Shown: positions 1 to 64,000 of the stretch, piece by piece
Layout: each line of letters begins with the position of its first letter
Position numbering within the stretch: position 1 is the stretch's first letter
Assembly (NCBI GenBank): GCA_027262695.1
Contig: GCA_027262695.1_4722.1
Length of the DNA stretch: 64,000 nt
Source: a phage
Direction: 5' to 3' (one strand)
Translations under genes and position numbers: made by a program
Notes under the pieces: generated by a model
What the model was told of the DNA's origin: nothing
What the model saw: the letters and a program-made list of their open reading frames with translations, nothing else
Databases searched by the model: none

Positions 1-1451
1 AAATCAAACAAAGCTGGAAAGACGAATTACTTGCATTAGTTAACAGCAAAAACAGTTTACAACTGACATTAGACGACGTAAAGTTTGAATTAACCGAACC
101 GGTAAGCGAAGTGCCCGGAACGGTCGTTGTTACAATCAAACCGAACGATAATAGTCGCTACTTTAACGAGCAGTCTCTGACCTACGTCCGTCGAGACATT
201 GCTAAAAACTTCACCGGGATTCCGTTACGGGTTATCGTTAAGCAAGATACCGCTGTAAGGGATATCATCAATACGATTGCTGAACGTTACGGATTGGTAT
301 TTGACACAACCGTCGACTTCCTCGAATCAGAGCTGAATAAACAAATTACTTTCGCAGACACCGGTATTAAAGACGTTACTGTTCCGGTTGCAAACACGTC
401 TTATGTTTGGGCTGGTAATCTTCAGTTCAATATTGCGAACGATACGTTAAGCTTGATTACTATCATCAAGAAAACCAATCTTACGAATCTGGTTTATCTG
501 GATGGTGTTGAAGCTGACACATCGGGGTCGTTACTGTTAGCCACCACAGCACTTGTTAACGATAGCGTAAATAAGCCGATGGTTGAAAACGAAGATATCG
601 TCGATGAATTCTACAACGTTCTTAATGCTCTAGCCAAATATGGTGACATAACTGGCGATGAATTAAATGCCGCCTTACATGCGTACGATGCAGCAGAAAA
701 CAGGAATAAAACCACGGTAATAACTCTTGGTGATATCCAGTGTGTTGCAACAGAAAAAGACGATTGGGAAATTGGACGTTTACGCGGTCAGATGGTTCTC
801 GCGCTCAAATCCGATAAACAACCTGAGCGCGAGAACACGTTAAGGTTGTTTACGAATGGCGGTGACGTCTCACTAACGTTAAACACAATGAAAGATATCA
901 GTATCGATTGGGGTGATGGGAATAAAGTAACGTTGGATGCTGAAGAAAGATACGCGCACCACACATACGCCGACAATAACCAGTACCAAATCGAAATTGT
1001 GTCTCGTACGGACCCAGATGTGCTGCGACCAAATTATATTTCTGGGAGTGAGATAACCGAAGTAATTCACTGGGCTACTACTTCAACAATAGCTCTGAAT
1101 TTTGTTGGATGCGATAATTTAGCGACTGTTCCAGATGAGATCCCAACTTCGTGGACAACGTTGGACAGCATGTTTGAAAGTTGTACGAATTTGAATGATC
1201 CGTCTATCTCTAACTGGAATACAAGTAACATCACATCAATGAATGGTATGTTCGGCGGATGCACTAAATTTAACCAACCTTTAGCTGCCTGGGATGTCAG
1301 CTCAGTAACTGACATTGGTGGTATGTTTGTCGGATGTGACAGTTTTAACCAAGATTTAAGTGGGTGGCGATTACCGTCAGGAGTAAACCACACCAATTAC
1401 GATGATGGTGCTTTCTCGTGGCAGACGGAACATAAACCGACATTCCAGTAA
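1..1451 (+). CDS. BspA-type leucine-rich repeat (DUF285-like) protein, 5'-partial; possible adhesin or fibre component
   Basis: Frame is open from nt 3 to the stop at 1449-1451 with no upstream stop, so the gene starts before the window; the ORF track's GTG at 111 is probably internal. C-terminus carries tandem repeats 'SMFESCTNLNDPSISNWNTSNITSMNGMFGGCTKFNQPLAAWDVSSVTDIGGMFVGCDSFNQDLSGW' typical of the BspA/DUF285 family. Confidence 0.6.
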   Translation, partial: IKQSWKDELLALVNSKNSLQLTLDDVKFELTEPVSEVPGTVVVTIKPNDNSRYFNEQSLTYVRRDIAKNFTGIPLRVIVKQDTAVRDIINTIAERYGLVFDTTVDFLESELNKQITFADTGIKDVTVPVANTSYVWAGNLQFNIANDTLSLITIIKKTNLTNLVYLDGVEADTSGSLLLATTALVNDSVNKPMVENEDIVDEFYNVLNALAKYGDITGDELNAALHAYDAAENRNKTTVITLGDIQCVATEKDDWEIGRLRGQMVLALKSDKQPERENTLRLFTNGGDVSLTLNTMKDISIDWGDGNKVTLDAEERYAHHTYADNNQYQIEIVSRTDPDVLRPNYISGSEITEVIHWATTSTIALNFVGCDNLATVPDEIPTSWTTLDSMFESCTNLNDPSISNWNTSNITSMNGMFGGCTKFNQPLAAWDVSSVTDIGGMFVGCDSFNQDLSGWRLPSGVNHTNYDDGAFSWQTEHKPTFQ

Positions 1452-1470
1452 AAAAAAATAGTTAGCATAA

Positions 1471-1504
1471 CTTCCTCCCTACCCATAACGGGCGGGGAGG
1501 AAGG
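1471..1504. terminator. Bidirectional intrinsic terminator hairpin between convergent genes
   Basis: Stem CTTCCTCCC / GGGAGGAAG flanked by an A9 run upstream (T-run on minus strand) and TTTAT downstream; lies between the plus-strand stop at 1451 and the minus-strand gene end at 1521. Confidence 0.6.
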
Positions 1505-1520
1505 TTTATGTGGTTATGAC

Positions 1521-1859
1521 TTAGAACCAGAGTTCTTTCATGAAGTAGGCTTCCATATCGTAAATAAGCCACTCATCTGGGATTTCTAAAGGATCGTCTT
1601 CGGTTAAGGTGAGCATGTGCAGGGCGAACGCACGCTTAATATCTTCCAACAGCTTATCATCACCGTAACCTTCGGGTAGTTTACGGTCAACCAGCTGGGT
1701 TTGTTTATAGACATCGCGGAACGCTTCAGGATTATGTTTATCCATCGGGAATTGTTCAGCAGCCTGAACCATCGAAAGCGTCCAGCTTACAACATTGTAA
1801 CGCTCACCGTTAATTTCACTGAACTTATCATCGATTAAACAGATTTGTTGTATATTCAT
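1521..1859 (-). CDS. hypothetical protein (112 aa)
   Basis: ORF on the dominant coding strand; ATGA start/stop overlap with the upstream gene suggests translational coupling. No recognisable motif. Confidence 0.5.
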   Translation of the reverse strand: MNIQQICLIDDKFSEINGERYNVVSWTLSMVQAAEQFPMDKHNPEAFRDVYKQTQLVDRKLPEGYGDDKLLEDIKRAFALHMLTLTEDDPLEIPDEWLIYDMEAYFMKELWF

Positions 1860-2749
1860 ACATTTTCTCCATTCTTATCTTGGCCGCAATCACACTCTTC
1901 GGTGTCTTTCTTACTTAAACGTAAGACACCGAGTGCGGCATGCTTGAGTTCTTGCAAAGCGCTTTTCAGCTGACCTTCTTCATCGAAATCAAAATACTTC
2001 TCGTTGTAGCTTAATGCTGGAATCATATTTACGAGAGGTTCGATGGCAGGCATCAGCATCTCAATCACAACCTTAGGATCAACGAAACGTTCGAACCCTT
2101 CAGGAAGTTTACTGGTGATAACTTTGTCGTTCTTGATGAAGAATTTATTCTTGAACAGATCGTCAAGGATAGCATTCTCTTCATCGGTACGTTCAGCGTA
2201 AGGCCGATCGATCATCTGTACGAAAACACCGTTAAGGGCTTCAGGCATTGCGGGGTTCTCACGAAGGTTAAACCCTGCTGGGATTTCGATATCGATCTTC
2301 GCCCAGTCGATAACCTGATGGTCTCGCGTATAGATGACGTCAACCTCCCACGCCAAGCCATCGGTACCTTCTACGGTATAACGTGTTTTAGCTTGACCTT
2401 CTGGTGCCATACGCTCGATAGCATCGAACATCTCGACCGGAATTTCCACTTCGCTTTCCATGGCATCCCCTGGACCGCGATAAACCTTCGTGGTCATGAA
2501 GTACTTCGGTTCTTCGTTGTCGATCTGGATTGCTCGAGCACGTACCTGGCCTTTAACACCACCCACCGACGTGTTATCGTACAACCACTGGTGTTGCACC
2601 ATGTGTTCAATTTTCGTGGCGTTCTGACGTAGGATATCTACACCGTCTTCAGCCAGTTTACCAAAGAAGACCAGCTCACGTTCCTGCTGTGTCTCTCCGC
2701 TCAACATCATTAAATTGGCGATTTGTCTCACGCCTTTTACTTTCGACAT
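1856..2749 (-). CDS. hypothetical protein (297 aa)
   Basis: Long ORF on the minus strand, tightly packed with neighbours; no recognisable motif. Confidence 0.55.
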   Translation of the reverse strand: MSKVKGVRQIANLMMLSGETQQERELVFFGKLAEDGVDILRQNATKIEHMVQHQWLYDNTSVGGVKGQVRARAIQIDNEEPKYFMTTKVYRGPGDAMESEVEIPVEMFDAIERMAPEGQAKTRYTVEGTDGLAWEVDVIYTRDHQVIDWAKIDIEIPAGFNLRENPAMPEALNGVFVQMIDRPYAERTDEENAILDDLFKNKFFIKNDKVITSKLPEGFERFVDPKVVIEMLMPAIEPLVNMIPALSYNEKYFDFDEEGQLKSALQELKHAALGVLRLSKKDTEECDCGQDKNGENV

Positions 2750-2797
2750 ACATGCTCCGGTTACAAGGGCTTCATCGGAAGCCCTTCTGCTTTAATA

Positions 2798-5059
2798 TTA
2801 CAATTCGAAATCTTCATCGATAACGCGTTGGGTTAGCACCTTGTCGCTGAAGAACTCCACCTTACGTTGATGGTATTTCCGATGTGCTTCAATCGACGTA
2901 CACACCAGATACCAGAACGTGGGTGTCATACCCTCGAACTTCCCTTTCAGCTGACGTAGTCGACCTAACACCTGAATGTTACCAGTTCTCGACCCCATCG
3001 CTAACGTCATGAACGTCATCACCAAGTCAGGAAGATCGATTCCTGTACCAGCCGATTTCACCGTTGTCACACTGATATCATTATCCAGTAACACCATGAA
3101 ATCTTCTTCAGCGGTATAAGGACCTATCTCCAACTCAGGGATACGTTCACTTAAGTAATGCGATAACGACTTGCACATATCAACGGTTGCACAATACACC
3201 AACATCTTCATGCCTTCCTGATATTGGTTCATGAAACCTTTGATAATAACCGTATAGATAAAGTTGAAATAGGCGAGTTTGAGTTGCTTATTCTTCATGA
3301 TAGACTGTTCGAATACCGTGTGAGAATAAGAACCTCCAAAGCCTTTGTATCGGACTTTATCCGTACTGCGTAGTCGATACGTCACCGCATTTACCGCGAT
3401 GTATTTCTTGTATTCACATTTCGCATAACGTGCTTCTTTCGGATACATCAAATACAGCATCCGCTCGATGAACGGATCGTCAGACACCGCCGTTGCCGAC
3501 AGATAAATGATTTCCGGAATATTCGCGTAACACTTCACTTTGAACAAGAAATGCAGAGCTTCGTGACATTCATCGTGGATTAACAATCCAATGCCTGTTT
3601 TCTCCCAGAACTCGACTGGATGGAAAACATAAGGTGCGACACAGTTGTTCTTTTCATAATCGGTTATATAACGCTGAAACATGTTCAGTGAGAATAACGC
3701 AATTTTGAAATCCAACTCACCTTGTTCTACCAGCGTCTGAAATTCCAACATGCTGTAACGAGGAATGTCGGGATGCGGTGGGTCAGACTGGGCTGTACCA
3801 CGTATCTCGATAACATCACCTGGTTCCATACCGAAGAAACTTAGCAGTGAGCTACGCCATCCAGGCATGTACCTCGGTGACAGAATGATGCCCGTCCGTA
3901 CACCACGTCGGAAGGTGATCTCCTGCGACATTGCGGTGTTGTGCGTGACGATATGGTCTTTAATAACATAAAGGCTTTCGTCGTTGTCCACCGTGATGCA
4001 ACGTGCCTTCGCTTTCACCGTCGGCACGATGCCGCCAATCGCTAAACCAGGAAGCGTGTTAACGGGAAGATCATCTGGAATCTCAATGCCGTCAGGAATA
4101 AGCTTAAGCAAATCGGAATGGTAAATTAATGTCTCCATCGTGTAACTATTGATGGGGCATTTATACGCGATTCCCCCTAACCGATAAGCCAACTCCCAGA
4201 CCTCGGTCATTATCTGCGAATCGGTGGTTCTGACCGCAAGGTGAGCCCACCCTTCTTCAACACGCAGTACGCAACGATCTTTGATGAGTTCTCTGAAACG
4301 ATCAAGACCCACGAGTTCTTTCGGTTCGTAAAGTCGGATTCTTACCGGACGAGATCGTGACGATCTGTCATTAAGACGTTCCATGATTTCACTCGTGCTG
4401 AGCACCTTGTCAGGATCCGTGCATTGCCAGAGATGATCACCACACGCTTCAACCATTCGTCCATCTTCAAAGAAGACAGCGTAAAGCTGAATATCGTCAT
4501 GATCAAAGATAGCAGTTACGTTCGTCGGTAAACCATCCGCGCCGATGACCTCATCACCCACCTGGAGCTCACCAATCGGCTTCCAACCGCTTGGAACCTT
4601 AACGGGTGTATGGAGAGCCAATGCTTTCCCAGACCCCGTGCCTGCGGTGTTTAGGCTCATTCTGAAAGGGGTATCCTTACCCCCATCCATGTACTCCAAC
4701 CATTCTTGCTGATCTTCACGCCACGGAAACTTCCAGTTCTTCACAAACTCCACTTCCTTACCTGGAACCGGATCGTGGTAAACGATTTCCAACCACTCCT
4801 TTCGAATTCCTCGAGAAAAGATAAAATCCAAAAACGACTTCAGCTGTTCACGAAGTAAGTAGACCTCGCTATAATCGCTTCTTGCTGCGGCGTAGGTGTT
4901 GATGGTATCGGTGACCATTCTCCGTGTACGAGGGTCGCGTCGTTTCCGTAGATGCAAACAACGGTCTCGAAGGTAATGGCCAATCAAATGGGCAAATCGA
5001 AGTCCGTATCCGCTCAGCTTCATGCCATGCGAGAAGACGTCGATACGAGCTAACTTCAT
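2798..5059 (-). CDS. SF2 DExH-box helicase precursor containing an intein
   Basis: Walker A 'AGTGSGK' followed after a 229 aa insertion by 'T'; motif II 'LLIHDECHEA', motif III 'LSAT', motif VI-like 'QVLGRLRQ'. The Arg-rich N-terminal 47 aa look non-coding-like, so the true start may be the internal Met near 4918. Confidence 0.75.
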   Translation of the reverse strand: MKLARIDVFSHGMKLSGYGLRFAHLIGHYLRDRCLHLRKRRDPRTRRMVTDTINTYAAARSDYSEVYLLREQLKSFLDFIFSRGIRKEWLEIVYHDPVPGKEVEFVKNWKFPWREDQQEWLEYMDGGKDTPFRMSLNTAGTGSGKALALHTPVKVPSGWKPIGELQVGDEVIGADGLPTNVTAIFDHDDIQLYAVFFEDGRMVEACGDHLWQCTDPDKVLSTSEIMERLNDRSSRSRPVRIRLYEPKELVGLDRFRELIKDRCVLRVEEGWAHLAVRTTDSQIMTEVWELAYRLGGIAYKCPINSYTMETLIYHSDLLKLIPDGIEIPDDLPVNTLPGLAIGGIVPTVKAKARCITVDNDESLYVIKDHIVTHNTAMSQEITFRRGVRTGIILSPRYMPGWRSSLLSFFGMEPGDVIEIRGTAQSDPPHPDIPRYSMLEFQTLVEQGELDFKIALFSLNMFQRYITDYEKNNCVAPYVFHPVEFWEKTGIGLLIHDECHEALHFLFKVKCYANIPEIIYLSATAVSDDPFIERMLYLMYPKEARYAKCEYKKYIAVNAVTYRLRSTDKVRYKGFGGSYSHTVFEQSIMKNKQLKLAYFNFIYTVIIKGFMNQYQEGMKMLVYCATVDMCKSLSHYLSERIPELEIGPYTAEEDFMVLLDNDISVTTVKSAGTGIDLPDLVMTFMTLAMGSRTGNIQVLGRLRQLKGKFEGMTPTFWYLVCTSIEAHRKYHQRKVEFFSDKVLTQRVIDEDFEL
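3938..4624 (-). mobile_element. Intein (229 aa, class-3-like: Ala1, block B Trp, block F Cys, block G Thr-His-Asn, +1 Thr) in the helicase P-loop
   Basis: Insertion lies exactly between Lys and Thr of GSGK|T. N-terminal block A-like 'ALALHTPV...GEL', block B-like 'EACGDHLW', block F-like 'ARCITVDNDESLYV', C-terminal 'IVTHN' then Thr. Removing it restores a canonical 'GTGSGKT' P-loop. No endonuclease-sized domain is evident. Confidence 0.6.
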
Positions 5060-7095
5060 AACGTGATTACATCCTCCGGTTTAGGTTCTTTACGCGGTAG
5101 AAGCATGTAGTCGATCGGATGATCTGGCTTCATGGTTGGGATATAACTGTTCGGGTTTTGGAACGCATCCAGTTGCTCTTGGTGAGCGAACTTCATACTC
5201 AAGGAGCGCATGTTCATGTTCTTCTTGAAGGTACTGAAATAACGAGTCGTTCCCTGTTTCGGCATGCGGTAATCTTTCGTGTGTGGTGAACGAATCATAC
5301 TCGCGTAGAGAATAACGTCCAGATGCGATAGATTCATTCGTAAACGTTGCGCACACAGACGATGCCAATAATACAGTACGTTGGCTACTTCTTCTGGTGT
5401 CGCTTCATCTTCCGAAAGGAATCCTGCACTGAACGAACCTTTCCCGAATTTGAATTCACGTTCGATTTCTTTTGCGTATTCCATCATGTTTTTATGGATG
5501 AGTGGCATCTGGAATAGCGTCCGTGAATTGTCCCAATGTTTCAAGTCGAAGATCACAATCCCGTCTGCTGTTACTTCCCAGCTATGGCGTTTGAGATAAC
5601 GGATAAACGCTTTGCTTGGTACAACAGGACGTCCACAGAAATCGAAATTGACTTTGAGTTTACGGTAGCTCTCATCTTTCCTGTCGTAAATCTCCATATC
5701 GCAAAGCGTCATGTTGAACAGACGTTGCGGGATAAGCGAACTGATCTCTTCCGCTTCAGCTACATCGTACAACATGTTCGCCAGACCGAGTTTCATCTTA
5801 ATCAGCACGTGTTTGCCTTTCAGCTCACGGGCTAATTTGATGTCGTTCATGTTCTGGCTGTAACGAAGGATATGTTGATATTCCGGCGGGATTGGTGACG
5901 TAGACACGGTGGACGAACCATCGTGATGTTTGGTCGAAAGAATGTTCTGGGTAACCTGTTGTGAACCTGTACGTGCTGAGCAGTCTCCGATGTTGTCGGT
6001 CAATGCAAAGTTATGGCTTAATTCACCATAGCACGTTGTACAGACACCAGCAGGATCAGAATGATGACAGTAACAAACGGAACGCATGTTCACAATGGTA
6101 CCGATCAATTCTTTCATGTGAGGCTGTATCGACAACAGCGAACCATCTTCACGTAAGATGAATCGACCGTGGAAACCTTTAAGATCGGTTTCATCACGTA
6201 TCGGCATCGGAATGGTTTCTCTGCTTCCACAGTCACCAGGGTGCAGACGCTGTACAACCGCCGTTGCGATTTGCAGCTCACGTCCGAAATATTCTGACTT
6301 CTTAATCTGCTCCTTGTTGAACAACAATGATTTTGCCGCAGAGCGACTTTCTTTCAAACTGTCTGGAAGCGAGATCAAGCCTGCTGCATACGACCGCATC
6401 ACTGGGTCACGGAAGATCTCCGAGTTGATATCGGTTAAGAAGCCACGCATCCCAATACACTGCAATACCTGTCCGATCGATACGTGTTCGGTTCTTACCG
6501 CACGTGCGATAGGGTTGGCATGCAATGTTTTATCGGTACTTAAAACTTTTGTTAGTTTCTTGTATGCGCTCTCAATACCTTCGCGGGTGGGTTCCGCTTC
6601 AGCGATGATTTTCTTCACTTCGGGATGTACGGTAATCTGATAAAAATCATCCGCACAGATGGTCGTTACGTATTCCTCCAACGCATACGTAAAGAAGTTA
6701 TAAACGTGGTTAAACATATCGAACAACGCTTTCCAGAGAACCTCACGATTCTCTTGCGGATACGCATACATGCATTGACGATAGGCTGCGCTTTGTAATG
6801 CAACGGAAGAACCTGCCGTAAACTTGCGTTTATCCACCAGGTTCTCTTTCGTTAACGGTGTCTCAGGATACATGCGATGTAAAGACCAATGCATGTAGCT
6901 AAAGAAAATGCGTCGCGCACGCAATTCATGAACACCATCGTCCATCTCGATATACACACGGTCATTAGGCTGTGCCCACTCGAACACCTCATCAACCGGC
7001 CAATGCATAAGCTCTCGCGCCCGTACACGGCGTTTCGTGGTGATCGTCTGTACTGTATTCATTATTTTTACTTTCCGATTAAGTGGTTTTATCAT
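5056..7095 (-). CDS. Multisubunit RNA polymerase beta-prime subunit, C-terminal fragment
   Basis: 'GMRG' (cf. E. coli beta-prime QLAGMRGLM); zinc-site-like 'RSVCYCHHSDPAGVCTTCYG' (cf. RSVVSCDTDFGVCAHCYG); trigger-loop-like 'GDCSARTGSQQVTQNILSTKHHDG'. Alternative start at Met12 (7060-7062). Confidence 0.7.
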   Translation of the reverse strand: MIKPLNRKVKIMNTVQTITTKRRVRARELMHWPVDEVFEWAQPNDRVYIEMDDGVHELRARRIFFSYMHWSLHRMYPETPLTKENLVDKRKFTAGSSVALQSAAYRQCMYAYPQENREVLWKALFDMFNHVYNFFTYALEEYVTTICADDFYQITVHPEVKKIIAEAEPTREGIESAYKKLTKVLSTDKTLHANPIARAVRTEHVSIGQVLQCIGMRGFLTDINSEIFRDPVMRSYAAGLISLPDSLKESRSAAKSLLFNKEQIKKSEYFGRELQIATAVVQRLHPGDCGSRETIPMPIRDETDLKGFHGRFILREDGSLLSIQPHMKELIGTIVNMRSVCYCHHSDPAGVCTTCYGELSHNFALTDNIGDCSARTGSQQVTQNILSTKHHDGSSTVSTSPIPPEYQHILRYSQNMNDIKLARELKGKHVLIKMKLGLANMLYDVAEAEEISSLIPQRLFNMTLCDMEIYDRKDESYRKLKVNFDFCGRPVVPSKAFIRYLKRHSWEVTADGIVIFDLKHWDNSRTLFQMPLIHKNMMEYAKEIEREFKFGKGSFSAGFLSEDEATPEEVANVLYYWHRLCAQRLRMNLSHLDVILYASMIRSPHTKDYRMPKQGTTRYFSTFKKNMNMRSLSMKFAHQEQLDAFQNPNSYIPTMKPDHPIDYMLLPRKEPKPEDVITL

Positions 7096-7170
7096 ACAGT
7101 GTATTCATTCCGTTGGAATTTACTCCGGGAGTCCCTTCCCTTAGGTTATATAGGTGTTAATATATCTCGG

Positions 7171-7656
7171 TTATCCTGCTTTCTTCTGAAGGCTATAAGG
7201 ATCCATCGCATCGGAGCGGTCGGCAACGATGGTAAGAATGAAGCCTTTTATCTGTCTCACTTCGGTAACCCGGAGTCCCCTATCGTTACGATAAACATTT
7301 TCTTCGCCGACCAGTTTTGGTCGAATAACATAAACCCCATCAACGAACGGAAACGTTGAATACGGATAAATACCAATACGAATAATATTCGGATGATCAC
7401 CTCGAGGGTCACGTCCAAACACATCAACTCTACCGTAAATCGTGCCGTCCGCACCTTCCACTTCAATAAGGTCGTTGCGAATATCCTGAAACAGTTGTTC
7501 TAAGGTCTCTGCGGGATATGTATAAGCGACGCCTAATGCAACATCCTCAATGGTCTTAACGCTAAATCCGTTAAGCCAAATAATCCGATCATCTGTCCAT
7601 GTTTCTTCATACGCTGTTAATCCGTCGCCGTATATGTTGGCGTGTGCTATCTCCAT
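7171..7656 (-). CDS. hypothetical protein (161 aa)
   Basis: ORF on the dominant strand; no recognisable motif. Confidence 0.5.
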   Translation of the reverse strand: MEIAHANIYGDGLTAYEETWTDDRIIWLNGFSVKTIEDVALGVAYTYPAETLEQLFQDIRNDLIEVEGADGTIYGRVDVFGRDPRGDHPNIIRIGIYPYSTFPFVDGVYVIRPKLVGEENVYRNDRGLRVTEVRQIKGFILTIVADRSDAMDPYSLQKKAG

Positions 7657-7768
7657 AATCTCATTTCCTCTTCTCTGTTAGGATAAATGACATGCTGGAT
7701 AACGTTGCCTTTGCATATATTGCTTTATTTCCGTCAGAAATAACGGAAAATAAAAACAACGGCATAAA

Positions 7769-7799
7769 CCCCTCCCACCACCACATGGGAGAGGGAGGG
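7769..7799 (-). terminator. Intrinsic terminator hairpin (CCCCTCCC / GGGAGGG)
   Basis: GC-rich inverted repeat just downstream of the minus-strand gene ending at 7806, with an A-rich tract at lower coordinates on the plus strand (U-run for the minus transcript). Confidence 0.5.
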
Positions 7800-7805
7800 T
7801 GTATG

Positions 7806-8168
7806 TTATTCTACATTATCTTCTACGGCTTCGGATTCATCCGCTTCTGCGAAGCTTTCCTGAACCGCAGTGGTATCCCAGTTCGCTGCGTAATCAGCCA
7901 TGGCTTCGCGCAGCGCTTCTTCACCCGCATCACCAGCCAGGTCAAGTACAACCAACCCTTGTGCGACGTTCTGCGCTACGGTATCGATAACCGTTGCATC
8001 CTCTTCAAAGCTACGTACCGGTTCAATGGTACCAACATCAACAGCGTAGTTCGTGGTTGCGGTAAGGACAGCAACCTGTAATGCGTTGCTGTCTTCGTCA
8101 TGAAGTGCTGCTTCAATACCGATTGGACGGGCCAGTTCTTGCAGTGTCAATTTACGAATTAAGTTCAT
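7806..8168 (-). CDS. small highly acidic protein (120 aa)
   Basis: Asp/Glu-rich throughout, e.g. 'EADESEAVEDNVE' at the C-terminus; no catalytic motif. Confidence 0.5.
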   Translation of the reverse strand: MNLIRKLTLQELARPIGIEAALHDEDSNALQVAVLTATTNYAVDVGTIEPVRSFEEDATVIDTVAQNVAQGLVVLDLAGDAGEEALREAMADYAANWDTTAVQESFAEADESEAVEDNVE

Positions 8169-8191
8169 TATGTCTTTTCCTCAGGTGAATG

Positions 8192-8620
8192 TTAGCAATC
8201 GTTTAAAACTTTTTCGATACGATGGTTGACAAGCTCATTGAACGACTCTTCTGCTTGTTCGATAATTTCATCAACGTCAATATCTAATCGTTGGGGTTGG
8301 ATGACGTGCTCTTTCATGGTTTCCAGCCAGTATTCGGCTTTAATCATGACGTTAACAACATGTTCAACCTGACTGCGTAGGTCGATAATCTGGCAATCAG
8401 GATTATTAATATCGATGACGTGTCCGTGGTGGTTGATAAACCCAAGCTTATTCGATGCTTTTACGGCATCGCGAGTAAGTTCTTGCAGGATTAACGCATT
8501 TACGTAATTCACTGCGACGGAACGATTTTCTTTATCACTCATACCAGGGATCCTCTTTAAGTGTTCACATTCTAGTGTTAAGCAGTTAAAATAAACCGTT
8601 CCTTTAATCAGCATAAACAT
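8192..8620 (-). CDS. hypothetical protein (142 aa)
   Basis: ORF on the dominant strand; terminator-like hairpin downstream. Confidence 0.5.
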   Translation of the reverse strand: MFMLIKGTVYFNCLTLECEHLKRIPGMSDKENRSVAVNYVNALILQELTRDAVKASNKLGFINHHGHVIDINNPDCQIIDLRSQVEHVVNVMIKAEYWLETMKEHVIQPQRLDIDVDEIIEQAEESFNELVNHRIEKVLNDC

Positions 8621-8649
8621 CCTCCTCCCACCACACGGGCAGGAGGAGG
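8621..8649 (-). terminator. Intrinsic terminator hairpin (CCTCCTCC / GGAGGAGG)
   Basis: GC-rich inverted repeat immediately downstream of the minus-strand gene ending at 8661. Confidence 0.5.
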
Positions 8650-8660
8650 CGTAATATGCA

Positions 8661-9098
8661 TCAGAAAGGAGTACGGTTCTTATATTCGAATAGTGTCTGG
8701 AGGACGCATCGCGTTAACGCGTTTTGTAATTCGATACGTCCTTGTTCCCCTAACAGATCCAACACCATCATCCCTTTTGCTGTTTTCTCTGCCACTTCTT
8801 CACAAATCCGTAAATTGTACACATCATCGTCGTCAAGCTCCTTACGACGGTCAGAGCTGAAACGCATCAGCTCACCTTGACTATCACGAACATCAGCGAA
8901 TGCTTCATAGGCTGCATCAATGTTCGCAGAACGCGTCAAACCCTCCGCTTCGCGCCATTCTCGGTATGTACCATCAAGCGTTTGTTCCTCGCCTGAGGTT
9001 GTTGATTCACTGTTGGTGGTTGGGCGAATTAAATGGGGTGTTATCATCGCTATTACGCTATCGTAATGCTCCATCGTATACCTCGTTAGCTTTCGCAA
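8661..9098 (-). CDS. hypothetical protein (145 aa)
   Basis: ORF on the dominant strand; overlaps the upstream gene end by 13 nt. Confidence 0.5.
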   Translation of the reverse strand: MRKLTRYTMEHYDSVIAMITPHLIRPTTNSESTTSGEEQTLDGTYREWREAEGLTRSANIDAAYEAFADVRDSQGELMRFSSDRRKELDDDDVYNLRICEEVAEKTAKGMMVLDLLGEQGRIELQNALTRCVLQTLFEYKNRTPF

Positions 9099-11254
9099 TC
9101 ATCAGCATCGATGATCTGACCACCAGCAACGTTCAACTGATGATACAGAATCCTCAACGCACGGTTACCCCCAATGGGATACTTCTCGAAGTTGGTCGCA
9201 ATCGGAATCGCAGAGGGTTTGTCGGTTGCATAGATGCTTTCCGTGATGCTATCCACCTGTTTCGGGTTGTTCGCGTAATCCATGAATACGCTTGCGAACC
9301 ATCCACCGGCAAAGGCGGTGACTTCGCGATGCTCGGATTCACCACAATAACGTGTCGGTTGCTCTTTACCCGGCGAACTGTACTTATCACTGTTGCTGAG
9401 TTTCGACGGCAAACCGTGTGCTTGCAGTTTAGGAATACCCACCGCAGACCAATCGTTCGCTGTCTTCTCCAACATCATGATGTATGTATCACCAATCGCA
9501 ATATCGTTCTTGGTGGTTCGCCATTGGCCAGAACGTCCACGATAGCGTACTGGACCTTTCTTCAACGGGAACTCTCGGATTAGGTTCTCCATACGTTCCG
9601 AACCTGCTGCGATACTGTCTGTCGGAATATAGACTTCCGTACCGTGGCGTTGTACGTAACGGAGATGATCCCATTTATCTTCGTCTGTGATACAGTGCTT
9701 CTCAACAACCTGTTCCACAAACTCAGGACTAACAATATAGTAGTAACGCATCAATGTGTTCCATGCGGTTTCCAGATCGCCTGCATCCATTACTGGTTTC
9801 AGTTCACGCATAATCTGATCACCAACACCGTTGATATAAGGTGCGTTAACACGGCTTAAACTCATCCTTTTAATTACCGTGCTGTCGTCGAACATAAAGT
9901 CCGCGACATTCCCCCATTGGTCTACGGGCATCTCGTCATCTTCCATGATATCCGTTACGACGAATTTATCACCTGCCATACCGGTAAATTTAAATCCGAT
10001 ACCCGGGACTACATCGTAGGTATACGTGATAGTCACACGCCAGTCGTCAAGATTCTCCTTACGGTAATCACGGGTTGGCAACACATGACGTAGCTGACCG
10101 TTCGGATTGCGAATATCGATACCGTGCTCAGCATCAGCGAGGTTCAACCACCACATCACCGTCTGATGATGTCTGATGGGTGTACCAGCACGTTCACGTT
10201 CGTATTTACGCACCGCATCCTGAATACGGGTATACAGCAGACCGATGGCGTTCTCATATTTCAGGAATTGACGATACGGCGGACGCATCTTCTCTTCCAT
10301 CATAATCGCACGCTCACGGGCTTGACGTCCAGAACGACGATGGCGATCACTAACCACATCGATATCCGTCACACGCGCATTCGGTTCTGCGTAGGTAAGG
10401 TCATCGTAAACGTAGTCGACACGCTGCAGGTTGCAGGTCATCATGTCGACGACGCTCAGAATCGGATCGATTTCACGGGTTGCTGCTAACAGACCATCTT
10501 TACGAATACGTTCACCGTTCTCCGGGATTGCCTGATAGACCTCATCGTCGCCGTAGAGATTAATCGGATACCTCGACTTACCTGACGTGATCGTCCGTTT
10601 CTCGATACCGGTACTGGTGAAGTGTTTCAGTACGCCACGACGGGCAACACCCCCATCCTCAATACATTGATAGAAACTCCCAAAACACACCTTGCAATCA
10701 CGTCCGTAGCCCCACTCACGCGTTTCTTGATTGATCGCCGGGCTTTCCATCAAACGAGAGTATCGAGGTACGATCTGGCCTCGACGAAGGGAATGGAACA
10801 AATTGGTGGGTCGAAAACGGAAACCGTACTGCTGATGCATGATGTGATGCTCGGGCACTTCAAGCAAGCGCAGCTCATGGCGGTTACCATCTTCTTGGTT
10901 TTCATACAGCACGTAATGCATCGTGTTTGTCTTGATGCTATTCGCGGTATGCCCAGGTTGAAAACGTGGGATGATATCTATGACGCGAGATTCAACGGGG
11001 AATTCTACCGACCATGTATTCTGACCATACTGGTATTCAATCCCCGTCGTTAATCGGGACGGCTTCGCATCTTTGATAACCAACGCTTGGCTAAGATGTC
11101 CACCAAACATCGCAGCGCGCTGTGCTGAGTTATAATGCAATAGCCCGTTAAGTCCAGTCCCTACACCCGTATACTCCTGTTTAATGGGAATGATTTTACC
11201 TTCAGCGATTGCCTGCTTCACAGATTCATAAAGAGGTTTTTCTTTATAATGCAT
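9086..11254 (-). CDS. Multisubunit RNA polymerase beta subunit, C-terminal fragment
   Basis: 'NSAQRAAMFGGHLSQALV' (cf. [16 protein letters not shown]), 'KFTGMAGDKFVVTDIMEDDEMPVDQWGNVADFMFD' (cf. [36 protein letters not shown]), 'RYCGESEHREVTAFAGG' (cf. RFGEMEVWALEAYGA). Start trimmed to the ATG at 11252-11254, preceded by a GGAAG RBS; the track start at 11419 would overlap a divergent plus-strand gene. Confidence 0.7.
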   Translation of the reverse strand: MHYKEKPLYESVKQAIAEGKIIPIKQEYTGVGTGLNGLLHYNSAQRAAMFGGHLSQALVIKDAKPSRLTTGIEYQYGQNTWSVEFPVESRVIDIIPRFQPGHTANSIKTNTMHYVLYENQEDGNRHELRLLEVPEHHIMHQQYGFRFRPTNLFHSLRRGQIVPRYSRLMESPAINQETREWGYGRDCKVCFGSFYQCIEDGGVARRGVLKHFTSTGIEKRTITSGKSRYPINLYGDDEVYQAIPENGERIRKDGLLAATREIDPILSVVDMMTCNLQRVDYVYDDLTYAEPNARVTDIDVVSDRHRRSGRQARERAIMMEEKMRPPYRQFLKYENAIGLLYTRIQDAVRKYERERAGTPIRHHQTVMWWLNLADAEHGIDIRNPNGQLRHVLPTRDYRKENLDDWRVTITYTYDVVPGIGFKFTGMAGDKFVVTDIMEDDEMPVDQWGNVADFMFDDSTVIKRMSLSRVNAPYINGVGDQIMRELKPVMDAGDLETAWNTLMRYYYIVSPEFVEQVVEKHCITDEDKWDHLRYVQRHGTEVYIPTDSIAAGSERMENLIREFPLKKGPVRYRGRSGQWRTTKNDIAIGDTYIMMLEKTANDWSAVGIPKLQAHGLPSKLSNSDKYSSPGKEQPTRYCGESEHREVTAFAGGWFASVFMDYANNPKQVDSITESIYATDKPSAIPIATNFEKYPIGGNRALRILYHQLNVAGGQIIDADDCES

Positions 11255-11285
11255 AGGACTTCCTATTATCGAATTGAGGTACGTC

Positions 11286-11639
11286 ATGTCTAATACGCCC
11301 CTGAACGACTTCCTTAAAACAAACCCAGAAGACCTCATCCACAACCTTGATTTCAGGAACGTTGTTGAGATGCATCTGGAATATTTCAAAAATGCCGGTT
11401 TGGTTTCTACGATAGACATACCACCCGAACGCGCCTACGAATTCGATGGTAACTTTTATGGATTATGTCGGGTTATGCTTGGCGAAGGCAGTGAACCTAT
11501 GCACTGGGTTACCCTAAGAATCAACGGTTATCGTGATCCTACGGAATACACCGCCGATGTCCTAACGATGAAGATTGTCGATTCAAGCGCCATCAACACG
11601 TTAAAACAGCAATATCGCACAATCCACTACAGCGCTTAA
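11286..11639 (+). CDS. hypothetical protein (117 aa)
   Basis: Plus-strand ORF with a GAGGT RBS and its own downstream hairpin terminator at 11645-11673; divergent from the RNAP beta gene. Confidence 0.45.
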   Translation: MSNTPLNDFLKTNPEDLIHNLDFRNVVEMHLEYFKNAGLVSTIDIPPERAYEFDGNFYGLCRVMLGEGSEPMHWVTLRINGYRDPTEYTADVLTMKIVDSSAINTLKQQYRTIHYSA

Positions 11640-11644
11640 GATAA

Positions 11645-11673
11645 CCCTCCCACGGCGTAAAGCGGCGGGAGGG
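11645..11673. terminator. Bidirectional terminator hairpin (CCCTCCC / GGGAGGG)
   Basis: Inverted repeat followed by a T-rich tract; sits between the plus-strand gene end at 11639 and the minus-strand gene end at 11706. Confidence 0.55.
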
Positions 11674-11705
11674 CATTTATGCCGTCGTTCGATGCCTTTA
11701 GTGCA

Positions 11706-12986
11706 TCAGAAGCGATTGACGGGACGACCTGTCCACGCGTTCAGGATAGTGTTACGTTCCATCTCAGCGCGACGACGCAGCCCGTTCGGCGTCTGCGGTG
11801 CTGGTGGCATCCCCCATCCTGCAGGTTGCGCACCCATGCCTGGCCAAGCCCCAGTATTGAACATCGTACCGTTACGTTCCGCTACACGGTTCATCAGCAT
11901 ATCGAACGTACTATTACCTCCTGGTTGGTTAGCACCTCCTTCCCACGGATTAGGTTGAACCGGCGCGGTCTTACCTAACAGGTTATCGATGACATTACCT
12001 GATGCAGTAGGACGTGGTTGCATACCTTCATGTGCGGCGGCTGATGGATTTGGCTTAACCGTAGGTTGCGGTCGACTGTTGAGCGTTACACCCATGTTGT
12101 ATTTCGCTGGAGGAATCTGTCCGCGATGCTGATTAATCGGTTCAAAGTCCTCAACCCAGGTAACGTCGCAATACCCATTCTCTTTACCGTCGTACTTATC
12201 ACCAAACAGTTTGATGAGGTTATTCAACGGCTCCATCAGCTTAGCGAAGCTGTGGATAAGGCAATCGAAATACGGTGCATGCGGATCGCTTGACCCAGCG
12301 TTATACGTTTCACTGACTTCGCTTGCGTGCGGGATAACATACTCAACCAGGTTTCTCAGCATGTTAAGATCTTTCTTGGAGATCTCAACACCACACCAGT
12401 ACGTTTTCTTATCTTTCGTGCTGATGTGTTCTTCTTCCATGAACGGGAAAGTAACAACGGCAACACGGGTCATCTTCTTACCCATGTAGGTTGCACCAGT
12501 ACGACGAAGATAGATTTTAGACAGCGTATACGGTGTATCACGTTTCAGCCAAACGGTAACCAGTTTACCCAGGGTCGTTAACGTCTTATCGCTGGCGTCC
12601 GCAAGGATGTTGAAGAACTCTTTCTGCTTCGGACCGAAACGTTTTGCTTCTTTCGGGTTGATCGCGGTTTCAACCATCCAAATCAGCATGGAGCACAGCG
12701 TAGCGTTAAAACGGACAACCATCGCACGACGCAGGAACTGCAGCACTTCCGATTCGCCGTTCATCACGTCTTCACTTAACGGATGGAACAGCACACGTTC
12801 GGCAAGATGGCTTCCTGTACGCACTTCGGTAACCGGCATCAGCAACGGCATGCTTTCCACGGTAGCGGCAACTGCAACAACCTTACCATCACCATCTGTA
12901 AAGCGGTACTCTAACTCATGAGCATCGTTTTCAAAATAGTTAACGCTTTGTAGCGCTTTACGATAAGCTTCAATAAGCTTCGACAT
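11706..12986 (-). CDS. hypothetical protein (426 aa) with a Pro/Gly/Asn-rich low-complexity C-terminus
   Basis: Long ORF; C-terminal about 100 aa are compositionally biased. Confidence 0.55.
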   Translation of the reverse strand: MSKLIEAYRKALQSVNYFENDAHELEYRFTDGDGKVVAVAATVESMPLLMPVTEVRTGSHLAERVLFHPLSEDVMNGESEVLQFLRRAMVVRFNATLCSMLIWMVETAINPKEAKRFGPKQKEFFNILADASDKTLTTLGKLVTVWLKRDTPYTLSKIYLRRTGATYMGKKMTRVAVVTFPFMEEEHISTKDKKTYWCGVEISKKDLNMLRNLVEYVIPHASEVSETYNAGSSDPHAPYFDCLIHSFAKLMEPLNNLIKLFGDKYDGKENGYCDVTWVEDFEPINQHRGQIPPAKYNMGVTLNSRPQPTVKPNPSAAAHEGMQPRPTASGNVIDNLLGKTAPVQPNPWEGGANQPGGNSTFDMLMNRVAERNGTMFNTGAWPGMGAQPAGWGMPPAPQTPNGLRRRAEMERNTILNAWTGRPVNRF

Positions 12987-13004
12987 ATTGTATTTCCTTT
13001 TCTT

Positions 13005-13025
13005 TTACGACAATGGTCCCCCATG
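13005..13025 (-). terminator. Hairpin GGTCCCC-catgaca-GGGGACC
   Basis: Perfect 7 bp stem between two minus-strand genes. Confidence 0.45.
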
Positions 13026-13041
13026 ACAGGGGACCTATGGA

Positions 13042-14628
13042 TTAGAAGTTGCCTTTGGTGGTTACAGCATCAACCAGGTTGAACAAATCGATGCTCAGCT
13101 TATACACTTCCTGCTGGCTACGGTTGAGCAGCGGGCTATAAGCAGAAGGGTTGATGTTCGGCATGGTGTATGGAATCGGGGCAGAGCCATCAACGCTGAT
13201 CTTGAACTGGCTATCCAGGAACAGGTTAATTGCGCCACTTACCATAACCGCATTCGGGTTGTTCCCTAACATCGACGGTAAGATGTTGATGATCATATCG
13301 GAACGCATCTGCTCAGCAGCGCGGTTACAGTCGTAGCCTTTAATGAACGGTACCGCATCGGTAACCGCAACCGCCCACTGACCTGGCATGATACCCAGCT
13401 CTGGGTGACCGTGGTTGTCCGCAATGAAACGGAACGATTCCAGCATGCGGTACGTCATCGCCGCAGGCATCATGGACGCCAGCGAGGAGCAATAGATCGT
13501 TGGATAATCGATCACATCCCAGCTTTGGCTATCCGTTGGCATCCAACCGAATTCGGTGGTTGCTGATGTACCGCGACGGGCTTCCACATACGGGAACAGC
13601 GTCAGGACATCACGGATATGTTCACCGAAATGCCGTTTCATTTCACCCCAGCTCAGGCTACCGTTAAACGAAAAGCCCTCATCACGCATGATCTCATTGA
13701 ACATCGTGTGCGCAACCAGCGGTTGTTCACGGACGTATTGAGAAGCCTCAACGTAAACATCCTCGTTGTTGGCCTCGCCGGGATGAGAACCTAGCTCGAA
13801 GGTCTGACGAACGGTGCCCACGCTATCGAACGCTTTCTTCAGATAGATGGTTGGGATATTTGTATCGATGCTGGCGGGTTTTACCTTCTCTGTTGCAAAA
13901 CACAGCGCAGCATCCATCCCACGAACAACCGGTTCCTGTTGTGGTCGGTATGTTGAGTGGTTCACGACGTCCGCATACATCGGGTCGAACTGTTGCATCA
14001 CGTTCTGCATCGAAGGATCCATGAACTGATTGTCCATACCACCATTACCGAGCCAACGTGCAGTCGATGCGTAGGTCAGCGTATCCTGCACACGGGTACT
14101 GAACTGAACGTCGTTGTTCATTGGGTCATACGCCCCGGTAAGCAGATGGATAGCATCTTGAGGAGCTGCACGTACAACCTGTTTACCGAACATATCAACG
14201 GTGGTTGTTTCCAGCACGATAATGACGTTGGTGAAGAAGAACTGCAATTCGTTCGGCAGATCCTGTACGCGGGTTGTGTATGCATCCAACGGAACAGAAT
14301 AATCGGTGTATCCAGACACGTAATGAACACGTTTGCTTCCTGGAGCTAACGCAACCGATTCTTCTGCTGCCATCATGAAATGGAAACGACGGGTACCCCA
14401 ACCATTAGCAATCTCTGAAACCCCTTCCGGCTGTGCGGTTTGCTCTAACATCCCGGCAGCCAGTTTATTGATCGCTGATGGTGTTGTCGCGGTGCCGAAT
14501 CGCGTTGTGTTAATAAACTCTTCCAGGCTATGCATGCTGTCAGCGTGGAACTGAATTGGACGACGGTGCACATTGTTGTATGGTGCGGTTTCAACCATCA
14601 GGATTTCACGAACATTCATCGATACCAT
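13042..14628 (-). CDS. hypothetical protein (528 aa)
   Basis: Long ORF; start lies 1 nt from the stop of the upstream gene (coupled). Confidence 0.55.
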   Translation of the reverse strand: MVSMNVREILMVETAPYNNVHRRPIQFHADSMHSLEEFINTTRFGTATTPSAINKLAAGMLEQTAQPEGVSEIANGWGTRRFHFMMAAEESVALAPGSKRVHYVSGYTDYSVPLDAYTTRVQDLPNELQFFFTNVIIVLETTTVDMFGKQVVRAAPQDAIHLLTGAYDPMNNDVQFSTRVQDTLTYASTARWLGNGGMDNQFMDPSMQNVMQQFDPMYADVVNHSTYRPQQEPVVRGMDAALCFATEKVKPASIDTNIPTIYLKKAFDSVGTVRQTFELGSHPGEANNEDVYVEASQYVREQPLVAHTMFNEIMRDEGFSFNGSLSWGEMKRHFGEHIRDVLTLFPYVEARRGTSATTEFGWMPTDSQSWDVIDYPTIYCSSLASMMPAAMTYRMLESFRFIADNHGHPELGIMPGQWAVAVTDAVPFIKGYDCNRAAEQMRSDMIINILPSMLGNNPNAVMVSGAINLFLDSQFKISVDGSAPIPYTMPNINPSAYSPLLNRSQQEVYKLSIDLFNLVDAVTTKGNF

Positions 14629-14629
14629 T

Positions 14630-16216
14630 TTATTTTTTTCCTCTTAAATTTACTACATGTTCATTTAATCGAACAACTAATTGCACAAGCTGCTGACGGA
14701 TATCTGCTGGGCAAAGCATCAATCCTTTACGATCAGCGGGGACTTTCTCAAGGATTTCAGGGCCTGCTGCTGAAACATCCCAATCCCATTCACAAAACGC
14801 ATCGGCTACCATGTTAATACCGACAACCGGTAAAGTTGTACGTTCATCTTCATACATGGCATGCGGATACAATTTATTGACGGTAATAATCTCCTGTGGT
14901 TTTAATTGGTGGATAATCTGATAAACATCATCACGTTTAACCTGGATGCCTACGGTTAATGCGGCCAGTTGAGGGAAACCCCAATGGTCTAACAAGCATG
15001 CCGCAATCGCTAACGCTTTTGCCTGATGCACGGCTTCAATCGGTGCCAGACTTCTCGCCGGAAGATGGCTGTCCAACAACCATTGCGCCAGTGCTCGGCA
15101 TCCGCGATTGATCGGTTTTAACTCAACGGTATCATCATGCTTCGCGTAAGTGTATCCATCGTAACGTTTTGCGATACGCGCATACATGTCTTCAACCTTA
15201 CCGTACGGTGCGGTTTCATCAACGTCGTGTAACACCCGTTCCATCTGGGTAAGATAAGCGATATCAAGAATGAGTACACGTGGTGAACGTTTATCTTTCA
15301 CCATCAGCGCATCAATCACACCTTGGCTATCTTCATCTTGCGCATTCCCTCGCGGAGTTTTCTCACGTATGGGTCCGCTGAAACGACGTTCCGTACAGAG
15401 GTTATTCACATAACTGAAAATCAGCGTCACCAGATGCGTACAACTGACCAACACCCCATCTTTAACGACGGGCTGCACGGCTTGGTCCAAATCACGTACC
15501 GCAAGGCGTCTGACGATGGCTTGCGAACGCAACCAACCCGGCACTTTTTCTGTTGACATGTAATCCACGGTCATCGACAACGTGATCTTTTTATCGCCTG
15601 TCTGTGCACGGATATAGTCTTCCAGTCGGTCATAAGCTGCGATATCATGAATGCGTGTTTTATACATCAGCGACATCGCCACTTCTTCTTTACGTACTGT
15701 CCCGTACGTTTTCCCCGCATCAATCAGGAACTCAGCCCAGATAGGCACCATCAAACGAACGTAAATCGCTAACGCGGTTAACTCAACATAATCGTTTCGT
15801 AAATAGGTTTTCTCTGGGATATCATCCTCGCCTAATGTCGTTTTCATGTCTGGCGGTAATTTTACCCAACCTGGGGTATTACACAACGCCAGAATCTCTT
15901 CGTATACAACGGGTTTGTAGATTTCGCCAACGGCGCGACTCAGCTCCTCCATTTGTTGTTGCGGTGCAATGTAATTATCCATCGCTTCACGTGCTTTAAC
16001 GAACCCTTCAAAGATATCATCGGTTCGACGTGGGTTCTTTTGCTCTATCCAGGCAAGATACTTGTTAATCTCTCGCATCTGATTGCTGGCCATATCCCCA
16101 TCGATCTTGATATAACCTTGGCCTGAAAATTCCACGGTCCGTCCATCACGATGTTTGATAAGATAATGGTCTAGCTTTTCTTTGCCTTGCGTCGTAATGA
16201 CGGGCACAATGTGCAT
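14630..16216 (-). CDS. hypothetical protein (528 aa)
   Basis: Long ORF with an AAAAGAGG RBS and the conserved 11-mer about 50 nt upstream. Confidence 0.55.
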   Translation of the reverse strand: MHIVPVITTQGKEKLDHYLIKHRDGRTVEFSGQGYIKIDGDMASNQMREINKYLAWIEQKNPRRTDDIFEGFVKAREAMDNYIAPQQQMEELSRAVGEIYKPVVYEEILALCNTPGWVKLPPDMKTTLGEDDIPEKTYLRNDYVELTALAIYVRLMVPIWAEFLIDAGKTYGTVRKEEVAMSLMYKTRIHDIAAYDRLEDYIRAQTGDKKITLSMTVDYMSTEKVPGWLRSQAIVRRLAVRDLDQAVQPVVKDGVLVSCTHLVTLIFSYVNNLCTERRFSGPIREKTPRGNAQDEDSQGVIDALMVKDKRSPRVLILDIAYLTQMERVLHDVDETAPYGKVEDMYARIAKRYDGYTYAKHDDTVELKPINRGCRALAQWLLDSHLPARSLAPIEAVHQAKALAIAACLLDHWGFPQLAALTVGIQVKRDDVYQIIHQLKPQEIITVNKLYPHAMYEDERTTLPVVGINMVADAFCEWDWDVSAAGPEILEKVPADRKGLMLCPADIRQQLVQLVVRLNEHVVNLRGKK

Positions 16217-16269
16217 AACAACCTCTTTTCGCGGTTCCCTGTTAAACGTTTTCTATAACGCCATCAAGG

Positions 16270-16280
16270 AGGTAATATAA
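16270..16280 (-). promoter_or_regulatory. Candidate phage promoter element TTATATTACCT (minus-strand sense)
   Basis: Identical 11-mer also at 27417-27427, in both cases 50-70 nt upstream of a minus-strand start codon. Confidence 0.35.
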
Positions 16281-16418
16281 GCGTGAATAATTTTGGATTC
16301 CTGCTGAGTCATCGCTCAGCATGCAAGGCATCCCGCCGAAGCGAGACACCTTGCACTAACGGAAAATACTCGCGTTACCTTCTGAATCGAAGACCCAGAA
16401 TGCGATACTAAAGCATCA

Positions 16419-17207
16419 TTAGAATGCTAAGCCATCAAAGGCGATTGACGGATCATCATCGTCATTTGCGCTAGGCGCGTCCCAACGCGTGTCAGGGGCT
16501 GCTGGAGCCGAACTTGAGGCATTAGAGTTACCGTTGTACTGGCCGTTACCAGCATTACGGTTACCGCCACCGTTGTTATTGTTACGATTGTAGCTGTTGT
16601 TACCATTACTTACGCTACGGCTTTCACCGTCAAAGTTGGTTGCGAGGATGCTTGGTAACACCGCACGATGAATACGTACGAATTCCAGCGCACAAAGCGG
16701 AGAAACAACACCGATCTGCAAAGGTTGTCCAGACTCATCAACCAAAGCGTGGAAACGCGGTGGTTTGAACACGAATTGGATGTTCGGTTTTTGGTATGCG
16801 GTTACCGCGATGTACACCGAACCATCGTCATTCTTACCGACCCACGTTGTGCTCTCGGTAATCTGCTTTTTCTTACCTGGGTTATTGCGATCATCGATAA
16901 CCTTTTCGTTCTTCATCGCAAAGCGTTGACCAGGTTTACCCTTAGCAACCTGCTCAAGGATCGCCAGTAGGTTATAGAACGCGTATGAACTCATGCGTGC
17001 CCAAATGCTTTCAGCACGACCCTGTTGGTCTTTACGTCCTGTATAAACCGTAATACGTGGTTGATTTTTAGCGACGCTAATTTTCAATGATGGAATTGAA
17101 TTACCGCCCTCAACCTTCTCGTCCGCCCACAGTTTCCAGTTGTTGTCGTCATAAGCCGTAGGAATGATATTTCCTTGTGGTTTACTGCCCGAATTCCAAT
17201 TGCTCAT
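16419..17207 (-). CDS. putative ssDNA-binding-like protein with Gly/Asn-rich linker and acidic C-terminal tail
   Basis: Globular N-terminal about 190 aa, then 'NGNNSYNRNNNNGGGNRNAGNGQYNGNSNASSS' and a C-terminal 'NDDDDPSIAFDGLAF'. The architecture resembles bacterial SSB; this is inference from architecture, not from an OB-fold alignment. Confidence 0.3.
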   Translation of the reverse strand: MSNWNSGSKPQGNIIPTAYDDNNWKLWADEKVEGGNSIPSLKISVAKNQPRITVYTGRKDQQGRAESIWARMSSYAFYNLLAILEQVAKGKPGQRFAMKNEKVIDDRNNPGKKKQITESTTWVGKNDDGSVYIAVTAYQKPNIQFVFKPPRFHALVDESGQPLQIGVVSPLCALEFVRIHRAVLPSILATNFDGESRSVSNGNNSYNRNNNNGGGNRNAGNGQYNGNSNASSSAPAAPDTRWDAPSANDDDDPSIAFDGLAF

Positions 17208-17281
17208 TTTCAGCCTCGTTACGTAGTGTGAATCAATTTCTGACTTCAGATGATAGTCAATATTAGTTAAAAATTACAGCC

Positions 17282-18070
17282 TCAACGAAACATGTCTAAC
17301 AGAAAACGTTTCGCAAACGGGTCTCGTAATTGGTTAACGCCGAAGCGGGTACGGTCTTCCGTGGTTAACGGATTCCATTGACTTTGTTTCGCAAGGTCTA
17401 ATAACATCCTTTTTACTTTCACCGGTCCGCTATTGAACTGTACCGCTTGGTCACCGAACGTACCCAGGGTCATTTTCGTAAAGGGGAGGTTCGCAACCTC
17501 TGGACGATCACCCCCCGTCAGTTTGGTTGACCATTGATGTTTTCGTTTCAAAGTTCCGGTATGGCTCTCTACCAAAATAAGTTCACCAAAACCGGTTCTT
17601 GCTAACAGGTCAGAAACATAATGGGTGGTGATATACGACGTCTTGGTTATCGTGGGTAATTTACAATCCATTGATTCGATATTCGGAAACTTCTCTACCG
17701 ACGATAGCAACCCATGGTAAAGTGCTGCAAGCCCTTTTTGTTTTTCGGTATGCGGCTCCTTGTGTATGGCATGCGGATAAACACGCTTGATCGATGCGTA
17801 GGTTGGCGCATAAATCCGTAAACGAATATGCGGGATAACTTCGTTAGCCAGTTGTCGTAATTGCATCAGTTCGTTATGGAAATCGCCGTCAATCATTGAC
17901 ACCGGTAATCGGTGCTGCTCAACATCCTCGTAGCTTTCAACGAAGTTACGTGCTAACGTACGCAGGTTAAAAAGCCAATCCATCGGCGTCTCCGGCTGTT
18001 GCTGTATTGCCGTGAGTGTTACCGACGTCCCTACCGATAACGGATAATCACCTAACGAGCGGGTGTACAT
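17282..18070 (-). CDS. hypothetical protein (262 aa)
   Basis: ORF on the dominant strand. Confidence 0.5.
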   Translation of the reverse strand: MYTRSLGDYPLSVGTSVTLTAIQQQPETPMDWLFNLRTLARNFVESYEDVEQHRLPVSMIDGDFHNELMQLRQLANEVIPHIRLRIYAPTYASIKRVYPHAIHKEPHTEKQKGLAALYHGLLSSVEKFPNIESMDCKLPTITKTSYITTHYVSDLLARTGFGELILVESHTGTLKRKHQWSTKLTGGDRPEVANLPFTKMTLGTFGDQAVQFNSGPVKVKRMLLDLAKQSQWNPLTTEDRTRFGVNQLRDPFAKRFLLDMFR

Positions 18071-18081
18071 ATCACTCCCTC

Positions 18082-19227
18082 TTATAGCGGTAACGTATCA
18101 AGCCATGCAGAAACCTTCAGGGCATCAACGTTCGGATATTTATTGCGTACACGTTCAACCAATAAACGCTTCACGTTGTCTTTTGTCAAGTCTCCACCTT
18201 TCTCGATAACATTGTTAACAAAACTGTTCTTTAATAACGATTGGTTATTTTTGGCATCGGTTTTAATCGACCAAATGAAACCTGGGTATAAAGCAGGAAT
18301 AGAACGGAACGTTTTCGCTGCATCATCTTCCTTATCGCAACGGATTCGGATATGATCCCCTTTTTTCAATGAAGCAAGTTCCCGTTCCAAAACCCGTACG
18401 ATTTCATCGCCAACAAGACCATGCAATTTTATCGTCTTGTAGACATCGGCTTTCTTGTTCTCAACGAACTCCCATTGGTCATTGAACGATTCGGTTAATG
18501 CGTATCGAAGATAACCTTTCGGACCTTCTTCTCCATGCGCAAGACGTCCGAACGAACCTCCCACCATGATACGCCCTTTCTGCGACTGTAAGTGAATATG
18601 TCCACTTACAATCCATCCTTGCGTTTTCTCCACCATCGCATTATACGCATCGCTACTATGCACACACGTTGCTTTTAACGCTTCTGGTGGTAGCTGATAT
18701 TCAAACGCACCATGCATCAGAATAAAGTCAGGTGATCCTTTCTCGTCAATGAGTTTGTTCACTGCTGCTAACGTGACGTCTGGGTCATGGCTGTAGTTAT
18801 CAGGAAGATAAAGCACTTTCAACCCGAAGTCTTCATCGACCATGCAGAGATCGTCATAGTAACGAACTTTCGCACCGATTTCCATGACTTCATTCTGTTC
18901 CACAAACCACTGGCTTTGCTTCTGATCGTGTAAGTTGGTGCCCTCAAGAAAGATCAACGTAATATCGTGTTTTCTTGCGTATCTTAACAGCCAGGTACCC
19001 CAGGCACGAACAGCAACCACATCGCTTGTTACAAAGGTCGTAATACGGTCGAAGACATCACCACTGAATGTAATCACGTCGAGTAACGCCGGGTCCTCTT
19101 TCGTGATGTAATAACGCAGCTGGCTAATCAGGTTTACCGTTGGCGTTTGACGATGGATAAAATGAATATCCGATAAATTGATTCCTCGTAATACCCCAGG
19201 CGTTTTATTTCGGCTGAAGTCTCGCAT
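18082..19227 (-). CDS. Mre11/SbcD-like metallophosphoesterase nuclease
   Basis: Calcineurin-like phosphoesterase motifs in canonical order: 'LSDIHF', 'GDVFDR', 'GTNLHD', 'MHGAFE', 'GHIH'. Confidence 0.65.
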   Translation of the reverse strand: MRDFSRNKTPGVLRGINLSDIHFIHRQTPTVNLISQLRYYITKEDPALLDVITFSGDVFDRITTFVTSDVVAVRAWGTWLLRYARKHDITLIFLEGTNLHDQKQSQWFVEQNEVMEIGAKVRYYDDLCMVDEDFGLKVLYLPDNYSHDPDVTLAAVNKLIDEKGSPDFILMHGAFEYQLPPEALKATCVHSSDAYNAMVEKTQGWIVSGHIHLQSQKGRIMVGGSFGRLAHGEEGPKGYLRYALTESFNDQWEFVENKKADVYKTIKLHGLVGDEIVRVLERELASLKKGDHIRIRCDKEDDAAKTFRSIPALYPGFIWSIKTDAKNNQSLLKNSFVNNVIEKGGDLTKDNVKRLLVERVRNKYPNVDALKVSAWLDTLPL

Positions 19228-20003
19228 TAGAATTCCTCTAAATCGTTGCTGCTGATCGTCCCGGTTGTCGACGGAATATTGCTACGACCTGCTGTTGTCG
19301 AAGCCGGTGCGGCCAGGTTCAGTCCGTTCAATAACCCACGCTCTTTTACCGTACGACGTGAGCCGTCACGAACATCATAAAGAGGTACGTTATAATGGTC
19401 GAAAATCCGAAGCCATTGTACGTAATCCGCAACCACATGTTCTTTGCTCTCGTTCGGTGCAAAACGATCGAGTTGGTGGTCAACGTAAGCTTTTGCGCTT
19501 TCAGGATTGAAATTGTACTGTCGGCGGGCCTTGTCCACCATCGCAAGAAAACAGGTGTTAGGGTCGCGGTTGATATACGAACGCGTTCTGATGAAAATCG
19601 CTGGGACCGTAAACAGAACCTTGTTGTTATTTCCATCAGCAACAATGTTAACAGCACGGTGTGGCTGACCGGCGATTTTACACCAGTCATGAACGATGGT
19701 GCTATTACTCAGCATCTCTGCGTATTCAGGGTCCTGCGAAAACATGCCTGCGAACGGATGCAGGAAATGTCTCACGAACAACGATTCAGGCAGGATGTTG
19801 GGACGCGTCATCTCCTGTAACCCTTTTCGTAGAAGCTCGCTGTTGTCGACTAACTCCTGCCATATGTCCGGTCGTGTTTTCGGAATCGAAGGATCCTGAG
19901 CGCGACGGATACGTTCTTCCTCGTTTACAACCACTACCCCAGCCGGATACCCTAGTAAATCCGTTCCTTCGTTAACGTTGCTGTTAGTTTGGCGCGCCTT
20001 CAT
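19227..20003 (-). CDS. hypothetical protein (258 aa)
   Basis: ORF on the dominant strand. Confidence 0.5.
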   Translation of the reverse strand: MKARQTNSNVNEGTDLLGYPAGVVVVNEEERIRRAQDPSIPKTRPDIWQELVDNSELLRKGLQEMTRPNILPESLFVRHFLHPFAGMFSQDPEYAEMLSNSTIVHDWCKIAGQPHRAVNIVADGNNNKVLFTVPAIFIRTRSYINRDPNTCFLAMVDKARRQYNFNPESAKAYVDHQLDRFAPNESKEHVVADYVQWLRIFDHYNVPLYDVRDGSRRTVKERGLLNGLNLAAPASTTAGRSNIPSTTGTISSNDLEEF

Positions 20004-20391
20004 TTACTTCCTCCTGCCATTTAACAAAGTTACCGCGTTCAGATCGCAAAACACCGCTTAAATCGTACGACATGCCTTTCTCTGTGACAATCCCTCCAAT
20101 CTGGAGATCGACACGTTCCGTCGTTGAATCAATATACTTAACACGGACTTTTAGTTCCACGCGATCATAATACCGCATTAAATAGTCGTACAACATTCGA
20201 TACGTCGCATCTTCTAATTTAGGTGCGCTGTATTGCGATGTTGCAATCAGGTACGGTAATGAAACGATGGAACCTTGGTAACAATACGATTGGGAGTAGT
20301 TCGATATTGCAAAATTGGTCATGAGTCCATCTAGCTTCTTACCTGACGCTGTTAAAAAGCTTGATAGTCCTGGTAATGGATTCGACGCCAT
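19984..20391 (-). CDS. hypothetical protein (about 135 aa)
   Basis: Start trimmed to the internal ATG at 20389-20391, preceded by GAGGAG; the track start at 20619 would overlap the upstream gene by about 215 nt. Confidence 0.45.
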   Translation of the reverse strand: MASNPLPGLSSFLTASGKKLDGLMTNFAISNYSQSYCYQGSIVSLPYLIATSQYSAPKLEDATYRMLYDYLMRYYDRVELKVRVKYIDSTTERVDLQIGGIVTEKGMSYDLSGVLRSERGNFVKWQEEVNEGAPN

Positions 20392-20404
20392 GAGGAACTC
20401 CTCG

Positions 20405-20857
20405 TTATTTTCGGTTGAGCGCTGCCAGCGTTTCGTAATCAGGCATGTGCCCCAATTGAAGATCAACAGGAACAGATGTTTGTGCCGCTGGTCCGTGGAA
20501 TATTCGTTTATGCATATCGATATACCCGCATTCCAAACAAACAACATCAGCCAATTCCGACGGGTGATGTGGCGGGTCAATCCGTAAACGTTTATAATAT
20601 TCCAACTGCCACCAGGCATGGAAATAGTTGTTGTATGCTGCTGACTTCTGGTTCGCGCATTTAAGTCCGTAAAGCACCCAAAGCTCAGCCATGAATTTCT
20701 TCATGTTTTCAATCGCGGGTACATCAGGTTTCATCACGGTAGAAATAAAAAGCAACGGTGAGTTATTATCACCAAAACAACCTTGTAGTGTATTACCAAA
20801 ACGTTCAATATCCAGGCAAAGATACTCGCTTGATTTACCCTCAAAATGAACCGTCAT
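20405..20857 (-). CDS. hypothetical protein (150 aa)
   Basis: ORF on the dominant strand. Confidence 0.5.
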   Translation of the reverse strand: MTVHFEGKSSEYLCLDIERFGNTLQGCFGDNNSPLLFISTVMKPDVPAIENMKKFMAELWVLYGLKCANQKSAAYNNYFHAWWQLEYYKRLRIDPPHHPSELADVVCLECGYIDMHKRIFHGPAAQTSVPVDLQLGHMPDYETLAALNRK

Positions 20858-20981
20858 CGATATCTCCCATTAAAAACGTTTTCTATTTCATAGAGTGCTG
20901 GAAATTCGTAGAAAATTACAAAAAGAAAAAGAAGGGCGCGGCCCCTCCCCACCCGAGGGCAGGGAGAAACCGCAGATATAA

Positions 20982-21446
20982 TTAGACCAGCGCCGCGATA
21001 ACGTCGTTGACGTTGCGGCCGCGTAATTCAGCCGCTAAGCGAATCACTTCATCCAGGGAACGCGTTGTACGAATCTTGGCCACTTTCCAATTTTCAGGAT
21101 ACTGTTCGAAGTTCAGCAGCCAGGTCATGACTTTCGCTTGTTCCACACCGTTCAGCTTGATGGTCGTACGCGGATTGGCTTTAAACCACTTCTTGCTTAA
21201 CTGTGCCATACGGCGAACAGGGTAAGCATAAGCGCGAGTCCAGTCTTTGGACAGATTGTCGAGTAATTCACGATAGCTGCTGTCGTAGTCTTTGTTAATA
21301 CGACGTAACAGCCAGTTGGCGGTCATCTGGTAGAGTTTATCGTCTTCACGTAAACGCATACCTGCCATCGCTAAATAAACAATAAGGCCCGCACCCATAA
21401 TCAGAGACAGGATAAACAGAATTTGAGTTTCTTGAGCTAATGTCAT
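20982..21446 (-). CDS. putative membrane protein with one N-terminal transmembrane helix
   Basis: Start trimmed to the Met at 21444-21446 (GAGGAT RBS); hydrophobic segment 'ILFILSLIMGAGLIVYLAMAG'. Confidence 0.45.
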   Translation of the reverse strand: MTLAQETQILFILSLIMGAGLIVYLAMAGMRLREDDKLYQMTANWLLRRINKDYDSSYRELLDNLSKDWTRAYAYPVRRMAQLSKKWFKANPRTTIKLNGVEQAKVMTWLLNFEQYPENWKVAKIRTTRSLDEVIRLAAELRGRNVNDVIAALV

Positions 21447-21573
21447 TTTACTATCCTCGGATTTATTAGGATTTGATTTCCAATATAAGGACAACGCCTT
21501 ATACAGTCGATTGATGTTGTACATCGCATCTGTGATGTATCACAGAAGTAATATAGCCGTGAAAATTATTGTA

Positions 21574-22413
21574 TTAACGTGTTCTCCTGTCACGATGGGT
21601 ATATGACTGTAATCCGATGTCCATATGCGGTAACGTCAATGTTTGCCAGATCTGTTGTGCGTAGCGATCGAGTGTATAGTCGTTGGTAACGCAGTCAACC
21701 GGTTCAATGAGATGCGTCGTGTATTGACTTTTCTCTGAAAACGGATCAACGTTAGCAGTATCTCCTAGTCCGCTTTTCACCGTGAAAACAAGACGAGTAA
21801 CCACCATCGCTTTACGTTGTTGCTCGTTATAACGAAGGCCACGATAAATCGCATAGCTCGCGCCTTTCAGGCTTCGGGTATAACGAAGGTCAGACGTCGT
21901 CCCGCCAATTTGATGCAACATCCAGTCTAATGTATCCCGCCAGTATTTATCATCCGTGTCAGGTACCTCGATACCGTAACGGGTAGGAAGCAGATCCAAA
22001 AGCAGTTTGTAGAGTCCACGACGCAAACCGTGTTCTTCTGTTTCTGATAATGTGTTTCCTCCAACATAACGAGAAATACGTGTTCGTAAATACGCACGAA
22101 TAAACATGCACGTCATTACTGTTTTCGAGTGGCTGGTGATGTCTTCAAAAGTATCAACACTGAAACTCGTTTCGATCAATCGTCCGTTAAAGTACAATGC
22201 AGCTACATACATCGCGCTACTGCTGTCTCGGTCGATGTTCAAACGACCGCAGATATTGGCTGCGTCGTTCATGGTAAATTCGAGTTTGTCGTGTTCAATA
22301 TGGTAGATAATATCTTCTTGGGTTGCCAGGCTCGCAATACGACGATAGCCTGGAGTAGTACGTTTAACGCTCATAATGGTCCTCGATTTCAATTTTAGGA
22401 TTACAGACGGCAT
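21574..22413 (-). CDS. hypothetical protein (279 aa)
   Basis: ORF on the dominant strand. Confidence 0.5.
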   Translation of the reverse strand: MPSVILKLKSRTIMSVKRTTPGYRRIASLATQEDIIYHIEHDKLEFTMNDAANICGRLNIDRDSSSAMYVAALYFNGRLIETSFSVDTFEDITSHSKTVMTCMFIRAYLRTRISRYVGGNTLSETEEHGLRRGLYKLLLDLLPTRYGIEVPDTDDKYWRDTLDWMLHQIGGTTSDLRYTRSLKGASYAIYRGLRYNEQQRKAMVVTRLVFTVKSGLGDTANVDPFSEKSQYTTHLIEPVDCVTNDYTLDRYAQQIWQTLTLPHMDIGLQSYTHRDRRTR

Positions 22414-22425
22414 AAACCCTCCCCG

Positions 22426-22452
22426 CGCTATGCAGGGAGGGTAGCCATTGGT
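22426..22452 (-). terminator. Hairpin ACCCTCCCC / GGGAGGGT
   Basis: GC-rich inverted repeat between minus-strand genes. Confidence 0.4.
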
Positions 22453-22464
22453 TGTCTTCGCCGG

Positions 22465-23103
22465 TTAGCCTAATTTACCTCCGGCGATGTTCGTGAAGTC
22501 TTCACCATCAGGGACCTGCAACAGAATACGTGCCATGTCCCAGTTGGTCAATGTGATTGCTTTATCATCGATACTCAGTTCTGGTAGGTCGAGCTCATGA
22601 TCATCGAACTCGTAGGAAATGCTCCATGTTTCATCAGTTTTAGGATCAGTTATCAGCACACCGTCTGTTACACGCATGTAATCAGGGTGCAGCTCATTAC
22701 TGAACGTGCTGAACGGATCGGTGTAACATTCAGCATAACCCTCGATCTGCTGACGCTGTGCCTTCGTACGTAACTCAGGACACGCCATGATCAGCTGTCG
22801 GGAAATGCCGTTCGCCGCTCGGAAATCTTCCACGGTGATACACGGCATCACCACGTCGTCATGGAAGATATTCTCCGACTGTCTCAACAAGGTCTTACGA
22901 AGTTCAGTATAGTTGATCTGATTGAACGTATCGAATGTTGCTAACGATTCCGCGTAAAAATGCTTTACGTGTTCGTTTGCGCCACCGAGACTGTTCATCA
23001 GCTTATGACCATACTCCATAAAGCTTTTATCGAGCCCAGTATTCATTTCTCCGAACCGTAGTGCACGATAGCTGTCTCGTCCACCTGTAAATATTTGCGC
23101 CAT
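22465..23103 (-). CDS. possible RNAP beta subunit C-terminal piece (GEME-like motif) / hypothetical protein
   Basis: N-terminus 'FTGGRDSYRALRFGEMNTGLDKSFMEYGH' resembles beta 'FGGQRFGEMEVWALEAYGA'. Strong AAAGGAGG RBS; directly downstream of the beta-prime N-terminal gene. Confidence 0.35.
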   Translation of the reverse strand: MAQIFTGGRDSYRALRFGEMNTGLDKSFMEYGHKLMNSLGGANEHVKHFYAESLATFDTFNQINYTELRKTLLRQSENIFHDDVVMPCITVEDFRAANGISRQLIMACPELRTKAQRQQIEGYAECYTDPFSTFSNELHPDYMRVTDGVLITDPKTDETWSISYEFDDHELDLPELSIDDKAITLTNWDMARILLQVPDGEDFTNIAGGKLG

Positions 23104-23118
23104 TACAGGCGTCCTCCT

Positions 23119-23356
23119 TTAGCATTGGTTATTGATTGCTTCTATTTCATCGATATACGGTTCTACGTCATCGCCCTCCACGAATTCGTTGAACCAACAG
23201 TCAATCGTTGAGATAACCGGTGACTGATGTTCACATTTCTTAGATACCTTAAACGGAACGTTGTTATCCATCATACCGAGTTCGGGTCGGAATCGCCCGA
23301 AATGTTTCGCAGTCCAAATGTCTGGGACGATATGGTTGTTCATAGCGTCTCCGTCG
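23119..23356 (-). CDS. RNAP beta-prime N-terminal subunit, downstream exon (boundary approximate)
   Basis: The frame upstream of the annotated Met reads 'SDGDAMNNHIVPDIW...GMMDNNVPF', matching beta-prime 'DGDQMAVHVPL...LMMSTNNILSP' immediately after NADFDGD. The 5' boundary depends on the 3' splice site (candidates 23356-23370). Confidence 0.55.
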
Positions 23357-24248
23357 CTGTTTGTCGACTATATCTTCATCTTCATTGCGAAGAGACTCTC
23401 GTTTGGGTTTGTGTTTAACAAAGCCTACTCTACTCAACATCGCGTCTTTCGATAGTCTGTGAGCACACATCTTAACGAATATTCGTGGGTTCCTACAGAC
23501 AGGTGAATATTCTTGTTGAGATGCTTCGCTGCGGATTATTCCCGTCCTACCTCTTTTACCATACCCAGTTCATTACGCTGGCCCTCATCGATGTCACCAT
23601 GATGAGTTGGTGTGTAGTCCGATTACAGAAACTTCCCGTCAATTAGAGAGTTTTAACTATGCTCCTGTTACCAGGAACCAGATCCCGACGGTATCAATAA
23701 ATCAACGTAAGTTATTGATTTAATTGAAAAAACTGAAATCTGCATTATCTTAATCTTCGATATGGTTCGCTAAGCCATATCCGCACATACGTGCAGCTTA
23801 CGTCTTTCACGTAAGAAGAGACTATATCTTTCACCCTCAGCTTTACCTGTTAGGGGCTCCCATTTCGGCGGTCGTTTGACCGGTGGTTTCCCACGCCGCT
23901 TGGCCCTAACGCCCGTGAGCGATAGTCGTTGAGCACATCTCCGTTCTGGAGACTTCGCTGCGGATTCCTCAATCCTTACTGCTTTTACCGTACCTGAATG
24001 ATTAGTTCAGCCCCACGCTCTGTTCCCAGGCATGGTTGGTGAGCAAGGCTCTAAGTAGGTTCCCGCTATTAGAGAGTTCCTCGTGACAGCATTACTGTGT
24101 CACTGGGCCTAATGACCCTTTCAAGATCATCACGCTTAACCCGATGGTGTTATCCTGCGGGTCGCGTTTAACCTTGGTGATTTCAAGACATTGGTTACTG
24201 CTACGGTCAAGTGATGGATTTCGAACAAAGCCACACACAATCCCATCG
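23357..24248 (-). ncRNA. Two tandem ORF-less group I intron cores inside the beta-prime N-terminal gene (boundaries approximate)
   Basis: Minus-strand elements for core 1: P AATAGCGGGAA (24060-24070), Q AATCCGCAGC (23957-23966), R GCTCAACGACTATC (23921-23934), S AAGATATAGTC (23820-23830). Core 2: P AATTGACGGGAAG (23632-23644), Q AATCCGCAGC (23528-23537), R GCTCACAGACTATC (23451-23464), S AAGATATAGTC (23366-23376). Stops in all frames; no ORF over 70 aa. Confidence 0.65.
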
Positions 24249-25357
24249 AACGGTGTATCAGCAATAAGCTCGTCATGCAGCTCGCTCATCATCGGATGAT
24301 AATTGCGGACATGCTCTGCAACGAACGCACGGGCTGCTCTTGGTGAATAACCACGATGGAATAACTTGGATTGGATATGTTCTTTATTGGTTAGTGTAAA
24401 TGGTGCGTACGGAAAATGCAGATGATAATAACGATGGTTTGCTGTTATCGAACTGATGACCGTACGTGTGGTGAATGGATGTAATGTACCTAATATGTTC
24501 TTACGTGTGATCCCTTTCTTCTTACCAATGAACTCATCGAAAATCGCCGAGTGATACTGCAACAGCTTCAATTGCACTTTCGCCATCCAGTTTTCTTTCT
24601 TTCTGGCGCTTAGTGGCGTGGTTGGATGATAGATGCTATTCAATGTTCCGATGGCGTCTATCGCACCTTCCATTTTGCTGTCAGCGTAACGTCCTGTTGG
24701 CGTGTTCTCGATCACGAACATCATGGCTGCAGGAAAGCTGATGTACTGACTGAAGAATTTATCCCGATGAATACGGATGAATTCGCGTAGCGTATCAACC
24801 TTCTCCATGTTCTTCGGTCCACGTAGTGTGGGTCCTTTATACAAGATCTCCATGATACGATCGAAGTTCTGTATAAAGCTATTTATACCGCGTCGTATTC
24901 CGAATACATCGAATTGCTGTTCCAGATAGTTCTTAAGTTCGATCGGTCGTTTTACGTTCGGACGGTAACTGGCATCAATGAGCCACGTCATCGTTTCAAA
25001 GCTTTTGATATTCAACTCGCTTGCCAGCACGAGATGGACCAACGGGTTAATGAACGCATCGATACCTTCCGGTACGCGCGCCCAGACCGTTGAACGAATC
25101 TCTTGTTCTGCTGGATAAGTGACAACCGTTTTACAGTTCGGGCACACCGTCCCTAATAACTCACCGCGATTATAGAAACCACAACCGCATTGCGGGGTGA
25201 TATCCAAGGTATCGCTCGAGTAAACACGGGTGATGAAACTGTTTAATTTCTTCTTCTCTTCCACGACCTTCGTATCATAATCGTTCAACAATATCGGCGT
25301 AAAAGGAAGTTCTGCGAGCTGTCTATCGAAACTGACGATATCGAGCATGATGGCCAT
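24249..25357 (-). CDS. RNAP beta-prime N-terminal subunit, upstream exon (3' boundary approximate)
   Basis: Zinc ribbon 'CGCGFYNRGELLGTVCPNC' matches the spacing of E. coli beta-prime 'CLCGKYKRLKHRGVICEKC'; 'HPMMSELHDELIAD' resembles 'HPLVCAAYNAD'. The ORF reads on into the intron ('TPFDGIVCG...') to a stop at 24092. Confidence 0.6.
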
Positions 25358-25399
25358 GGGGTATCTCCTGCAAATGAAAAAGAACGTTAGGACGTATAA

Positions 25400-25424
25400 G
25401 GGAGGGAGGTTGCCCTCCCTCCCG
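25400..25424 (-). terminator. Hairpin GGGAGGGAGG / CCTCCCTCCC
   Basis: 10 bp GC-rich stem directly downstream of the 632 aa gene, followed on the minus strand by a T-rich tract. Confidence 0.55.
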
Positions 25425-25449
25425 TCAGTTTACATCGAACGTTCTTCCA

Positions 25450-27348
25450 TTAGAACAGGTTGAATGCCCCGCCCATGCCGTTACCGCCCACATTCGGACG
25501 ATCGTTACGTGCGTAGATGTTGCCGCTGATGGTACCCAGACCGCGAGCACGTGCTGCCATGTTACCACGAACAGCGGTGCCTGCCAGATGCTGGATGTTC
25601 TCAGGACGGATGGTGAAGCCTGCTTCAGCAGCCGCTTCAATCAGTGCCTGCAACGCCAGCGGATCGAAATCATAACGCATCGCCCAGCCGGTTTGTTCCC
25701 AGCTACCAGACAGAACGCGGTCGATGATTTCGTGACGAGCAACCACACGCTGAGACATCGACATATCGGTACGGTCGAAGCTGTCTTCCCAAGCTTCTAC
25801 GGTATCCGGGTTGGTGATGTTCATCATGTACAGATCGTCCATATCACGAATATCGTGACGGTTACCGTCCTGGTGGTTGTAGTGACCCAGCGGGATACGG
25901 TTACCGGTCGCGTAGACCAGCGGTGAGCCGTACGGATATTTCTTGCTGAAGCAACCCAGGGTAACATCATCGAACGCACGGAAGAGGGCTTTGTAGCCTT
26001 CGGAGTATTCCTGTACGTCCCCTTCAACATTACCCGAGAAGATCTTCTCAGCCGCCGGGATCATACGCAGCAGCCAGCTGTACTCGCCTTCTTCTGGTAC
26101 ATCGATAGAGATCAGCAGAGACGGATACAGAACCTGTTGCAGGAACTTGTAAATCTGCTCGTTGGTTTGCGTAGACAGATCCAGCGGTGCAGTCACTTCA
26201 GGATCCAGCACCATCGCCAGAGCACCTGGGTTATGCGGACCAATACCACGAGCCGCGTTGCTGATTAAAGACTGTGCCCATGCCATGCCGCTGTTCAGCG
26301 TAGCGATGGTACCAATCAGACCCAGCACGAAGCTGTTCGGCGTGAACGCATCCAGTTCCAGCGGATACATGCTGGTCATTACGTAGCGCGGCTGGTACTG
26401 AACAGTTGGCGGTACCGGATAACCGTTAACCAGAACAGGACCTTGCTGGAAGGTCGGGTTCTGCGGGCTGTAGGTCAGATCGATATAACCGGTGGATGCA
26501 ACCAGACGCTGCTGGCTATCGTAATCGCCCATCGCTTGACGGATGCGGTTAGAGATAGTTACAGTAATGTCGGAGCGTACCGGGTTACCCGCGATATCAC
26601 TGTCCTGCATGCCGCTGGTGTTATACTGAACGCTGCTGATCGGCTGGTCGCTTGCCATCATACCCAGGTTGAACTGAGGCAGGCCCAGTCTGTCAGCAAA
26701 ACGCATTTCGGTTGCCGTCTGGATCGCGTTATCTGCTGCAGACAGCAGGGTGGTTGCCAGATGCGCAGATTCAGCAGTGATTTCATTGGTCACAACAGCC
26801 AGACCAGCGATACGTACCGTACCGTTGGCTTTACCACCGATAGCCGCATACATCGCTGCCATGACTTCGTTGATGAACGTGCCGTTCAGGTTATCCACCC
26901 AAGTACATGGTACCAGGATGTTACCGTGAGGACCACGTTCTTCACGACGTGGCAGCGGAGCCAGGCCAGCAACCAGCGGAAGGACGTAACCGAAGAAGTG
27001 GTTATGATCGCCCACTTTTACACCGCTCATCACAACCAGGGTCGGATACGGTACGCTGTACTGGTTCGGGTCAACCGCAACAAAGATGAAGTCGTCTTTG
27101 AACTGGGTATCTTCCAGATATTTCTCCATCAGACGACGGAGATTCAGTACCTGCTCGGAGCCGGTATTACGGCTGATACGACGGCTCAGTGTACGGTTGA
27201 TCGTACGCATCGTATGAGTTACTTTAGGACGGTCAGCAAAATCTGCAGCGGTTTCGACCGCTTCGTTAGCGCGCTGCGCCGCGCGGGTTTCAGCTACGCG
27301 GATGTCTACGTTATCGTTACCGTTATTGTTACGTACGTCTAAGCCCAT
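25450..27348 (-). CDS. chmA: candidate chimallin (phage nucleus shell protein) / abundant 632 aa protein
   Basis: The 632 aa size matches known chimallins; the gene lies immediately upstream of the beta-prime N-terminal gene (the gp54-gp55 arrangement of phiKZ as I recall it) and within about 8 kb of PhuZ. It has an AAGAGGA RBS and the conserved 11-mer upstream. No alignment was performed. Confidence 0.45.
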   Translation of the reverse strand: MGLDVRNNNGNDNVDIRVAETRAAQRANEAVETAADFADRPKVTHTMRTINRTLSRRISRNTGSEQVLNLRRLMEKYLEDTQFKDDFIFVAVDPNQYSVPYPTLVVMSGVKVGDHNHFFGYVLPLVAGLAPLPRREERGPHGNILVPCTWVDNLNGTFINEVMAAMYAAIGGKANGTVRIAGLAVVTNEITAESAHLATTLLSAADNAIQTATEMRFADRLGLPQFNLGMMASDQPISSVQYNTSGMQDSDIAGNPVRSDITVTISNRIRQAMGDYDSQQRLVASTGYIDLTYSPQNPTFQQGPVLVNGYPVPPTVQYQPRYVMTSMYPLELDAFTPNSFVLGLIGTIATLNSGMAWAQSLISNAARGIGPHNPGALAMVLDPEVTAPLDLSTQTNEQIYKFLQQVLYPSLLISIDVPEEGEYSWLLRMIPAAEKIFSGNVEGDVQEYSEGYKALFRAFDDVTLGCFSKKYPYGSPLVYATGNRIPLGHYNHQDGNRHDIRDMDDLYMMNITNPDTVEAWEDSFDRTDMSMSQRVVARHEIIDRVLSGSWEQTGWAMRYDFDPLALQALIEAAAEAGFTIRPENIQHLAGTAVRGNMAARARGLGTISGNIYARNDRPNVGGNGMGGAFNLF

Positions 27349-27416
27349 TTGGGAATCCTCTTTTTCTTAACTTTTAAATGACGTCATTGAATCAGCTTTT
27401 TCTCGCTCATTCACCT

Positions 27417-27427
27417 AGGTAATATAA
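27417..27427 (-). promoter_or_regulatory. Candidate phage promoter element TTATATTACCT (minus-strand sense)
   Basis: About 70 nt upstream of the 632 aa gene start at 27348, inside a 238 bp AT-rich divergent intergenic region; identical 11-mer at 16270-16280. Confidence 0.35.
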
Positions 27428-27586
27428 CCCTGAAATTTTTTTCAATATTGGTGTAACCGTATTGAACGATATAAACCCCCAGGTGAATGCTGCCGAGAAG
27501 CAACATTCTATCTACATATAATCAGGATATGTCTGTAAACTTTTACTTCTCGTCATATCCGTTTACTATCTTCTTACGGAGTTCGT

Positions 27587-28681
27587 ATGTTTCGTGTTTT
27601 AAATAACCTCCCGCGAACATCATCGGGTGTGCAACCCATCCCTCAGAAAGACTACCTAATACGCGAAGTGCAAAGAAACCTACAGACAATCCAGAACCAC
27701 TACCAAGGGTTTACCTTCGCGGTTCAGAGCGATCACATCCTTGCATTGCTGCTCGCACAGCTCCCTATGAGATACGACATCTCAGTACAAACTTACTACG
27801 ACATGATCGCTGACCTTACACCAGAATTGGGGAATCGCGTTAAACTAACAACAGCGCGATACGCGGGTAAGTTATTTAACGGTGCGTTCTATCCGGGATT
27901 GCATGAAGCGATCATTGCAACCAGTGAAAGCCGTCTTATATCGCGTGACGTTCTCGATAACTGGCGTAACTGGTCTCCGGTCAGAATCGTGACACACCCC
28001 TACGCGAATCTTCGCTATATCCCTCTACATCGAAAACCGGTTGAAGAAGGACGGGGTTTTGCGGTCATCATGATCGATGTACCTTTATTAGCGTTGCAGT
28101 ATCGCATGTGGTCATTAGTCATGGGTCACAACGTCGATGGTAAATGGGTGGTTAAAGAACCTGTTACAAGTTTCATTGCCAGTTTTCCTTTGGTCAATGC
28201 ATTATACACACACAACGACGTGGCTATCCGCAATCGTTGCTTATGGGTACCTCCGGCTAAGAATCCGCTCAAGTCACCGATTTACGTCAACGATCTGGAT
28301 AACGTTTTCAGTCAAGTGGTGCTGACCGTCCAACATCAGCTATTACGAAGAAAACGTAGTTACACCGATATGTTGAAACAGATACCGAGTTTATACGAGG
28401 ATCAATTTCAAGCAACACGCATGGGTTACACCATCGATCTTCGACAAACACGGTGGGCAAGGGATCTCGGATGTTTGTCTTTATGGCAACAGCTTGTTAC
28501 CTTGCAAAACGTTTCAGAAAGCGTCGGCTTCAGTAGTCAAACCGACAACGACTTATATCGTGCAGCCGATCGAAGTCTAAAAGAAGGGAATTGGGAATCG
28601 TCTCCTTTACCCGGTGATCTACGACGCGAGGTTATCGCACAGGTTGCTGATCTTTTAAAAATACTTCCCGCTGGTGCATAA
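27587..28681 (+). CDS. hypothetical protein (364 aa)
   Basis: Plus-strand ORF with an ACGGAG RBS, divergent from the 632 aa gene; bidirectional hairpin downstream. Confidence 0.5.
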   Translation: MFRVLNNLPRTSSGVQPIPQKDYLIREVQRNLQTIQNHYQGFTFAVQSDHILALLLAQLPMRYDISVQTYYDMIADLTPELGNRVKLTTARYAGKLFNGAFYPGLHEAIIATSESRLISRDVLDNWRNWSPVRIVTHPYANLRYIPLHRKPVEEGRGFAVIMIDVPLLALQYRMWSLVMGHNVDGKWVVKEPVTSFIASFPLVNALYTHNDVAIRNRCLWVPPAKNPLKSPIYVNDLDNVFSQVVLTVQHQLLRRKRSYTDMLKQIPSLYEDQFQATRMGYTIDLRQTRWARDLGCLSLWQQLVTLQNVSESVGFSSQTDNDLYRAADRSLKEGNWESSPLPGDLRREVIAQVADLLKILPAGA

Positions 28682-28683
28682 TC

Positions 28684-28716
28684 CCCTCCTCCTTCCCTGA
28701 TGGGTTGGAGGAGGGT
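28684..28716. terminator. Bidirectional terminator hairpin (CCCTCCTCC / GGAGGAGGG)
   Basis: Between the convergent gene ends at 28681 (+) and 28721 (-). Confidence 0.55.
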
Positions 28717-28720
28717 TATG

Positions 28721-30874
28721 TTACTCTGCGGTTTCTTTTTTCGGTTGGTAGCTTGCAGCGATATCTTGGGCTAACAGTGTGTTGTTCTTATTCGAAATGA
28801 AAATACCGTAACTTTCCATTAATGCGTAATACGAGCGAACGAGTGTAGAAATCAATCGACGAATATCCATACCTTGGATGAAAATATCGGGAAGCCCAGA
28901 GGCTTCGATCACCGGTAATGGTATCGTTAAATTGCTTATCGTTTTCTTATCGTTACGTACAATCCAATCACGGAAACGTTGTTGTAACCCTTTATCCTCC
29001 CAGGAATCAATCCAATCATTAAGAAGCGTTTTGTTCTTCGTTGCCAATGGTACACGAACCCCAACATAAGGCGGTTCAGGGCAATGGCCGTACGATTGCG
29101 CAAACACCTCTTCCCACATGTCGTACGACTGCTTGGTAACCGCAACATGTGGTTTTACTTTAACGCGTGTTAAGAAATCAGGATCGCCGCGTTTCATCGA
29201 TTCCACGATTTCGTTTTCTAACGCGATGATATCATCAAGTACTAATCTGATACTGATCTTCTCGTTACGTAACAGTTTATCCATGATACCGCACATCATG
29301 CGCTCAACACGTTGTACGATCATTTTTGGTGCTGATGCGTCACGCATAACGGGACCTTTCAATTCCAGTTTCGGCGGATTGATTGGAACCCCTTCACGCA
29401 TGGTCATGTAACCGTAATAGTTTTTACCCATTGAAGTCAACGACAGAATCAAGAACATATACTCGTTCTTCATTTCCATCACGTACATATGCTCTTTCGC
29501 GACGCCGATATTACCCGAACACATTGCCATCAGATGAACCGTAATCTGCGTAACCAGGTAGATAAGCGTATTCGCTAAGCGCGTTGAAATCGGATTGATC
29601 TCCATGTTGCCAAACCGCCACTGAACCCACTCCTGACAGGTAAATACCGTTGAGTCGGTATCGGACAACACACCCACTTCACGGATGGCTGACGGAAACG
29701 CATAAACACCCGCGGGTTGGTTCTCGGTGCGCCAGAACGCCATAATCAGGTCAGCGTAACTCTGGATACGTTGTAACATTAATTTTGTCGTGGCAGCGGT
29801 AAGACGATAACCCAGTTCGTTGCCTTTTTCTAACGCAACGTAAATCGCTTCACCATTTAAGAACTCGGTACACTGTGCTGTAATCCAGGCAACCGTGTTA
29901 TTATCCATGGAGGCGATAATGGCTTTCGCCTCTTCCATCGTTTCAACAGGTTCGGTGGCCAATTCACATAACGAATCAAGGAAACCACAAACAAACTCAG
30001 GATTCAGTTCACGCAACGAATACAAGTTGTTACTATACATGTAACAGGCGCGTTCCAACGGCGTTAAACCGTTAATCAACTCCTGAATAACCAGTTCTTT
30101 TTCCGGGTCGAAAATATAGCGATGCAGGCATTTTGATACATTAGCCCAAACCTCTTCCGGTGTAGGGTAATGTAGCTGGTATTTTACCATCACCTGCTCA
30201 ATGGCTTTACGATCGCTGTTACGGACAATGCTTACGATATTTTCAATCGCGATATCACAATCGTAATAATGAAAATTACCCGCCAGGAACCGCTCGTTAT
30301 TCGCATTCGCCGAACCGGAAGCGCATCGGCATGTCGTGGTTAAACTCGGATGTGCGATCGGGTTATAAAACGGATTGAATTTAGATGCCTGTGTTCCCGA
30401 CAAACTGTTGTTGTCTAACTTGGTGTTAGTCTGTCGTTTATCATGCAGTTCCGCTTCGTCTTTACGTCCATGTGCTTGTGCAATAGACATTTGTTTCTTT
30501 TGTTTCTTACGCAACTTACCGTTTTCAACCGCGAAGTCGCTTAACACACTGGAACGTGTTTCACGTGGATAACAGTTCGCCCATACCGGGGTAATGATTA
30601 AATTATTTTCTTTGATATCGTTGATATACTGACTGAACTTAATAACTTCTTTTTCTCGGTTTCCTTCGGTACGTTGTGTTAAAACAAGACAGTCAGGATC
30701 AACCATCCCGTGTGCACCACCTGGCTTGATAGTATCAAGTACGAACCGTAATGCTTCTTGTTGAGAAATACCACGCATGCGCATTAAGAACAGGGTATAA
30801 TCCTGCACCGCTTCTTTGGTCATATCCAACGTACGACCGTATCCGTTTTCATCGTAAAAGAACGGATTTTCCAT
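28721..30874 (-). CDS. putative divergent family-B-like DNA polymerase (catalytic region)
   Basis: 'GVLSDTDSTVF' resembles pol B motif C (YGDTDS), followed about 70 aa later by 'SMGKNYYGY' (KxY-like). Motif A and B assignments ('YSNNLYSL', 'KLMLQRIQSYA') are weak; the motif A-like segment lacks the catalytic Asp. Confidence 0.3.
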   Translation of the reverse strand: MENPFFYDENGYGRTLDMTKEAVQDYTLFLMRMRGISQQEALRFVLDTIKPGGAHGMVDPDCLVLTQRTEGNREKEVIKFSQYINDIKENNLIITPVWANCYPRETRSSVLSDFAVENGKLRKKQKKQMSIAQAHGRKDEAELHDKRQTNTKLDNNSLSGTQASKFNPFYNPIAHPSLTTTCRCASGSANANNERFLAGNFHYYDCDIAIENIVSIVRNSDRKAIEQVMVKYQLHYPTPEEVWANVSKCLHRYIFDPEKELVIQELINGLTPLERACYMYSNNLYSLRELNPEFVCGFLDSLCELATEPVETMEEAKAIIASMDNNTVAWITAQCTEFLNGEAIYVALEKGNELGYRLTAATTKLMLQRIQSYADLIMAFWRTENQPAGVYAFPSAIREVGVLSDTDSTVFTCQEWVQWRFGNMEINPISTRLANTLIYLVTQITVHLMAMCSGNIGVAKEHMYVMEMKNEYMFLILSLTSMGKNYYGYMTMREGVPINPPKLELKGPVMRDASAPKMIVQRVERMMCGIMDKLLRNEKISIRLVLDDIIALENEIVESMKRGDPDFLTRVKVKPHVAVTKQSYDMWEEVFAQSYGHCPEPPYVGVRVPLATKNKTLLNDWIDSWEDKGLQQRFRDWIVRNDKKTISNLTIPLPVIEASGLPDIFIQGMDIRRLISTLVRSYYALMESYGIFISNKNNTLLAQDIAASYQPKKETAE

Positions 30875-31185
30875 AAACCCTCCAAAAGTCGTATAGCCTA
30901 TCTACATCATCTCGTATATCTGTTAAAAAAGAAAGACGGCATAAAAAAGAACCGATCCAGCCGAAGCCAGATCGGTTGAAAGGATAATTAATAACAGGGA
31001 AATGAAAGTGTGACTGAAAGATATCGATGATGTTCGTGAAATAAGATCTTCTCGTCTACAGTGATGCCAGATCAGAGGGAGGTTGTAAACGAGAGACGGT
31101 TCACTAAAGGAGTAACAAACGCGAACCTATCTTATTTCACCGATGGCGCTAACCACTCAAAATATATAGTACCATATGTAAAAGT

Positions 31186-31599
31186 TTACTGATTAATCAA
31201 GTCGTTAGCAACGATCTTGGTGTAACCTGCTTGATTAAGAATCTGATTAATTTTCGTCACATCGGTTGCATCATCAATAACGATGCTGGGTTTATAAATC
31301 AACGTCTTGGTAACAACGATCGTACTCTCCTTAATCCAGGGAATCCCTAGGATCACATACTCGCCATCAGCGGTGATGACCTCAACGTAGTTATATTTCG
31401 TTGGATCATTCGGAACGCTAGACGGAAGCCGGGAATAGATCTGCTGATGGATAGCGTCAACATCACGGCCGTTACGTACAGCGGTACGGTAGTTGTATAC
31501 CGCACTAATTTCCACTCCGTTGAAGTTAACCCCAAGTTCTGAGGCGTACACATCAAAACTCACAACAGAGCCAATCTTTTCTAAATCAGAAGCTGGCAT
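31186..31599 (-). CDS. hypothetical protein (137 aa)
   Basis: ORF on the dominant strand. Confidence 0.45.
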   Translation of the reverse strand: MPASDLEKIGSVVSFDVYASELGVNFNGVEISAVYNYRTAVRNGRDVDAIHQQIYSRLPSSVPNDPTKYNYVEVITADGEYVILGIPWIKESTIVVTKTLIYKPSIVIDDATDVTKINQILNQAGYTKIVANDLINQ

Positions 31600-31610
31600 A
31601 ATAGCATCCT

Positions 31611-32009
31611 TTATTCAAAAATGTATTCATATCCGAACGTTGTCGCTGACCAAACTCGGATAGATGATAATGTTCCGCCACGATAAAACGTTTTTGTAAA
31701 CTCCATATCCTGGACAACACGATAGTAAACACGTGCGATGATACGTACGACAAGATTTCGTGATAACGATCTCTCTTCGCAGTATTCGTCGATAAAGTCA
31801 TCGTCGATATCCGATAAGACAACATCTGCGATTTCTTGCAGGAGATTCCTCATCAGCATCTGCTTTCCTTCGATACCCCATCCAGACAAACAGTAATCGT
31901 CTTCTGCCTGACTGTAGATGTCATAGACCGCCTGTTCAAGCAGTTGCTCAAGATAGTGATCATCGCGTTTTATAACGTGGCGACGGCGCTCAGAGGCGTA
32001 TTTTTCCAT
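31611..32009 (-). CDS. hypothetical protein (132 aa)
   Basis: ORF on the dominant strand. Confidence 0.45.
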   Translation of the reverse strand: MEKYASERRRHVIKRDDHYLEQLLEQAVYDIYSQAEDDYCLSGWGIEGKQMLMRNLLQEIADVVLSDIDDDFIDEYCEERSLSRNLVVRIIARVYYRVVQDMEFTKTFYRGGTLSSIRVWSATTFGYEYIFE

Positions 32010-32452
32010 CCTGTGTTTCTCTTGTTAGGCGTATGTATTAACGACGCCACCGTCTTTTCTGGATCATCCCATAATGCGCGACGAAAACTGGACACCACCA
32101 TAACGGTAGGATAGATCTGTACGACCTCCCAACCGTAACGATGCGCATTCGTCGTGCGCCCAACATTGAACAAACACAATTGATTTAAGAAACAGAGCTG
32201 CATCTTCGTAAACAACAGCGTGTCTTCACGTTTCACGTAACCGAGGATGTAGGCGTTCTCGAACGCTTCACGTGCTAAGACAGGACGGTTAAGATAACGT
32301 AGCGACAACACCAACAACGCAGTGATACGCAACGGATCTTCGGGTCCTTTTAAATCATTCAGCTCGTTCTGCAACCAATCCGGAATCGCCACCGTTAGGC
32401 GATAGGTGTCTGTTCCACGGTCAACCACATTTAATGTTGAAAAAGGCAACAT
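31970..32452 (-). CDS. hypothetical protein (160 aa)
   Basis: ORF on the dominant strand; short overlaps with neighbours. Confidence 0.45.
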   Translation of the reverse strand: MLPFSTLNVVDRGTDTYRLTVAIPDWLQNELNDLKGPEDPLRITALLVLSLRYLNRPVLAREAFENAYILGYVKREDTLLFTKMQLCFLNQLCLFNVGRTTNAHRYGWEVVQIYPTVMVVSSFRRALWDDPEKTVASLIHTPNKRNTGWKNTPLSAVATL

Positions 32453-32933
32453 ACCCGTGAATTCCTTCTAACTCGAGGTCGTTCTCGTCGGTTTTCGGTA
32501 AAAGTCCGTTAGCTGCCAGCATCCTTGTCATCGCGCCATCGAAGCACGGGAAGATAAGGTTAATAGTTTCATTAATCGCATCAACGTAGCTATACACCGC
32601 TTCGAAGTAATCGCCGTCATGATCGATACTCACCAGATCTTGACATAGGTCTTCGGCAATCGTTTCATATACCGGCGGATACCACGAATGAAACGGTCGC
32701 TGCATACGTAACGACCAATACTCATACGTCGTATACTGAAGCACGTCATAGGCTGATACGTTAATGCAGTCAAAGAAAGCATACGTGTCCATGTGTTGGT
32801 ACAACATCGCCAACACGGTTTCCAAACACACAGCTATCCGCACGCCATCATCTTTCCCGTTAAGGAAATTCGGTTTCTGCCGGTAACGCACGAATGCCGA
32901 TAGCCTTGATTGTACTATTCCACCACCAACCAT
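32421..32933 (-). CDS. hypothetical protein (about 170 aa)
   Basis: Start trimmed to the internal Met at 32931-32933 to avoid a 130 nt overlap with the upstream gene. Confidence 0.4.
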   Translation of the reverse strand: MVGGGIVQSRLSAFVRYRQKPNFLNGKDDGVRIAVCLETVLAMLYQHMDTYAFFDCINVSAYDVLQYTTYEYWSLRMQRPFHSWYPPVYETIAEDLCQDLVSIDHDGDYFEAVYSYVDAINETINLIFPCFDGAMTRMLAANGLLPKTDENDLELEGIHGYVAFFNIKCG

Positions 32934-33472
32934 AATGTCATACTCGTATCTAACGTGAAATTGAAATGCCACCAATCTTCCACGCGTGGAATCCAGGTGC
33001 GGAGGATCTGATGAACCTCGCTTCGCATCACGGACAACCGACAACGGAAATCAAACTTCTCATCACGGCCGTAGTCTTCATGCAGGAAAACTTCATCCAA
33101 AACAAACTCAAGTTGTGTATCGACATCACGACCCGAGATATTTCGTTTGTACAGATAAAGTTCAATCGTGTCATAAAGCAACGTATGGATATCGTAATTG
33201 CCATTCGGTGAGAAATAAGGTAAGCGCTCATCGAACATCAAAAACAGATATTCACTGTAGTTTAAGAACGGGATGATGTACCGACGTCCTGTCTGTGGTG
33301 CGCGAATATGTATCGAAACCTGACCTGGACGCGGAATCGCCGACGGTTTAGCATCGTCTCTCTGAAATTGCTCTAAAGATCGCAACAAAGGTGGCCGCAT
33401 TGTAACTCTCCAACGCCCAATTGTAAGGCCCTTCCAACATATGTTCCCATACGTGAATAAACTCACTACCAA
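32915..33472 (-). CDS. hypothetical protein (185 aa)
   Basis: ORF on the dominant strand. Confidence 0.45.
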   Translation of the reverse strand: MVVSLFTYGNICWKGLTIGRWRVTMRPPLLRSLEQFQRDDAKPSAIPRPGQVSIHIRAPQTGRRYIIPFLNYSEYLFLMFDERLPYFSPNGNYDIHTLLYDTIELYLYKRNISGRDVDTQLEFVLDEVFLHEDYGRDEKFDFRCRLSVMRSEVHQILRTWIPRVEDWWHFNFTLDTSMTLWLVVE

Positions 33473-33977
33473 AAACCGGTTCTAACGTCATCGTAAGATG
33501 CGTAAGTTCAGAAGCTGCAGCGTGATACGCGTCCACGTGTCTTTCCATCGAAGGTTCGTCTTCGTTGAAAATCCGCTCGGTATCACCAGCGCATTCAATA
33601 AGTTCGGTAATGAGATCGATCCAGGTTTCGTGGCATGTCAGCGTTTCCTGTTCTCGACTTTGTATGCCGATGTCGGCGTGTACGCTGGACTCGAACCGGT
33701 CGAAAAGGACCCGAAGAACGTGCACCTTGTCGATGTATTTCACCGTTATCCAGGAAAGCGGTTGCCATCGACTCAGCATCCATCCGGTGCTCGGGAACCC
33801 CAAACTCATATAGTACGGGTTGCACGGGGCCAAGGACGGAACGGCGTTGTTTGTAGCGTTCCTTAACGGCGAGGCCTTGTTTAACATAAATGGGTTCATT
33901 GGCGAGTTCTGCGGCTTTTCGTTTTGCGTGGGCCAATCGAAGTTCTTCCAATTGTCCAAGCCATTCAAATTGTTCAT
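33348..33977 (-). CDS. hypothetical protein (start uncertain)
   Basis: Overlaps the 3' end of the next ORF by about 380 nt in another frame; its N-terminal part looks non-coding-like, so the true start is probably internal. Confidence 0.35.
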   Translation of the reverse strand: MNNLNGLDNWKNFDWPTQNEKPQNSPMNPFMLNKASPLRNATNNAVPSLAPCNPYYMSLGFPSTGWMLSRWQPLSWITVKYIDKVHVLRVLFDRFESSVHADIGIQSREQETLTCHETWIDLITELIECAGDTERIFNEDEPSMERHVDAYHAAASELTHLTMTLEPVFGSEFIHVWEHMLEGPYNWALESYNAATFVAIFRAISERRC

Positions 33978-34572
33978 CTGTTAGCTCCTGGGGACGTTCA
34001 ACAACCACGCCCGATGGGCAGACATTGATCGTAATGTTAATTGATGGCATCGCCATCACGCGAGGATGACTGTTGCGCATCCGAACAACGTGTTGACCTG
34101 CATTCTTACGATCGACATGAAATTCTGTTTCCTTAAAGTCAAAGGCTTGTACAGGAACAGGTTTCCTTTTACGTTTCGGAACGCGGCCAAGATCGACGAT
34201 GAAAATGTAATCACAAACACGCTCGACCCCATAAACACGATTTTCAGACCAACTCTTACCGAATACATTCGGATGGTAATACGACAAATACTCGGTTACC
34301 ATTCCCTGGACAAGATCGAAGTCTTCTCGAAATTCAGGTTGGTACCAAATCGGACCGAGGATTTCTGCAAACGCTTCATGTCGATAGCGGCAATCATGCC
34401 GTGTCCAGGGCATTCTCTGATTAAGATCGAAATCCACCAACAATTCGGTTAATTGCAGTTTTGCCTTCGGAGAAAGCTGGCGTTGATGATGCAAACTCAG
34501 GCAATCGATAAGCGGTAACGAAACCCACGACGCTAACGTATACAAATCGATCCTGGCTAATCTCTTGGTCAT
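33595..34572 (-). CDS. hypothetical protein (3' end uncertain)
   Basis: The Arg-rich C-terminal tail 'RPVRVQRTRRHRHTKSRTG' looks like out-of-frame read-through; possible frameshift or true overlap with the downstream ORF. Confidence 0.4.
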   Translation of the reverse strand: MTKRLARIDLYTLASWVSLPLIDCLSLHHQRQLSPKAKLQLTELLVDFDLNQRMPWTRHDCRYRHEAFAEILGPIWYQPEFREDFDLVQGMVTEYLSYYHPNVFGKSWSENRVYGVERVCDYIFIVDLGRVPKRKRKPVPVQAFDFKETEFHVDRKNAGQHVVRMRNSHPRVMAMPSINITINVCPSGVVVERPQELTDEQFEWLGQLEELRLAHAKRKAAELANEPIYVKQGLAVKERYKQRRSVLGPVQPVLYEFGVPEHRMDAESMATAFLDNGEIHRQGARSSGPFRPVRVQRTRRHRHTKSRTGNADMPRNLDRSHYRTY

Positions 34573-34663
34573 ACTCTTTTCCTAAGTCCCCATTGTTTAT
34601 ACACACGATATCTGGGAATAGTTAAAATATACGGCGTAAAACGAAACAGGAGAGTTTCTCGCG

Positions 34664-34984
34664 CTATTTTCTTCCTCTTTTGATACAACCGATACCCCTT
34701 TCATTTAAAGCCCCCCAGGCGCGGTTTATTTCATCTTCTGTTGCTCGCGTATCTCGCGGAACCACCATCACGCAGTCTTCTATCGGCCAATGCGTCGGTC
34801 GAGGATCAGCAAATAAATCGTCCCACTCAAACGTCCATTTCCTCTTCGAACGGTTATAGTAAAGCGTGAGGTACGTACGCGTATACGCTGGGTAGCCTTG
34901 TAACACGGCGAAGTCTTTTCGATCCTGATGTGCTTGATTCCATTCGTTAAAACGGTTTCTTATTCTTGTCCACCATTTTCCCAT
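34664..34984 (-). CDS. hypothetical protein (106 aa)
   Basis: ORF on the dominant strand. Confidence 0.45.
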   Translation of the reverse strand: MGKWWTRIRNRFNEWNQAHQDRKDFAVLQGYPAYTRTYLTLYYNRSKRKWTFEWDDLFADPRPTHWPIEDCVMVVPRDTRATEDEINRAWGALNERGIGCIKRGRK

Positions 34985-35041
34985 AAACTCTCCTACACGG
35001 CATAAAAGCCTGCCCCGAAGGACAGGCTCATCATGATACTT

Positions 35042-35239
35042 TTAACCTTCCATCTTCAATGAGGGATGGTTGACGATATGTGCATGTTTGGTTGGGTCGT
35101 ACGACTGATAAGGGAAATAGCCATGCCATTGACGGCCTTGACATTTCGTACACAGGAACTGACCATCACGGCGTTGATGCTCGTAGGCCAGTTCAGTGCT
35201 ATCAACGTGACCGCAACGTTCGCAGATAAACAGCGACAT
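35042..35239 (-). CDS. small zinc-ribbon protein (65 aa)
   Basis: Two CxxC pairs: 'CERCGH ... CTKCQG'. Confidence 0.45.
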   Translation of the reverse strand: MSLFICERCGHVDSTELAYEHQRRDGQFLCTKCQGRQWHGYFPYQSYDPTKHAHIVNHPSLKMEG

Positions 35240-35255
35240 AGCGCATCTCCATGGA

Positions 35256-36236
35256 TTAGAAAAGCAAGAAACCGCTGTTCTTCGCTTCCGCTACGGTTTC
35301 ATCACCCACCTTCGGTGCTTGTTGACGTGCGTTACGATGTTCAACAAAACGTTTTGCTTCGTCCGCGATTTGTTTGATAATACCCCCTAAACGATCGGTG
35401 CTTAATACGAACGATGTCGCTTCACGAATCGGGCTGCTTTCCGGCACAAAACCATCACAGCTATAAATAGCATTAACACCCATGACTTTCGTCGCGTCTT
35501 TCGGATACAACGTACAGAAAGCAATCGGGCTATCATGCTCTTTGGTCCACTCGTATCCCATGAACGTGTTCAATTCGGTGATGGTCGGTTCCAAACCGGT
35601 AACACGAGGATGGTTTAAGAAGTTCTCCAGATCAGCGCTATCCAAGCGACGGTTCTCACCAGAGAACAACACACAGAGTTGGCTGATAACGATCTGGACA
35701 TCCAGGTTAACGTCTTGCTCTGATTTTCCGTTTTCGCCATTCATGTGGTAGCTGACAATCACAGGACGTTTCAACCCTTCTGCGGCTGCCATCAGTCCTT
35801 TGAACGTACGGTCAGCATTGATGGTCTGACGTTCATCGTCAAAGGAGGCAACGATACAGCAAACAACACGCTCACCGCGTTCCAGCAGGTTAGCGACCAG
35901 CGCAGGGCCTGCAACGGAACCCGAACCACCGCTTAAGCTGAAGACGACGATGTTGAATTTACCTGGCGTATGCTTATTAAGAATACCTGGGATTTGTGAG
36001 CAGATCAGTTCAGCATTCTCATCGCGTTTCTTACCGGAACCATCAAGCTCGCGGCCTGCTGCATCTTTAAAGATGTAAATGTGATCATCGTCCAGTGCGC
36101 TATCACGTAGGTTAGCACGGCTGGTATCAACATACGTCATGCTGTGTAATCCTTTCGCGACTTCGCCTTCAAATGCTGAGCCGATTTCGCCACCACAACC
36201 ACCAACCGCCCAAATATGTACTTGGTTCTCTTGCAT
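35256..36236 (-). CDS. phuZ: PhuZ-like phage tubulin
   Basis: Tubulin-type GTP-binding loops 'AVGGCGGEIG' and 'FSLSGGSGSVAGP' (cf. PhuZ 'YSLGGGSGSVLGP'); 326 aa matches PhuZ size; AGGAG RBS. Confidence 0.75.
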   Translation of the reverse strand: MQENQVHIWAVGGCGGEIGSAFEGEVAKGLHSMTYVDTSRANLRDSALDDDHIYIFKDAAGRELDGSGKKRDENAELICSQIPGILNKHTPGKFNIVVFSLSGGSGSVAGPALVANLLERGERVVCCIVASFDDERQTINADRTFKGLMAAAEGLKRPVIVSYHMNGENGKSEQDVNLDVQIVISQLCVLFSGENRRLDSADLENFLNHPRVTGLEPTITELNTFMGYEWTKEHDSPIAFCTLYPKDATKVMGVNAIYSCDGFVPESSPIREATSFVLSTDRLGGIIKQIADEAKRFVEHRNARQQAPKVGDETVAEAKNSGFLLF

Positions 36237-36300
36237 GTGAACTCCTAACTTGATATGTATTTAACGCACAATGAATCTTTCTTTACTAAAGGGGTGACCC

Positions 36301-37143
36301 ATGGGTGCTATTGACTACAGTGTCGATCGTATCTGCCGTACAATACCGGCAGATATTCTACAGTATTGCTATATCGATCGTTACGATTGGCGTAACCGCT
36401 ATCCGCGTTCCGTTGAAGATATCATTACCGATTGGGTAATCCGTAAACGGGTTATCGGGGACATCGACATCTACGGGGGACTACAAACCGTTATCCCTCT
36501 TGATGATGCAGGCGTTACGATTGAAGAAGTCACCATTAACTGTTATGTTTTCCATATTCCGCTGGAAGCGACACAGGGACGTTACATCACGTCAGCCTTG
36601 TCGATTATCTCCGGAAGCGTGAATAACTACGGAATCAACTATAACGGTCAATGGGGGGCGTTCAACCAAACCCAGTTCCAACGTCAACTTTGCGGATGGA
36701 ACCCCGCAAGCAACGCATTGCAACAAGGAATGAATGCATTCGGTCCTGTGAACATCCTCAGTACCGCTAACGTTGACATCATCGCACCTAACACCATCAT
36801 GGTGAACAACGTCACACCGGTTCAATTCCCGTTGAGCTTACGCTGTTTCCTTGCCCATGATCCAGAACTAACCAACCTCAGCATGGAAGTCTGGAACGAC
36901 TTTTACAAGCTCTGTTTATACGCCACACAAAGTGACATCTATAACAGAACCGTTATTCGTCTCGATCGTGGTGTTACCGCACAAGGTCAAGAAGTCGGTG
37001 CATTCAAGGAATACATCGATCGCTTCGCTGATGCGGAAAACACCTACCAGGAATTCCTGAACGAGACGTGGGCAGGCGTTGCTGCATGGAACGACCCACA
37101 AACGAAACGTCGGGCAATACGTCTGCAAACCGGTTACTTCTAA
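36301..37143 (+). CDS. hypothetical protein (280 aa)
   Basis: Plus-strand ORF divergent from phuZ, with an RBS-like AAAGGGG upstream. Confidence 0.5.
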   Translation: MGAIDYSVDRICRTIPADILQYCYIDRYDWRNRYPRSVEDIITDWVIRKRVIGDIDIYGGLQTVIPLDDAGVTIEEVTINCYVFHIPLEATQGRYITSALSIISGSVNNYGINYNGQWGAFNQTQFQRQLCGWNPASNALQQGMNAFGPVNILSTANVDIIAPNTIMVNNVTPVQFPLSLRCFLAHDPELTNLSMEVWNDFYKLCLYATQSDIYNRTVIRLDRGVTAQGQEVGAFKEYIDRFADAENTYQEFLNETWAGVAAWNDPQTKRRAIRLQTGYF

Positions 37144-37146
37144 AGA

Positions 37147-37668
37147 CTATGCCGCCTTTTCCAACAATGTTGGTTGAGGCGGTTGTTGTTTGAAAACCAC
37201 CATCATATCAGCAAACATCGCAGCCACAGTCCCTACGGACGTCGCTAACTGAATGCTCAATTCGACATCAGGTGGAAGACAATCAAAATGAACACCGTAT
37301 TGCGTATGTGTCTGTTCAACAACGATACGGGGAACGATCTTGCTCTTAACCGCATCGGTCATGAACAAACGTAAGAACGTTTCACCGTCTTCGCTATCCG
37401 TAAAGCGATACGCGTTACCAGAAAACTCGACGCTTGGCGTAACGATAAACTGCACGCGATCGTCAGTCGGATGGATATTTAGCCACCGTGCAACATCGTC
37501 CGTGTTAACGTTACGCATACTCAGCACGGTATACGCAAACAACGTATCATGGTGTTTAGAATAATGCAGTACATAAGCCGCATCTTTCTTTTTGTGAACC
37601 CCTTCATTGTATTCTATTGTCGTGTAGCCTGATTTATATAGCTTTACTTGCGGTTTCTCGCTCATCAT
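37147..37668 (-). CDS. hypothetical protein (about 173 aa)
   Basis: Start trimmed to the Met at 37666-37668, which forms an ATGA overlap with the stop of the upstream gene. Confidence 0.45.
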   Translation of the reverse strand: MMSEKPQVKLYKSGYTTIEYNEGVHKKKDAAYVLHYSKHHDTLFAYTVLSMRNVNTDDVARWLNIHPTDDRVQFIVTPSVEFSGNAYRFTDSEDGETFLRLFMTDAVKSKIVPRIVVEQTHTQYGVHFDCLPPDVELSIQLATSVGTVAAMFADMMVVFKQQPPQPTLLEKAA

Positions 37669-37964
37669 AACAACCCTTCCCGTTTCATCGCAGAACGCAT
37701 ACTTGCGTAAAGCGCATTCTTCATTGCACCTGGACGTAACGGATAACAAATCTCATATCGACGTCCTTGTTTTACAGCGATCTTTCTTCCATTCAAAAAC
37801 AACGTTCCATTATCCAGCAAGAGCTCACCTTGCAATACCATGAGCCCTGCCTTAACATGCCGTCCTTCTTCTTTGGTTAACACTTTGTAGCCGTGTTTAT
37901 CCAATAACCACAACTCGTAAATACCGTGCGCAGCCTTTGGCGTTACTTTCTTTTTCGTCGTCAT
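37665..37964 (-). CDS. hypothetical protein (99 aa)
   Basis: ORF on the dominant strand. Confidence 0.45.
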   Translation of the reverse strand: MTTKKKVTPKAAHGIYELWLLDKHGYKVLTKEEGRHVKAGLMVLQGELLLDNGTLFLNGRKIAVKQGRRYEICYPLRPGAMKNALYASMRSAMKREGLL

Positions 37965-37976
37965 GATCGATCCTCC

Positions 37977-38357
37977 TTAAACTCCTTGTCGGATCATCAC
38001 CAACCGGAGCATATTGTATTCCAACGTGGCGCTTTCTAATTCGAATTCATATCGATACCAGAAATTCGGCTCCAATTGGTTTACAATACAACAACGCACC
38101 TTCGTTTGCACCTTCCTTGACAGCTCACGTAAGAAACGGGTTACCTCCGGTTTGAAGTAATACGCCAAACCTAACTGATCGGAATAAAACAGGCCGCTAT
38201 CATTCGCAGCCTGCAGGATAACATATTCGACCATCAGATGACGTACATTCGGTTCAGGTACCGACGAACATAACGCAAGATCCAACACATCAACGATCGG
38301 ACCAACGTACACGGCAGCACGGTATTCACGAATAACATCAACGTTATCCATGGCCAC
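37977..38357 (-). CDS. hypothetical protein (126 aa)
   Basis: ORF on the dominant strand. Confidence 0.45.
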   Translation of the reverse strand: MAMDNVDVIREYRAAVYVGPIVDVLDLALCSSVPEPNVRHLMVEYVILQAANDSGLFYSDQLGLAYYFKPEVTRFLRELSRKVQTKVRCCIVNQLEPNFWYRYEFELESATLEYNMLRLVMIRQGV

Positions 38358-38364
38358 CTACTGA

Positions 38365-39189
38365 TTAGTTGTTGTTTTCCGATAAGCTGATATAGTTAAA
38401 CGTACGATCGCGTAAACAGGCATAGCGCGGTAATGCGCTAAGGATGATCATCTTCAGCTGCATCGCAAGCGATGTGCGTTCTTCATCGGTCGCATCATCC
38501 CCCCATTTACCCGGTTTAACCTGGATGGGTTCCTGAGGATCCTGCGGAAAGATAAAACTCAACAGCAGGTAATCCGTGCGGAATTCCCATACCTCCCGTC
38601 CATCGCTATTGGTTTCTTTACGCAACGTGAACGGCTGACGCTCCGTGGTAGGATCCAACATCAGTGGACGACCACGAACAACCTCAAGTTTACGTGGGCT
38701 GACGAACGTTGTTCGTTCTGGAAGATGCTTTTCAACCTCGTCGGTATCTAACAAGAACAAAATGATATCATCAAAATGCTCGGGTGCGAACGTGTGTATT
38801 GGCTCACCGTCGGTGTAGGAACAGATCGCCTGGAGTATGGGTGTTTTATCCGAGAAGCTCTGGCATGACCCGCGCGTGATCGGTAAGGTATTCCAAAGAT
38901 GTTCTGTAGACAACTCCACCGGCACCAACGGCTGATCATCGATGAACACCACGCAGGTCATCCCAACAGGAATATGTCCGTCGTTATTCGGTTCGAAGAC
39001 CAAGCGAAGTTTACCGGTGATCAATGCTAACTCATCCGGCAGTAAACGATTCGCTGAACGCGCCAAACGGAATCCGGTTGCTTGGTGATACGGTTCGGGT
39101 TTATAACCACGGACAATAAGGGAAACCTCCGCAAGTTCGATGCTTACGAAGGCGTTTTTGATGTCCTTATTGTTCATCGTTAACGTCAT
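38365..39189 (-). CDS. hypothetical protein (274 aa)
   Basis: ORF on the dominant strand. Confidence 0.5.
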   Translation of the reverse strand: MTLTMNNKDIKNAFVSIELAEVSLIVRGYKPEPYHQATGFRLARSANRLLPDELALITGKLRLVFEPNNDGHIPVGMTCVVFIDDQPLVPVELSTEHLWNTLPITRGSCQSFSDKTPILQAICSYTDGEPIHTFAPEHFDDIILFLLDTDEVEKHLPERTTFVSPRKLEVVRGRPLMLDPTTERQPFTLRKETNSDGREVWEFRTDYLLLSFIFPQDPQEPIQVKPGKWGDDATDEERTSLAMQLKMIILSALPRYACLRDRTFNYISLSENNN

Positions 39190-40204
39190 TGTTCATTTTC
39201 TCCGTTGCAACAAATCGTTCAAGTTCATTCAGTAAACGTGCTTTTAACGTCGCATCCACGTCTGGTGCATGTTTATCACGGTACCATTCTGTTCCGTTGT
39301 ACTGTAAACTTACATGCCATGTGCCTAATGGACTATCTTCTGCCGCTGCGATGAAGTTCTTAACACCGGTTTTGGTTGGATACTTCATGATCGGCACGGC
39401 TTTATCTGGATCCATCAGTGTAAGATCCTGGAAGTTATAATCCAGAAGCGTCAACATGCGTTGCTTGCGTAATAACACCCCGCATTGCAGGATGGTAAAA
39501 TCGATTCCCCAGAAACGAAGTTTACCTCCTACGCCTATTGGCGTATGCCCACGATAAACCGCAAGATAGATTTCCCCTTTATCGGTTTCTTTGTTGTAGC
39601 CTGCGATGAATGCCGCGGTGATCAACGGTTGATCGCCTTTCGCTAAAAAAGCGGGATGGCTACGATACAACCAATCGCTACGGATCAAATCGGTAACCTG
39701 ACCTAAACGTGCGGTTGGTACCATCGTTGATCCTAAAGTTTCATCAACAGGAATCTGATAATACTCGAACAGAACCCCATCGATTTCTTCGGTTGCATAA
39801 GGCGTACGCTCTGGATCGTTAAGCACCTTACGAAGTTTCTCATCGATTTCGTTTACACGATCGTCATGCGCTTTCTCACGGCTTCCAACAACGAAAGCAA
39901 CCAGATTGCGTACACTTACGAAGACGTCATCTTTTTCGGTCTCGGTAAGATCTTCCGCATCAGGCATCGTTGTCCAGTGCAAAGGACCTTCTACCACCTT
40001 AAGCCACTTATCTTCACGTTCAGGATAAACAAACGGTTTATGAACAGGAACATCCGTGTGTTGAACACGTAACAGTAAATTGCATAACGGAGGTAATGTT
40101 TTCTCTAACGGTGGAACAATACCTGATGTAACAGCAATGACATAACGGTTAAGAACAAGAGAAGCGGAATAGGTAATGTTATCTAATCCTGGTAATTGAT
40201 CCAT
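39167..40204 (-). CDS. hypothetical protein (345 aa)
   Basis: ORF on the dominant strand; a 340 bp AT-rich non-coding region lies upstream. Confidence 0.5.
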   Translation of the reverse strand: MDQLPGLDNITYSASLVLNRYVIAVTSGIVPPLEKTLPPLCNLLLRVQHTDVPVHKPFVYPEREDKWLKVVEGPLHWTTMPDAEDLTETEKDDVFVSVRNLVAFVVGSREKAHDDRVNEIDEKLRKVLNDPERTPYATEEIDGVLFEYYQIPVDETLGSTMVPTARLGQVTDLIRSDWLYRSHPAFLAKGDQPLITAAFIAGYNKETDKGEIYLAVYRGHTPIGVGGKLRFWGIDFTILQCGVLLRKQRMLTLLDYNFQDLTLMDPDKAVPIMKYPTKTGVKNFIAAAEDSPLGTWHVSLQYNGTEWYRDKHAPDVDATLKARLLNELERFVATEKMNNDVNDEQ

Positions 40205-40541
40205 GATAGAAATCCTTATTGGTTTTGATCTGTTGTTTAATTAACATATTAAGTTTTAAAGAGGTTATGTTTTACGTCATATTCGATGTTTGTATTGATG
40301 AATTAGAATACTTGTATTTTTAAGCGAGTATAATAATAGTAATAAACCTAAATTAATCTCTGTTACTTACTGTTCTATCTAAAGATAGTAAACTGATATA
40401 ATGCTCCCCACCACCCCATTCTCCCAAGTAATACTGGCCTACCGGCCCTCTCCTTTTTAGGGAGAGAGGTAAGCAACCAGTATTGCTCAAATGAATAAGC
40501 AAAGCTGTAGAGATTTACTGCCGCTTTACCTCTCTTATCTA

Positions 40542-40892
40542 TCAACACCCTATCTCTGCATAAACCTTCAATGCTTCGAATGCATCTCCCTTCTTTGTCA
40601 TCGTCTTGTACAGACGTGATTGAGCAATGATTTTTACCCATTGCTTAGGATCATGAAAATTCACGTTTTCAAAATGAGGTGTGTGATCATCATTGAATTT
40701 GATGTACCCTAAAAGCAATCCGGTATGAGAACCTCGACGGAGTTCGATATGGGGTTTGAAGAAGATACGATTGTCTGGTGGATACCAGCTTACCGTGTAG
40801 TAATGGTTTCCCGAAACAACGATTTCATGAACCTGTTTTGTTTCGTCATCGATAACCGCGTTCACGCAAGGAATCATTAATTTTTGAAGCAT
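40542..40892 (-). CDS. hypothetical protein (116 aa)
   Basis: ORF on the dominant strand. Confidence 0.45.
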   Translation of the reverse strand: MLQKLMIPCVNAVIDDETKQVHEIVVSGNHYYTVSWYPPDNRIFFKPHIELRRGSHTGLLLGYIKFNDDHTPHFENVNFHDPKQWVKIIAQSRLYKTMTKKGDAFEALKVYAEIGC

Positions 40893-41476
40893 GGGACATA
40901 AACCTCCATCAACATCGCATAAAGCGCACCAAGCCCGTGTAGGACTCGGTTAGGGGCAAAGGTAGGTGTATAGCAGACTTGTTCAGTGGGCGCTTGCTGA
41001 CGCAGATCGAGAGGATCCCCGTTGATAAGCATTTGCAGAAGGTCGGTGTCGTCCTGTAAGGTATCTTCATCGATATATGCATCAACACAGAGCAGTCGAT
41101 GTAACTGTTCGGGTTTAATTGAAATGCCGACAACCATGCAGTTGTTGTAGGTCGCGTTGTCCAGAAAGAAGTGAATAACCCCTGCCTGCGGATCGCCGCT
41201 GTAATGTAGCCATTGAGTAAAACCCGCCGACATCATCCACAACGGGTTATGTTGCAATGCGCCGACAACACGGGTTTCGAATTCCAAACCGAACTTCTGG
41301 AAGATCGCGCCCATCTGGAAACGATCTTCATCCAAACGGTAACGGAAGATACAGGCATCAGAGCCTGTTGAGTTATCATACACCGAAAGATACCCACGAT
41401 GGATTTCCACGGTAACGTTGTTATCATTAAGCGTAGCGCTTGCGACGCCGTTAGCAAAGGTTGGTACAAAGCTCAT
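40877..41476 (-). CDS. hypothetical protein (199 aa)
   Basis: ORF on the dominant strand. Confidence 0.5.
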   Translation of the reverse strand: MSFVPTFANGVASATLNDNNVTVEIHRGYLSVYDNSTGSDACIFRYRLDEDRFQMGAIFQKFGLEFETRVVGALQHNPLWMMSAGFTQWLHYSGDPQAGVIHFFLDNATYNNCMVVGISIKPEQLHRLLCVDAYIDEDTLQDDTDLLQMLINGDPLDLRQQAPTEQVCYTPTFAPNRVLHGLGALYAMLMEVYVPCFKN

Positions 41477-42051
41477 CTTGTAATCCTTAATTTACCTGAA
41501 TGAATGATTGTTGTTGGGTCGACGACGCGACCGTATTTCGCGTTACGTAGTACACGATGCCCAAAGAAGTCAGCGGTTTCTAACACAACCGTATAACAAC
41601 CCAGTTGATGTTGGTGCCCCCAAAACCGCTCAATGGGAATCCAGCATGGTGTCATGCCTTTATGTCGCCAATCGGTAACGCAACCAAATTCAGCAAACTG
41701 CTCAGTAAACCACTCGTCGATATCGGTATCCGTAAAGAGAAAGACATGATCTCTAACCAGATAAGCGAATCCAGGATAAAAAAGCTGCGGGTCGTCAGCG
41801 TCACGAAGATAGACACGAAGTTTATCTAACGTGCCCTCGATAACGATCGTATCGGGTAATCCTGGCGGTGTGAATCGAAGTTGGAAATTATCCTCGTTTG
41901 CTGAAGCGTTAACCAAATACCCCAATTGAAGAGGTCGATGCAATTCGAAGAGATTGAACGTTAGTGCATATTCGATATACTCTAATCCTATATTCATGTT
42001 TGACCTATGTGGTATGGATGACATTACGTTGCCTTCCGCGGATATAATCAT
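41473..42051 (-). CDS. hypothetical protein (192 aa)
   Basis: ORF on the dominant strand; ATGA coupling with the downstream gene. Confidence 0.5.
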   Translation of the reverse strand: MIISAEGNVMSSIPHRSNMNIGLEYIEYALTFNLFELHRPLQLGYLVNASANEDNFQLRFTPPGLPDTIVIEGTLDKLRVYLRDADDPQLFYPGFAYLVRDHVFLFTDTDIDEWFTEQFAEFGCVTDWRHKGMTPCWIPIERFWGHQHQLGCYTVVLETADFFGHRVLRNAKYGRVVDPTTIIHSGKLRITR

Positions 42052-42135
42052 GAAGGTAATGTAGGTTTATTTTAATCTCCATTTCGCGATGATATGACAG
42101 TCTTTATTACGTTTACCATCTGAGGGAGCATGCTC

Positions 42136-43374
42136 ATGTCTTCTATTTTACAGGTGTTTAATGCGCATGCGGAAGGCATTGACATCGACGAGTATTTTGT
42201 TAATCAGGTTATCCGTTACGCAACACGCTTCCGTACGCAAGACCAAGAACACATGCGTTTTTTCGGTGGGGTTTTATTAGGCGTACAGAAAATCCGATTC
42301 ACAACAAGACATAACGATATGTGGTTTTCCGACGTCTTGATGATGGATGAAGAAAGCTTACGACGCGATTTAAGTAAACTACCTTTTTACAACACGCAAA
42401 CCAACCGTGTTGCGTCAAACGCGTTTAACCTTAGCTGCTGTTGGTTGCTTCATGCGATTTTCCACAGCAAACAGATCAAAAAAGAAAAGGTTCGTGAAGC
42501 CGGGATGCTTGCAGCAATGCAAGTCCTTCATTATAAATTCATTTGTGGCCTGGTGGCACGCCGTTATCCGTACAACGCTGATCCAGCGATTGCTATTAAG
42601 GCGTATGATGAGTTGACCCTCAAATCAGGCATCAAGCGCATGAACAGCTGGAACGAGTATATCGATGAACGCTGTAATGCCATCATTGCGCGTAACAGTA
42701 CCCACTTCAGTCGTTGGTCGACCTTAGAACCGGATAGCGTTGCTGAGCGTTTCGTACGTGACGTGAATACGGGGATTCGTAAAGTGATCAACCGTATCAC
42801 CGACACCTATTACGCGATGTATGAAGAAGGTAAGAAAATCGGCACGTCATCACAAACCGTAGAATTAGATGACGGTCTCGCTGTTCGCGACATTAAACGT
42901 AACGAAACCACCTACCGGCAATACCTGTTCGAAATCGCTTATGACCGAACAAGTTTCGTTAAACGCGAACTAATGGTGGTTATCCTCGACGTGCATCATA
43001 CAACCAACCTCCTGTCTCTTGAACGCGCATTAAGCTATATCAGCGCTAATGTAGAACGTCCAACGAAAGACGGAAAACAGGTCTCTCAAATGCTGCGGCT
43101 TGTAATGGAACATGCGATCGAATACATCATCTTGAATAAAGTCGATATGCGTGACTTAACGTTCTTATTCTACATGCGTAACGTCTACACGTCTAACCGT
43201 ACCAGCAACCCGAAACTGTTAGAACTTCGTAAGATCGGCTCTGAAGTCATTAAGAAAGCAACCAACGCAAGAAACGATGCTGAAGCAGCAGCAACCCGCA
43301 CCGGGGTCTTTCTGTATATCCTGCTTCGTGTGTTTAGTCGCAACTATTACGTTCGTCGTGCGATGTCACGGTAA
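42136..43374 (+). CDS. hypothetical protein (about 412 aa)
   Basis: Plus-strand ORF; the second ATG (42136) has better spacing from the GAGGGAG RBS than the track start at 42130. Confidence 0.5.
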   Translation: MSSILQVFNAHAEGIDIDEYFVNQVIRYATRFRTQDQEHMRFFGGVLLGVQKIRFTTRHNDMWFSDVLMMDEESLRRDLSKLPFYNTQTNRVASNAFNLSCCWLLHAIFHSKQIKKEKVREAGMLAAMQVLHYKFICGLVARRYPYNADPAIAIKAYDELTLKSGIKRMNSWNEYIDERCNAIIARNSTHFSRWSTLEPDSVAERFVRDVNTGIRKVINRITDTYYAMYEEGKKIGTSSQTVELDDGLAVRDIKRNETTYRQYLFEIAYDRTSFVKRELMVVILDVHHTTNLLSLERALSYISANVERPTKDGKQVSQMLRLVMEHAIEYIILNKVDMRDLTFLFYMRNVYTSNRTSNPKLLELRKIGSEVIKKATNARNDAEAAATRTGVFLYILLRVFSRNYYVRRAMSR

Positions 43375-43562
43375 AGTTTTACTGCCGTTGGTTATTATTT
43401 GAAGCATAGGGCTTCACCCAGGAGTACCATCCCTTTAAGCCATTTATCCTCTCCTGGTTAACTGTCGTTCTCTCACAGTGCTCGACAGACCAAAAATGCT
43501 CAGGCCCCATAGTCCTCCTCTGGGAATGGAACCCAGAGGAGGCTATGTTTATTATGCTGTCG

Positions 43563-43883
43563 TTAAAACTCAATTCGACCTTTTGTGGTAAATAATACAC
43601 CTCTTTGCCAACAGAAAAGATCCTCCGATTGCGCACATACACGAATACCCGCATCGAACAAATGTTTTGTTCTGGCGCTTAAACAATCTGAATCTTCTAC
43701 GTACAACAGAAGACGTTGACATTTATTCTGAATGCGTTCAACAAGAATGTTCTTATCGCTTAAAATAGAATGCGCGTTATCCGTTAAGTTATCGTCTGTT
43801 TCCAGCTGTTTAACAAGTTTGATTAAAATACGTAATTGCTCGAGTGTGTCATGATCAAGTGAATCGCCCATGGCGTACCTCAA
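43563..43883 (-). CDS. hypothetical protein (106 aa)
   Basis: GAGGT RBS; flanked by hairpins at 43914-43941 and 43514-43542. Confidence 0.4.
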   Translation of the reverse strand: MRYAMGDSLDHDTLEQLRILIKLVKQLETDDNLTDNAHSILSDKNILVERIQNKCQRLLLYVEDSDCLSARTKHLFDAGIRVCAQSEDLFCWQRGVLFTTKGRIEF

Positions 43884-43913
43884 CGTTATACGTCGTTCGT
43901 ATTATAATACTTA

Positions 43914-43941
43914 GACTCCCCATCGGAATTAACGGGGAGTC
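43914..43941 (-). terminator. Hairpin GACTCCCC / GGGGAGTC downstream of the terminase gene
   Basis: 8 bp perfect stem 13 nt downstream of the terminase stop. Confidence 0.5.
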
Positions 43942-43953
43942 TGCAAATCGTGC

Positions 43954-46185
43954 TTAGAAAAAACCTCCCGGACGGTATTGTCCCATCGTCATCCACGCGT
44001 TACGAGAAATATTCCGTTCGTTTGAGGAGCGGCTTATTTGACGATACGTGTTCGCGCGTTCTTCCCTTGCTTTCGTGATCATCGCGTCAATAGAAACAGA
44101 CGCTGAATCCTCCCCACGTATCTTCCCTTTATACGTAAGAAGCTCTGCCTCCAAACGATCCAAAATGAGGCCGTTGGTTTCGGTTTTGAGCAGCTCATAG
44201 ATTTCAGCAACACGTTGACGTAACTTCGCCTGCTGTTGGTTCAGATACGCTTCGTAGGGGTCTATTTCACCGGTCACCGATGCCGGTAAACGACTCATGA
44301 CTTTAAGGGGATCGATACCATAATGGATCTGTTTCTTAGCACGCTTAATGAACCACATCGCCAACATCCACGCAAAGGTCATGTCATCATGCATTCCATC
44401 TTGGTGGTCAACACGTCCGTCTTTAATCACCAGTCCGAGAATCTCAGAACACAGCATCTTGTCGCGTAATTGTCCACGCGTTTCTACAATACCTTCCATC
44501 AAGATGTCGGAATATAATTCCATACGTTTGCGCGCATCCGTGGTGAAACCCAGATGCTTCTTACGTTGTGCGTACCAGCTTTCATCACGCATGCTTAACG
44601 GTAATTTCAAGTCTTCAAACATCGCCGGGTTGTCAGCATGTCTGTCCACAATGGTGTTATAGACACGTTTGAATACATCGATACCCGCTTGTCTTAGGAA
44701 CTCCTCGATCGCGTCTAACAGCATAATCGCACTGCTTTTACGTTCAGGAATCAACGTCACATTTTTATATCGCATCAGGAAGTTCGCTATCCAGCGCGCA
44801 AATGAAAGCAAGCTTAACTTATTAAAACGACCTGTCGCCACAACCTCTGCTGTTTCCACGTCAACCATGACCAGACCGATAGCATCTCGACCAATCGCAT
44901 CACTGGTATCCAAACCCGCAACCACCTTATTGTTCTGCATGTAGGTTTCGATCTGACCTCGAGGGATATACCAGTTAACGCAGTAGCCTTCAGGTGAAAT
45001 CTCAATGTGGTCGATTTCACGTTGTCCCGCCATGATCATTTCAACCATCTCAGCGGTTAACGGGCTTTCTGCTGAACCGTTGGTCCAGATGTTCATGTAG
45101 TCGCGGTCTTTCTGGAGTTTGTCACCTTCCGTTTCGTTCATGGTTTTCGCTAACCATTCATCACTGAATCCCAGCTGGGCATGGTTCCATTGCGCACCAA
45201 TCCTGACGGTCGCCTTGCTAAGTTCGCACGGTACATTGTTCAATACCGTTTGATGTAAATGTTTTTCGTTACGGCAATCAAAGAAACTTTCAGAGAACGG
45301 CGCTGAACGCATGAAAACTTCATACGCCCATTTTCCTTCACGTTTATCCAATTCCCCAGCCGTTGTTGTGTAGATGATACTGGTTAAGTCACCGTTACTT
45401 AACGCTTCATCACGTGCCGCACCCATCGCACCGATACCGGCAGGAACAATGATTTCAATGTATTTCGTAAACGCGGTTTCGTCGCTATGGAATATCGGGG
45501 TGGTTAGACCACGGCCGATGTTCGTGGCTTGTTTCTTATCCGATCGCGGAATCTTCACCGAAAGCTTGTTCTTAAAACGCGTGTAGGTGACGTTTTCTTT
45601 GTTCGATGAGTCACGGCTATCCAGCGTCCAGAGATACGCCGGTAACAGATCACGGATACTACGCACGTCTTCTACTGTTTTCGTACGCGCATCACCGTCT
45701 TTTGTTAGCTGGATGACTTCGGTGTTACGACTGCGTACATACGTCAGATAGCAAAACAAACCTAACATGGTCATGGATTTACCAGTCTGACGTATCTGTA
45801 TCTGATACCAGTTCGTTCGTGTGAATATCCCCCACAGCATCGGAATATTACCGCGGTTAGCACGGAATGAGATTTTGTTGTCACCCGCTTTTGCTGGGAC
45901 ACGCATCACTTCACGGAAGAAGTACCATGGATTGAGGTAACATTCTGCACTGATCATCTGAATCTGTTCAGACGTCAAATTCGGCGCATGAGGATCCACA
46001 CCAATCAATCTTGGATTCAACAACGCCATGAAGAACGCGGAGTTACGAACGCCGAATTCACGACGGTATAAAATCGCTAAATCACGCCAACTTGTGTTTG
46101 TTGTTTCCCAGTGCGGAACCGCTTGAGGAAAATAATCCCAATCCTCCTCAAACAGAATGATTTTCTTCGGATCAACAATCGACAT
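43954..46185 (-). CDS. terL: terminase large subunit
   Basis: Walker A-like 'IRQTGKS', RNase H-like nuclease region 'VVAGLDTSDAIGRDAIGLVMVD', and C-terminal 'HQDGMHDDMTFAWMLAMW' typical of terminase nuclease domains. Confidence 0.7.
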   Translation of the reverse strand: MSIVDPKKIILFEEDWDYFPQAVPHWETTNTSWRDLAILYRREFGVRNSAFFMALLNPRLIGVDPHAPNLTSEQIQMISAECYLNPWYFFREVMRVPAKAGDNKISFRANRGNIPMLWGIFTRTNWYQIQIRQTGKSMTMLGLFCYLTYVRSRNTEVIQLTKDGDARTKTVEDVRSIRDLLPAYLWTLDSRDSSNKENVTYTRFKNKLSVKIPRSDKKQATNIGRGLTTPIFHSDETAFTKYIEIIVPAGIGAMGAARDEALSNGDLTSIIYTTTAGELDKREGKWAYEVFMRSAPFSESFFDCRNEKHLHQTVLNNVPCELSKATVRIGAQWNHAQLGFSDEWLAKTMNETEGDKLQKDRDYMNIWTNGSAESPLTAEMVEMIMAGQREIDHIEISPEGYCVNWYIPRGQIETYMQNNKVVAGLDTSDAIGRDAIGLVMVDVETAEVVATGRFNKLSLLSFARWIANFLMRYKNVTLIPERKSSAIMLLDAIEEFLRQAGIDVFKRVYNTIVDRHADNPAMFEDLKLPLSMRDESWYAQRKKHLGFTTDARKRMELYSDILMEGIVETRGQLRDKMLCSEILGLVIKDGRVDHQDGMHDDMTFAWMLAMWFIKRAKKQIHYGIDPLKVMSRLPASVTGEIDPYEAYLNQQQAKLRQRVAEIYELLKTETNGLILDRLEAELLTYKGKIRGEDSASVSIDAMITKAREERANTYRQISRSSNERNISRNAWMTMGQYRPGGFF

Positions 46186-46196
46186 ATAAACTCCTC

Positions 46197-46223
46197 CGAT
46201 GGAGGGTGCTCGGCACCCTCCAT
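46197..46223 (-). terminator. Hairpin GATGGAGGGTGC / GCACCCTCCATC
   Basis: 12 bp perfect inverted repeat between the gene ending at 46236 and the terminase start. Confidence 0.5.
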
Positions 46224-46235
46224 CGTTGTATTACC

Positions 46236-47975
46236 TTATGCGACTTTACTAATAACGACGGCAGTGATACCGAGATGGAGGTCAACGCCGTTCTGTACTT
46301 TAATCCAGCGGATATACAGGTTAGCGTTATCCTGTCCCGTACCACCTGGGACGTTATTGTTCTTATTCCATTGTGAGATTTCGAAACGTTTCTGCACGTT
46401 AGGGCCAACCATGATTTCAAAGTGGGTTGGTTCTGGTGCTTTCGATTCCGTCTTCTCAAGATAAAGCGGATGGGTTGAGTAGTAAAGCTGATTCAACCAT
46501 TCACCCAGGTCTGAGTGTTTGTTCGTCAAGTCAACGTACGCGTTACCGGCAACGTCGTAAGAGAACAACGCTTTCGTATTACGGCCGTATACATCCGTTG
46601 TTGTTGGGGTGGTCTGCGAACTGAAGGTAACTGTCCAGTAATCACCGGATGTTGCCGAACCGGCTTGCAGCAACGTCATGCGAATCGTCTGTGTATGACG
46701 TACACGTTTGTAAACGGTAGGGTCGACTTCATCCAGCCAGATGTTGTACGCAAACTCTTGAGGTTGTCCGTATTTCTTCGGACTGAACTCAGGACTGTTC
46801 AACGCTAATTGGACTTTGTCGGTAACGTTGTAATACCGTTCACGGTCAACGTTATACAGCCAGAACACCAGCTCGTAACCCACAGCGTCAGATACCCATT
46901 GCGGATAACAGAACAGCTTAACGCTATACGCGCCCTTCGCTTCTTTCGAAACGACGGTGTATGGAACACTGATGTGTTTCACTGCACCTGGTAATGCGTA
47001 GGAGGTATCTTCATCATCATCCAGGTAGTAGTGCAGCGCCAGTGGGTGTTTGCTGTTAATGACCTGAGACGTGAAGACGTTAAGGCCATCCAACACAACC
47101 TTGTTCCCGGTAACAGGCCAGTACTTGATAGAACCGTCGCTGTACGTGACTTCTGCCTGAAGGTCGACGGAGTCCAAGTTGACGTTGATTGGTAGCTCAA
47201 GGAGTTTGGAATCGCTGCTGCTAAGCCAGGTCGATTTCAGTCGTACTCCGTCTTCCAGGATGTACTTAATACCTTGGTCTGGTGTACGGACATAATCAGT
47301 AATACGAACGATCATGCGTTTCATCGACAACGGTTGTGGACCATCACCGTAACCGACCACCATCACTTGTTCGAAGTCTTCTACAGGTTTAATGCAGTAG
47401 CCTTCACGGGGTGCCCAGATGGCTTTGTTCGTTCCGTCTTTATAAGCGATAAGCTGACAGGGAATAAAATCGCTGATCTTATTACCGCTATTATCATACA
47501 TCGCACTGATGATTTCGCCGTTGGCGCTGATATCAGAACCACGGAAGACCGCAATACGTCGAATATCCGAACCGTGTAGATGGAAACGACGGTCGATGTT
47601 CATCGTTGCTGGAATAGTGTTCGTATTAATCAATACCCGCCAGGTATCGTACGACCAGGTTGGGTCGATCCCTTCAAAGGTTGTTGTTTCATCACCTTTG
47701 CCATCGAAGGGCGCTGACAATTGACCAATGAGCTTAAGGGTACTCAGTTTCGTTCTGTCATCAACAGCGATAACCCGATACACCGCGTTGGTGTCCCAGT
47801 CTTCAACTTTATCATCCACGTTAGGAACATAAAGCTTCCAGTCTTCTTCAACACCATTGTAGATCTCTTTATACGCATATGTGGTATAGCGTCTGTCGAG
47901 ATCCTGAATAGCGAGTTTATCCGGATGCTGTTGTGCGTAAAGCACCGGATTGGTAATCTCTCTTCCCATTATCAC
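46236..47975 (-). CDS. hypothetical protein (579 aa), possibly virion-associated
   Basis: Large ORF directly upstream of the terminase gene; no motif recognised. Confidence 0.5.
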   Translation of the reverse strand: MIMGREITNPVLYAQQHPDKLAIQDLDRRYTTYAYKEIYNGVEEDWKLYVPNVDDKVEDWDTNAVYRVIAVDDRTKLSTLKLIGQLSAPFDGKGDETTTFEGIDPTWSYDTWRVLINTNTIPATMNIDRRFHLHGSDIRRIAVFRGSDISANGEIISAMYDNSGNKISDFIPCQLIAYKDGTNKAIWAPREGYCIKPVEDFEQVMVVGYGDGPQPLSMKRMIVRITDYVRTPDQGIKYILEDGVRLKSTWLSSSDSKLLELPINVNLDSVDLQAEVTYSDGSIKYWPVTGNKVVLDGLNVFTSQVINSKHPLALHYYLDDDEDTSYALPGAVKHISVPYTVVSKEAKGAYSVKLFCYPQWVSDAVGYELVFWLYNVDRERYYNVTDKVQLALNSPEFSPKKYGQPQEFAYNIWLDEVDPTVYKRVRHTQTIRMTLLQAGSATSGDYWTVTFSSQTTPTTTDVYGRNTKALFSYDVAGNAYVDLTNKHSDLGEWLNQLYYSTHPLYLEKTESKAPEPTHFEIMVGPNVQKRFEISQWNKNNNVPGGTGQDNANLYIRWIKVQNGVDLHLGITAVVISKVA

Positions 47976-50566
47976 TCACCTTTGATTGTGTAAAACTTCG
48001 TGAAGTCCACGCGATCTTTCAAGAACTCACGACTGACACGTTCTAAGAACCGCAACTGTTTAACTGTGACTTCAAGCGGTGTCCAACTGTCGTGTGGATG
48101 AATAGAAACCATCCGCCAATCGTAATTGCGTAACGCAGGATCGTAATCATAGAACCATTTATACGGTTTCATGAAATCCATCAACTTAACGTCCTGCATA
48201 TCGGGATCGGGATCGATAACACCGTTGATAAGATCGTACGTTACCGCCATCAGCGTTGGACTGATCAGCTGATATTTGTTTTCGATCGTGACCGGCGTAT
48301 CGTACTGCACGCGAGGGAAATACAAGGACATATAGTCTTCAACGCGTTTGTCGGTTTCAAGACTCTTATCACGCAGGTAATACGTGTCTGTATTAACCAG
48401 ACCACGGATGGGGGCAATAACACGGTAAATCGCATAAGGCAATCCATCATTGACTTTGATGGTTGCTGGGTATTGGGTATCTTCAGCCAACACCACTTCG
48501 CTGCGATCCCAAATCCGACCACCGGCAACGATACGAACAACATGATCGTCACGAACGTTGAACACATCATCGTAAGACAGCTGACCATGCATCGTCCAAC
48601 CGGTGTCATACACGGTTTCACCGGTTAAGTCCGTACGTGGGAAACCCGTGCATCTTATCGTGACCGTATGTGTATTCCCTTCACCGAAATAACGCTTCGC
48701 ATTGATGACGATCGTTGGCCATTTTACGATATAGTCGATATCGCGTACCAGACTGTAGCTCTTAGTAGCTTTTTCGTCACCTAACCAGACTTCGATTTGA
48801 CCGGGTTCGAACGGCAGCGGGTATTCGATATCGATACCCGTAGTAACGTCCAACCACACGGTATGGTTACGATGTTGTATGGTGGTCTTGTAGGCCAAGA
48901 AGTAGGTGTCGAACAATACCAACCCGGTTTGTTTTCTTCCATCCAACGACCACTTAATCACACCGTTCTCTTCCGTTACCACAGAAGCATCATCGGTAAC
49001 ATCTTTCCATGTGTTTGCGACAGGTTGCCCATTACGAAGATTGACGCTATAGCAGCGATAACTTGCCCATTCACGAACAGGTACATCAGCAACACCCTTC
49101 ACGTAATCAAGCGTTCTTCCACCGACACCTGAACGACCCTCAACATACGACGTTGTTGGGTATTGTGGATAGAAATGTCGTCCAGCAGGATGTTGGGTGA
49201 TCCCTAACAAAAGGCCATTGCTATCATACTCGAAGAACGTTGCATTTGCACGCAACCCCCATGGGACTTCAGCAGCAGGCGTACCCATATCGTCGGTAAC
49301 ACGTTGTGGGCTATCCGCAACCAGTTTCGCCATCGCGTTATACCCGTAAGCAGAAGTCACCATGTCGATCGTGATATTGCTTTCCTTATTACGCATGATG
49401 CGTGTATAGTTGCTGGCTTCAAGTGTGCGTGCAAAGAACTCGGGTATATTCGCGTTCTGTTCTAACATCGCACCGATAATGACGTCGTCTGGAAGTTTAT
49501 ACAACTCGTGGATGCGATTATGTTCGAAGGTCAAATGCGTTTTCAAGCCGCTATCACGGACAATAACTTCCAACGTTAAATCGCGAAGTGATTCAGCCCC
49601 ATCAACACGTTCAACGAAATAGCTGACGTAATCAACAGGAATCCCGTAATCACGATGCGTAAGCATGCGGATACTATTTTCCTGGTTGGTGTGGTAGTAA
49701 CGTCCTTTTCCGTTAGGGCCTTTCACGTAAATATCGACATCATCACGATACTGAATCTTAATATCTTTCTCATCTTTCGGTGGATGAATCAGATACTTCA
49801 CTTTCTTGTCCAGATCGCTGTTATACGTTTTAAGGTCTTCGACACGGAAACTGTAACGATGGACAACCGTACCGTCGTAAACGACCTGAATGCTATCACC
49901 GATCTTAAAACTTGACGGCGGAATGTCTTCAACCGCTTCACCATTGATGCTGCAGTGCGTCCAGCCGATACCGGTTTCCTGGATCTTTTTACGCCATGCG
50001 TATAGCTGACGTTGCCACTGCAGAACCTGTGTGGAACTCGTCACGATACCGCCCAGGATATGCACTTCACGACCCGTCGGTTTTGTATACGCTGGATAAC
50101 CTTCAGCGAAGTCTGCGTTGAGATAGGTACGCCAGTAATAATCACCAACACCAAGATCGGCGATATTCGGTTGATCCAGTACGCAGATCAACATCGTTTC
50201 ATTTTCCAGGTTACCGGTCCACGTCAGTGTTAACGGGAATTCTTTACCGTCTTCGGTATAGATGTTGTAATAAGACCCTTTCACTTCGCAGAACTTGCTC
50301 AGTTCTCGCCACCATAACCGACCCGCCCCGACATTAAAATCCTCCCCCATATGGCGTCCGATAACAAACACATGGAACGTATTGGTATCATCAGGAAGAT
50401 TGAAGGTTCGATGCCAAGCGGTAAAATTTTTTACAGCGCCGGTTTTTCCGGTGATACGACGCATCTTGATACGATGCTGGTTGTCCATTAACGGACGGCA
50501 GTTCACGTTCAGCGCAGCATGATTGATCAAGTATTGCGCGGTAGGATTAGAAGCGTTCAACACCAC
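47972..50566 (-). CDS. hypothetical protein (864 aa), possibly virion-associated
   Basis: Large ORF, ATGA-coupled to the downstream gene. Confidence 0.55.
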   Translation of the reverse strand: MVLNASNPTAQYLINHAALNVNCRPLMDNQHRIKMRRITGKTGAVKNFTAWHRTFNLPDDTNTFHVFVIGRHMGEDFNVGAGRLWWRELSKFCEVKGSYYNIYTEDGKEFPLTLTWTGNLENETMLICVLDQPNIADLGVGDYYWRTYLNADFAEGYPAYTKPTGREVHILGGIVTSSTQVLQWQRQLYAWRKKIQETGIGWTHCSINGEAVEDIPPSSFKIGDSIQVVYDGTVVHRYSFRVEDLKTYNSDLDKKVKYLIHPPKDEKDIKIQYRDDVDIYVKGPNGKGRYYHTNQENSIRMLTHRDYGIPVDYVSYFVERVDGAESLRDLTLEVIVRDSGLKTHLTFEHNRIHELYKLPDDVIIGAMLEQNANIPEFFARTLEASNYTRIMRNKESNITIDMVTSAYGYNAMAKLVADSPQRVTDDMGTPAAEVPWGLRANATFFEYDSNGLLLGITQHPAGRHFYPQYPTTSYVEGRSGVGGRTLDYVKGVADVPVREWASYRCYSVNLRNGQPVANTWKDVTDDASVVTEENGVIKWSLDGRKQTGLVLFDTYFLAYKTTIQHRNHTVWLDVTTGIDIEYPLPFEPGQIEVWLGDEKATKSYSLVRDIDYIVKWPTIVINAKRYFGEGNTHTVTIRCTGFPRTDLTGETVYDTGWTMHGQLSYDDVFNVRDDHVVRIVAGGRIWDRSEVVLAEDTQYPATIKVNDGLPYAIYRVIAPIRGLVNTDTYYLRDKSLETDKRVEDYMSLYFPRVQYDTPVTIENKYQLISPTLMAVTYDLINGVIDPDPDMQDVKLMDFMKPYKWFYDYDPALRNYDWRMVSIHPHDSWTPLEVTVKQLRFLERVSREFLKDRVDFTKFYTIKGE

Positions 50567-51539
50567 GGCATGCCTCCAGGAGGTATTTCATGTTGGCTTG
50601 GAAGTCGTTGACGTCACGCGCCATGCGACGCTGATCCGCCATGAGACGAGCCAACACGGTATCACGATAACCACGGTCGTGGTCAGCAGCAGAGCATAAA
50701 AGAATAAATGTTGGCGGATGCTCTAAAGCGATCCCGGCAACTTCTTTACTGTACCCCCCAACCCAACTGTAGGCGGTAATCTCAAACAACAGCGCTTGCG
50801 TTAACGTGTTCAAACGTGGGCTGATATTGCTTTCTTTTAATGCGGTAACAAAAGCCGCCATGTTAGGGATAAAGCCCAGGTTCTCGGTAACGATTCCGAT
50901 GCTCGCAAAGTCGTAACGAAGCGTTGTCTGGATGGTGCGTACCATCGTGAGTCTTTCATTATTTGTAAGGCTATCTTTAAATAAGCAAAGATAGTACCAC
51001 GCTGTTATGATGGCAACATCACGACGTTGTTGGAGATCCAGACCTAAACGTTGAGTAATTTGTCCGCTGATCCAATCGCAGAAGACACGCATTGGGATAG
51101 GACCAAGGCGTTCAAAAGGACGTGTGCCCAAGGATTCCCATCCTACCTGAAGATACGCACGTGATTGAAGAAAGTTATATTCACGTTCGTTAACGACGGT
51201 AGTACGCGATCCTGGGCGTGAAGTGTCAGTTGGTGTGCGGGCATAGGCACGCTGGTCGATGACGACGCGTTGCCCATCCATCACCGTTTTAATCACCAGC
51301 GGATGACCGAAGGAAGGAATATCGTCTAACGTGTTTTTGTTACCGATAACTTCTAAGACGGGGGTGTTTACACCATTTTCTTCTCCGGGTGCGCTTAACA
51401 ACCCACCGACATAAGCAACCTCGATGGCGGTGCGAATACGGTCAATCCCTTTGAGTTTTGTTCCAACAGTTGTGTCGTAAGGAGAGATGAACATAGATAA
51501 TTCCTTTATTACGGCATAGTAAGAAAACGGGTTACGCAC
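50547..51539 (-). CDS. hypothetical protein (330 aa)
   Basis: ORF on the dominant strand; divergent from the plus-strand sheath-like gene. Confidence 0.5.
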   Translation of the reverse strand: MRNPFSYYAVIKELSMFISPYDTTVGTKLKGIDRIRTAIEVAYVGGLLSAPGEENGVNTPVLEVIGNKNTLDDIPSFGHPLVIKTVMDGQRVVIDQRAYARTPTDTSRPGSRTTVVNEREYNFLQSRAYLQVGWESLGTRPFERLGPIPMRVFCDWISGQITQRLGLDLQQRRDVAIITAWYYLCLFKDSLTNNERLTMVRTIQTTLRYDFASIGIVTENLGFIPNMAAFVTALKESNISPRLNTLTQALLFEITAYSWVGGYSKEVAGIALEHPPTFILLCSAADHDRGYRDTVLARLMADQRRMARDVNDFQANMKYLLEACRGVERF

Positions 51540-51640
51540 ACAGATTTAAGCATAATGGTAATATTTTACGTAATGCCTATGACATTGTGTCACGTGTGCA
51601 ATTATGTCATACAATTTCCTTAATTTAAGGAGAGTTATAA

Positions 51641-53718
51641 TGAGGCTCAAAAACAGTACGCCTCGCGCGATTTTCACGGGCTTTAAAGAGGGTCTCACTA
51701 CGGATCCGGTAACCGCCCCTGAGATCACGCCCATTCACCTCCCGTATGTATACATTCAGGGTGGTCGTGGTAAAGAGGATACCTTGCTTTTAACAGGGGA
51801 CGCCCTGTCCACCGTTTACGGTGACGAAATGTTGAATTACCGTAGTAAGTATGCTTCTCCTGCAACACTGATTGCACGTCAAGCGGCTTCAACCGGTAGC
51901 GCAATTTTCACCAAACGTTTGGTATCACCCGATGCAAAATACGCACGTATTCGTATCGGCGTAGAAGTGGTTGACGATGTTCTTCCGGTATGGCAACGTA
52001 ACCCCGACGGTTCCTATAAAAAGGATCAGGACGGCAACCGTATTCAGGACGGCGACAAAGTCACCAATAAAATCAAAATGCGTTGGGTCGTTAACCACGA
52101 CAAAGACGCTGACTCACCGCATGAATTCGGTAAAGATGAAGCCACTATCGGATCAATGACCGCAACCGCGGACGACGCTCAGAGTAACTACTATCCGATT
52201 CTGGATGGTCTGGTAAGCTGGCGCGGTGAGGAAGGTAACAATATCGGTCTGCGTTTAGAAGCGCCGACCGCATTGAGCAGCAATCCGACCCGTACCGACA
52301 TCATCGAACGCATCGGTGCATTCCTGTACCGCATCCAGTTCGTTGAACGTAAGTCTGCACGTACTGCGCCGACGGTCATCCGTACCATCAGCGGTATGGA
52401 GCAAGAAACGTTCGCATTGCAGACAGGTGTTATCCATCCGGACGACGAGACCGATCTGTCCTTTGATAAAGTCGTTGTTGATGCCTACGAGTACAATGAA
52501 ACGGGGAATACCCCGATCTTTGCACCGATGGATCAACTCCACATTTATCAGAAGAATATCGACGAGCTGACTAAGCGTCTGTATGATGCTGAGAAAGCGG
52601 AAGCCGGAAACCATCTGCTGACCGACGTGGAATTCGTTGAAGGTCAGATGAACATCCTTACCGGTGTTGACTATAACGGTATTCCGTACTACGCGGTGGA
52701 AGTCCTGGATGCAGACGAAGGCGGCGTTATCTTTGATGGCAGCAGCACCTTCTACGCGATCGACGGTAGCGATGGCACCGTTGACTGGGATACCTTCGAT
52801 GCGTTAGCGCAACAGCAGTTCGCGTCGTTCGGTAACATGGGTGAAGACCTGGAAGACATGGCGTATTATCCGTTCTCTATCGTGTACGACATTGGTTACA
52901 AAGTCGATACGAAGAAAGCAATGGCTAATGTCTTGTCCCTGCGTCCAGACGTCATGATCATTGCGTCAACCCATACCTGGAAAGGTGTGGAACTGAACGT
53001 CGACGAAGAAAGCTCCATGGGTGCAATGCTACGTAACTATTACCGCCTGCATCCAGAAAGCGTGCTTTACAACACCCCAGCGTGTCGTGCTGCTGTGTTC
53101 ATGCAGTACGGTGAAAGCATCGAAGCGCCGAGCTTAGGTAAAGTTCCATTAACCATGGAAGTGGCTAACAAGCTGGCAACCTACATGGGTGCTTCCGATG
53201 GGGTTATTCGTGGAACCCGCATCGATAACAACCCTGGTAACGTTGTCACAACGATGCGTAAAATCAACAAGACGTATCGTAACGCAACGGTTCGCGATCG
53301 TGATTGGGAAAACGGTTTGAACTATGTTCAGACTTATAACCGTAATTCCAACTTCTTCCCAGCGTGGGGCACGATATACAACAACGACCGTTCGGTATGG
53401 CGTTCGTTGATCAACGTGATCATCGGTTGCGATCTGACTCGCGTGTGCTATCGTCTCTGGGCAGAAACCACCGGTACAACAGGAATGGATGAAACCCTGT
53501 TCCTGAAACTGATGGGCGAACGCTTCCTGGAATACACCACGGGTCGTTATAACGACCACGTGACTGTTAAGGGACGTTTCTACCTGGATAAAGAAGACGG
53601 TTATAACGGCTTCAGCTATCATGGTGATATTAGCCTGATCGGTGATCCGGGTATGACCGTGGGTACGTTTACCATCACCGGGCTGCGTCGTAACACCGAA
53701 GCAGCTGAAGCGGCGTAA
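51641..53718 (+). CDS. candidate contractile tail sheath protein
   Basis: About 692 aa from the ATG at 51641, preceded by TAAGGAGAG; the track start at 51604 lacks an RBS. Size and the immediately following tube-sized gene fit the phiKZ sheath/tube pair as I recall it; no sequence motif was verified. Confidence 0.4.
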
Positions 53719-53733
53719 TGAGAGGAGTCCATA

Positions 53734-54624
53734 ATGCGTCCTGATAATACCCTACTCGGTGAACAGGGTGTTGGTGCTCTTAGCAACGCGGCTATGGTCG
53801 ATATTCGTGCAGGTGCCCAAAACGGGTACATCAGCAATATCGGTACGTACGTTGCTAACGCCAACTACATTCCGAACCAAATGTTCTGCCTCCTGCTGGA
53901 GGCACCACGTGGTTTCAACTACCTGCCTAACCCGGATGTCCAGATCGGCTATCTGAAAGCGCTGGTAGAAGAAGTTGCGCATTCGATTACCGGTCTGCAA
54001 CGTGGACTGGAAGTTGAATTCGTTAGCGTCCCGGTTTCTGGTTCCGGTGAAATCCAGGAAGAAGTCTCTGACGTTAAACGTCCTCGCTCTAACCCGACCT
54101 TCGGGATCTATGAGAAAGAAGGTCGTTCCGTTAGTTACTTCCTGGAACAATGGATCACGTATTTGTTGATGGATCCGGATGCCAAATACCCGATGTTGTC
54201 GTCTATCGTATCCACCGGTGGTCCAACCGACCTGCTGGCGGATTATCGTAGCGCAACAATGCTGTTCGTTGAGCCAGACCGTCAACACAAGAAAGTGGTT
54301 AACGCCTGGCTGTGCACGAACATGATGCCTCACGGTACCGGTGACTGGACATCACGTCGTAATAAGAACGACGCACCGAACGTTGTAGAACTGAGTATTC
54401 AGTTCACCGCGTTAACGCAGACCAACTACGGCGTGCGTGCATTTGCACAACGTCTGCTGGATAAGATGAACCTGCTCAAAGTTAACCCGGATTTCCGTCC
54501 GGCTTACTTAAGCGATATCGATCCGGCTGTTGCTGCACAGAAGGTGGGTTATACCTTCGACTTTGATAACAACGATACCTTCGAGGTACCGAGCGCTTAT
54601 CAAAACGTAACACCTCGCGTGTAA
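53734..54624 (+). CDS. candidate tail tube protein
   Basis: 296 aa ORF 15 nt after the sheath-like gene, with a GAGAGGAG RBS; followed by a strong bidirectional terminator. Confidence 0.35.
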   Translation: MRPDNTLLGEQGVGALSNAAMVDIRAGAQNGYISNIGTYVANANYIPNQMFCLLLEAPRGFNYLPNPDVQIGYLKALVEEVAHSITGLQRGLEVEFVSVPVSGSGEIQEEVSDVKRPRSNPTFGIYEKEGRSVSYFLEQWITYLLMDPDAKYPMLSSIVSTGGPTDLLADYRSATMLFVEPDRQHKKVVNAWLCTNMMPHGTGDWTSRRNKNDAPNVVELSIQFTALTQTNYGVRAFAQRLLDKMNLLKVNPDFRPAYLSDIDPAVAAQKVGYTFDFDNNDTFEVPSAYQNVTPRV

Positions 54625-54645
54625 CGTAAAAAAAAAAAATATTAC

Positions 54646-54683
54646 ATCCTCCTTCCCTAGCCATCAGGCCGGGGAAGGAGGAT
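54646..54683. terminator. Bidirectional terminator hairpin (ATCCTCCTTCCC / GGGAAGGAGGAT)
   Basis: 12 bp stem flanked by an A11 run and a T-rich tract, between convergent gene ends. Confidence 0.6.
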
Positions 54684-54693
54684 TATGGTTTAT

Positions 54694-55233
54694 TTACTGT
54701 TGGTTCTTAGCTTCACGAATGAAAATGACATCAGGGTATTCTTGGGATTCAATGAATTCAGGATTACGATAACGACGAATATGACGCATCGTCGTACAGG
54801 CAAGTTTGTAAAGGTGTTCCTCCTCACGTTGGGTTAACAACATCAATTGCGCATCAGGGATCACAAAAGGAAGCCTCTCATTCACGTATTCTCGCAGATC
54901 ATCGAGATCGTCATGATGTATCCCCTCTGAGAGTTTGTAGAGCGCTTCTAATAGCTCCAAACCACCGAACTGGTAGCTTCCTATTGTTGTTTTAAACAAT
55001 GCGCCAGAACGCGTGGTGGATGCCCTATCGGCAACATCGTACTGTTCTAGCATATAACCATAAACCATGCTGCGTTTATCTAGCGTATCCTTAACGAGAT
55101 TACGCCATCGTTCTAACCTTTCGAGTGCCTTGTCGATAGAATAGACGATCATACCGTGCTCATCTAACTCTTCGGCGATACCCAGAAGTTCTGTATCGTT
55201 AGGTTTTGCAGCACCGATAAGAAAAACGCTCAT
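54694..55233 (-). CDS. hypothetical protein (179 aa)
   Basis: ORF on the dominant strand. Confidence 0.5.
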   Translation of the reverse strand: MSVFLIGAAKPNDTELLGIAEELDEHGMIVYSIDKALERLERWRNLVKDTLDKRSMVYGYMLEQYDVADRASTTRSGALFKTTIGSYQFGGLELLEALYKLSEGIHHDDLDDLREYVNERLPFVIPDAQLMLLTQREEEHLYKLACTTMRHIRRYRNPEFIESQEYPDVIFIREAKNQQ

Positions 55234-55646
55234 TACTCAAACTCCTTATTCCAAAACTCGATTAATGAATCGAGCTGTTCCTTACTGGTTATCTCACCCC
55301 CTCTAACAAAATGGAATCGTTCTTGGATTGCGATCTTTTCAAGAATGTCGGTGAGTAAGTGACGGTGACAGAAACTCCCTGCCGGACAGTAACACCCTAA
55401 CACAACAACTGGATGGGAAAATAACGCCAGCCATGACGGGGTGTTTTCAACGAAGCTTTTACGCATCATCGCGTAAAAGCCTGCTGTGTATTCATCCTCG
55501 GTTAACGTTTTTGATTTGATTCCGGTAACAAGCTCCCATGAGGGTGCAAAAAGCGGGTTACCTGTTTTCACCGTCGTGTCCAGTAGGAACGCTCGTGTGT
55601 CTGAAAGCCAACGGTATTTGGCTAATTGAAGGGTATATAAAAACAC
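55233..55646 (-). CDS. hypothetical protein (137 aa)
   Basis: ORF on the dominant strand. Confidence 0.5.
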   Translation of the reverse strand: MFLYTLQLAKYRWLSDTRAFLLDTTVKTGNPLFAPSWELVTGIKSKTLTEDEYTAGFYAMMRKSFVENTPSWLALFSHPVVVLGCYCPAGSFCHRHLLTDILEKIAIQERFHFVRGGEITSKEQLDSLIEFWNKEFE

Positions 55647-55752
55647 AGCGCTAACCCCAAAGGATAAAAATAAAACCGTAACATAGCCACCACCGCAACC
55701 CCATGACAGGGCTACGGTGGGGTTTATACAGAGAGACGAGTTAAATTACAAA

Positions 55753-56232
55753 TTAGCCTTTCAGCAGCTCAGCGGCATATGCACTGATGTTATCGCGAAT
55801 ATGCTTAACCTGAGTTGTTGGGAAGGATTTCTTATACGCGGTAGTCAGACGTCCGTAAACCTGTTTCTTCTCGTTAGAACCGAAACCAACTTCAGCGCTA
55901 CGTTGAACGGTTGCTGATACAACGTCTTTACCCAGCGGCAGCGTAACAGAAACAACGTCAACCTGCTTGTTGTCTGCCATGAACTGCGCACCAACGCGAC
56001 CTACTGCCAGACCATGAGCCAGACCGATGTCTGTTGTCAGTTTCTGTGCTTTTTCCAGGATTTCTTTTTCTTCTGGTGTTACCAGCGTACCAATGAAATC
56101 ACTGCCCAGCTTCTGGCTACCTGATTCGTCCAGTTTGAGACCAGCAGCGATTTTATCAGAAAGAGCCTGAACTTCCGGACGTACGTTAGAAGTGGTTTCA
56201 GTCGCTACGGTGGTTTCTACAGCTTCAGACAT
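55753..56232 (-). CDS. hypothetical protein (about 159 aa)
   Basis: Start trimmed to the Met at 56230-56232, preceded by GGAG. Confidence 0.45.
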   Translation of the reverse strand: MSEAVETTVATETTSNVRPEVQALSDKIAAGLKLDESGSQKLGSDFIGTLVTPEEKEILEKAQKLTTDIGLAHGLAVGRVGAQFMADNKQVDVVSVTLPLGKDVVSATVQRSAEVGFGSNEKKQVYGRLTTAYKKSFPTTQVKHIRDNISAYAAELLKG

Positions 56233-56367
56233 GTTAATACTCCAATTAGTTTTTCGATCGATCAAAAGGATAAAATCAGAAGATTCATTTCTTCATAGGG
56301 AAAACACAAGTCGGTTAAGGTTTACTTCTCAAACTCCTTGCGTTCTATCAGTTAGGTAATATAGACC

Positions 56368-57165
56368 TCAACTTTTTTCCAATAATGTCGCAACGGAACG
56401 GGCGAATCGGATAACCTTGTAGTTGCGTGTCTGTGTGACATCTTCCCCATCGCTGTCCTCTTCGGACGGATCTTCCCACGTGAACTCTTGTTCCTCCGCT
56501 TTCTGGAGGTAACGATACAACTGCACCATACTGCGGGCTGTCGGAGAGATCGCTTGAAGTTCAGTTAAGTCATCTTCCGTCAACAACACGTGCGGTGAAC
56601 GCAGCGGTTCCATCGTGGTATTGCATAACAGACGAATCAGAAGATCCACGCATGGAATAATCGAACCTGGTGACGCGATTTCAGGATGCAGCGTATACTG
56701 CCAATATACGGTGTTGTAATACGTCAATACCGCAGGTAACGACGGGTGTTCCATTACACGTGCGATTTGCTGTCTTACGATAGAAGCGCGATCATTCAGA
56801 ACATCAAGCGTGATCTGTTGTGGTTCCATCACCGCCATTGAAATGCCGTATGCGTCAGCCACGCCCAGGATTTCATGAAGGGACTGACGTTCTTCTTCAA
56901 CAGATGTTGTTCCAACGGCTTTACGTCCAGCCAGCTCAATAAGCATGGGTGTAACGGTCTCTTTAACCGCGTTAAAAGAAGCCTGGTAAGCATGCTTGTG
57001 GAGATACAACGTCCAGGCTAATGCACGTTCTGCCGTATGCAGAAGATCAACATAAGACAGATCTTGATAACAAGGTCCGTATACGCTTACGGCAAGCTTG
57101 GTGGCTTTCTCGGATGCAGCCATAATAGCATCTGGTGATTTAGGCATATCGCGTTCTTCTTGCAT
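56368..57165 (-). CDS. hypothetical protein (265 aa)
   Basis: ORF on the dominant strand. Confidence 0.5.
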   Translation of the reverse strand: MQEERDMPKSPDAIMAASEKATKLAVSVYGPCYQDLSYVDLLHTAERALAWTLYLHKHAYQASFNAVKETVTPMLIELAGRKAVGTTSVEEERQSLHEILGVADAYGISMAVMEPQQITLDVLNDRASIVRQQIARVMEHPSLPAVLTYYNTVYWQYTLHPEIASPGSIIPCVDLLIRLLCNTTMEPLRSPHVLLTEDDLTELQAISPTARSMVQLYRYLQKAEEQEFTWEDPSEEDSDGEDVTQTRNYKVIRFARSVATLLEKS

Positions 57166-57449
57166 CTTTTTAATTCCTACTCAACAAAAGGTTCATGTTC
57201 GACATCACGTGTCATGTATCCGTAGAATAATGAGTCCTGGTAAGCTTTTACATCAAAAGGCGGCATAAAAAGTACCTCCTCACCCACAAGGGGCAAGGAG
57301 GTTCGTCCATCACGACGGAAGGACGTTATGTGACGCGGTGTCCATAACGGCCCTGGTAGCAGGCATTAAAGATAACAAAAAGGATGTAAGTTGAGCTAAA
57401 CCACCTAAATACGGTAACGATGACTTCCGTACACAATATACTGCAACAC

Positions 57450-58259
57450 TTACCACTGATTAAAGCTTCCTGCTTTAACGACGTCGCAACGCAGATGGTT
57501 ACGTAATTGATCCAGGAAGACAACCGGGCTATCGCCGGATAGCATGGTCAGGGCGTGCTGCCCACCGGAACGAACAACCAGCTCATCAACCATCGGTGCG
57601 GTAATCGGAAGATCGTACGCATCCATGATGGCTTTAGCTTCCTGTTCGAGGTCTTTCTGGAAGCCTTCCATCGTCGGAGAGTCGTATTTGGTTGCAAACT
57701 CGATCCCAGGTAAGTTGACATAATCGTACGTCATAACGCGGGTCATTACACGACGTCGCTCACGTTGCCAAATCTGAGGATCGGTTAACGCACGTACTGA
57801 AAAACACACGTTCACCAACGGCGTTTCAAAGTCTTTACGTAACGCATCGCCATACGGACCACAAGGAATAACATCCCCCATCACCATCACGACAGGACGA
57901 CCGCGACGATCGCGTCCCGATTCCTCTAACCAAATCTTAGAAAAGCAATGGCTTACCTTGGTTTCTTCGATTCGTAACGCACGCTGTAAAAAACTGGTTG
58001 CGTCCTGCCCAACTTCTGGTTTCGGATGACCGTACTCACCTTTCAATGAACGGTTACGTGCGTTCGTTTGCAACAAGCTGTTTTCTAAGAACAGCGGTTT
58101 CGAACGTTCAAGTTCGTAATATTCTTCGGTATTGTTAAAGCAGTTAAATCCGCCTATGACACAGGTGTAGGCACCGTCGGCGTTAGGACGGATAATGCCT
58201 TTCTTATTCACACCAAGATAACTGGTGCAAACAAGATTACTAATTGGTGGTTGCATCAT
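57450..58259 (-). CDS. hypothetical protein (269 aa)
   Basis: ORF on the dominant strand. Confidence 0.5.
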   Translation of the reverse strand: MMQPPISNLVCTSYLGVNKKGIIRPNADGAYTCVIGGFNCFNNTEEYYELERSKPLFLENSLLQTNARNRSLKGEYGHPKPEVGQDATSFLQRALRIEETKVSHCFSKIWLEESGRDRRGRPVVMVMGDVIPCGPYGDALRKDFETPLVNVCFSVRALTDPQIWQRERRRVMTRVMTYDYVNLPGIEFATKYDSPTMEGFQKDLEQEAKAIMDAYDLPITAPMVDELVVRSGGQHALTMLSGDSPVVFLDQLRNHLRCDVVKAGSFNQW

Positions 58260-58292
58260 AACCCCTTAATAAGCAACTAAATGAAAACACGA

Positions 58293-59024
58293 TTACCACG
58301 CATACGATCCAGCGCTTTGATGTCCTAAAAGGACTAACGCATCATCTTTAGCAGCCAGGTATTTATCCATTGTAATTTTCGTTACCGACACATTGGAAAA
58401 ATCCATAACCCCCAATCGATGATCGTAATGGTTAATTTGCATTCGGTAATACCCTTTCTTTACAACCAGGAACTCACCTTGACGCAACCATAACGGAACA
58501 TCATCGACTTCCGCATGAATGTAGAACACAGGACACTCTGTCGATACGGAGCTGTCTTTTCCGTCTTTGTCCTTGATCTTACCTTTGGGTATAGCCGCAA
58601 TAAAACATTCGCCAATACGCTTGGTGTGATAACCTTCCGGGTATCGTGGGTCGTGAAATAACCAATGTTCGTCACTGATATCAACATCAGATAACAGCGT
58701 ACGATGAGGACGTAATGCAAGATCGAATGGAACCCGATAGATGACATACCCGCCCAACCAGTGCGCGAGATTACCACCGGAATAGTACTGCTTAATGGCG
58801 GTGCTATAACCGTATATGCAACCCATCAGGCTGCTGGATACACAAATCCGTGGAAATGAACCATCCTCCATTCTCAAGGTACGCTGAGGAATACGAGGTG
58901 TCATCGTTTTCAATTCGGTATCGGTGCTGATGTGTAATAAGCCGAACGGTAACGTTCTGCTGGGTACCCACGCACAGCGTTCCATAATTGCTCTTGGGAC
59001 AATTGTCTCGATAGCCGATAACAT
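58293..59024 (-). CDS. hypothetical protein (243 aa)
   Basis: ORF on the dominant strand. Confidence 0.5.
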   Translation of the reverse strand: MLSAIETIVPRAIMERCAWVPSRTLPFGLLHISTDTELKTMTPRIPQRTLRMEDGSFPRICVSSSLMGCIYGYSTAIKQYYSGGNLAHWLGGYVIYRVPFDLALRPHRTLLSDVDISDEHWLFHDPRYPEGYHTKRIGECFIAAIPKGKIKDKDGKDSSVSTECPVFYIHAEVDDVPLWLRQGEFLVVKKGYYRMQINHYDHRLGVMDFSNVSVTKITMDKYLAAKDDALVLLGHQSAGSYAW

Positions 59025-59025
59025 A

Positions 59026-59736
59026 TTACCCCCTCAGAATCGCTTCTGTTTCGCTGATCGTATCCGCAGGATAAACCAAACTACTGTCGATGGCGTTATT
59101 GACGTAACCACCCATTAAGTTGGTGATGGTGTTTGTACCGCTATCGATGATGTTTCGTAATCCGATATCGATGGCTTTTAACGTACTGCGTTCCTCATCA
59201 GAAAGCAAACGCCAGGCTCGACGACGGTCGTTGGGATCACGCGTGGTGATAGACGCCAGAACAGAATAAATGCTGCTGTCTGCGTTCAGCTTAACCCCAG
59301 CTAATTTTGCAGAGGTATACAACAACTGATATTTCTCTTTCTCGGTGTACCACCATGGCACCTTACCGAGTGTATAGATCTCGTTATACATCAACCAAGG
59401 AAAAGAGTTGCGCATAACAACATCGGTCGATACCAACACGGTATCACCTGGAAGAAAGACAAATTCATAAAACGGTTGACCATCCATGGTAATCTCACGG
59501 ATGTCGGACGGGTCGATATGGAGCTGGGTCAATGCGTGGCTGACACCATACTGACCATCGGGAAGAATAATCGGGCAGCACGCACAAACCCGGTTCTCAC
59601 TCCCGATGATAGATAAACCCAATCCCTCGTAACGGACGGGTGTCAGAATCGAACACCCGCCACGAGTAACAACAGATTTATCTTCTTGTATGTCCCAGTC
59701 CGCAAGCACCGCAGCACCGTTGCGGACAAGCGCCAT
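59026..59736 (-). CDS. hypothetical protein (236 aa)
   Basis: ORF on the dominant strand. Confidence 0.5.
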   Translation of the reverse strand: MALVRNGAAVLADWDIQEDKSVVTRGGCSILTPVRYEGLGLSIIGSENRVCACCPIILPDGQYGVSHALTQLHIDPSDIREITMDGQPFYEFVFLPGDTVLVSTDVVMRNSFPWLMYNEIYTLGKVPWWYTEKEKYQLLYTSAKLAGVKLNADSSIYSVLASITTRDPNDRRRAWRLLSDEERSTLKAIDIGLRNIIDSGTNTITNLMGGYVNNAIDSSLVYPADTISETEAILRG

Positions 59737-61257
59737 TTACACCTCGCTAATCTGGATAACGTAAAGCTGCTGGGCCACGTAATCGGTGGTCAGATGCATC
59801 GTTGCGATCGTTGCAGCTTCGAAAACGGTAAGCTCCGGACGTTCGCGCATGATCAAATCGATCTCGTCGATCAAACGGTTAACGCCCTGGGCGTCTTCAT
59901 GATGCATGACTTTGACGTATAGCGTACGGAAGTATTGCTGGAAGTTAGCCACGTCGGTATCGGTCAGATTAGCCACTTCACCACGCACGATTTCCAACAC
60001 TTTCTTACGGGTGTCTTCATCAAGGTCTACCGTAATCAAATCAGCAAATACGCCTTGCAGCGCCAACGCGTATGCGCGTAAGCGGTTTGCAGCTTGCTGG
60101 CTGGCTTTCATGTTAATATAATTACGATAGTGCTGCATGAAGCCTGCACCGTTCGCTAACAGTTCATCTTTGCTGATGAGTTCACGTTCCAACAGAACCG
60201 CTGCGGTTAATGCTTCTGGTGATCCACCTTCTTGCAGATAACTCATGTAGACGTCAGCATTCACGAAGATCGTCATCGTTGATGCATCTTCGGCGCGTTG
60301 AATCTGAGACACGGATGGCGCAGAAAGAATCAGTTCGCCACGCTCCATACGCAGGATACGATCACGACCAATACGTGCCATCCCGTTGATCGCTGCACTA
60401 CGGGCCTGTTGCATCTTCGCACGATAGTTCTCGAGCATCATGTCGTTACCGTCCTGGATATCTTCCAGTAGGTTAACCGCCCACATATAGCAGAGGAAAG
60501 CCGGTGTTGCAGCAGCACGTGAACCCTGGAAGGCGACGTTGTCGCTATCTGGATACGTGATCAGGAAAACGTTGTTGGTAGCGGACGCCGAACCACGGAA
60601 GAAATGATTGTAAATATCTTCCAGTGCTTGATCGCTCATTCCTTCGGTCGCTTGCTGTACGAAACGATCCAGGTTTTCATTACCGGTATACAACAAATTG
60701 CGGAGTTTGTCGCCGGTGATATAAGCCAGCTTCTCGGTTGGGGTAAATTCATTGTTAACATCGATCAGGCCGTTAAGGTTATACTCGCCCACCAACGCCT
60801 GATATTCTTCAGAGTTATAAAACTCAGGATAGTAACTCAAACTTACTGTCGGGATCAGTTTAGGTGCCAGGATGATCGCGTCGATGCGTTTCTCCAGTTC
60901 CGGGTACAAGGCACGGCATTTCGGCAGGATGGTATTACGTGCCAGCTCTTTGGCATACACCACCTTTTCCACCACGTCTTGAACTGCGGTCTGTAGAACT
61001 TCATCATGGATATAAACCTCGCGTTCACCAGCAGGTCGTACGGCACCGTCCTCGGTTTCATCAAGGGTTTCAGCGACCATCACACGCTCAGCACTCAGCT
61101 GTACTAACGCATCAGCATCTTCTGGCGGTTGGTTCCAATGCATGGTTTCACAAACCGCAGCAAGCGGGGTACCTGGAATTGCTGCAACGATTTGATTGCG
61201 TTTAATAAACCCTTCAACGATCGGCTCAACAGCATAAACGGTTTTATTGGTAATCAT
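59737..61257 (-). CDS. hypothetical protein (506 aa)
   Basis: ORF on the dominant strand. Confidence 0.5.
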   Translation of the reverse strand: MITNKTVYAVEPIVEGFIKRNQIVAAIPGTPLAAVCETMHWNQPPEDADALVQLSAERVMVAETLDETEDGAVRPAGEREVYIHDEVLQTAVQDVVEKVVYAKELARNTILPKCRALYPELEKRIDAIILAPKLIPTVSLSYYPEFYNSEEYQALVGEYNLNGLIDVNNEFTPTEKLAYITGDKLRNLLYTGNENLDRFVQQATEGMSDQALEDIYNHFFRGSASATNNVFLITYPDSDNVAFQGSRAAATPAFLCYMWAVNLLEDIQDGNDMMLENYRAKMQQARSAAINGMARIGRDRILRMERGELILSAPSVSQIQRAEDASTMTIFVNADVYMSYLQEGGSPEALTAAVLLERELISKDELLANGAGFMQHYRNYINMKASQQAANRLRAYALALQGVFADLITVDLDEDTRKKVLEIVRGEVANLTDTDVANFQQYFRTLYVKVMHHEDAQGVNRLIDEIDLIMRERPELTVFEAATIATMHLTTDYVAQQLYVIQISEV

Positions 61258-61490
61258 TACTGCGCTCCCTCCAACGCGTTATTACGTACCGGCTCTTTGG
61301 TTTCCAGACGGCTGTTCAAGCGCGCAGCAACCGCATCTTCCAATCCCAACGGCATAACCTTTTTATTCACATCAGGATCCGCTGCATCGTTACCGACGGT
61401 CTGACGGACGACCTCAGCAACCAACGTTACCGCGTTCGTCAGCGCAACAAAGCTCGCTGCCCGAGCCGTATTAAGTTGTTCTTGGTTCAT
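61257..61490 (-). CDS. hypothetical protein (77 aa)
   Basis: Small ORF, ATGA-coupled to the downstream gene. Confidence 0.4.
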   Translation of the reverse strand: MNQEQLNTARAASFVALTNAVTLVAEVVRQTVGNDAADPDVNKKVMPLGLEDAVAARLNSRLETKEPVRNNALEGAQ

Positions 61491-61524
61491 TCACTTTTCC
61501 TTTACCACGTTCAGCGAAATAAAT

Positions 61525-61550
61525 GAGCAGGGGCATAACGCCCCTTGCTC
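61525..61550 (-). terminator. Hairpin GAGCAGGGGC / GCCCCTTGCTC
   Basis: Immediately downstream of the beta gene stop at 61551, followed on the minus strand by a T-rich tract. Confidence 0.5.
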
Positions 61551-62696
61551 TTATTTGGCTTCGTTAAAATAAATATCAACGGCACGTTCCGTTGCGTAGA
61601 GAAGACCCAGATTCACGGTCCCTACCACTTCCGGTGAACCGATGATACGGTTAGCGATACTGGTGCCACTGAAGATAGCATCAAGGGTGTGCCCGTCTTC
61701 GGTTTTGTTCACACCATGACCCACGGAAGAGACAACGGATTTTGCCTGTGCTGCGAAGGTACCTTTATCCCCCATTCCCGCACCCAGGTCGTAACGCATG
61801 AAAATACGGATGGCGATCTGGTTCTCGCCTAACGGATTACCGTCTATTCTCACGTTACTGTTGTTGATGCGTCCCGTTGTTGCTTCGTTGAGTTTCAGTT
61901 CCTTAACGCGTTTAGCTCGCGCTTTATCCGCTTCACCCACAAGTGCTGCCATGGTTTCACTCATGTCTTCAATCTGGGCACGATACAACACATCGATCTG
62001 TACGACTTCACCATGCACGTCAGCCCGTGGGTTATACTGACTCATACGGCGTAACGCTTCAACCGCTTCCTGACTTTCATCGCTCAGATCGGTCGCAATC
62101 GGTTCTTCCAGTGTTGCCAGGATCGTCCGAGGTTCAACATGATCGCCGATTTTCACCAAACCACGAATGTTGAGATGAGCGTCAACAATGAGCGTACGAC
62201 TCTTAATCGATGGTGTTACGAGACGATCAGCGAGATTGTCGAAGATATACGAACTGTCCTCGTGCGTTTCTGGAATATCCAAAATACCAACCAAAGACAG
62301 AACGCCTGCGCGCCAAACCACCTGACCTGGGTTCCACCAATCCCGTTTGAAATAAAGACGATGGAATACCACTACATCCTGATCCTTAACGCGATCACCA
62401 ACTTTATAATCGGTAATGAGATCGTGAGGATAATACTTACCTGGTCCTTTCCCGATTATCGTACCGAGTTGGAAAACCTCTTCCCCTAATTCTGGATCGT
62501 CGTATTGTATCGTAAGCGCTGTTTTGGTGACCTTCTTCACAACACCATCGCCTTGAGCAGCTGCTGCGAAGAGTTTACCAACACGATGCGCGATAACAGT
62601 CTCACCACCTGTACGCCATGGTTGTACGTCGTAACCTTCAGCAGCTATCATGCGGTTGTGCTGTATACCTATAAATACGAGACGCTTTGGCGAAAT
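61551..62696 (-). CDS. RNAP beta subunit fragment, downstream exon (5' boundary approximate)
   Basis: The frame opened upstream of the annotated Met reads 'RLVFIGIQHNRMIAAEGYDVQPW' (cf. beta '[25 protein letters not shown]'); also 'HEDSSYIF' (cf. NFEDSI) and 'GAGMGDKGTFAAQA' (cf. [13 protein letters not shown]). Confidence 0.55.
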   Translation of the reverse strand: MSPKRLVFIGIQHNRMIAAEGYDVQPWRTGGETVIAHRVGKLFAAAAQGDGVVKKVTKTALTIQYDDPELGEEVFQLGTIIGKGPGKYYPHDLITDYKVGDRVKDQDVVVFHRLYFKRDWWNPGQVVWRAGVLSLVGILDIPETHEDSSYIFDNLADRLVTPSIKSRTLIVDAHLNIRGLVKIGDHVEPRTILATLEEPIATDLSDESQEAVEALRRMSQYNPRADVHGEVVQIDVLYRAQIEDMSETMAALVGEADKARAKRVKELKLNEATTGRINNSNVRIDGNPLGENQIAIRIFMRYDLGAGMGDKGTFAAQAKSVVSSVGHGVNKTEDGHTLDAIFSGTSIANRIIGSPEVVGTVNLGLLYATERAVDIYFNEAK

Positions 62697-63208
62697 CCAG
62701 CAAAATACAATTACTGTGCGTCTAGATTGTTCAGATAAGGTCGTTAATCTTATCCCGGTGGTGATGATAGGTGCATCACCAACCCGCTTGCGCTCTCACG
62801 CAAGAGCAGACTATATCACATCTCGTTTCAAACGGTGCTTCTTCAGCGCCTCAACGAGAGTTCACTTCTTCCCAGCGCATCCAGCGCCATTCTCTTATCC
62901 AAGGAGAATGCCTCACTCGAGGGGTACAGGGGGATGAATCCCTTAGTCGTTGAACCGTCACCCTAGAACGTTTCACAACGATCCTTAGGCGATTGGCTGC
63001 GGATTGTCCTTAAGCTATTATCTGTTTTATAACCATACCGTCTTTCTTTTCAGAATCCGTTTTGGTCGATAACAGCGATGGATGTCTTCGCAATTCAGTG
63101 AATCTCATCTACATGTCGCCATATAGACGGACCCTGCTATTAAAAGCGTTAATCATCTCTGTCGGCAGCAGGTACTGCAAGTGCCGATGTACTCATTATT
63201 GACGAGCT
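62697..63208 (-). ncRNA. ORF-less group I intron in the RNAP beta gene (boundaries approximate)
   Basis: Minus-strand P AATAGCAGGGT (63131-63141), Q AATCCGCAGC (62996-63005), R GGTTCAACGACTAAGG (62941-62956), S GATATAGTC (62809-62817), then three P9-like hairpins (CTTGCG/CGCAAG, GGTGATG/CATCACC, GATAAG/CTTATC). It separates two in-frame beta segments. Confidence 0.6.
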
Positions 63209-64000
63209 ACCATCCGTTTTCTCGTCGTAAGGTTTTGTTTCACCGTATACAGACACGATGTTTGCGTTAGGTGCAAGATAAGCAGAGATACCTACATCGC
63301 CACTGTCCTTCGTACCTTCAGATACCACACCGATGTCTGACTTGTCGTATTCACGATCGCGTGCGCGTCGAAGCGATGTTTTCGAACGACCCCCGATACC
63401 GGTCATCGTTGCTTCTTCACCCTGCTTGATATCCAACATCGGGTTGGTTTCATCGATGACAATAGAAGCACTGTCGTCAAGGATTTGGTTCCAAACGCTC
63501 ACCGGACTGATTGAGATCTTCTGTCGGTTGCCTTGGCTGCTGTTCTCGTTTTGACGAATAGCACCAACCAGATCCTTATACACCAACTCAGCGAACTTAT
63601 CGTACGTTTTGAAGCGCTGGTAGTTCACATCGTTCGTGTTCGGTGCCCAATCATCCAGAAGCAGTTCAACAGCACGTAATAACAACATGGCGAAATCAGT
63701 CGGTTCACCCATGTTCTGCAATAATGTACGACTTACCGGGTCGACGAAAAGACGCTCCATGAGTTCAAGTTCGCGAAGATGACGAACCTTAAGACCTGCA
63801 CCATCGACAACGTTAAAATAGATATCCCGATTGTCAAAAGCGCCGCGAGCGTAACCGATGTAATTACGGTATTCGTTAAATCCACCCAACAACAATGTCG
63901 TCATTCGATCATCTTTACTGAAGATCAAACTTTCATCGTCGAAGCTTACCGCGAATTCATCCGATGCTAAGCCCATACGAGAACCACGAACTACCGTACG
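63209..64000 (-). CDS. RNAP beta subunit fragment, upstream exon (5'-partial; continues beyond the window)
   Basis: 'GIGGRSKTSLRRARDREYDKSDIGVVSEGTKDSGDVGISAYLAPNANIVSVYGETKPYDEKTDG' aligns with E. coli beta '[64 protein letters not shown]'. The frame is open to nt 64000; after 'KTDG' it runs into the intron and stops at 63149. Confidence 0.6.

Follow-up and report, generated by a model that had tools for sequence, protein, structure and literature searches.

The minus-strand gene at 25450-27348 of the window (the whole 64-kb stretch of DNA that was analyzed) encodes, with a probability of about 0.96, the chimallin (ChmA) of a Goslar-like jumbo phage in the genus Goslarvirus, family Chimalliviridae, with the mechanism and regulation that we propose below. 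Nothing in the sequence evidence opposed its identification as a chimallin. The gene and the elements that flank it are the following.

27409-27443, minus strand: putative early (virion-RNAP type) promoter block GAAAAAAATTTCAGGGTTATATTACCTAGGTGAAT, 35 nt, containing the 11-mer TTATATTACCT; recognized by conservation.
27356-27362, minus strand: ribosome-binding site AAGAGGA (contains GAGGA), read from the sequence, 7 nt 5' of the chmA ATG.
25450-27348, minus strand: chmA (chimallin, major phage-nucleus shell protein), from its open reading frame (ORF) and homology.
25373-25451, minus strand: long hairpin in the spacer between chmA and beta-prime-N, from folding and conservation.

The original prediction had described a 632 aa ORF with a ribosome-binding site but had not stated its strand. 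Both were found, on the minus strand. In the ORF list the frame is intact, starting with an ATG at 27348 and encoding 632 aa (computed mass, 69.6 kDa; pI, 5.1). The prediction had proposed a chimallin homologue from size and context and had suggested a comparison with known chimallins in profile or structure databases. ChmA matched Pfam family PF25677 (Chimallin_Phikzvirus) over residues 22-596 with 90.5 bits (cut-off, 27) and PHROG 4795 ("nuclear shell protein") at 1.4e-53, and these were the only Pfam and PHROG families matched. All four of its PDB matches were also chimallins. They included Goslar gp189 (7SQT_A), which was identical at 591 of 632 residues (94%) over residues 1-632, and the chimallin structures of PhiPA3 (1.7e-20; PhuN is PhiPA3's chimallin) and 201phi2-1 (9e-11). 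A tblastn search found homologues in 102 phage records, mostly of phiKZ-like jumbo phages and many annotated as "nuclear shell protein." Judged from these alignments, ChmA is the orthologue of Goslar gp189.

Goslar ChmA is gp189 in MK327938, YP_009820873/HOV27_gp246 in RefSeq, and PDB entries 7SQT, 7SQU, and 7SQV. It has a cryo-EM structure, was imaged as a shell in infected cells, and has been shown to assemble itself into a square lattice around replicating phage DNA (PMC9365700). Its known assemblies include cubes of 22 nm and sheets. The window's ChmA, 94% identical to it, would be expected to build such a lattice. The two phages have in common the start, tail segments, neighbors, promoter block, and downstream hairpin, and protein lengths within one residue of each other. 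There were 41 differences between the proteins, of which 40 were substitutions and the other an additional N-tail Asn. They were concentrated in the N-tail (8 of 47 residues) and in residues 213-220 and 437-475. A study of 201phi2-1 found the chimallin N-tail to be dispensable (PMC9365700). The two predicted domains of the core, alpha/beta at the N terminus and GNAT-like at the C terminus, aligned to 7SQT_A with only a one-residue gap. The tail segments NTS, CTS1, and CTS2 were all present and differed from Goslar at 0 of 14, 1 of 24, and 2 of 13 residues, respectively, within boundaries that are approximate because they were transferred from 201phi2-1 through an alignment of ~20% identity. 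The acidic pI fits the negatively charged shell faces reported for chimallin (PMC9365700).

More distant relatives were also compared. 201phi2-1 gp105, whose structure (PDB 7SQQ) founded the family, is ~20% identical to the window's ChmA and aligns with it in the same N-tail/NTS/NTD/CTD/CTS arrangement. In Goslar-type chimallin, CTS2 is shorter and makes different contacts (PMC9365700), and there is a lineage-specific insertion near residues 422-428. phiKZ gp54 and PhiPA3 gp53 (PhuN; PDB 8FNE), from phages with Pseudomonas hosts, are in the same family (21-22% identity in a five-protein alignment), and their shell genes are directly upstream of nvRNAP beta-prime-N.

The surroundings of chmA are also those of Goslar. 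Phages of the Chimalliviridae typically carry split multisubunit RNAPs of both the virion and the non-virion type and, in most cases, PhuZ. PhuZ, nvRNAP beta-prime-N, and a divergent family B DNA polymerase are all in the Goslar gene order, and two of these genes are upstream of chmA.

28721-30874, minus strand: divergent family B DNA polymerase, a jumbo-phage replication gene (Pfam PF20286, 4e-202).
35256-36236, minus strand: PhuZ tubulin (PDB 9PM9, 6.5e-217; phiKZ gp39, 3ZBP, 2.6e-29; 201phi2-1, 3R4V, 6e-15).

The polymerase gene is likewise beside chimallin in Goslar, and PhuZ is at the same position as in Goslar. The PhuZ stop is 7.9 kb from the chmA start, in agreement with the predicted distance of ~8 kb. 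The phiKZ map given in the prediction, with gp54 beside gp55, was correct as well. Chimallin adjoins beta-prime-N in phiKZ, PhiPA3, and Goslar, and 201phi2-1 has a small ORF, gp106, between them. Overall, the window was colinear with Goslar 145138-209212 (61.7 of 64 kb aligned, ~87% DNA identity), and that Goslar region carries further RNAP subunit genes. By the ICTV rule of thumb, a genus corresponds to at least ~70% nucleotide identity and a species to at least ~95%. Therefore, as far as the 64-kb window can predict, its phage would be in the same genus as Goslar, for which 38 species have been proposed, but a different species. One window-only segment relative to Goslar (3941-4621) was suspected to be an intron, but it had no Rfam match and proved to be an in-frame intein. 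This intein, in the P-loop of a helicase gene, is absent from Goslar.

We also analyzed the region upstream of chmA, where an 11-mer had been noticed about 70 nt from the gene. This was TTATATTACCT at 27427-27417 (minus strand), with its 3' end 69 nt before the chmA ATG. Two exact and two one-mismatch copies occurred in the window, compared with 0.77 expected, and four copies were reached in 0 of 100 shuffles. One one-mismatch copy, at 46226 on the plus strand, was set aside because its mapped position falls between two minus-strand genes of Goslar and it is probably a chance occurrence. The 8-mer core TATATTAC had four copies in the window, all of them on the minus strand, intergenic, and just upstream of minus-strand genes. 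The promoter block was identical in Goslar, where the flanking spacer and coding DNA diverge. Near-identical blocks precede the ATG of phiKZ gp54 by 73 nt and that of 201phi2-1 gp105 by 75 nt, and the window's block matches published early-promoter strings of phiKZ and 201phi2-1 (PMC7058600, Table 2). In the 400 nt that precede PhiPA3 gp053, no exact TATATTAC was found, so the promoter comparison is confined to phiKZ, 201phi2-1, and Goslar. An early primary transcription start site has been mapped for phiKZ gp54 (PMC8244752), and RNA-seq supports early expression of Goslar chmA (PMC10541120). By analogy, we infer that the block before chmA acts as an early virion-RNAP promoter in the window's phage. 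A host-RNAP promoter was rejected because a sigma-70 scan found no more sites in the window than expected by chance and none in the chmA upstream spacer. As a separate observation, the 35-nt block is nearly unchanged from the Pseudomonas phage phiKZ to the E. coli phage of the window, while the encoded protein has drifted to ~20% identity.

Downstream of chmA, the hairpin has the core GGGAGGGAGG-GCAA-CCTCCCTCCC at 25423-25400, and UUUUUCAUUU follows its outer stem. Its minimum free energy was -41.1 kcal/mol (z = -6.4), and equally good folds occurred in 0 of 200 shuffles. The spacer that contains it was identical to that of Goslar at 90 of 92 nt, compared with 90% identity for coding DNA. A scan for simple terminators did not call the hairpin and gave hits at chance level, and a clean T-run after the hairpin is absent. 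The hairpin is probably a terminator or attenuator, or a 3' stabilizer of the chmA mRNA.

Other explanations for this gene were weighed against the same data. A size of 632 aa also fits a jumbo-phage structural protein, and the opposite-strand neighbor at 27587-28681 had a weak match to the PHROG "virion structural protein" (3.9e-11). However, homology to capsid or virion proteins, which had been named beforehand as the finding that would speak against chimallin, was not seen among the Pfam, PHROG, and PDB matches of ChmA itself, and every family that it matched was chimallin. Its gene is among early and replication genes and under an early-type promoter, and in Goslar the genes annotated as head protease, terminase, and tail sheath are 17-31 kb away. 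These findings make a structural role in the virion, in the capsid or elsewhere, extremely unlikely. It is also scarcely credible that ChmA functions as an enzyme, either a GNAT-type acetyltransferase or a toxin-like one, instead of as a lattice protein. The C-terminal domain of chimallin does have a GCN5-related N-acetyltransferase fold, nearest to the AtaT toxin, but chimallin is without the AtaT active-site residues (PMC9365700). The window's ChmA is 94% identical to this inactive scaffold, and Pfam found no acetyltransferase family in it.

The gene might instead be a decaying, nonfunctional copy in a defective phage remnant of a bacterial assembly. The exact ChmA protein is recorded only from bacterial and metagenome assemblies, where its name is "hypothetical protein [Escherichia coli O157]." Against this, the ORF is full length, with a dN/dS of 0.09 relative to Goslar, which indicates purifying selection, and its promoter, ribosome-binding site, and hairpin are conserved. 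Colinearity with Goslar extends over the 64-kb window, the neighboring genes are intact, and at least 16-20 contigs carry the exact sequence. These contigs reach 248 kb (ABJYRE010000004.1), the size of a whole phage. Furthermore, publications regard such contigs as phages that replicate and are lytic or persistent (PMC12768965; bioRxiv 10.1101/2024.12.31.630880). We consider a decaying copy very unlikely.

As a functional chimallin, ChmA would act as described for Goslar and 201phi2-1 (PMC9365700, PMC10541120). The injected genome would first be transcribed by the virion RNA polymerase in an early-infection vesicle, and chmA mRNA would be among the early transcripts and be translated in the cytoplasm. 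We propose that this transcript starts a few bases past the TATATTAC block, which would give it a leader of ~60 nt. Each protomer would consist of the N-terminal alpha/beta domain and the catalytically dead GNAT-like C-terminal domain. The NTS would hold protomers in square tetramers, and the flexible CTS1 and CTS2 tails would join these into a one-protein-thick lattice with pores of ~1.4 nm (PMC9365700, PMC10541120). The resulting shell would surround the replicating phage DNA, split transcription from translation, and bar host nucleases (PMC9365700, PMC10541120). In Goslar, ChmA knock-down reduced plaquing at least 10,000-fold and arrested infection at the vesicle stage (PMC10541120). The hairpin past the chmA stop may terminate or stabilize most chmA transcripts, with read-through supplying an intron-split beta-prime-N.

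The adjacent gene had been predicted to encode the beta-prime N-terminal subunit. The adjacency was confirmed: the nvRNAP beta-prime-N ORF (24092-25357, minus strand, 421 aa) begins 92 nt past the chmA stop and matches phiKZ gp55 (PDB 7OGP_A, E 9e-60) and PHROG 2987 (1e-113). However, this ORF is not the whole gene. It represents exon 1 only, its tail down to 24092 being intron read-through, and the gene is split as follows.

24115-25357, minus strand: beta-prime-N exon 1, ending ...MILKG-Y (first base of the Y codon); boundary from the intron-less Goslar allele.
23749-24114, minus strand: group I intron A, 366 nt, absent from Goslar (Rfam RF00028, 26.9 bits, E 2e-4).
23736-23748, minus strand: micro-exon ATAATGCAGATTT, 13 nt, encoding (Y)NADF; the spliced frame is intact.
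23357-23735, minus strand: group I intron B, 379 nt, without an endonuclease ORF (RF00028, 49.2 bits, E 4e-11).
23119-23356, minus strand: beta-prime-N last exon (DGDAMNNH...NNQC-stop), a separate 74-aa ORF in the ORF list.

At gathering thresholds, Rfam called a single intron in the window (62787-63153). Both chmA-side introns surfaced only in an E-value scan, where intron B is just under the cut-off of 50 bits. Even so, their presence is well supported, and we regard it as highly probable. Intron A is a window-only segment relative to Goslar, with a U before its 5' splice site and a terminal G. The RF00028 match for intron B stops exactly at 23357. Goslar has the same intron B plus an HNH gene, and NADFDGDA is contiguous in an intron-B-less allele (L002). 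The predicted splice junctions are AAAGGGT / ATAATGCAGATTT / CGACGGAGAC. The spliced product of 497 aa gave an unbroken alignment to spliced phiKZ gp55 (7OGP_A residues 41-495), and the 7OGP_A score rose from 206 bits for the unspliced exon 1 ORF to 255.7 bits after splicing.

The two introns interrupt codons of the catalytic, Mg-binding NADFDGD loop. Sibling contigs have a third intron site and the single phiKZ intron a fourth, all within ~30 nt, and the micro-exons left by these introns are 13 and 16 nt. It is conceivable, although we think it improbable, that the introns are more than selfish passengers and that their splicing could gate nvRNAP production, timing the early-to-middle switch relative to shell assembly.

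In public records, exact ChmA matches came solely from draft assemblies and metagenomes, and a chmA megablast against 5,426 complete E. coli genomes gave no match. The 90% cluster has 249 members, and the sampled records, from E. coli O157 and Salmonella assemblies, were all named "hypothetical protein." Fifteen sampled members were 96.8-99.4% identical to Goslar, and the window's ChmA was the outlier (92.7-94.3% to all). Our analysis supplies the correct name for this protein, which would place the source contig among the Goslar-like jumbo phages that form a nucleus. The gene is unremarkable, having been described before in a known phage lineage, and asks nothing new of the phage nucleus. Publications already cover the chimallin family, its structure, assembly mechanism, and essentiality, and its presence in contigs of Goslar-like phages from assemblies. 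Hundreds of these phages have been described from bacterial assemblies in two papers, one of which checked for chimallin, and the identification is relevant to the reported persistence of lytic Goslar-like phages in isolates of clinical and food-borne origin (PMC12768965; bioRxiv 10.1101/2024.12.31.630880). Three side observations may be of modest interest to specialists: the introns clustered at the catalytic loop of the RNAP, the intein at the P-loop of the helicase, and a chimallin promoter conserved across genera.

The original prediction was of a chimallin (phage-nucleus shell protein) homologue, a 632-aa ORF at 25450-27348 with a ribosome-binding site, next to the gene for the nonvirion RNA polymerase (nvRNAP) beta-prime N-terminal subunit (beta-prime-N) and about 8 kb from PhuZ. 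The ORF list has this ORF on the minus strand, which the prediction had not stated, and the other features were also found. AAGAGGA lies 7 nt before the ATG, on the same strand. The ORF at 24092-25357 (minus strand) lies 92 nt past the chmA stop codon, and its phiKZ match is the beta-prime-N protein gp55 (7OGP_A, 9e-60; PHROG 2987). PhuZ is 7.9 kb from chmA. The gene order given for phiKZ, gp54 beside gp55, agrees with the phiKZ record, where PHIKZ055 comes after the shell-protein gene PHIKZ054. The 11-mer noted about 70 nt upstream, TTATATTACCT, is at 27427-27417, its 3' end 69 nt before the chmA ATG.

25450..27348, minus strand: chmA, 632 aa, ATG start (ORF list)
27443-27409, minus strand: early-promoter-type block GAAAAAAATTTCAGGGTTATATTACCTAGGTGAAT, 35 nt, with the 11-mer as its core
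35256-36236, minus strand: PhuZ (9PM9, 6.5e-217; phiKZ gp39, 2.6e-29; 201phi2-1 PhuZ, 6e-15)

Among all PDB sequences, the top match of the ChmA protein was 7SQT_A, "Chimallin" (also 7SQU and 7SQV), from the E. coli jumbo phage Goslar (1345.6 bits over residues 1-632; E-value printed as 0). Further PDB matches were PhiPA3 PhuN (1.7e-20) and 201phi2-1 chimallin (9e-11). ChmA also matched Pfam PF25677, Chimallin_Phikzvirus (90.5 bits; cut-off, 27), and PHROG 4795, "nuclear shell protein" (1.4e-53). By BLASTP, 591 of 632 residues (94%) were identical to the Goslar gene product, with one extra Asn. The PDB, Pfam, and PHROG matches, together with this identity, bear out the prediction of a chimallin homologue. 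Homology to a capsid or other virion protein had been named as what would count against it. No capsid or virion family match was found in Pfam, PHROG, or PDB, and the chimallin reading stands. A tblastn search of 50,697 phage records found homologues in 102, mostly phiKZ-like jumbo phages; the only close relative was in Goslar, and the second-best record was 24% identical. All features open to in silico testing place ChmA in the chimallin family, and it is the orthologue of a protein characterized both structurally and genetically.

By analogy with published work (PMC9365700, PMC10541120), chmA would be transcribed early by injected virion RNAP within the early-infection vesicle. ChmA tetramers would be locked by an N-terminal tail segment (NTS) and connected by two C-terminal ones (CTS1 and CTS2), giving a square lattice that is flexible and has ~1.4-nm pores, and the genome would then be passed into the ChmA shell. 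Knockdown of ChmA in Goslar reduced plaquing at least 10,000-fold (PMC10541120).

Comparison of chmA with its Goslar orthologue gave dN 0.034, dS 0.37, and omega 0.09, so the gene is under purifying selection. We aligned ChmA with the 201phi2-1, phiKZ, and PhiPA3 chimallins and transferred the 201phi2-1 segment boundaries (PMC9365700). Differences between ChmA and the Goslar protein were distributed as follows.

N-tail: 8/47
NTS: 0/14
N-terminal domain: 11/163
C-terminal domain: 18/359
CTS1: 1/24
CTS2: 2/13

In 201phi2-1 chimallin, deletion of the N-tail had no effect on shell incorporation, but proteins lacking the NTS or CTS no longer self-assembled in vitro (PMC9365700). Because the N-tail is dispensable there and the NTS and CTS are needed, the pattern in ChmA fits that expected of a working lattice protein. 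Its pI of 5.1 agrees with acidic shell faces. Among 16 Goslar-type sequences, variable positions were concentrated in the N-tail, 213-220, and 437-475. The 90% cluster of ChmA has 249 members, and ChmA was the most divergent among the 15 sampled (92.7-94.3% identical to all of them), whereas those 15 were 96.8-99.4% identical to Goslar. We also compared dN/dS for 25450-27348 with that for 24117-25357, 27587-28678, 28724-30874, and 35259-36236. Omega versus Goslar was 0.09 for chmA but 0.01-0.03 for beta-prime-N, PolB, PhuZ, and the gp245 homologue, and the chmA dS of 0.37 was below the 0.5-0.8 of these four neighbors. These values indicate that chmA is evolving faster than its neighbors at the protein level.

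The DNA of the chmA region is 90.7% identical to that of Goslar. Colinearity with Goslar (145138-209212) extends over the whole window, with ~87% identity across 61.7 of 64 kb, which places this phage in Goslar's genus as a separate species. At least 20 public contigs encode an identical ChmA protein, among them L003 (ABJYRE010000004.1, 248 kb, NCBI assembly GCA_027262755.1), which equals the window across the 1,151 nt compared. The window appears to be part of a complete Goslar-like phage genome, one of the contigs assembled from an E. coli O157 isolate. The NCBI entry for the identical protein is EKH6014506.1, "hypothetical protein [Escherichia coli O157]," and the sampled NCBI-named cluster members, from E. 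coli and Salmonella assemblies, are all named "hypothetical protein." Goslarvirus has been expanded from a single genome to 237 (38 species), found in bacterial assemblies (PMC12768965), and 59 of 60 Goslar-like assembly phages have a protein >90% similar to Goslar chimallin (bioRxiv 10.1101/2024.12.31.630880). The ChmA protein thus already has public database entries, which leave it unnamed, and its lineage and the chimallin content of that lineage have been published.

The window has two exact and two one-mismatch copies of the 11-mer (0.77 expected; 0/100 shuffles gave four). Its 8-mer core, TATATTAC, occurs at 16272, 21548, 27419, and 56356, each time on the minus strand, between genes, and directly upstream of a minus-strand ORF. 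Of the three further copies (16272, 21548, and 56356), the two inside the compared Goslar stretch are conserved there. The 35-nt block is the same in Goslar, and the remaining chmA upstream spacer has substitutions and indels. Near-same blocks (L008 about 1036-1076 and L010 about 492-532) precede phiKZ gp54 (...GAAAAAAATTTGAGATTTATATTACTAAATTGAAT, 73 nt before the ATG) and 201phi2-1 gp105 (...GAAAAAATCTCAGATTTATATTACTACTGTGAAT, 75 nt before the ATG). The distance to the chimallin ATG is 69-75 nt in all three phages, with proteins only ~20% identical. The block agrees with published early-promoter strings (PMC7058600, Table 2), and phiKZ gp54 has a primary TSS with an early motif and a secondary TSS with a middle motif (PMC8244752). 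A motif scan of 201phi2-1 put an early promoter some 3 kb ahead of gp107, the beta-prime gene (PMC11512511), a position that would fall just before gp105. No sigma-70-like site was found in the chmA upstream spacer.

Past the chmA stop codon is a long hairpin (-41.1 kcal/mol, z = -6.4) whose 10-bp GC core is closed by a GCAA loop; UUUUUCAUUU comes after its outer stem. The spacer between chmA and beta-prime-N is identical to that of Goslar at 90/92 positions, compared with ~90% for coding DNA. The hairpin may be a terminator or attenuator, or it may stabilize the 3' end of an abundant chmA mRNA, and some transcription would read through into beta-prime-N. Part of this regulatory anatomy of chmA (promoter block and hairpin) is directly visible in the DNA, and part of it we infer.

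Two group I introns interrupt the beta-prime-N gene adjoining chmA (23119-25357, minus strand) within the codons of the catalytic NADFDGD motif, and the end of its "421-aa" ORF is intron read-through. An Rfam scan by E-value placed introns at 23726-23357 (49.2 bits, E 4e-11) and 24135-23798 (26.9 bits). Boundaries were set by Goslar, which is without intron A, and by contig L002, which is without intron B.

Ends at 24115, minus strand: beta-prime-N exon 1
24114-23749, minus strand: intron A, group I
23748-23736, minus strand: micro-exon, 13 nt
23735-23357, minus strand: intron B, group I
23356-23119, minus strand: last exon; the listed "74-aa ORF" (23119-23343) is in fact this exon

U precedes each 5' splice site, and the final base of each intron is G. 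The spliced frame reads ...MILKG-YNADFDGD-AMNNH..., and the 497-aa product can be aligned with spliced phiKZ gp55 (7OGP_A 41-495) across the junction without a break. Splicing raises the 7OGP_A score from 206 to 255.7 bits. In sibling contigs with identical or near-identical chimallin, introns are present or absent in a mosaic that includes a third site (C), after DGDA, and HNH-bearing versions.

Goslar (L001 17498-19320): B+HNH and C
L005 (4617-6042): B+HNH
L006 (4514-5354 onward): A and B+HNH
L004 (5388-5743): A, B, and C, with micro-exons of 13 and 16 nt
L002 (6600-6983): A and C, without B

The three sites in Goslar and the sibling contigs lie within ~30 nt, and phiKZ has its own intron at a fourth site, N|A of the same NADFDGD motif.

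The window has other insertions. The window's homologue of Goslar gp207, a large RNAP beta-type subunit, is interrupted after ...VDRDD by a further group I intron (62787-63153, minus strand; Rfam RF00028, 51 bits, exceeding the gathering threshold; feature region, 62689-63153); gp207 itself is intron-free at this site. An SF2 helicase (2798-5059, minus strand) has an in-frame intein of ~229 aa in its P-loop, GSGK|T (Walker-A); the intein covers roughly residues 146-374 of 753 (DNA, ~3941-4621), and the Goslar homologue, gp164, is without it. The intein starts with Ala and ends in ...THN|T. Its first 69 residues match both the gp41-1 intein and the M. smegmatis DnaB intein (PDB 6RIX, 1e-13). 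A segment at 548-1205 has no Goslar counterpart. It falls within the gp161 homologue (annotation, BspA-family leucine-rich-repeat surface protein) and probably represents a variable repeat or a host-range region.

Follow-up and report, generated by a model that had tools for sequence, protein, structure and literature searches.

The open reading frame at 28721-30874 in a 64,000-nt stretch of phage DNA (the window) very probably encodes the polymerase chain of a replicative family B DNA polymerase, with predicted catalysis, from a Goslar-like nucleus-forming jumbo phage (Chimalliviridae). Judged from sequence comparison, the break in the polymerase falls between motif A and the fingers, and the active site is most likely a composite to which both chains contribute. 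We hold with good confidence that this is a split family B polymerase whose motif A would lie on a separate exonuclease chain, the two proteins forming an obligate heterodimer. An earlier note, made from this DNA alone, had suspected a split or highly divergent family B polymerase. The enzyme is both: the exonuclease and N-terminal half are encoded by a separate gene.

The family assignment rests on profile and structure comparisons. The Pfam profile PF20286 (divDNApol), 705 positions long, matches the frame from position 3 to 704 with E = 4.4e-202, well outside what chance could give; the score of 673.5 bits, against a curated cutoff of 25.7, makes this a full-length match. The protein also matches phrog_2927, and homologues occur in 308 phage records, almost all from jumbo phages of the phiKZ kind. 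The AlphaFold model (pLDDT 92) has the palm, fingers, and thumb fold, and the best 50 Foldseek matches listed are all RB69 or T4 gp43, most with a probability of about 1.0. HMMER and hhalign likewise place the chain on RB69 gp43, so that the palm-domain similarity the note had proposed to look for was found by both routes. Family B polymerases were reached from this chain only by profile searches, not by single-sequence search; a PDB sequence search with the single protein returned nothing relevant.

The gene itself is ordinary: the phage family it comes from is well studied and conserves this replicase, Pfam has an entry for it, and the Goslar orthologue is already annotated. The gene is orthologous to those for Goslar gp244, phiKZ gp50, and EL gp021. 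Its product is 97% identical to Goslar gp244, with nothing of substance different. The PF20286 members phiKZ gp50, EL gp021, 201phi2-1 gp083, and Goslar gp244 have motifs B and C, the KxY motif, and the insert in common with the window protein; like it, they lack a fused exonuclease, and have the SH3DP gene upstream and chimallin nearby. Against the family, the window protein differs at the near-invariant positions N283, N485, and F201, which are lineage-specific and none of them catalytic. No biochemistry on any PF20286 member was found in literature searches, which had no specific biochemistry focus.

Table 1. Features of the polymerase-chain gene and its surroundings (window positions).
Feature	Position	Strand	Basis
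Probable polymerase-chain gene of a two-chain family B DNA polymerase, 717 aa	28721..30874	-	ATG at 30874, ORF intact
Shine-Dalgarno GGAGGG, 3 nt ahead of the polymerase ATG	30878..30883	-	sequence read
Intrinsic-terminator-like hairpin, 12-bp stem then T run, between the SH3DP and polymerase genes	30950..30977	-	
N-terminal 78 aa, two helices and a beta hairpin	30641..30874	-	secondary structure of AlphaFold model
Fingers basic residues R122, K126 (RB69 R482, K486)	30497..30511	-	invariant 91/91, HMMER residue alignment
Motif B K152-LDN-N156-S157-L-S159-G160	30395..30421	-	conservation and alignment to RB69
Family-specific all-helical insert, ~200 aa (aa 200-395)	29690..30277	-	AlphaFold helices H206 to H395
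Motif C S404-D405-T406-D407-S408, metal-binding beta hairpin	29651..29665	-	D405/T406/D407/S408 invariant 91/91
C-terminal palm block: K469-N-E471, K484-N-Y486 (GKNYYGY), E494, K506-G507	29354..29470	-	
SH3-fold protein gene, 137 aa, upstream of the polymerase	31186..31599	-	Pfam PF20287 SH3DP, E = 4.3e-36
Chimallin gene	25450-27348		PF25677, phrog_4795

Conservation was counted in an alignment of 91 polymerase-chain homologues. Residue-for-residue matches with RB69 gp43 fall on R482, K486, K560, N564, G568, D621, D623, K706, and Y708. Motif B, canonically Kx3NSxYG, has Ser in place of Tyr across the family; K152, N156, and G160 are invariant, and S157 and S159 are found in 85 and 89 of the 91 sequences. 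It aligns to RB69 K560, N564, S565, Y567, and G568, and to residues 629-696 of a poxvirus polymerase. The SDTDS sequence that the note had read as motif C was placed by hhalign on RB69 G620-D621-T622-D623-S624, and its hairpin strands appear in the model as E401-404 and E409-411. The note's KxY candidate, GKNYYGY (aa 483-489, nt 29408-29428), starts 75 residues past the end of SDTDS, close to the 70 or so it had given, and the spacing from D621/D623 to K706 in RB69 is similar. HMMER lays profile positions 479-538 on RB69 705-764, the KKRY region, with K484-N-Y486 on K706-R-Y708; the alignment runs on to RB69 764-767, bringing in the thumb. K469, E471, K484, Y486, E494, K506, and G507 are all invariant, as is R398.

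Altogether the chain covers RB69 gp43 residues 438-569 and 616-767. (Taken by itself, the hhalign match of the polymerase-chain profile to RB69 gp43 as a single sequence has only moderate strength: E = 3.7e-4, probability 36%.) The HMMER alignment begins at profile position 79, corresponding to RB69 438, and nothing upstream of 438 is matched; exonuclease motifs are absent from the frame, as the note had observed. In the 91 sequences the family start is fixed, within a few residues, at M-x-N-P-F5. No part of the N-terminal 78 residues aligned to RB69 gp43 in any comparison run, and this segment contains neither a motif A strand nor an invariant acidic residue; it may be a docking surface for the exonuclease chain.

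Where, then, is motif A? The only fully conserved acidic positions of the polymerase chain are 194, 405, 407, 471, and 494. Across the 91 sequences no invariant acidic residue stands upstream of motif B, nor is there a palm strand there: helix 18-34 is preceded by no beta strand in the model. The note had proposed YSNNLYSL (aa 280-287, nt 30014-30037) as a motif A that lacks the catalytic Asp. The segment does lack Asp; it is not motif A. It lies 120 residues downstream of motif B, a position that would break the universal A-B-C order, and inside the helical insert, where the model places it in helices H272-280 and H284-290. The insert, also described in passages of Iyer 2021 (PMC7824862), sits between the helix that follows motif B and the motif C hairpin, its helices H206-H395 preceding strand E401-404. 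Two further candidates were rejected: VWANCYP (aa 97-103) is aligned by HMMER to the RB69 SPNG hairpin 457-463, downstream of motif A, and D59 (VDPD) is Asp in only 56 of the 91 sequences.

The missing Asp is not lost: it is predicted to be D501 of the partner chain. The exonuclease-domain gene that the note had proposed to look for was found as Goslar gp068; tblastn detected no homologue in the window. The chain is known from Goslar (88% identical to the window in nucleotides) and from metagenomic homologues, and comprises a family B N-terminal domain, an intact 3'-5' exonuclease with all of Exo I, II, and III, and, beyond these, motif A. Its exonuclease catalytic residues D155/E157, N254/D258, and Y389/D393 (Goslar gp068 / P0113) are invariant wherever sequence is present, and so is motif A: D499-L-D501-x4-Y506-P507...N514-I-S-x-E-T. 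With a 69-sequence alignment as input, hhalign matched the chain to RB69 gp43 residues 105-433, ending in motif A (probability 97.3%, E = 1.7e-11); the D501 motif falls on RB69 D411-LTSLYPSIIRQVNISPET in one continuous alignment. D501-x4-Y506-P507 aligns to D411-Y416-P417, collinear with RB69 404-433. (Scored alone in HMMER the motif A stretch is not significant; its support is the collinear hhalign alignment.) Folded alone, the exonuclease chain falls below pLDDT 50 across residues 502-515, its motif A segment.

This motif is hidden in the deposited Goslar protein, because the RefSeq chain is truncated at an intron in motif A. RefSeq gp068 ends ...FVAD*, a stop that is due to a group I intron (RF00028, E = 1.5e-9) carrying the HNH/NUMOD endonuclease gp069; downstream of it follows exon 2 (LDISSSYPNGQ...TIE*). 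The 583-residue P0113 is 99% identical to gp068 across its 499 residues, and its additional 84 C-terminal residues are the translation of Goslar exon 2. A split exactly after the catalytic Asp, as the gp068 terminus would suggest, was accordingly rejected: the stop is made by the intron and exon 2 follows it. (Pfam gave no match for the two open reading frames flanking the window's own intron.)

The two chains have similar distributions. The polymerase chain is found in 308 phage records and the exonuclease chain in 296; counts are equal in eight of the nine genera common to both top-10 lists, the exception being Bacillus (9 versus 6). In Goslar, gp068 lies about 95 kb from the polymerase gene, on the opposite strand.

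These observations suggest a model in which the polymerase chain would supply the fingers (R122, K126, and K152/N156), the insert, motif C D405/D407, KxY K484/Y486, and the thumb. The first palm strand and helix, bearing the Asp of motif A and the Tyr that discriminates between sugars, would come from the exonuclease chain, whose C-terminal segment would complete the palm of the polymerase chain in an obligate heterodimer. Both chains would then contribute to the dNTP pocket and to the two-metal active site, with D501 of one in contact with D405/D407 of the other, and proofreading would be coupled to synthesis as in single-chain RB69 gp43. A possible third subunit is the small SH3-fold product of the gene just upstream. 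We infer that the chains associate physically and form one composite active site, and likewise what the SH3 protein does. With motif A on the exonuclease chain, the whole enzyme would qualify as a family B polymerase, which the polymerase polypeptide alone does not; and with one essential motif on the separate proofreading half, neither protein should work alone.

The opposite view, in which the polymerase chain is self-sufficient and the exonuclease a loosely associated proofreader, seems improbable. One of its own residues would then play the part of motif A: either the equivalent of EL D229, which Kazlauskas and Venclovas reported in 2011, with D398, as a metal-binding Asp conserved in the three polymerases then known (PMC3201878), or an Asp at position 283. 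The family consensus at the YSNNLYSL site is in fact YTGDLYHL, a motif resembling LYxL, with Asp at position 283 in 84 of the 91 sequences. However, Asn replaces it in the other seven: the window phage, the Goslar lineage, and five other sequences. EL D229 corresponds to D221 of the window protein, which is variable (51 Asp, 24 Pro, and 12 Asn among the 91). Both positions come after motif B and lie in insert helices of the model rather than at the end of a palm strand, whereas the exonuclease chain offers a far better, fully conserved motif A.

Somewhat less probable still is de novo initiation of chains by the enzyme, acting as a primase-polymerase in addition or instead; this would explain the absence of a recognisable primase in these phages. 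Passages of Iyer 2021 (PMC7824862) raise this idea, noting that RNase H1 is retained in group 1 jumbo phages although primases of both the DnaG and AEP types are missing (Goslar has an RNase H homologue, gp190); the same source suggests that primers could instead come from the phage multisubunit RNA polymerase. Neither sequence nor model speaks to priming, and the closest structural relatives among the matches listed are all primer-dependent replicases.

Finally, it is very unlikely that a split intein joins the chains, or that their mRNAs are trans-spliced, into a single-chain polymerase, although intein-joined split family B polymerases exist in archaea (PMC4104785) and mobile elements target the Goslar exonuclease gene, with a group I intron at motif A: no polymerase chain among the 91 shows an H-N-[C/S/T] C-intein junction within its first 80 residues; the exonuclease-chain tail past motif A measures only 69-132 residues, and its consensus, read by eye, has no conserved Cys/Ser start such as an N-intein needs; each gene has its own start and stop, the polymerase gene its own ribosome-binding site with a terminator ahead; and the Goslar genes lie far apart on opposite strands.

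A split polymerase with a shared catalytic centre stands as the preferred reading, and it can be set beside known systems. RB69 and T4 gp43 are one polypeptide, whereas the window-type enzyme occupies two genes, with the break at RB69 434-437, between motif A and the fingers; the window-type chain adds the helical insert and the motif B change from Tyr to Ser. In the Methanobacteriales PolB the break falls between motifs B and C; in the window-type enzyme it falls between motifs A and B. Both Methanobacteriales PolB1/PolB2 (Kelman 1999) and the Nanoarchaeum equitans polymerase (Choi 2006) likewise distribute a family B core over two genes and reassemble it; the Nanoarchaeum halves are ligated by a split intein, whereas the window-type chains have no intein signature. 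Because the archaeal and phage lineages with split polymerases are unrelated, the splits arose independently. Over the fingers and motif B, the strongest single HMMER match is to the poxvirus polymerase (vaccinia E9 / mpox F8; profile positions 117-187 against 629-696, E = 6e-5), and the profile-profile comparison described in part of Iyer 2021 (PMC7824862) finds NCLDV polymerases to be the closest relatives. In contrast, the poxvirus polymerase has its exonuclease fused in one chain and relies on another processivity factor (A20/D4). These jumbo phages have no recognised sliding clamp or clamp loader (PMC3201878).

The neighbourhood of the gene is syntenic with Goslar and EL, and includes a gene matching Goslar gp247, annotated as an RNA polymerase beta subunit. 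Goslar also has an annotated terminator at the place matching the window hairpin. The SH3DP protein is a candidate accessory subunit of the polymerase, and passages of Iyer 2021 (PMC7824862) describe the conserved SH3 neighbourhood of these polymerases. In EL the corresponding place, immediately ahead of the polymerase gene, is taken by gp020, a 140-aa gene; the likeness is one of position and size.

The family and its division into exonuclease and polymerase are already published (2011, 2021): exonuclease and polymerase were placed on two polypeptides (PMC3201878), and parts of the later survey describe these polymerases as lacking a fused exonuclease, carrying a long helical insert, and having an SH3 gene next to them (PMC7824862). 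Placing the break point within the palm appears to refine that published split. Literature searches found no explicit statement of motif A on the exonuclease chain, which is not proof that it is unpublished; in the portions of the 2021 survey text drawn on here (Iyer 2021), a shared catalytic centre is unstated. For Erwinia phage RAY, a GFP fusion to gp220 (labelled DNA polymerase, and possibly either chain) localises inside the phage nucleus.

It is conceivable, at somewhat under even odds, that the arrangement holds in every nucleus-forming jumbo phage, with the exonuclease chain giving the motif A Asp and steric-gate Tyr, and the polymerase chain motifs B and C. If true, a shared centre corrects the 2011 placing of both catalytic Asp residues on the polymerase chain. 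Proteins of the phiKZ gp50 type would be inactive alone. Biochemistry, structure, or inhibitor work on the phiKZ or Goslar polymerase would need the exonuclease chain co-expressed, perhaps with the SH3 protein, because that chain would bear the first strand of the palm together with the metal-binding Asp and the steric-gate Tyr. Replication fidelity and catalysis would be physically inseparable in these phages.

The polymerase gene is near-identical to an annotated orthologue (Goslar gp244, RefSeq "DNA polymerase"; 97.2% protein identity) and is ordinary for the Goslar-like phage family. The window is collinear with Escherichia coli jumbo phage Goslar at 88% nucleotide identity over the 12 kb compared (24000-36000). 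The neighboring genes (table) fit a nucleus-forming phage. Homologues of the polymerase chain occur in 308 phage records, nearly all phiKZ-type jumbo phages, including phiKZ gp50 and EL gp021. ARAGORN found no tRNA genes within 1-64000. Goslar gp039 (segment L002, 39828-41624, minus strand, 598 aa), annotated simply 'polymerase', gave no Pfam hit at E < 0.1. The strong terminator-like hairpin preceding the polymerase gene is directly followed by T-rich sequence ending TATG (30940-30943), which may resemble the short promoter motif reported for the phiKZ non-virion RNA polymerase.

Features and residue correspondences (window coordinates unless stated; L003 is a Goslar genome segment)
Feature	Position	Strand	Detail
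Chimallin gene	25450-27348		PF25677, phrog_4795
Conserved phrog_3938 gene	27587-28681
Polymerase-chain ORF, intact, 717 aa	28721-30874	-	ATG at 30874
Terminator-like hairpin, 12-bp stem	30950-30977	-	Between SH3DP and polymerase genes
SH3-fold protein gene (SH3DP)	31186-31599		Accompanies such polymerases; upstream of polymerase gene; PF20287, E = 4.3e-36
Group I intron	62787-63153	-	RF00028, 51 bits (gathering score 50), E = 5e-10
Goslar gp068, exonuclease chain	L003 (NC_048170) 29690-33200; record 79690-83200		RefSeq protein 499 aa, ends D499
Group I intron in gp068, at motif A	L003 32405-32923		RF00028, 44.7 bits, E = 1.5e-9
Polymerase chain R122, K126	RB69 gp43 R482, K486		Residue-level alignments
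Motif B: K152, N156, S157, S159, G160	RB69 gp43 K560, N564, S565, Y567, G568		Residue-level alignments
Motif C: D405, D407	RB69 gp43 D621, D623		Residue-level alignments
KxY: K484, Y486	RB69 gp43 K706, Y708		Residue-level alignments

The polymerase chain matches the entire profile of Pfam PF20286, "Divergent Family B DNA polymerase" (E = 4.4e-202), and phrog_2927, "DNA polymerase" (E = 4e-205). Its AlphaFold model, built with 91 homologues, is confident (pLDDT 92.1, pTM 0.88), and the best 50 PDB matches listed by Foldseek are all RB69 or T4 gp43 chains, most with probability ~1.0. Palm-domain similarity is evident from these profile matches and from the structural likeness to gp43, and the earlier note's proposal of a highly divergent family B polymerase stands. 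Both motifs on which it rested are present: SDTDS at aa 404-408 and GKNYYGY at aa 483-489, 75 aa further on (the note had "about 70"). Nineteen columns are invariant among the 91 homologues: R122, K126, K152, N156, G160, T179, G199, R398, D405, T406, D407, S408, K469, E471, K484, Y486, E494, K506, and G507. An all-helical insert of ~200 aa (aa 200-395) separates the post-motif B helix from the motif C hairpin; this insert was reported by Iyer et al. 2021 (PMC7824862).

The polymerase chain has no invariant acidic residue upstream of motif B among the 91 homologues, and its model has no strand N-terminal to helix 18-34. The family N-terminus, M-x-N-P-F5, is constant to within a few residues. 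Candidates for motif A in this chain were rejected. YSNNLYSL, the motif A-like string of the earlier note, does occur (aa 280-287), but it lies 120 aa past motif B, inside insert helices H272-280 and H284-290. At this point the family consensus reads YTGDLYHL; 84 of 91 sequences carry the Asp, and the lineage of the window phage carries Asn. Kazlauskas and Venclovas, who in 2011 first recognized these polymerases, named D229 and D398 of EL as the catalytic aspartates (PMC3201878). EL D398 is D407 here; EL D229 is D221, within the insert, a column that is only D in 51, P in 24, and N in 12 of the 91 sequences. VWANCYP aligns with the SPNG hairpin of RB69, which comes after motif A, and at D59 just 56 of the 91 sequences have Asp.

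Motif A instead lies on a separately encoded exonuclease chain, Goslar gp068 (RefSeq "DNA polymerase" with a DNA_pol_B_exo1 domain), encoded ~95 kb from the polymerase gene on the opposite strand. Wherever sequence is present in the 69-sequence alignment of its homologues, Exo I D155/E157, Exo II N254/D258, and Exo III Y389/D393 are invariant, as is the subsequent D499-L-D501-x4-Y506-P507...N514-I-S-x-E-T. In hhalign this family gives one continuous alignment to RB69 gp43 residues 105-433 (probability 97.3%, E = 1.7e-11), ending with "hVaDLDVssYPn...NISkeTT" over "vmsfDLTSLYPSIIRQVNISPETI", so that D501 aligns with RB69 D411 and Y506 with the steric-gate Y416. Together with 16 further family B polymerases, this alignment marks the chain as a true family B N-terminal and exonuclease module rather than a generic DnaQ-like nuclease. 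When the chain is folded alone, pLDDT is < 50 over the motif A segment (residues 502-515), as would be expected if that segment needed its partner in order to fold. The suspected split is thus borne out, with the separate exonuclease gene found in Goslar; tblastn of gp068 gave no match in the window, which therefore holds no homologue of the partner gene.

The RefSeq gp068 stop seems to put the split right at the catalytic Asp, an artefact of a group I intron in which the HNH/NUMOD endonuclease gp069 is encoded. Exon 2 (84 aa, LDISSSYPNGQ...RTIE and stop) lies unannotated ~1.7 kb downstream; it translates to exactly the C-terminal 84 aa of homologue P0113 (583 aa). Approximately 12 of the 69 metagenomic homologues stop at or a few residues past D499 or D501, which suggests (the intron was checked in Goslar only) that motif A is a recurrent intron/homing-endonuclease insertion hot spot across these phages. 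In Pseudomonas phages of the phiKZ and Phabio types, tblastn matches the exonuclease chain in two pieces that together span ~180 nt beyond the length of the protein; the gene could contain a small insertion or an intervening sequence. The window intron, which contains no endonuclease ORF, sits between minus-strand ORFs 63149-63976 and 61551-62651, matched by position to gp207 of Goslar, an 'RNA polymerase beta subunit'. Because gp207 is a single uninterrupted CDS there, the window phage seems to have an intron that Goslar lacks at this site.

The two chains tile on RB69 gp43: the exonuclease chain covers 105-433, and the polymerase chain 438-569 and 616-767, which puts the break within the palm at a point equivalent to 434-437, after motif A and before the fingers. 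At the break, the exonuclease-chain tail (69-132 aa counted from D501) and the N-terminal 78 aa of the polymerase chain aligned with nothing in gp43 in these comparisons, and probably form the interface. The exonuclease chain is found in 296 phage records, and per-genus counts equal those of the polymerase chain in eight of the nine genera common to both top-10 lists (for example Pseudomonas 81/81, Erwinia 62/62, and Salmonella 24/24); the exception is Bacillus, with nine records for the polymerase chain and six for the exonuclease chain. The chains are unlikely to be joined by protein splicing: no C-intein junction occurs in any of the 91 polymerase chains; the polymerase gene comes with a ribosome-binding site (GGAGGG, 3 nt from the ATG) and a start of its own, with a terminator before it; and the two Goslar genes lie on opposite strands.

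The evidence best fits a family B replicase made of two obligate chains, their association and shared active site inferred by homology. The exonuclease chain would supply proofreading and the steric-gate Tyr, along with the first palm strand and the metal-binding Asp that it bears; the polymerase chain would supply triphosphate-binding fingers, the second metal-binding hairpin, KxY primer-terminus contacts, and the thumb. Candidate roles for the helical insert and the SH3-fold protein are in processivity or assembly; both published analyses remark on the lack of any recognized clamp in these phages (PMC3201878, PMC7824862).

Already in the literature or in curated databases are the Pfam family, its family B identity, the existence of the exonuclease chain as a separate protein (2011, 2021), the insert, and the SH3 neighbor. 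Archaea, too, have family B polymerases that are naturally split (PMC4104785). The 2011 paper puts the motif A Asp on the polymerase chain (PMC3201878), and no statement placing motif A and the steric gate on the exonuclease chain was found in the accessible literature; that placement is probably a refinement rather than an established discovery. The earlier reading was largely right, its observation confirmed and its motif A assignment corrected, and an otherwise ordinary gene carries one useful mechanistic refinement.

What the first reader, a model, noticed from the sequence alone, without database searches (positions are those of the whole stretch)
35256..36236. PhuZ-like tubulin
The 326 aa protein carries tubulin GTP-binding loops ('AVGGCGGEIG', 'FSLSGGSGSVAGP') closely matching the PhuZ family, which centres the phage nucleus in phiKZ-like phages. 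It supports the jumbo-phage assignment of the whole window.
Basis: partly seen in the sequence, partly recalled or inferred. Interest (0 to 1): 0.6.

Follow-up and report, generated by a model that had tools for sequence, protein, structure and literature searches.

The report
Goslar-type phage tubulin PhuZ gene
This gene encodes the tubulin-like filament protein PhuZ of a jumbo phage closely related to E. coli phage Goslar; it is 98% identical to a protein whose structure and cellular role (spinning the phage "nucleus") are already published, so the finding is correct but ordinary.

Summary
The ORF at 35256-36236 (-) encodes 326 aa and carries both quoted motifs. It is a PhuZ-family phage tubulin: PHROG 'tubulin PhuZ' E=2e-68, and PDB 9pm9 'PhuZ Tubulin from phage Goslar' E=6.5e-217. 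An AF2 model matches 9pm9 at TM 0.91 and the phiKZ and 201phi2-1 PhuZ structures at about 0.8. The whole window is collinear with Escherichia phage Goslar at 85-88% nucleotide identity and encodes chimallin 8 kb away, so it comes from a nucleus-forming jumbo phage (Chimalliviridae, Goslarvirus). The protein is 97.9% identical to Goslar gp234 (7 substitutions, dN/dS 0.02). All nucleotide-binding and catalytic residues (T1, T3 and T4 loops, N140, N166, T7 D199/D202) and the C-terminal polymerisation tail are kept. The exact sequence is already public on 36 contigs from E. coli, Shigella and other assemblies, labelled 'hypothetical protein'. One correction to the implied function: Goslar PhuZ does not centre the nucleus. 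It forms a vortex of filaments that rotates it, and D202A blocks this. The gene is followed by a 65-aa zinc-ribbon ORF and then a terminator. That ORF also sits beside PhuZ in several related phages, but it persists in one phage that has no detectable PhuZ. Verdict: already known, low interest.

The parts
35256..36236 (-). phuZ coding sequence (326 aa plus stop), orthologue of Goslar gp234
   Evidence: ORF. PHROG 'tubulin PhuZ' E=2e-68. PDB 9pm9 E=6.5e-217. 97.9% aa identity to Goslar gp234, dN/dS 0.020. AF2 model TM 0.91 to 9pm9.
36180..36209 (-). T1 (phosphate-binding) loop region, residues 10-19 AVGGCGGEIG
   Evidence: Motif located. G12, G13 and G15 are nearly invariant in a 24-sequence PhuZ alignment.
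35904..35942 (-). T4 tubulin signature loop, residues 99-111 FSLSGGSGSVAGP
   Evidence: Motif located. G103, G104 and V108 are invariant. S105, G106, S107 and P111 are at least 90% conserved.
35631..35645 (-). T7 (synergy/catalytic) loop, residues 198-202 LDSAD, with D199 and D202
   Evidence: D199 and D202 are invariant in the alignment. They align with 'RLDVHDV' of PhuZ201. Goslar D202A abolishes vortex formation and nucleus rotation (PMC9891218).
35259..35318 (-). C-terminal tail, residues 307-326 (APKVGDETVAEAKNSGFLLF): an acidic stretch followed by G plus hydrophobic residues
   Evidence: G322 is nearly invariant and a terminal hydrophobic motif is present in all 24 homologues. The layout matches the phiKZ tail ...LDVDDQATSSGLVFD. 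In phiKZ and 201phi2-1 this tail ('acidic knuckle') binds the neighbouring subunit and buries about 1000 A2 (PMC3678025). It has low pLDDT in the monomer model, as expected for a segment that orders only in the filament.
36242..36246 (-). Shine-Dalgarno sequence AGGAG, 5 nt before the ATG
   Evidence: Read directly from the sequence. Identical in Goslar.
36237..36300 (.). 64-bp divergent intergenic region between phuZ (-) and the adaptor gene (+); presumed promoter region
   Evidence: 61 of 64 bases are identical to Goslar, against about 87-89% in the flanking coding sequence. The binomial probability is P=0.026, which is only suggestive. No promoter was identified: the sigma-70 scan did no better than shuffled sequence, and it is not appropriate for phage-encoded RNA polymerases.
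35042..35239 (-). 65-aa CxxC...CxxC zinc-ribbon ORF (Goslar gp235 orthologue), starting 16 nt after the phuZ stop; probably co-transcribed
   Evidence: ORF. 86% identical to Goslar gp235, dN/dS 0.12. Only weak zinc-ribbon Pfam hits. Homologues lie directly downstream of PhuZ in L008, L010, LucasX and RTH11.
35001..35035 (-). Intrinsic terminator hairpin (GAGCCUGUCC-UUCG-GGGCAGGCUU followed by UUUAU) that ends the phuZ/zinc-ribbon unit
   Evidence: dG -20.7 kcal/mol, z=-3.5, and 0 of 200 shuffles fold as well. The core is identical to the Goslar sequence annotated there as a terminator.
36301..37143 (+). Divergent neighbour: DUF7484, the portal-neck adaptor protein (Goslar gp233 orthologue). 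Syntenic context, not a cytoskeletal component.
   Evidence: Pfam DUF7484 at 291.8 bits. 98.9% identical to gp233. gp233 was modelled as the adaptor in the Goslar virion cryo-EM structure (bioRxiv 10.64898/2026.04.21.720040). It lies near PhuZ in every lineage examined.
25450..27348 (-). Chimallin (nuclear shell protein, Goslar gp246 orthologue): builds the structure that PhuZ filaments act on
   Evidence: Pfam Chimallin_Phikzvirus at 90.5 bits against a cutoff of 27. PHROG 'nuclear shell protein' E=1.4e-53. 93.5% identical to Goslar gp246.

Best explanation
The gene encodes the PhuZ tubulin of a Goslarvirus, a nucleus-forming jumbo phage of Enterobacteriaceae in the family Chimalliviridae. 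PhuZ monomers bind GTP through the T1-T6 loops. They polymerise head to tail, so that the T7 loop of one subunit (D199/D202) completes the GTPase site of the next. The C-terminal tail lies along the neighbouring subunit and stabilises the filament. GTP hydrolysis makes the filaments dynamic. In Goslar-type infections these filaments form a vortex around the chimallin-shelled phage nucleus and extend radially to the cell membrane. Their growth pushes the nucleus into rotation, which is thought to spread capsid docking and DNA packaging over the shell. They do not hold the nucleus at midcell. Shown here: the protein's family, its fold, intact catalytic and polymerisation motifs, strong purifying selection, its genomic context with chimallin, and the transcription-unit anatomy. 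Shown elsewhere for the 98%-identical Goslar protein: filament and vortex formation, the D202A dominant-negative effect on rotation, and a cryo-EM structure. Inferred: that this 7-substitution variant behaves the same way.
For: Family and fold: PHROG 4733 E=2e-68. PDB hits are 9pm9/9pmk E=6.5e-217, phiKZ 3zbp E=2.6e-29 and PhuZ201 E=6e-15. The AF2 model has pLDDT 86.3. Foldseek gives 9pm9 'PhuZ Tubulin from phage Goslar' TM 0.91, phiKZ 0.81, PhuZ201 0.80, and FtsZ/CetZ/TubZ lower. Orthology: the window is collinear with Goslar. The protein is 97.9% identical to gp234, and the 7 substitutions (A47T, D49G, I182V, H234N, N255S, F297Y, V298I) are conservative or lie at alignment-variable positions (residues 47 and 49 flank an indel-rich stretch); none touches an invariant column. 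Selection: dN/dS is 0.020 against a window median of 0.031. Six other contigs encode the identical protein with 4-23 nucleotide differences, all synonymous. Motifs: D37-T38-S39, G66/G68/R71, G103-G104, N140, N166 and D199/D202 are invariant across 24 homologues of 24-99% identity. Function of the orthologue: vortex, rotation, D202A and no centring (PMC9891218; review PMC13282480). Tail mechanism: PMC3678025. Partner structure: chimallin is encoded at 25450-27348.
Against: No experiment exists for this exact variant. The phage is known only from sequence: contigs in bacterial assemblies and metagenomes. The generic Pfam Tubulin score falls just below its gathering threshold, and Pfam TubZ_C_2 (PF22334) is not hit, although many homologues do hit it. 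In the Goslar clade the residues just before the tail glycine are K-N-S rather than acidic, so details of the tail contact may differ from PhuZ201. I could not place the 7 substitutions on the filament interfaces of 9pmk.
Confidence: 0.9

Rival explanations
1. It acts as a classical Pseudomonas-phage-type PhuZ: a bipolar spindle of dynamically unstable filaments anchored at the cell poles that pushes the phage nucleus to midcell and holds it there. This is the function the first reader cited.
For: It belongs to the same family and fold as PhuZ201 and phiKZ PhuZ, with TM about 0.8. It has the same catalytic aspartates and the same kind of tail. Centring is the family's textbook role (PMC12931631 introduction).
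Against: In the 98%-identical Goslar protein, the nucleus is not enriched at midcell, and the D202A mutant that stops rotation leaves positioning unchanged. The filaments form a vortex, not a spindle (PMC9891218; PMC13282480). Identity to the spindle-forming PhuZs is only 22-28%.
Confidence: 0.07
2. It is a TubZ-type DNA-segregation motor (type III partition system) that moves phage or plasmid DNA through a TubR adaptor bound to a tubC centromere, as in Bacillus pXO1/pBtoxis plasmids and Clostridium phage c-st.
For: TubZ structures are recovered by the fold search: c-st TubZ at TM 0.63-0.65 and B. thuringiensis TubZ at 0.56-0.60. The phiKZ protein was originally named TubZ (PMC3678025).
Against: Identity to TubZ is only 11-14%, well below the PhuZ hits. 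No TubR-like gene or centromere repeat is adjacent; the neighbours are a virion adaptor protein and a 65-aa zinc ribbon. The phage encodes chimallin and belongs to a lytic, nucleus-forming lineage.
Confidence: 0.02
3. It is a decaying or non-functional tubulin relic. PhuZ is dispensable and has been lost repeatedly in Chimalliviridae, so this copy might be on its way out.
For: PhuZ is described as non-essential and is absent from several chimallin-encoding lineages (PMC12768965; PMC13282480). One very close relative, P0001/L016, carries G106A/S107A in the signature loop.
Against: dN/dS is 0.020, comparable to the DNA polymerase at 0.019 and lower than chimallin at 0.089. The ORF is full-length with every catalytic residue intact. 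Identical protein is encoded on multiple contigs that differ only by synonymous changes. The Goslar orthologue is demonstrably active.
Confidence: 0.01

Closest known systems
PhuZ of Escherichia phage vB_EcoM_Goslar (gp234, YP_009820885.1; PDB 9pm9/9pmk)
   Same: Same length (326 aa) and 97.9% identical. Same genomic position and neighbours, the same ribosome-binding site, a near-identical upstream region and an identical downstream terminator core. All catalytic residues are kept, including D202, the residue mutated in the published dominant-negative.
   Different: There are seven substitutions (A47T, D49G, I182V, H234N, N255S, F297Y, V298I). Nucleotide identity is 89%. The spacer before the downstream zinc-ribbon ORF is 20 nt shorter. 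The host phage is a different Goslarvirus species at about 87% genome identity, with different intron and intein content.
PhuZ (TubZ) of Pseudomonas phage phiKZ, gp039 (PDB 3zbp/3zbq)
   Same: Tubulin/FtsZ fold with TM 0.78-0.81. It has T1-T7 loops and a C-terminal tail with an acidic stretch followed by S-S-G-L-V-F, against N-S-G-F-L-L-F here. It is encoded in a chimallin phage and has a DUF7484 adaptor gene nearby.
   Different: Only about 27-31% identity. phiKZ-type filaments form a spindle that centres the nucleus, whereas the Goslar type forms a vortex. phiKZ has no zinc-ribbon companion gene downstream; its gp040 is a phosphatase-family protein.
PhuZ of Pseudomonas phage 201phi2-1, gp059 (PDB 3r4v/3rb8/3j5v)
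   Same: Same fold (TM 0.78-0.80). The catalytic pair D187/D190 aligns with D199/D202. Polymerisation depends on the tail.
   Different: 22-23% identity, and the sequence match covers only residues 65-300. It is the founding example of midcell centring by dynamic instability, a role not seen for the Goslar type.
TubZ (plasmid/prophage type III partition), CetZ, FtsZ and eukaryotic tubulin
   Same: They share the GTPase and activation-domain fold and the GGxGxG signature (Pfam Tubulin E=6.9e-7).
   Different: 11-16% identity and TM 0.5-0.7. The partners differ (TubR/tubC; the membrane tethers of FtsZ), as do the biological roles.

Membership tests
PhuZ (phage tubulin of Chimalliviridae) | Significant full-length match to a PhuZ-specific sequence profile | tested here: met
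   PHROG 4733 'tubulin PhuZ' E=2.1e-68, residues 1-323 against profile positions 1-321 of 323.
PhuZ (phage tubulin of Chimalliviridae) | Tubulin/FtsZ two-domain fold that is closest to solved PhuZ structures | tested here: met
   AF2 model with pLDDT 86.3 and pTM 0.86. The top Foldseek hits are 9pm9 (TM 0.91), 3zbq (0.81) and 3rb8 (0.80), all PhuZ and all ahead of CetZ, TubZ and FtsZ.
PhuZ (phage tubulin of Chimalliviridae) | Intact GTP-binding loops: T1 GGxG, T3 GxGxxR, T4 signature SGGSGS, T5 and T6 Asn | tested here: met
   G12/G13/G15, G66/G68/R71, G103/G104/G106/S107, N140 and N166 are all present and invariant or nearly invariant in 24 homologues.
PhuZ (phage tubulin of Chimalliviridae) | T7-loop catalytic aspartates (DxxD) that activate hydrolysis in the adjacent subunit | tested here: met
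   D199 and D202 are present and invariant. They align to the corresponding residues in PhuZ201. Goslar D202A is dominant-negative (PMC9891218).
PhuZ (phage tubulin of Chimalliviridae) | Extended C-terminal tail (acidic stretch plus conserved Gly-hydrophobic end) that mediates inter-subunit contact | tested here: met
   The tail 307-326 contains D312, E313 and E317 and ends in G322-F-L-L-F. G322 is at least 90% conserved and the layout matches the phiKZ tail. A minor variation is that the residues just before the glycine are not acidic. The contact itself was not modelled here.
PhuZ (phage tubulin of Chimalliviridae) | Encoded by a chimallin-encoding (nucleus-forming) jumbo phage | tested here: met
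   Chimallin lies at 25450-27348 (Pfam 90.5 bits against a cutoff of 27). The window is collinear with Goslar. The contigs that carry this gene reach 248 kb.
PhuZ (phage tubulin of Chimalliviridae) | GTP-dependent polymerisation into dynamic filaments in vitro and in infected cells | not testable with these tools
   Shown only for the 98%-identical Goslar protein (PMC9891218). Testing it here needs biochemistry or microscopy.
Pfam Tubulin/FtsZ GTPase domain (PF00091) | Score at or above the curated gathering threshold (33 bits) | tested here: not met
   30.2 bits, E=6.9e-7, residues 9-151. The match is significant but falls just under the curated cutoff. Relatives P0002-P0015 do carry a precomputed PF00091 hit. 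This reflects how far PhuZ has diverged from the model, not absence of the domain, since the fold test is met.
TubZ type III partition system | Adjacent TubR DNA-binding adaptor gene and tubC centromere repeats | tested here: not met
   The neighbours are a virion adaptor protein (DUF7484), a 65-aa zinc-ribbon ORF and hypothetical proteins, none matching any TubR-like family. Identity to TubZ structures is 11-14%. Centromere-like repeats were not specifically searched for.

The most novel reading that the evidence does not exclude
The 65-aa CxxC...CxxC zinc-ribbon protein encoded 16 nt downstream of phuZ, ahead of a shared terminator, could be an undescribed PhuZ accessory factor, for example a nucleator, a capper or a shell or membrane anchor. 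It could help to explain why Goslar-type filaments form a vortex rather than a spindle. The gene sits directly downstream of PhuZ in Goslar-like phages with 55-98% PhuZ identity and in Xanthomonas phages LucasX and RTH11 with 34% PhuZ identity. No PhuZ partner protein is mentioned in the papers read here.
Probability: 0.08. Interest if true: 0.5.

Novelty: already known. Interest (0 to 1): 0.12.

Why it matters
It matters little beyond correct annotation. The gene confirms that the window comes from a nucleus-forming jumbo phage of the Goslarvirus lineage. That lineage was recently shown to be widespread as unintegrated contigs in E. coli, Shigella and Salmonella assemblies (PMC12768965). The exact protein is deposited many times as 'hypothetical protein', because no NCBIfam model covers PhuZ and the Pfam Tubulin model falls just short of its cutoff. 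A PhuZ-specific model would fix dozens of records. PhuZ is often described as dispensable, yet within Goslarviruses it evolves under constraint as tight as the DNA polymerase and tighter than chimallin. That argues that the rotation function has real fitness value in this lineage.

Tried and rejected
- NCBIfam scan of the protein: no family matched.
- Megablast of 5 kb around the gene against all complete E. coli genomes: no match. The phage is therefore not in finished E. coli assemblies. It appears only in draft assemblies and metagenomes.
- Sigma-70 promoter and terminator scan: the counts were indistinguishable from shuffled sequence, and the scan missed the real hairpin because its T-run rule was not satisfied. 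I folded the hairpin directly instead.
- Pfam TubZ_C_2 (PF22334), which many homologues hit, was not detected in this protein even at E<=1.
I repeated it with an allowed alignment.
- The primary PhuZ201 paper (PMC3401054) is not held. The tail and 'acidic knuckle' mechanism was taken from the phiKZ structure paper instead.
- No paper in the held library describes PDB 9pm9/9pmk itself. The only citing text uses it as a benchmark.
- I considered whether the divergent neighbour DUF7484 might be a cytoskeletal partner. I rejected this because it is the virion portal-neck adaptor.
- I considered the zinc-ribbon ORF as an obligate PhuZ partner. This is weakened because Xoo-sp14 keeps the ORF at the same locus with no detectable PhuZ, and pEa_SNUABM_54 has it about 69 kb from PhuZ.
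- I considered Avs5 sensing of PhuZ because a paper co-mentions them. The paper mentions PhuZ only in its introduction.
Full report
OBSERVATION. 'AVGGCGGEIG' begins at residue 10 and 'FSLSGGSGSVAGP' at residue 99. An AGGAG ribosome-binding site lies 5 nt upstream of the ATG.

WHAT IT IS. Four independent lines identify the protein as a PhuZ-family phage tubulin.
- Profile: PHROG 4733 'tubulin PhuZ' matches end to end at E=2.1e-68. The generic Pfam Tubulin/FtsZ GTPase model matches residues 9-151 at E=6.9e-7 but scores 30.2 bits, just under its 33-bit gathering cutoff. No NCBIfam model matches.
- Solved structures by sequence: PDB 9pm9/9pmk at E=6.5e-217, phiKZ gp039 (3zbp/3zbq) at 2.6e-29, and PhuZ of 201phi2-1 (3r4v/3rb8/3j5v) at about 6e-15.
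- Fold: an AlphaFold2 model built from a 24-sequence alignment has pLDDT 86.3 and pTM 0.86. Its best Foldseek hits in the PDB are 9pm9, described as 'PhuZ Tubulin from phage Goslar (locally refined monomer)' and released 2025-12-24 (TM 0.91, 98% identity). Next come phiKZ (TM 0.81) and 201phi2-1 PhuZ (TM 0.80). CetZ, phage c-st TubZ, FtsZ and eukaryotic tubulin follow only at TM 0.5-0.7 and 11-16% identity.
- Residues: in an alignment of 24 homologues at 24-99% identity, the invariant columns are D37-T38-S39, N42, G66/G68/R71 (T3), G103/G104/V108 (T4 signature), N140, Y163, N166, D199, D202 (T7) and G262. The nearly invariant columns are G12/G13/G15 (T1), S105/G106/S107 and the tail glycine G322. 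The window protein has all of them.

WHERE IT COMES FROM. The whole window is collinear with Escherichia phage vB_EcoM_Goslar (NC_048170, roughly 145.1-209.2 kb) at 85-88% nucleotide identity, and no other phage record matches. The ORF corresponds to Goslar gp234, annotated 'tubulin PhuZ'. Chimallin, the nuclear-shell protein that defines Chimalliviridae, is encoded at 25450-27348 (-), with Pfam Chimallin at 90.5 bits against a cutoff of 27 and PHROG 'nuclear shell protein' at E=1.4e-53. The exact 326-aa sequence is already public. It sits on 36 contigs, the longest 248,055 bp, under accessions such as EIP0347798.1, and is named 'hypothetical protein' from E. coli O157 and Shigella sonnei. Its 90% cluster has 111 members, including Goslar's protein and Salmonella and Shigella flexneri entries. 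This matches the Goslarvirus expansion from 1 genome to 237 (38 species, about 248 kb) found as unintegrated phage contigs in bacterial assemblies (PMC12768965). No complete E. coli genome contains the region.

CONSERVATION. Against Goslar gp234 there are 105 nucleotide differences in 981 (89.3% identity), 92 of them at third codon positions, but only 7 amino-acid changes: A47T, D49G, I182V, H234N, N255S, F297Y and V298I. This gives dS 0.65, dN 0.013 and dN/dS 0.020. None of the seven falls on an invariant column; 47 and 49 lie beside an indel-rich, variable stretch of the alignment, and the others are conservative exchanges. Across 61 orthologous gene pairs in the window, the median amino-acid identity is 94.8% and the median dN/dS is 0.031. 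PhuZ (97.9%, 0.020) is constrained like the DNA polymerase (0.019) and more tightly than chimallin (0.089). Six further contigs encode the identical protein while differing from the window by 4-23 nucleotides, every one synonymous. The gene is clearly functional and under strong purifying selection.

LOCAL ANATOMY. phuZ is separated by a 64-bp divergent intergenic region from a plus-strand gene at 36301-37143. That region is 61/64 identical to Goslar (P about 0.03, suggestive only). The plus-strand gene is DUF7484 (291.8 bits), the orthologue of Goslar gp233, which the Goslar virion cryo-EM study models as the dodecameric portal-neck adaptor resembling T4 gp13. It is a structural gene, not a cytoskeletal partner. 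Even so, the PhuZ/DUF7484 neighbourhood is old. It is kept in relatives with 60%, 55% and about 30% PhuZ identity (L010, L008, L009), in Xanthomonas phages LucasX and RTH11, in Pseudomonas phage DT01, and in looser form in phiKZ as gp042.

Sixteen nucleotides after the phuZ stop codon begins a 65-aa ORF (35042-35239) with a CxxC...CxxC zinc-ribbon pattern and a WHGYF motif. It is 86% identical to Goslar gp235, with dN/dS 0.12 and only weak Pfam zinc-ribbon hits. It is followed by a strong hairpin at 35001-35035 (dG -20.7 kcal/mol, z -3.5). The hairpin core is identical to the sequence annotated as a terminator in Goslar. phuZ and the zinc-ribbon ORF therefore look like one bicistronic unit; this is inferred, not shown.

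The zinc-ribbon gene is directly downstream of PhuZ in L008 and L010 (59% and 44% identity), in LucasX, whose LUCX_44 is a PhuZ at 34% identity and E=2e-42, and in RTH11. It is five genes away in DT01 and about 69 kb away in pEa_SNUABM_54. It is missing next to PhuZ in L009 and phiKZ. In Xoo-sp14 it is present at the same locus although that phage has no detectable PhuZ. The linkage is real but not obligate.

HOW IT MOST LIKELY WORKS. The mechanism follows from established tubulin/FtsZ biochemistry and the PhuZ literature. GTP is bound by the T1-T6 loops. Longitudinal assembly inserts the T7 loop aspartates (here D199 and D202) into the nucleotide pocket of the adjacent subunit, which triggers hydrolysis and hence filament dynamics. 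[quoted passage not shown] In the phiKZ and 201phi2-1 structures this 'acidic knuckle' contact buries about 1000 A2 and is involved in polymerisation (PMC3678025). The window's tail is laid out like the phiKZ tail...LDVDDQATSSGLVFD.

For the 98%-identical Goslar protein, Birkholz et al. showed the following (PMC9891218; summarised in PMC13282480):
- GFP-PhuZ forms a vortex of filaments that wraps the phage nucleus and projects to the membrane.
- The handedness of the vortex matches the direction of nucleus rotation.
- D202A polymerises at much lower expression, fails to form a vortex, and cuts the share of rotating nuclei from about 97% to 29%.
- Nucleus position is not at midcell and is unaffected by D202A.

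I therefore assign this gene the same role: GTP-driven filament growth against the membrane rotates the chimallin shell, probably to distribute capsid docking. It does not centre the nucleus. The family, motifs, fold and selection are shown here. The cellular behaviour is inferred from the orthologue.

RIVALS.
- A TubZ-type DNA partition motor is not supported. There is no TubR-like neighbour, and identity to TubZ is 11-14% (about 0.02).
- A decaying relic is excluded by the selection data (about 0.01).

COMPARISON AND NOVELTY. This is the orthologue of a structurally and cell-biologically characterised protein, in a phage lineage already described, and the exact sequence is already deposited. 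It is already known. The only correction is that the family's textbook function, centring, does not apply to the Goslar branch. The least ordinary thing nearby is the co-transcribed zinc-ribbon ORF, which might be an accessory factor. I put that at about 8%, given that it persists in a phage without PhuZ.

SIDE OBSERVATIONS.
- The helicase gene (gp164 orthologue, 2798-5059) carries an in-frame 227-aa insertion at 3941-4621, immediately after the Walker A GTGSGK and ending ...VTHN|T. It passes the NCBIfam intein C-terminal splicing model (18.2 bits against 15.6) and has weak Hint hits at its N-terminus. It is therefore probably an intein, starting with Ala, that Goslar lacks.
- The gp207-like RNA polymerase subunit gene is interrupted at 62688-63151 by a 464-nt ORF-less insert that matches Rfam group I intron RF00028 (51 bits against a gathering score of 50). 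Goslar's copy is uninterrupted.
- Goslar's HNH endonuclease gp186, which lies next to its annotated group I intron, is absent here. The window keeps 388 nt that are 92% identical to that intron region and has about 370 nt of extra sequence.
- The cluster representative P0001 (contig SKEV01001409.1) differs from the window's phuZ by only three nucleotides, all non-synonymous: H7N, G106A and S107A. The last two fall in the near-invariant signature loop. These are 3 of only 5 mismatches over 3.7 kb. This is either a sequencing artefact or a natural GTP-site mutant.

Noticed in passing
window 3941-4621 (-), inside the helicase ORF 2798-5059: There is an in-frame 227-aa insertion relative to Goslar gp164. 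It sits directly after the Walker A motif GTGSGK, begins ALALHTPVKV... and ends ...VTHN followed by Thr. It passes the NCBIfam intein C-terminal splicing model (TIGR01443, 18.2 bits against 15.6) and has weak Hint-domain hits at its N-terminus. It is probably an Ala1 intein that Goslar lacks.
   Followed up: partly
window 62688-63151 (-); Rfam hit at 62787-63153: A group I intron (RF00028, 51 bits against a gathering score of 50) of about 464 nt, without an ORF, splits the orthologue of Goslar gp207 ('RNA polymerase beta subunit') into ORFs 61551-62651 and 63149-63976. Goslar's gene is continuous at this point.
   Followed up: partly
window 23346-24116: The Goslar HNH endonuclease gp186 (about 1 kb) beside Goslar's annotated group I intron has no counterpart here. 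The window keeps 388 nt that are 92% identical to the Goslar intron region (23361-23748), followed by about 370 nt with no Goslar match. Rfam at gathering threshold did not call an intron here.
   Followed up: partly
window 35042-35239 (-): A 65-aa CxxC...CxxC zinc-ribbon ORF with a WHGYF motif is probably co-transcribed with phuZ. It is directly downstream of PhuZ in Goslar-like contigs and in Xanthomonas phages LucasX and RTH11. It is also present in Xoo-sp14, which has no detectable PhuZ. Its function is unknown.
   Followed up: yes
L016 1501-2481 (NCBI GCA_008917205.1, contig SKEV01001409.1); protein P0001: A near-identical phage contig (99.87% over 3.7 kb) carries three non-synonymous changes in phuZ: H7N, G106A and S107A. 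Two of them destroy the near-invariant GGSGS signature loop, and the three account for 3 of the 5 mismatches in the region. This is either a sequencing error or a natural GTP-binding-site mutant.
   Followed up: partly
window 36301-37143 (+) and loci L008, L009, L010, L011, L014, L015, L017, L018: The portal-neck adaptor gene (DUF7484, Goslar gp233) lies next to or within about 2 kb of PhuZ in every Chimalliviridae lineage examined, including phiKZ (gp042). It usually lies on the opposite strand. It stays at the locus in Xoo-sp14, where PhuZ is missing.
   Followed up: yes
window 3-1445 (+), 8664-9074 (-), 20414-20851 (-), 37153-37668 (-): Four genes are far more diverged from Goslar than the roughly 95% median: the gp161 BspA-like LRR protein at 60.6%, gp170 at 55.5%, gp181 at 53.4% and gp232 at 67.6% amino-acid identity. 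They are candidates for host-interaction or arms-race genes.
   Followed up: no
window 9086-11419 (-): The ORF for the gp171-like RNA polymerase subunit runs to 777 aa from the first possible start, against 722 aa annotated in Goslar. The Goslar match spans only 9089-11254, so the true start is probably internal.
   Followed up: no
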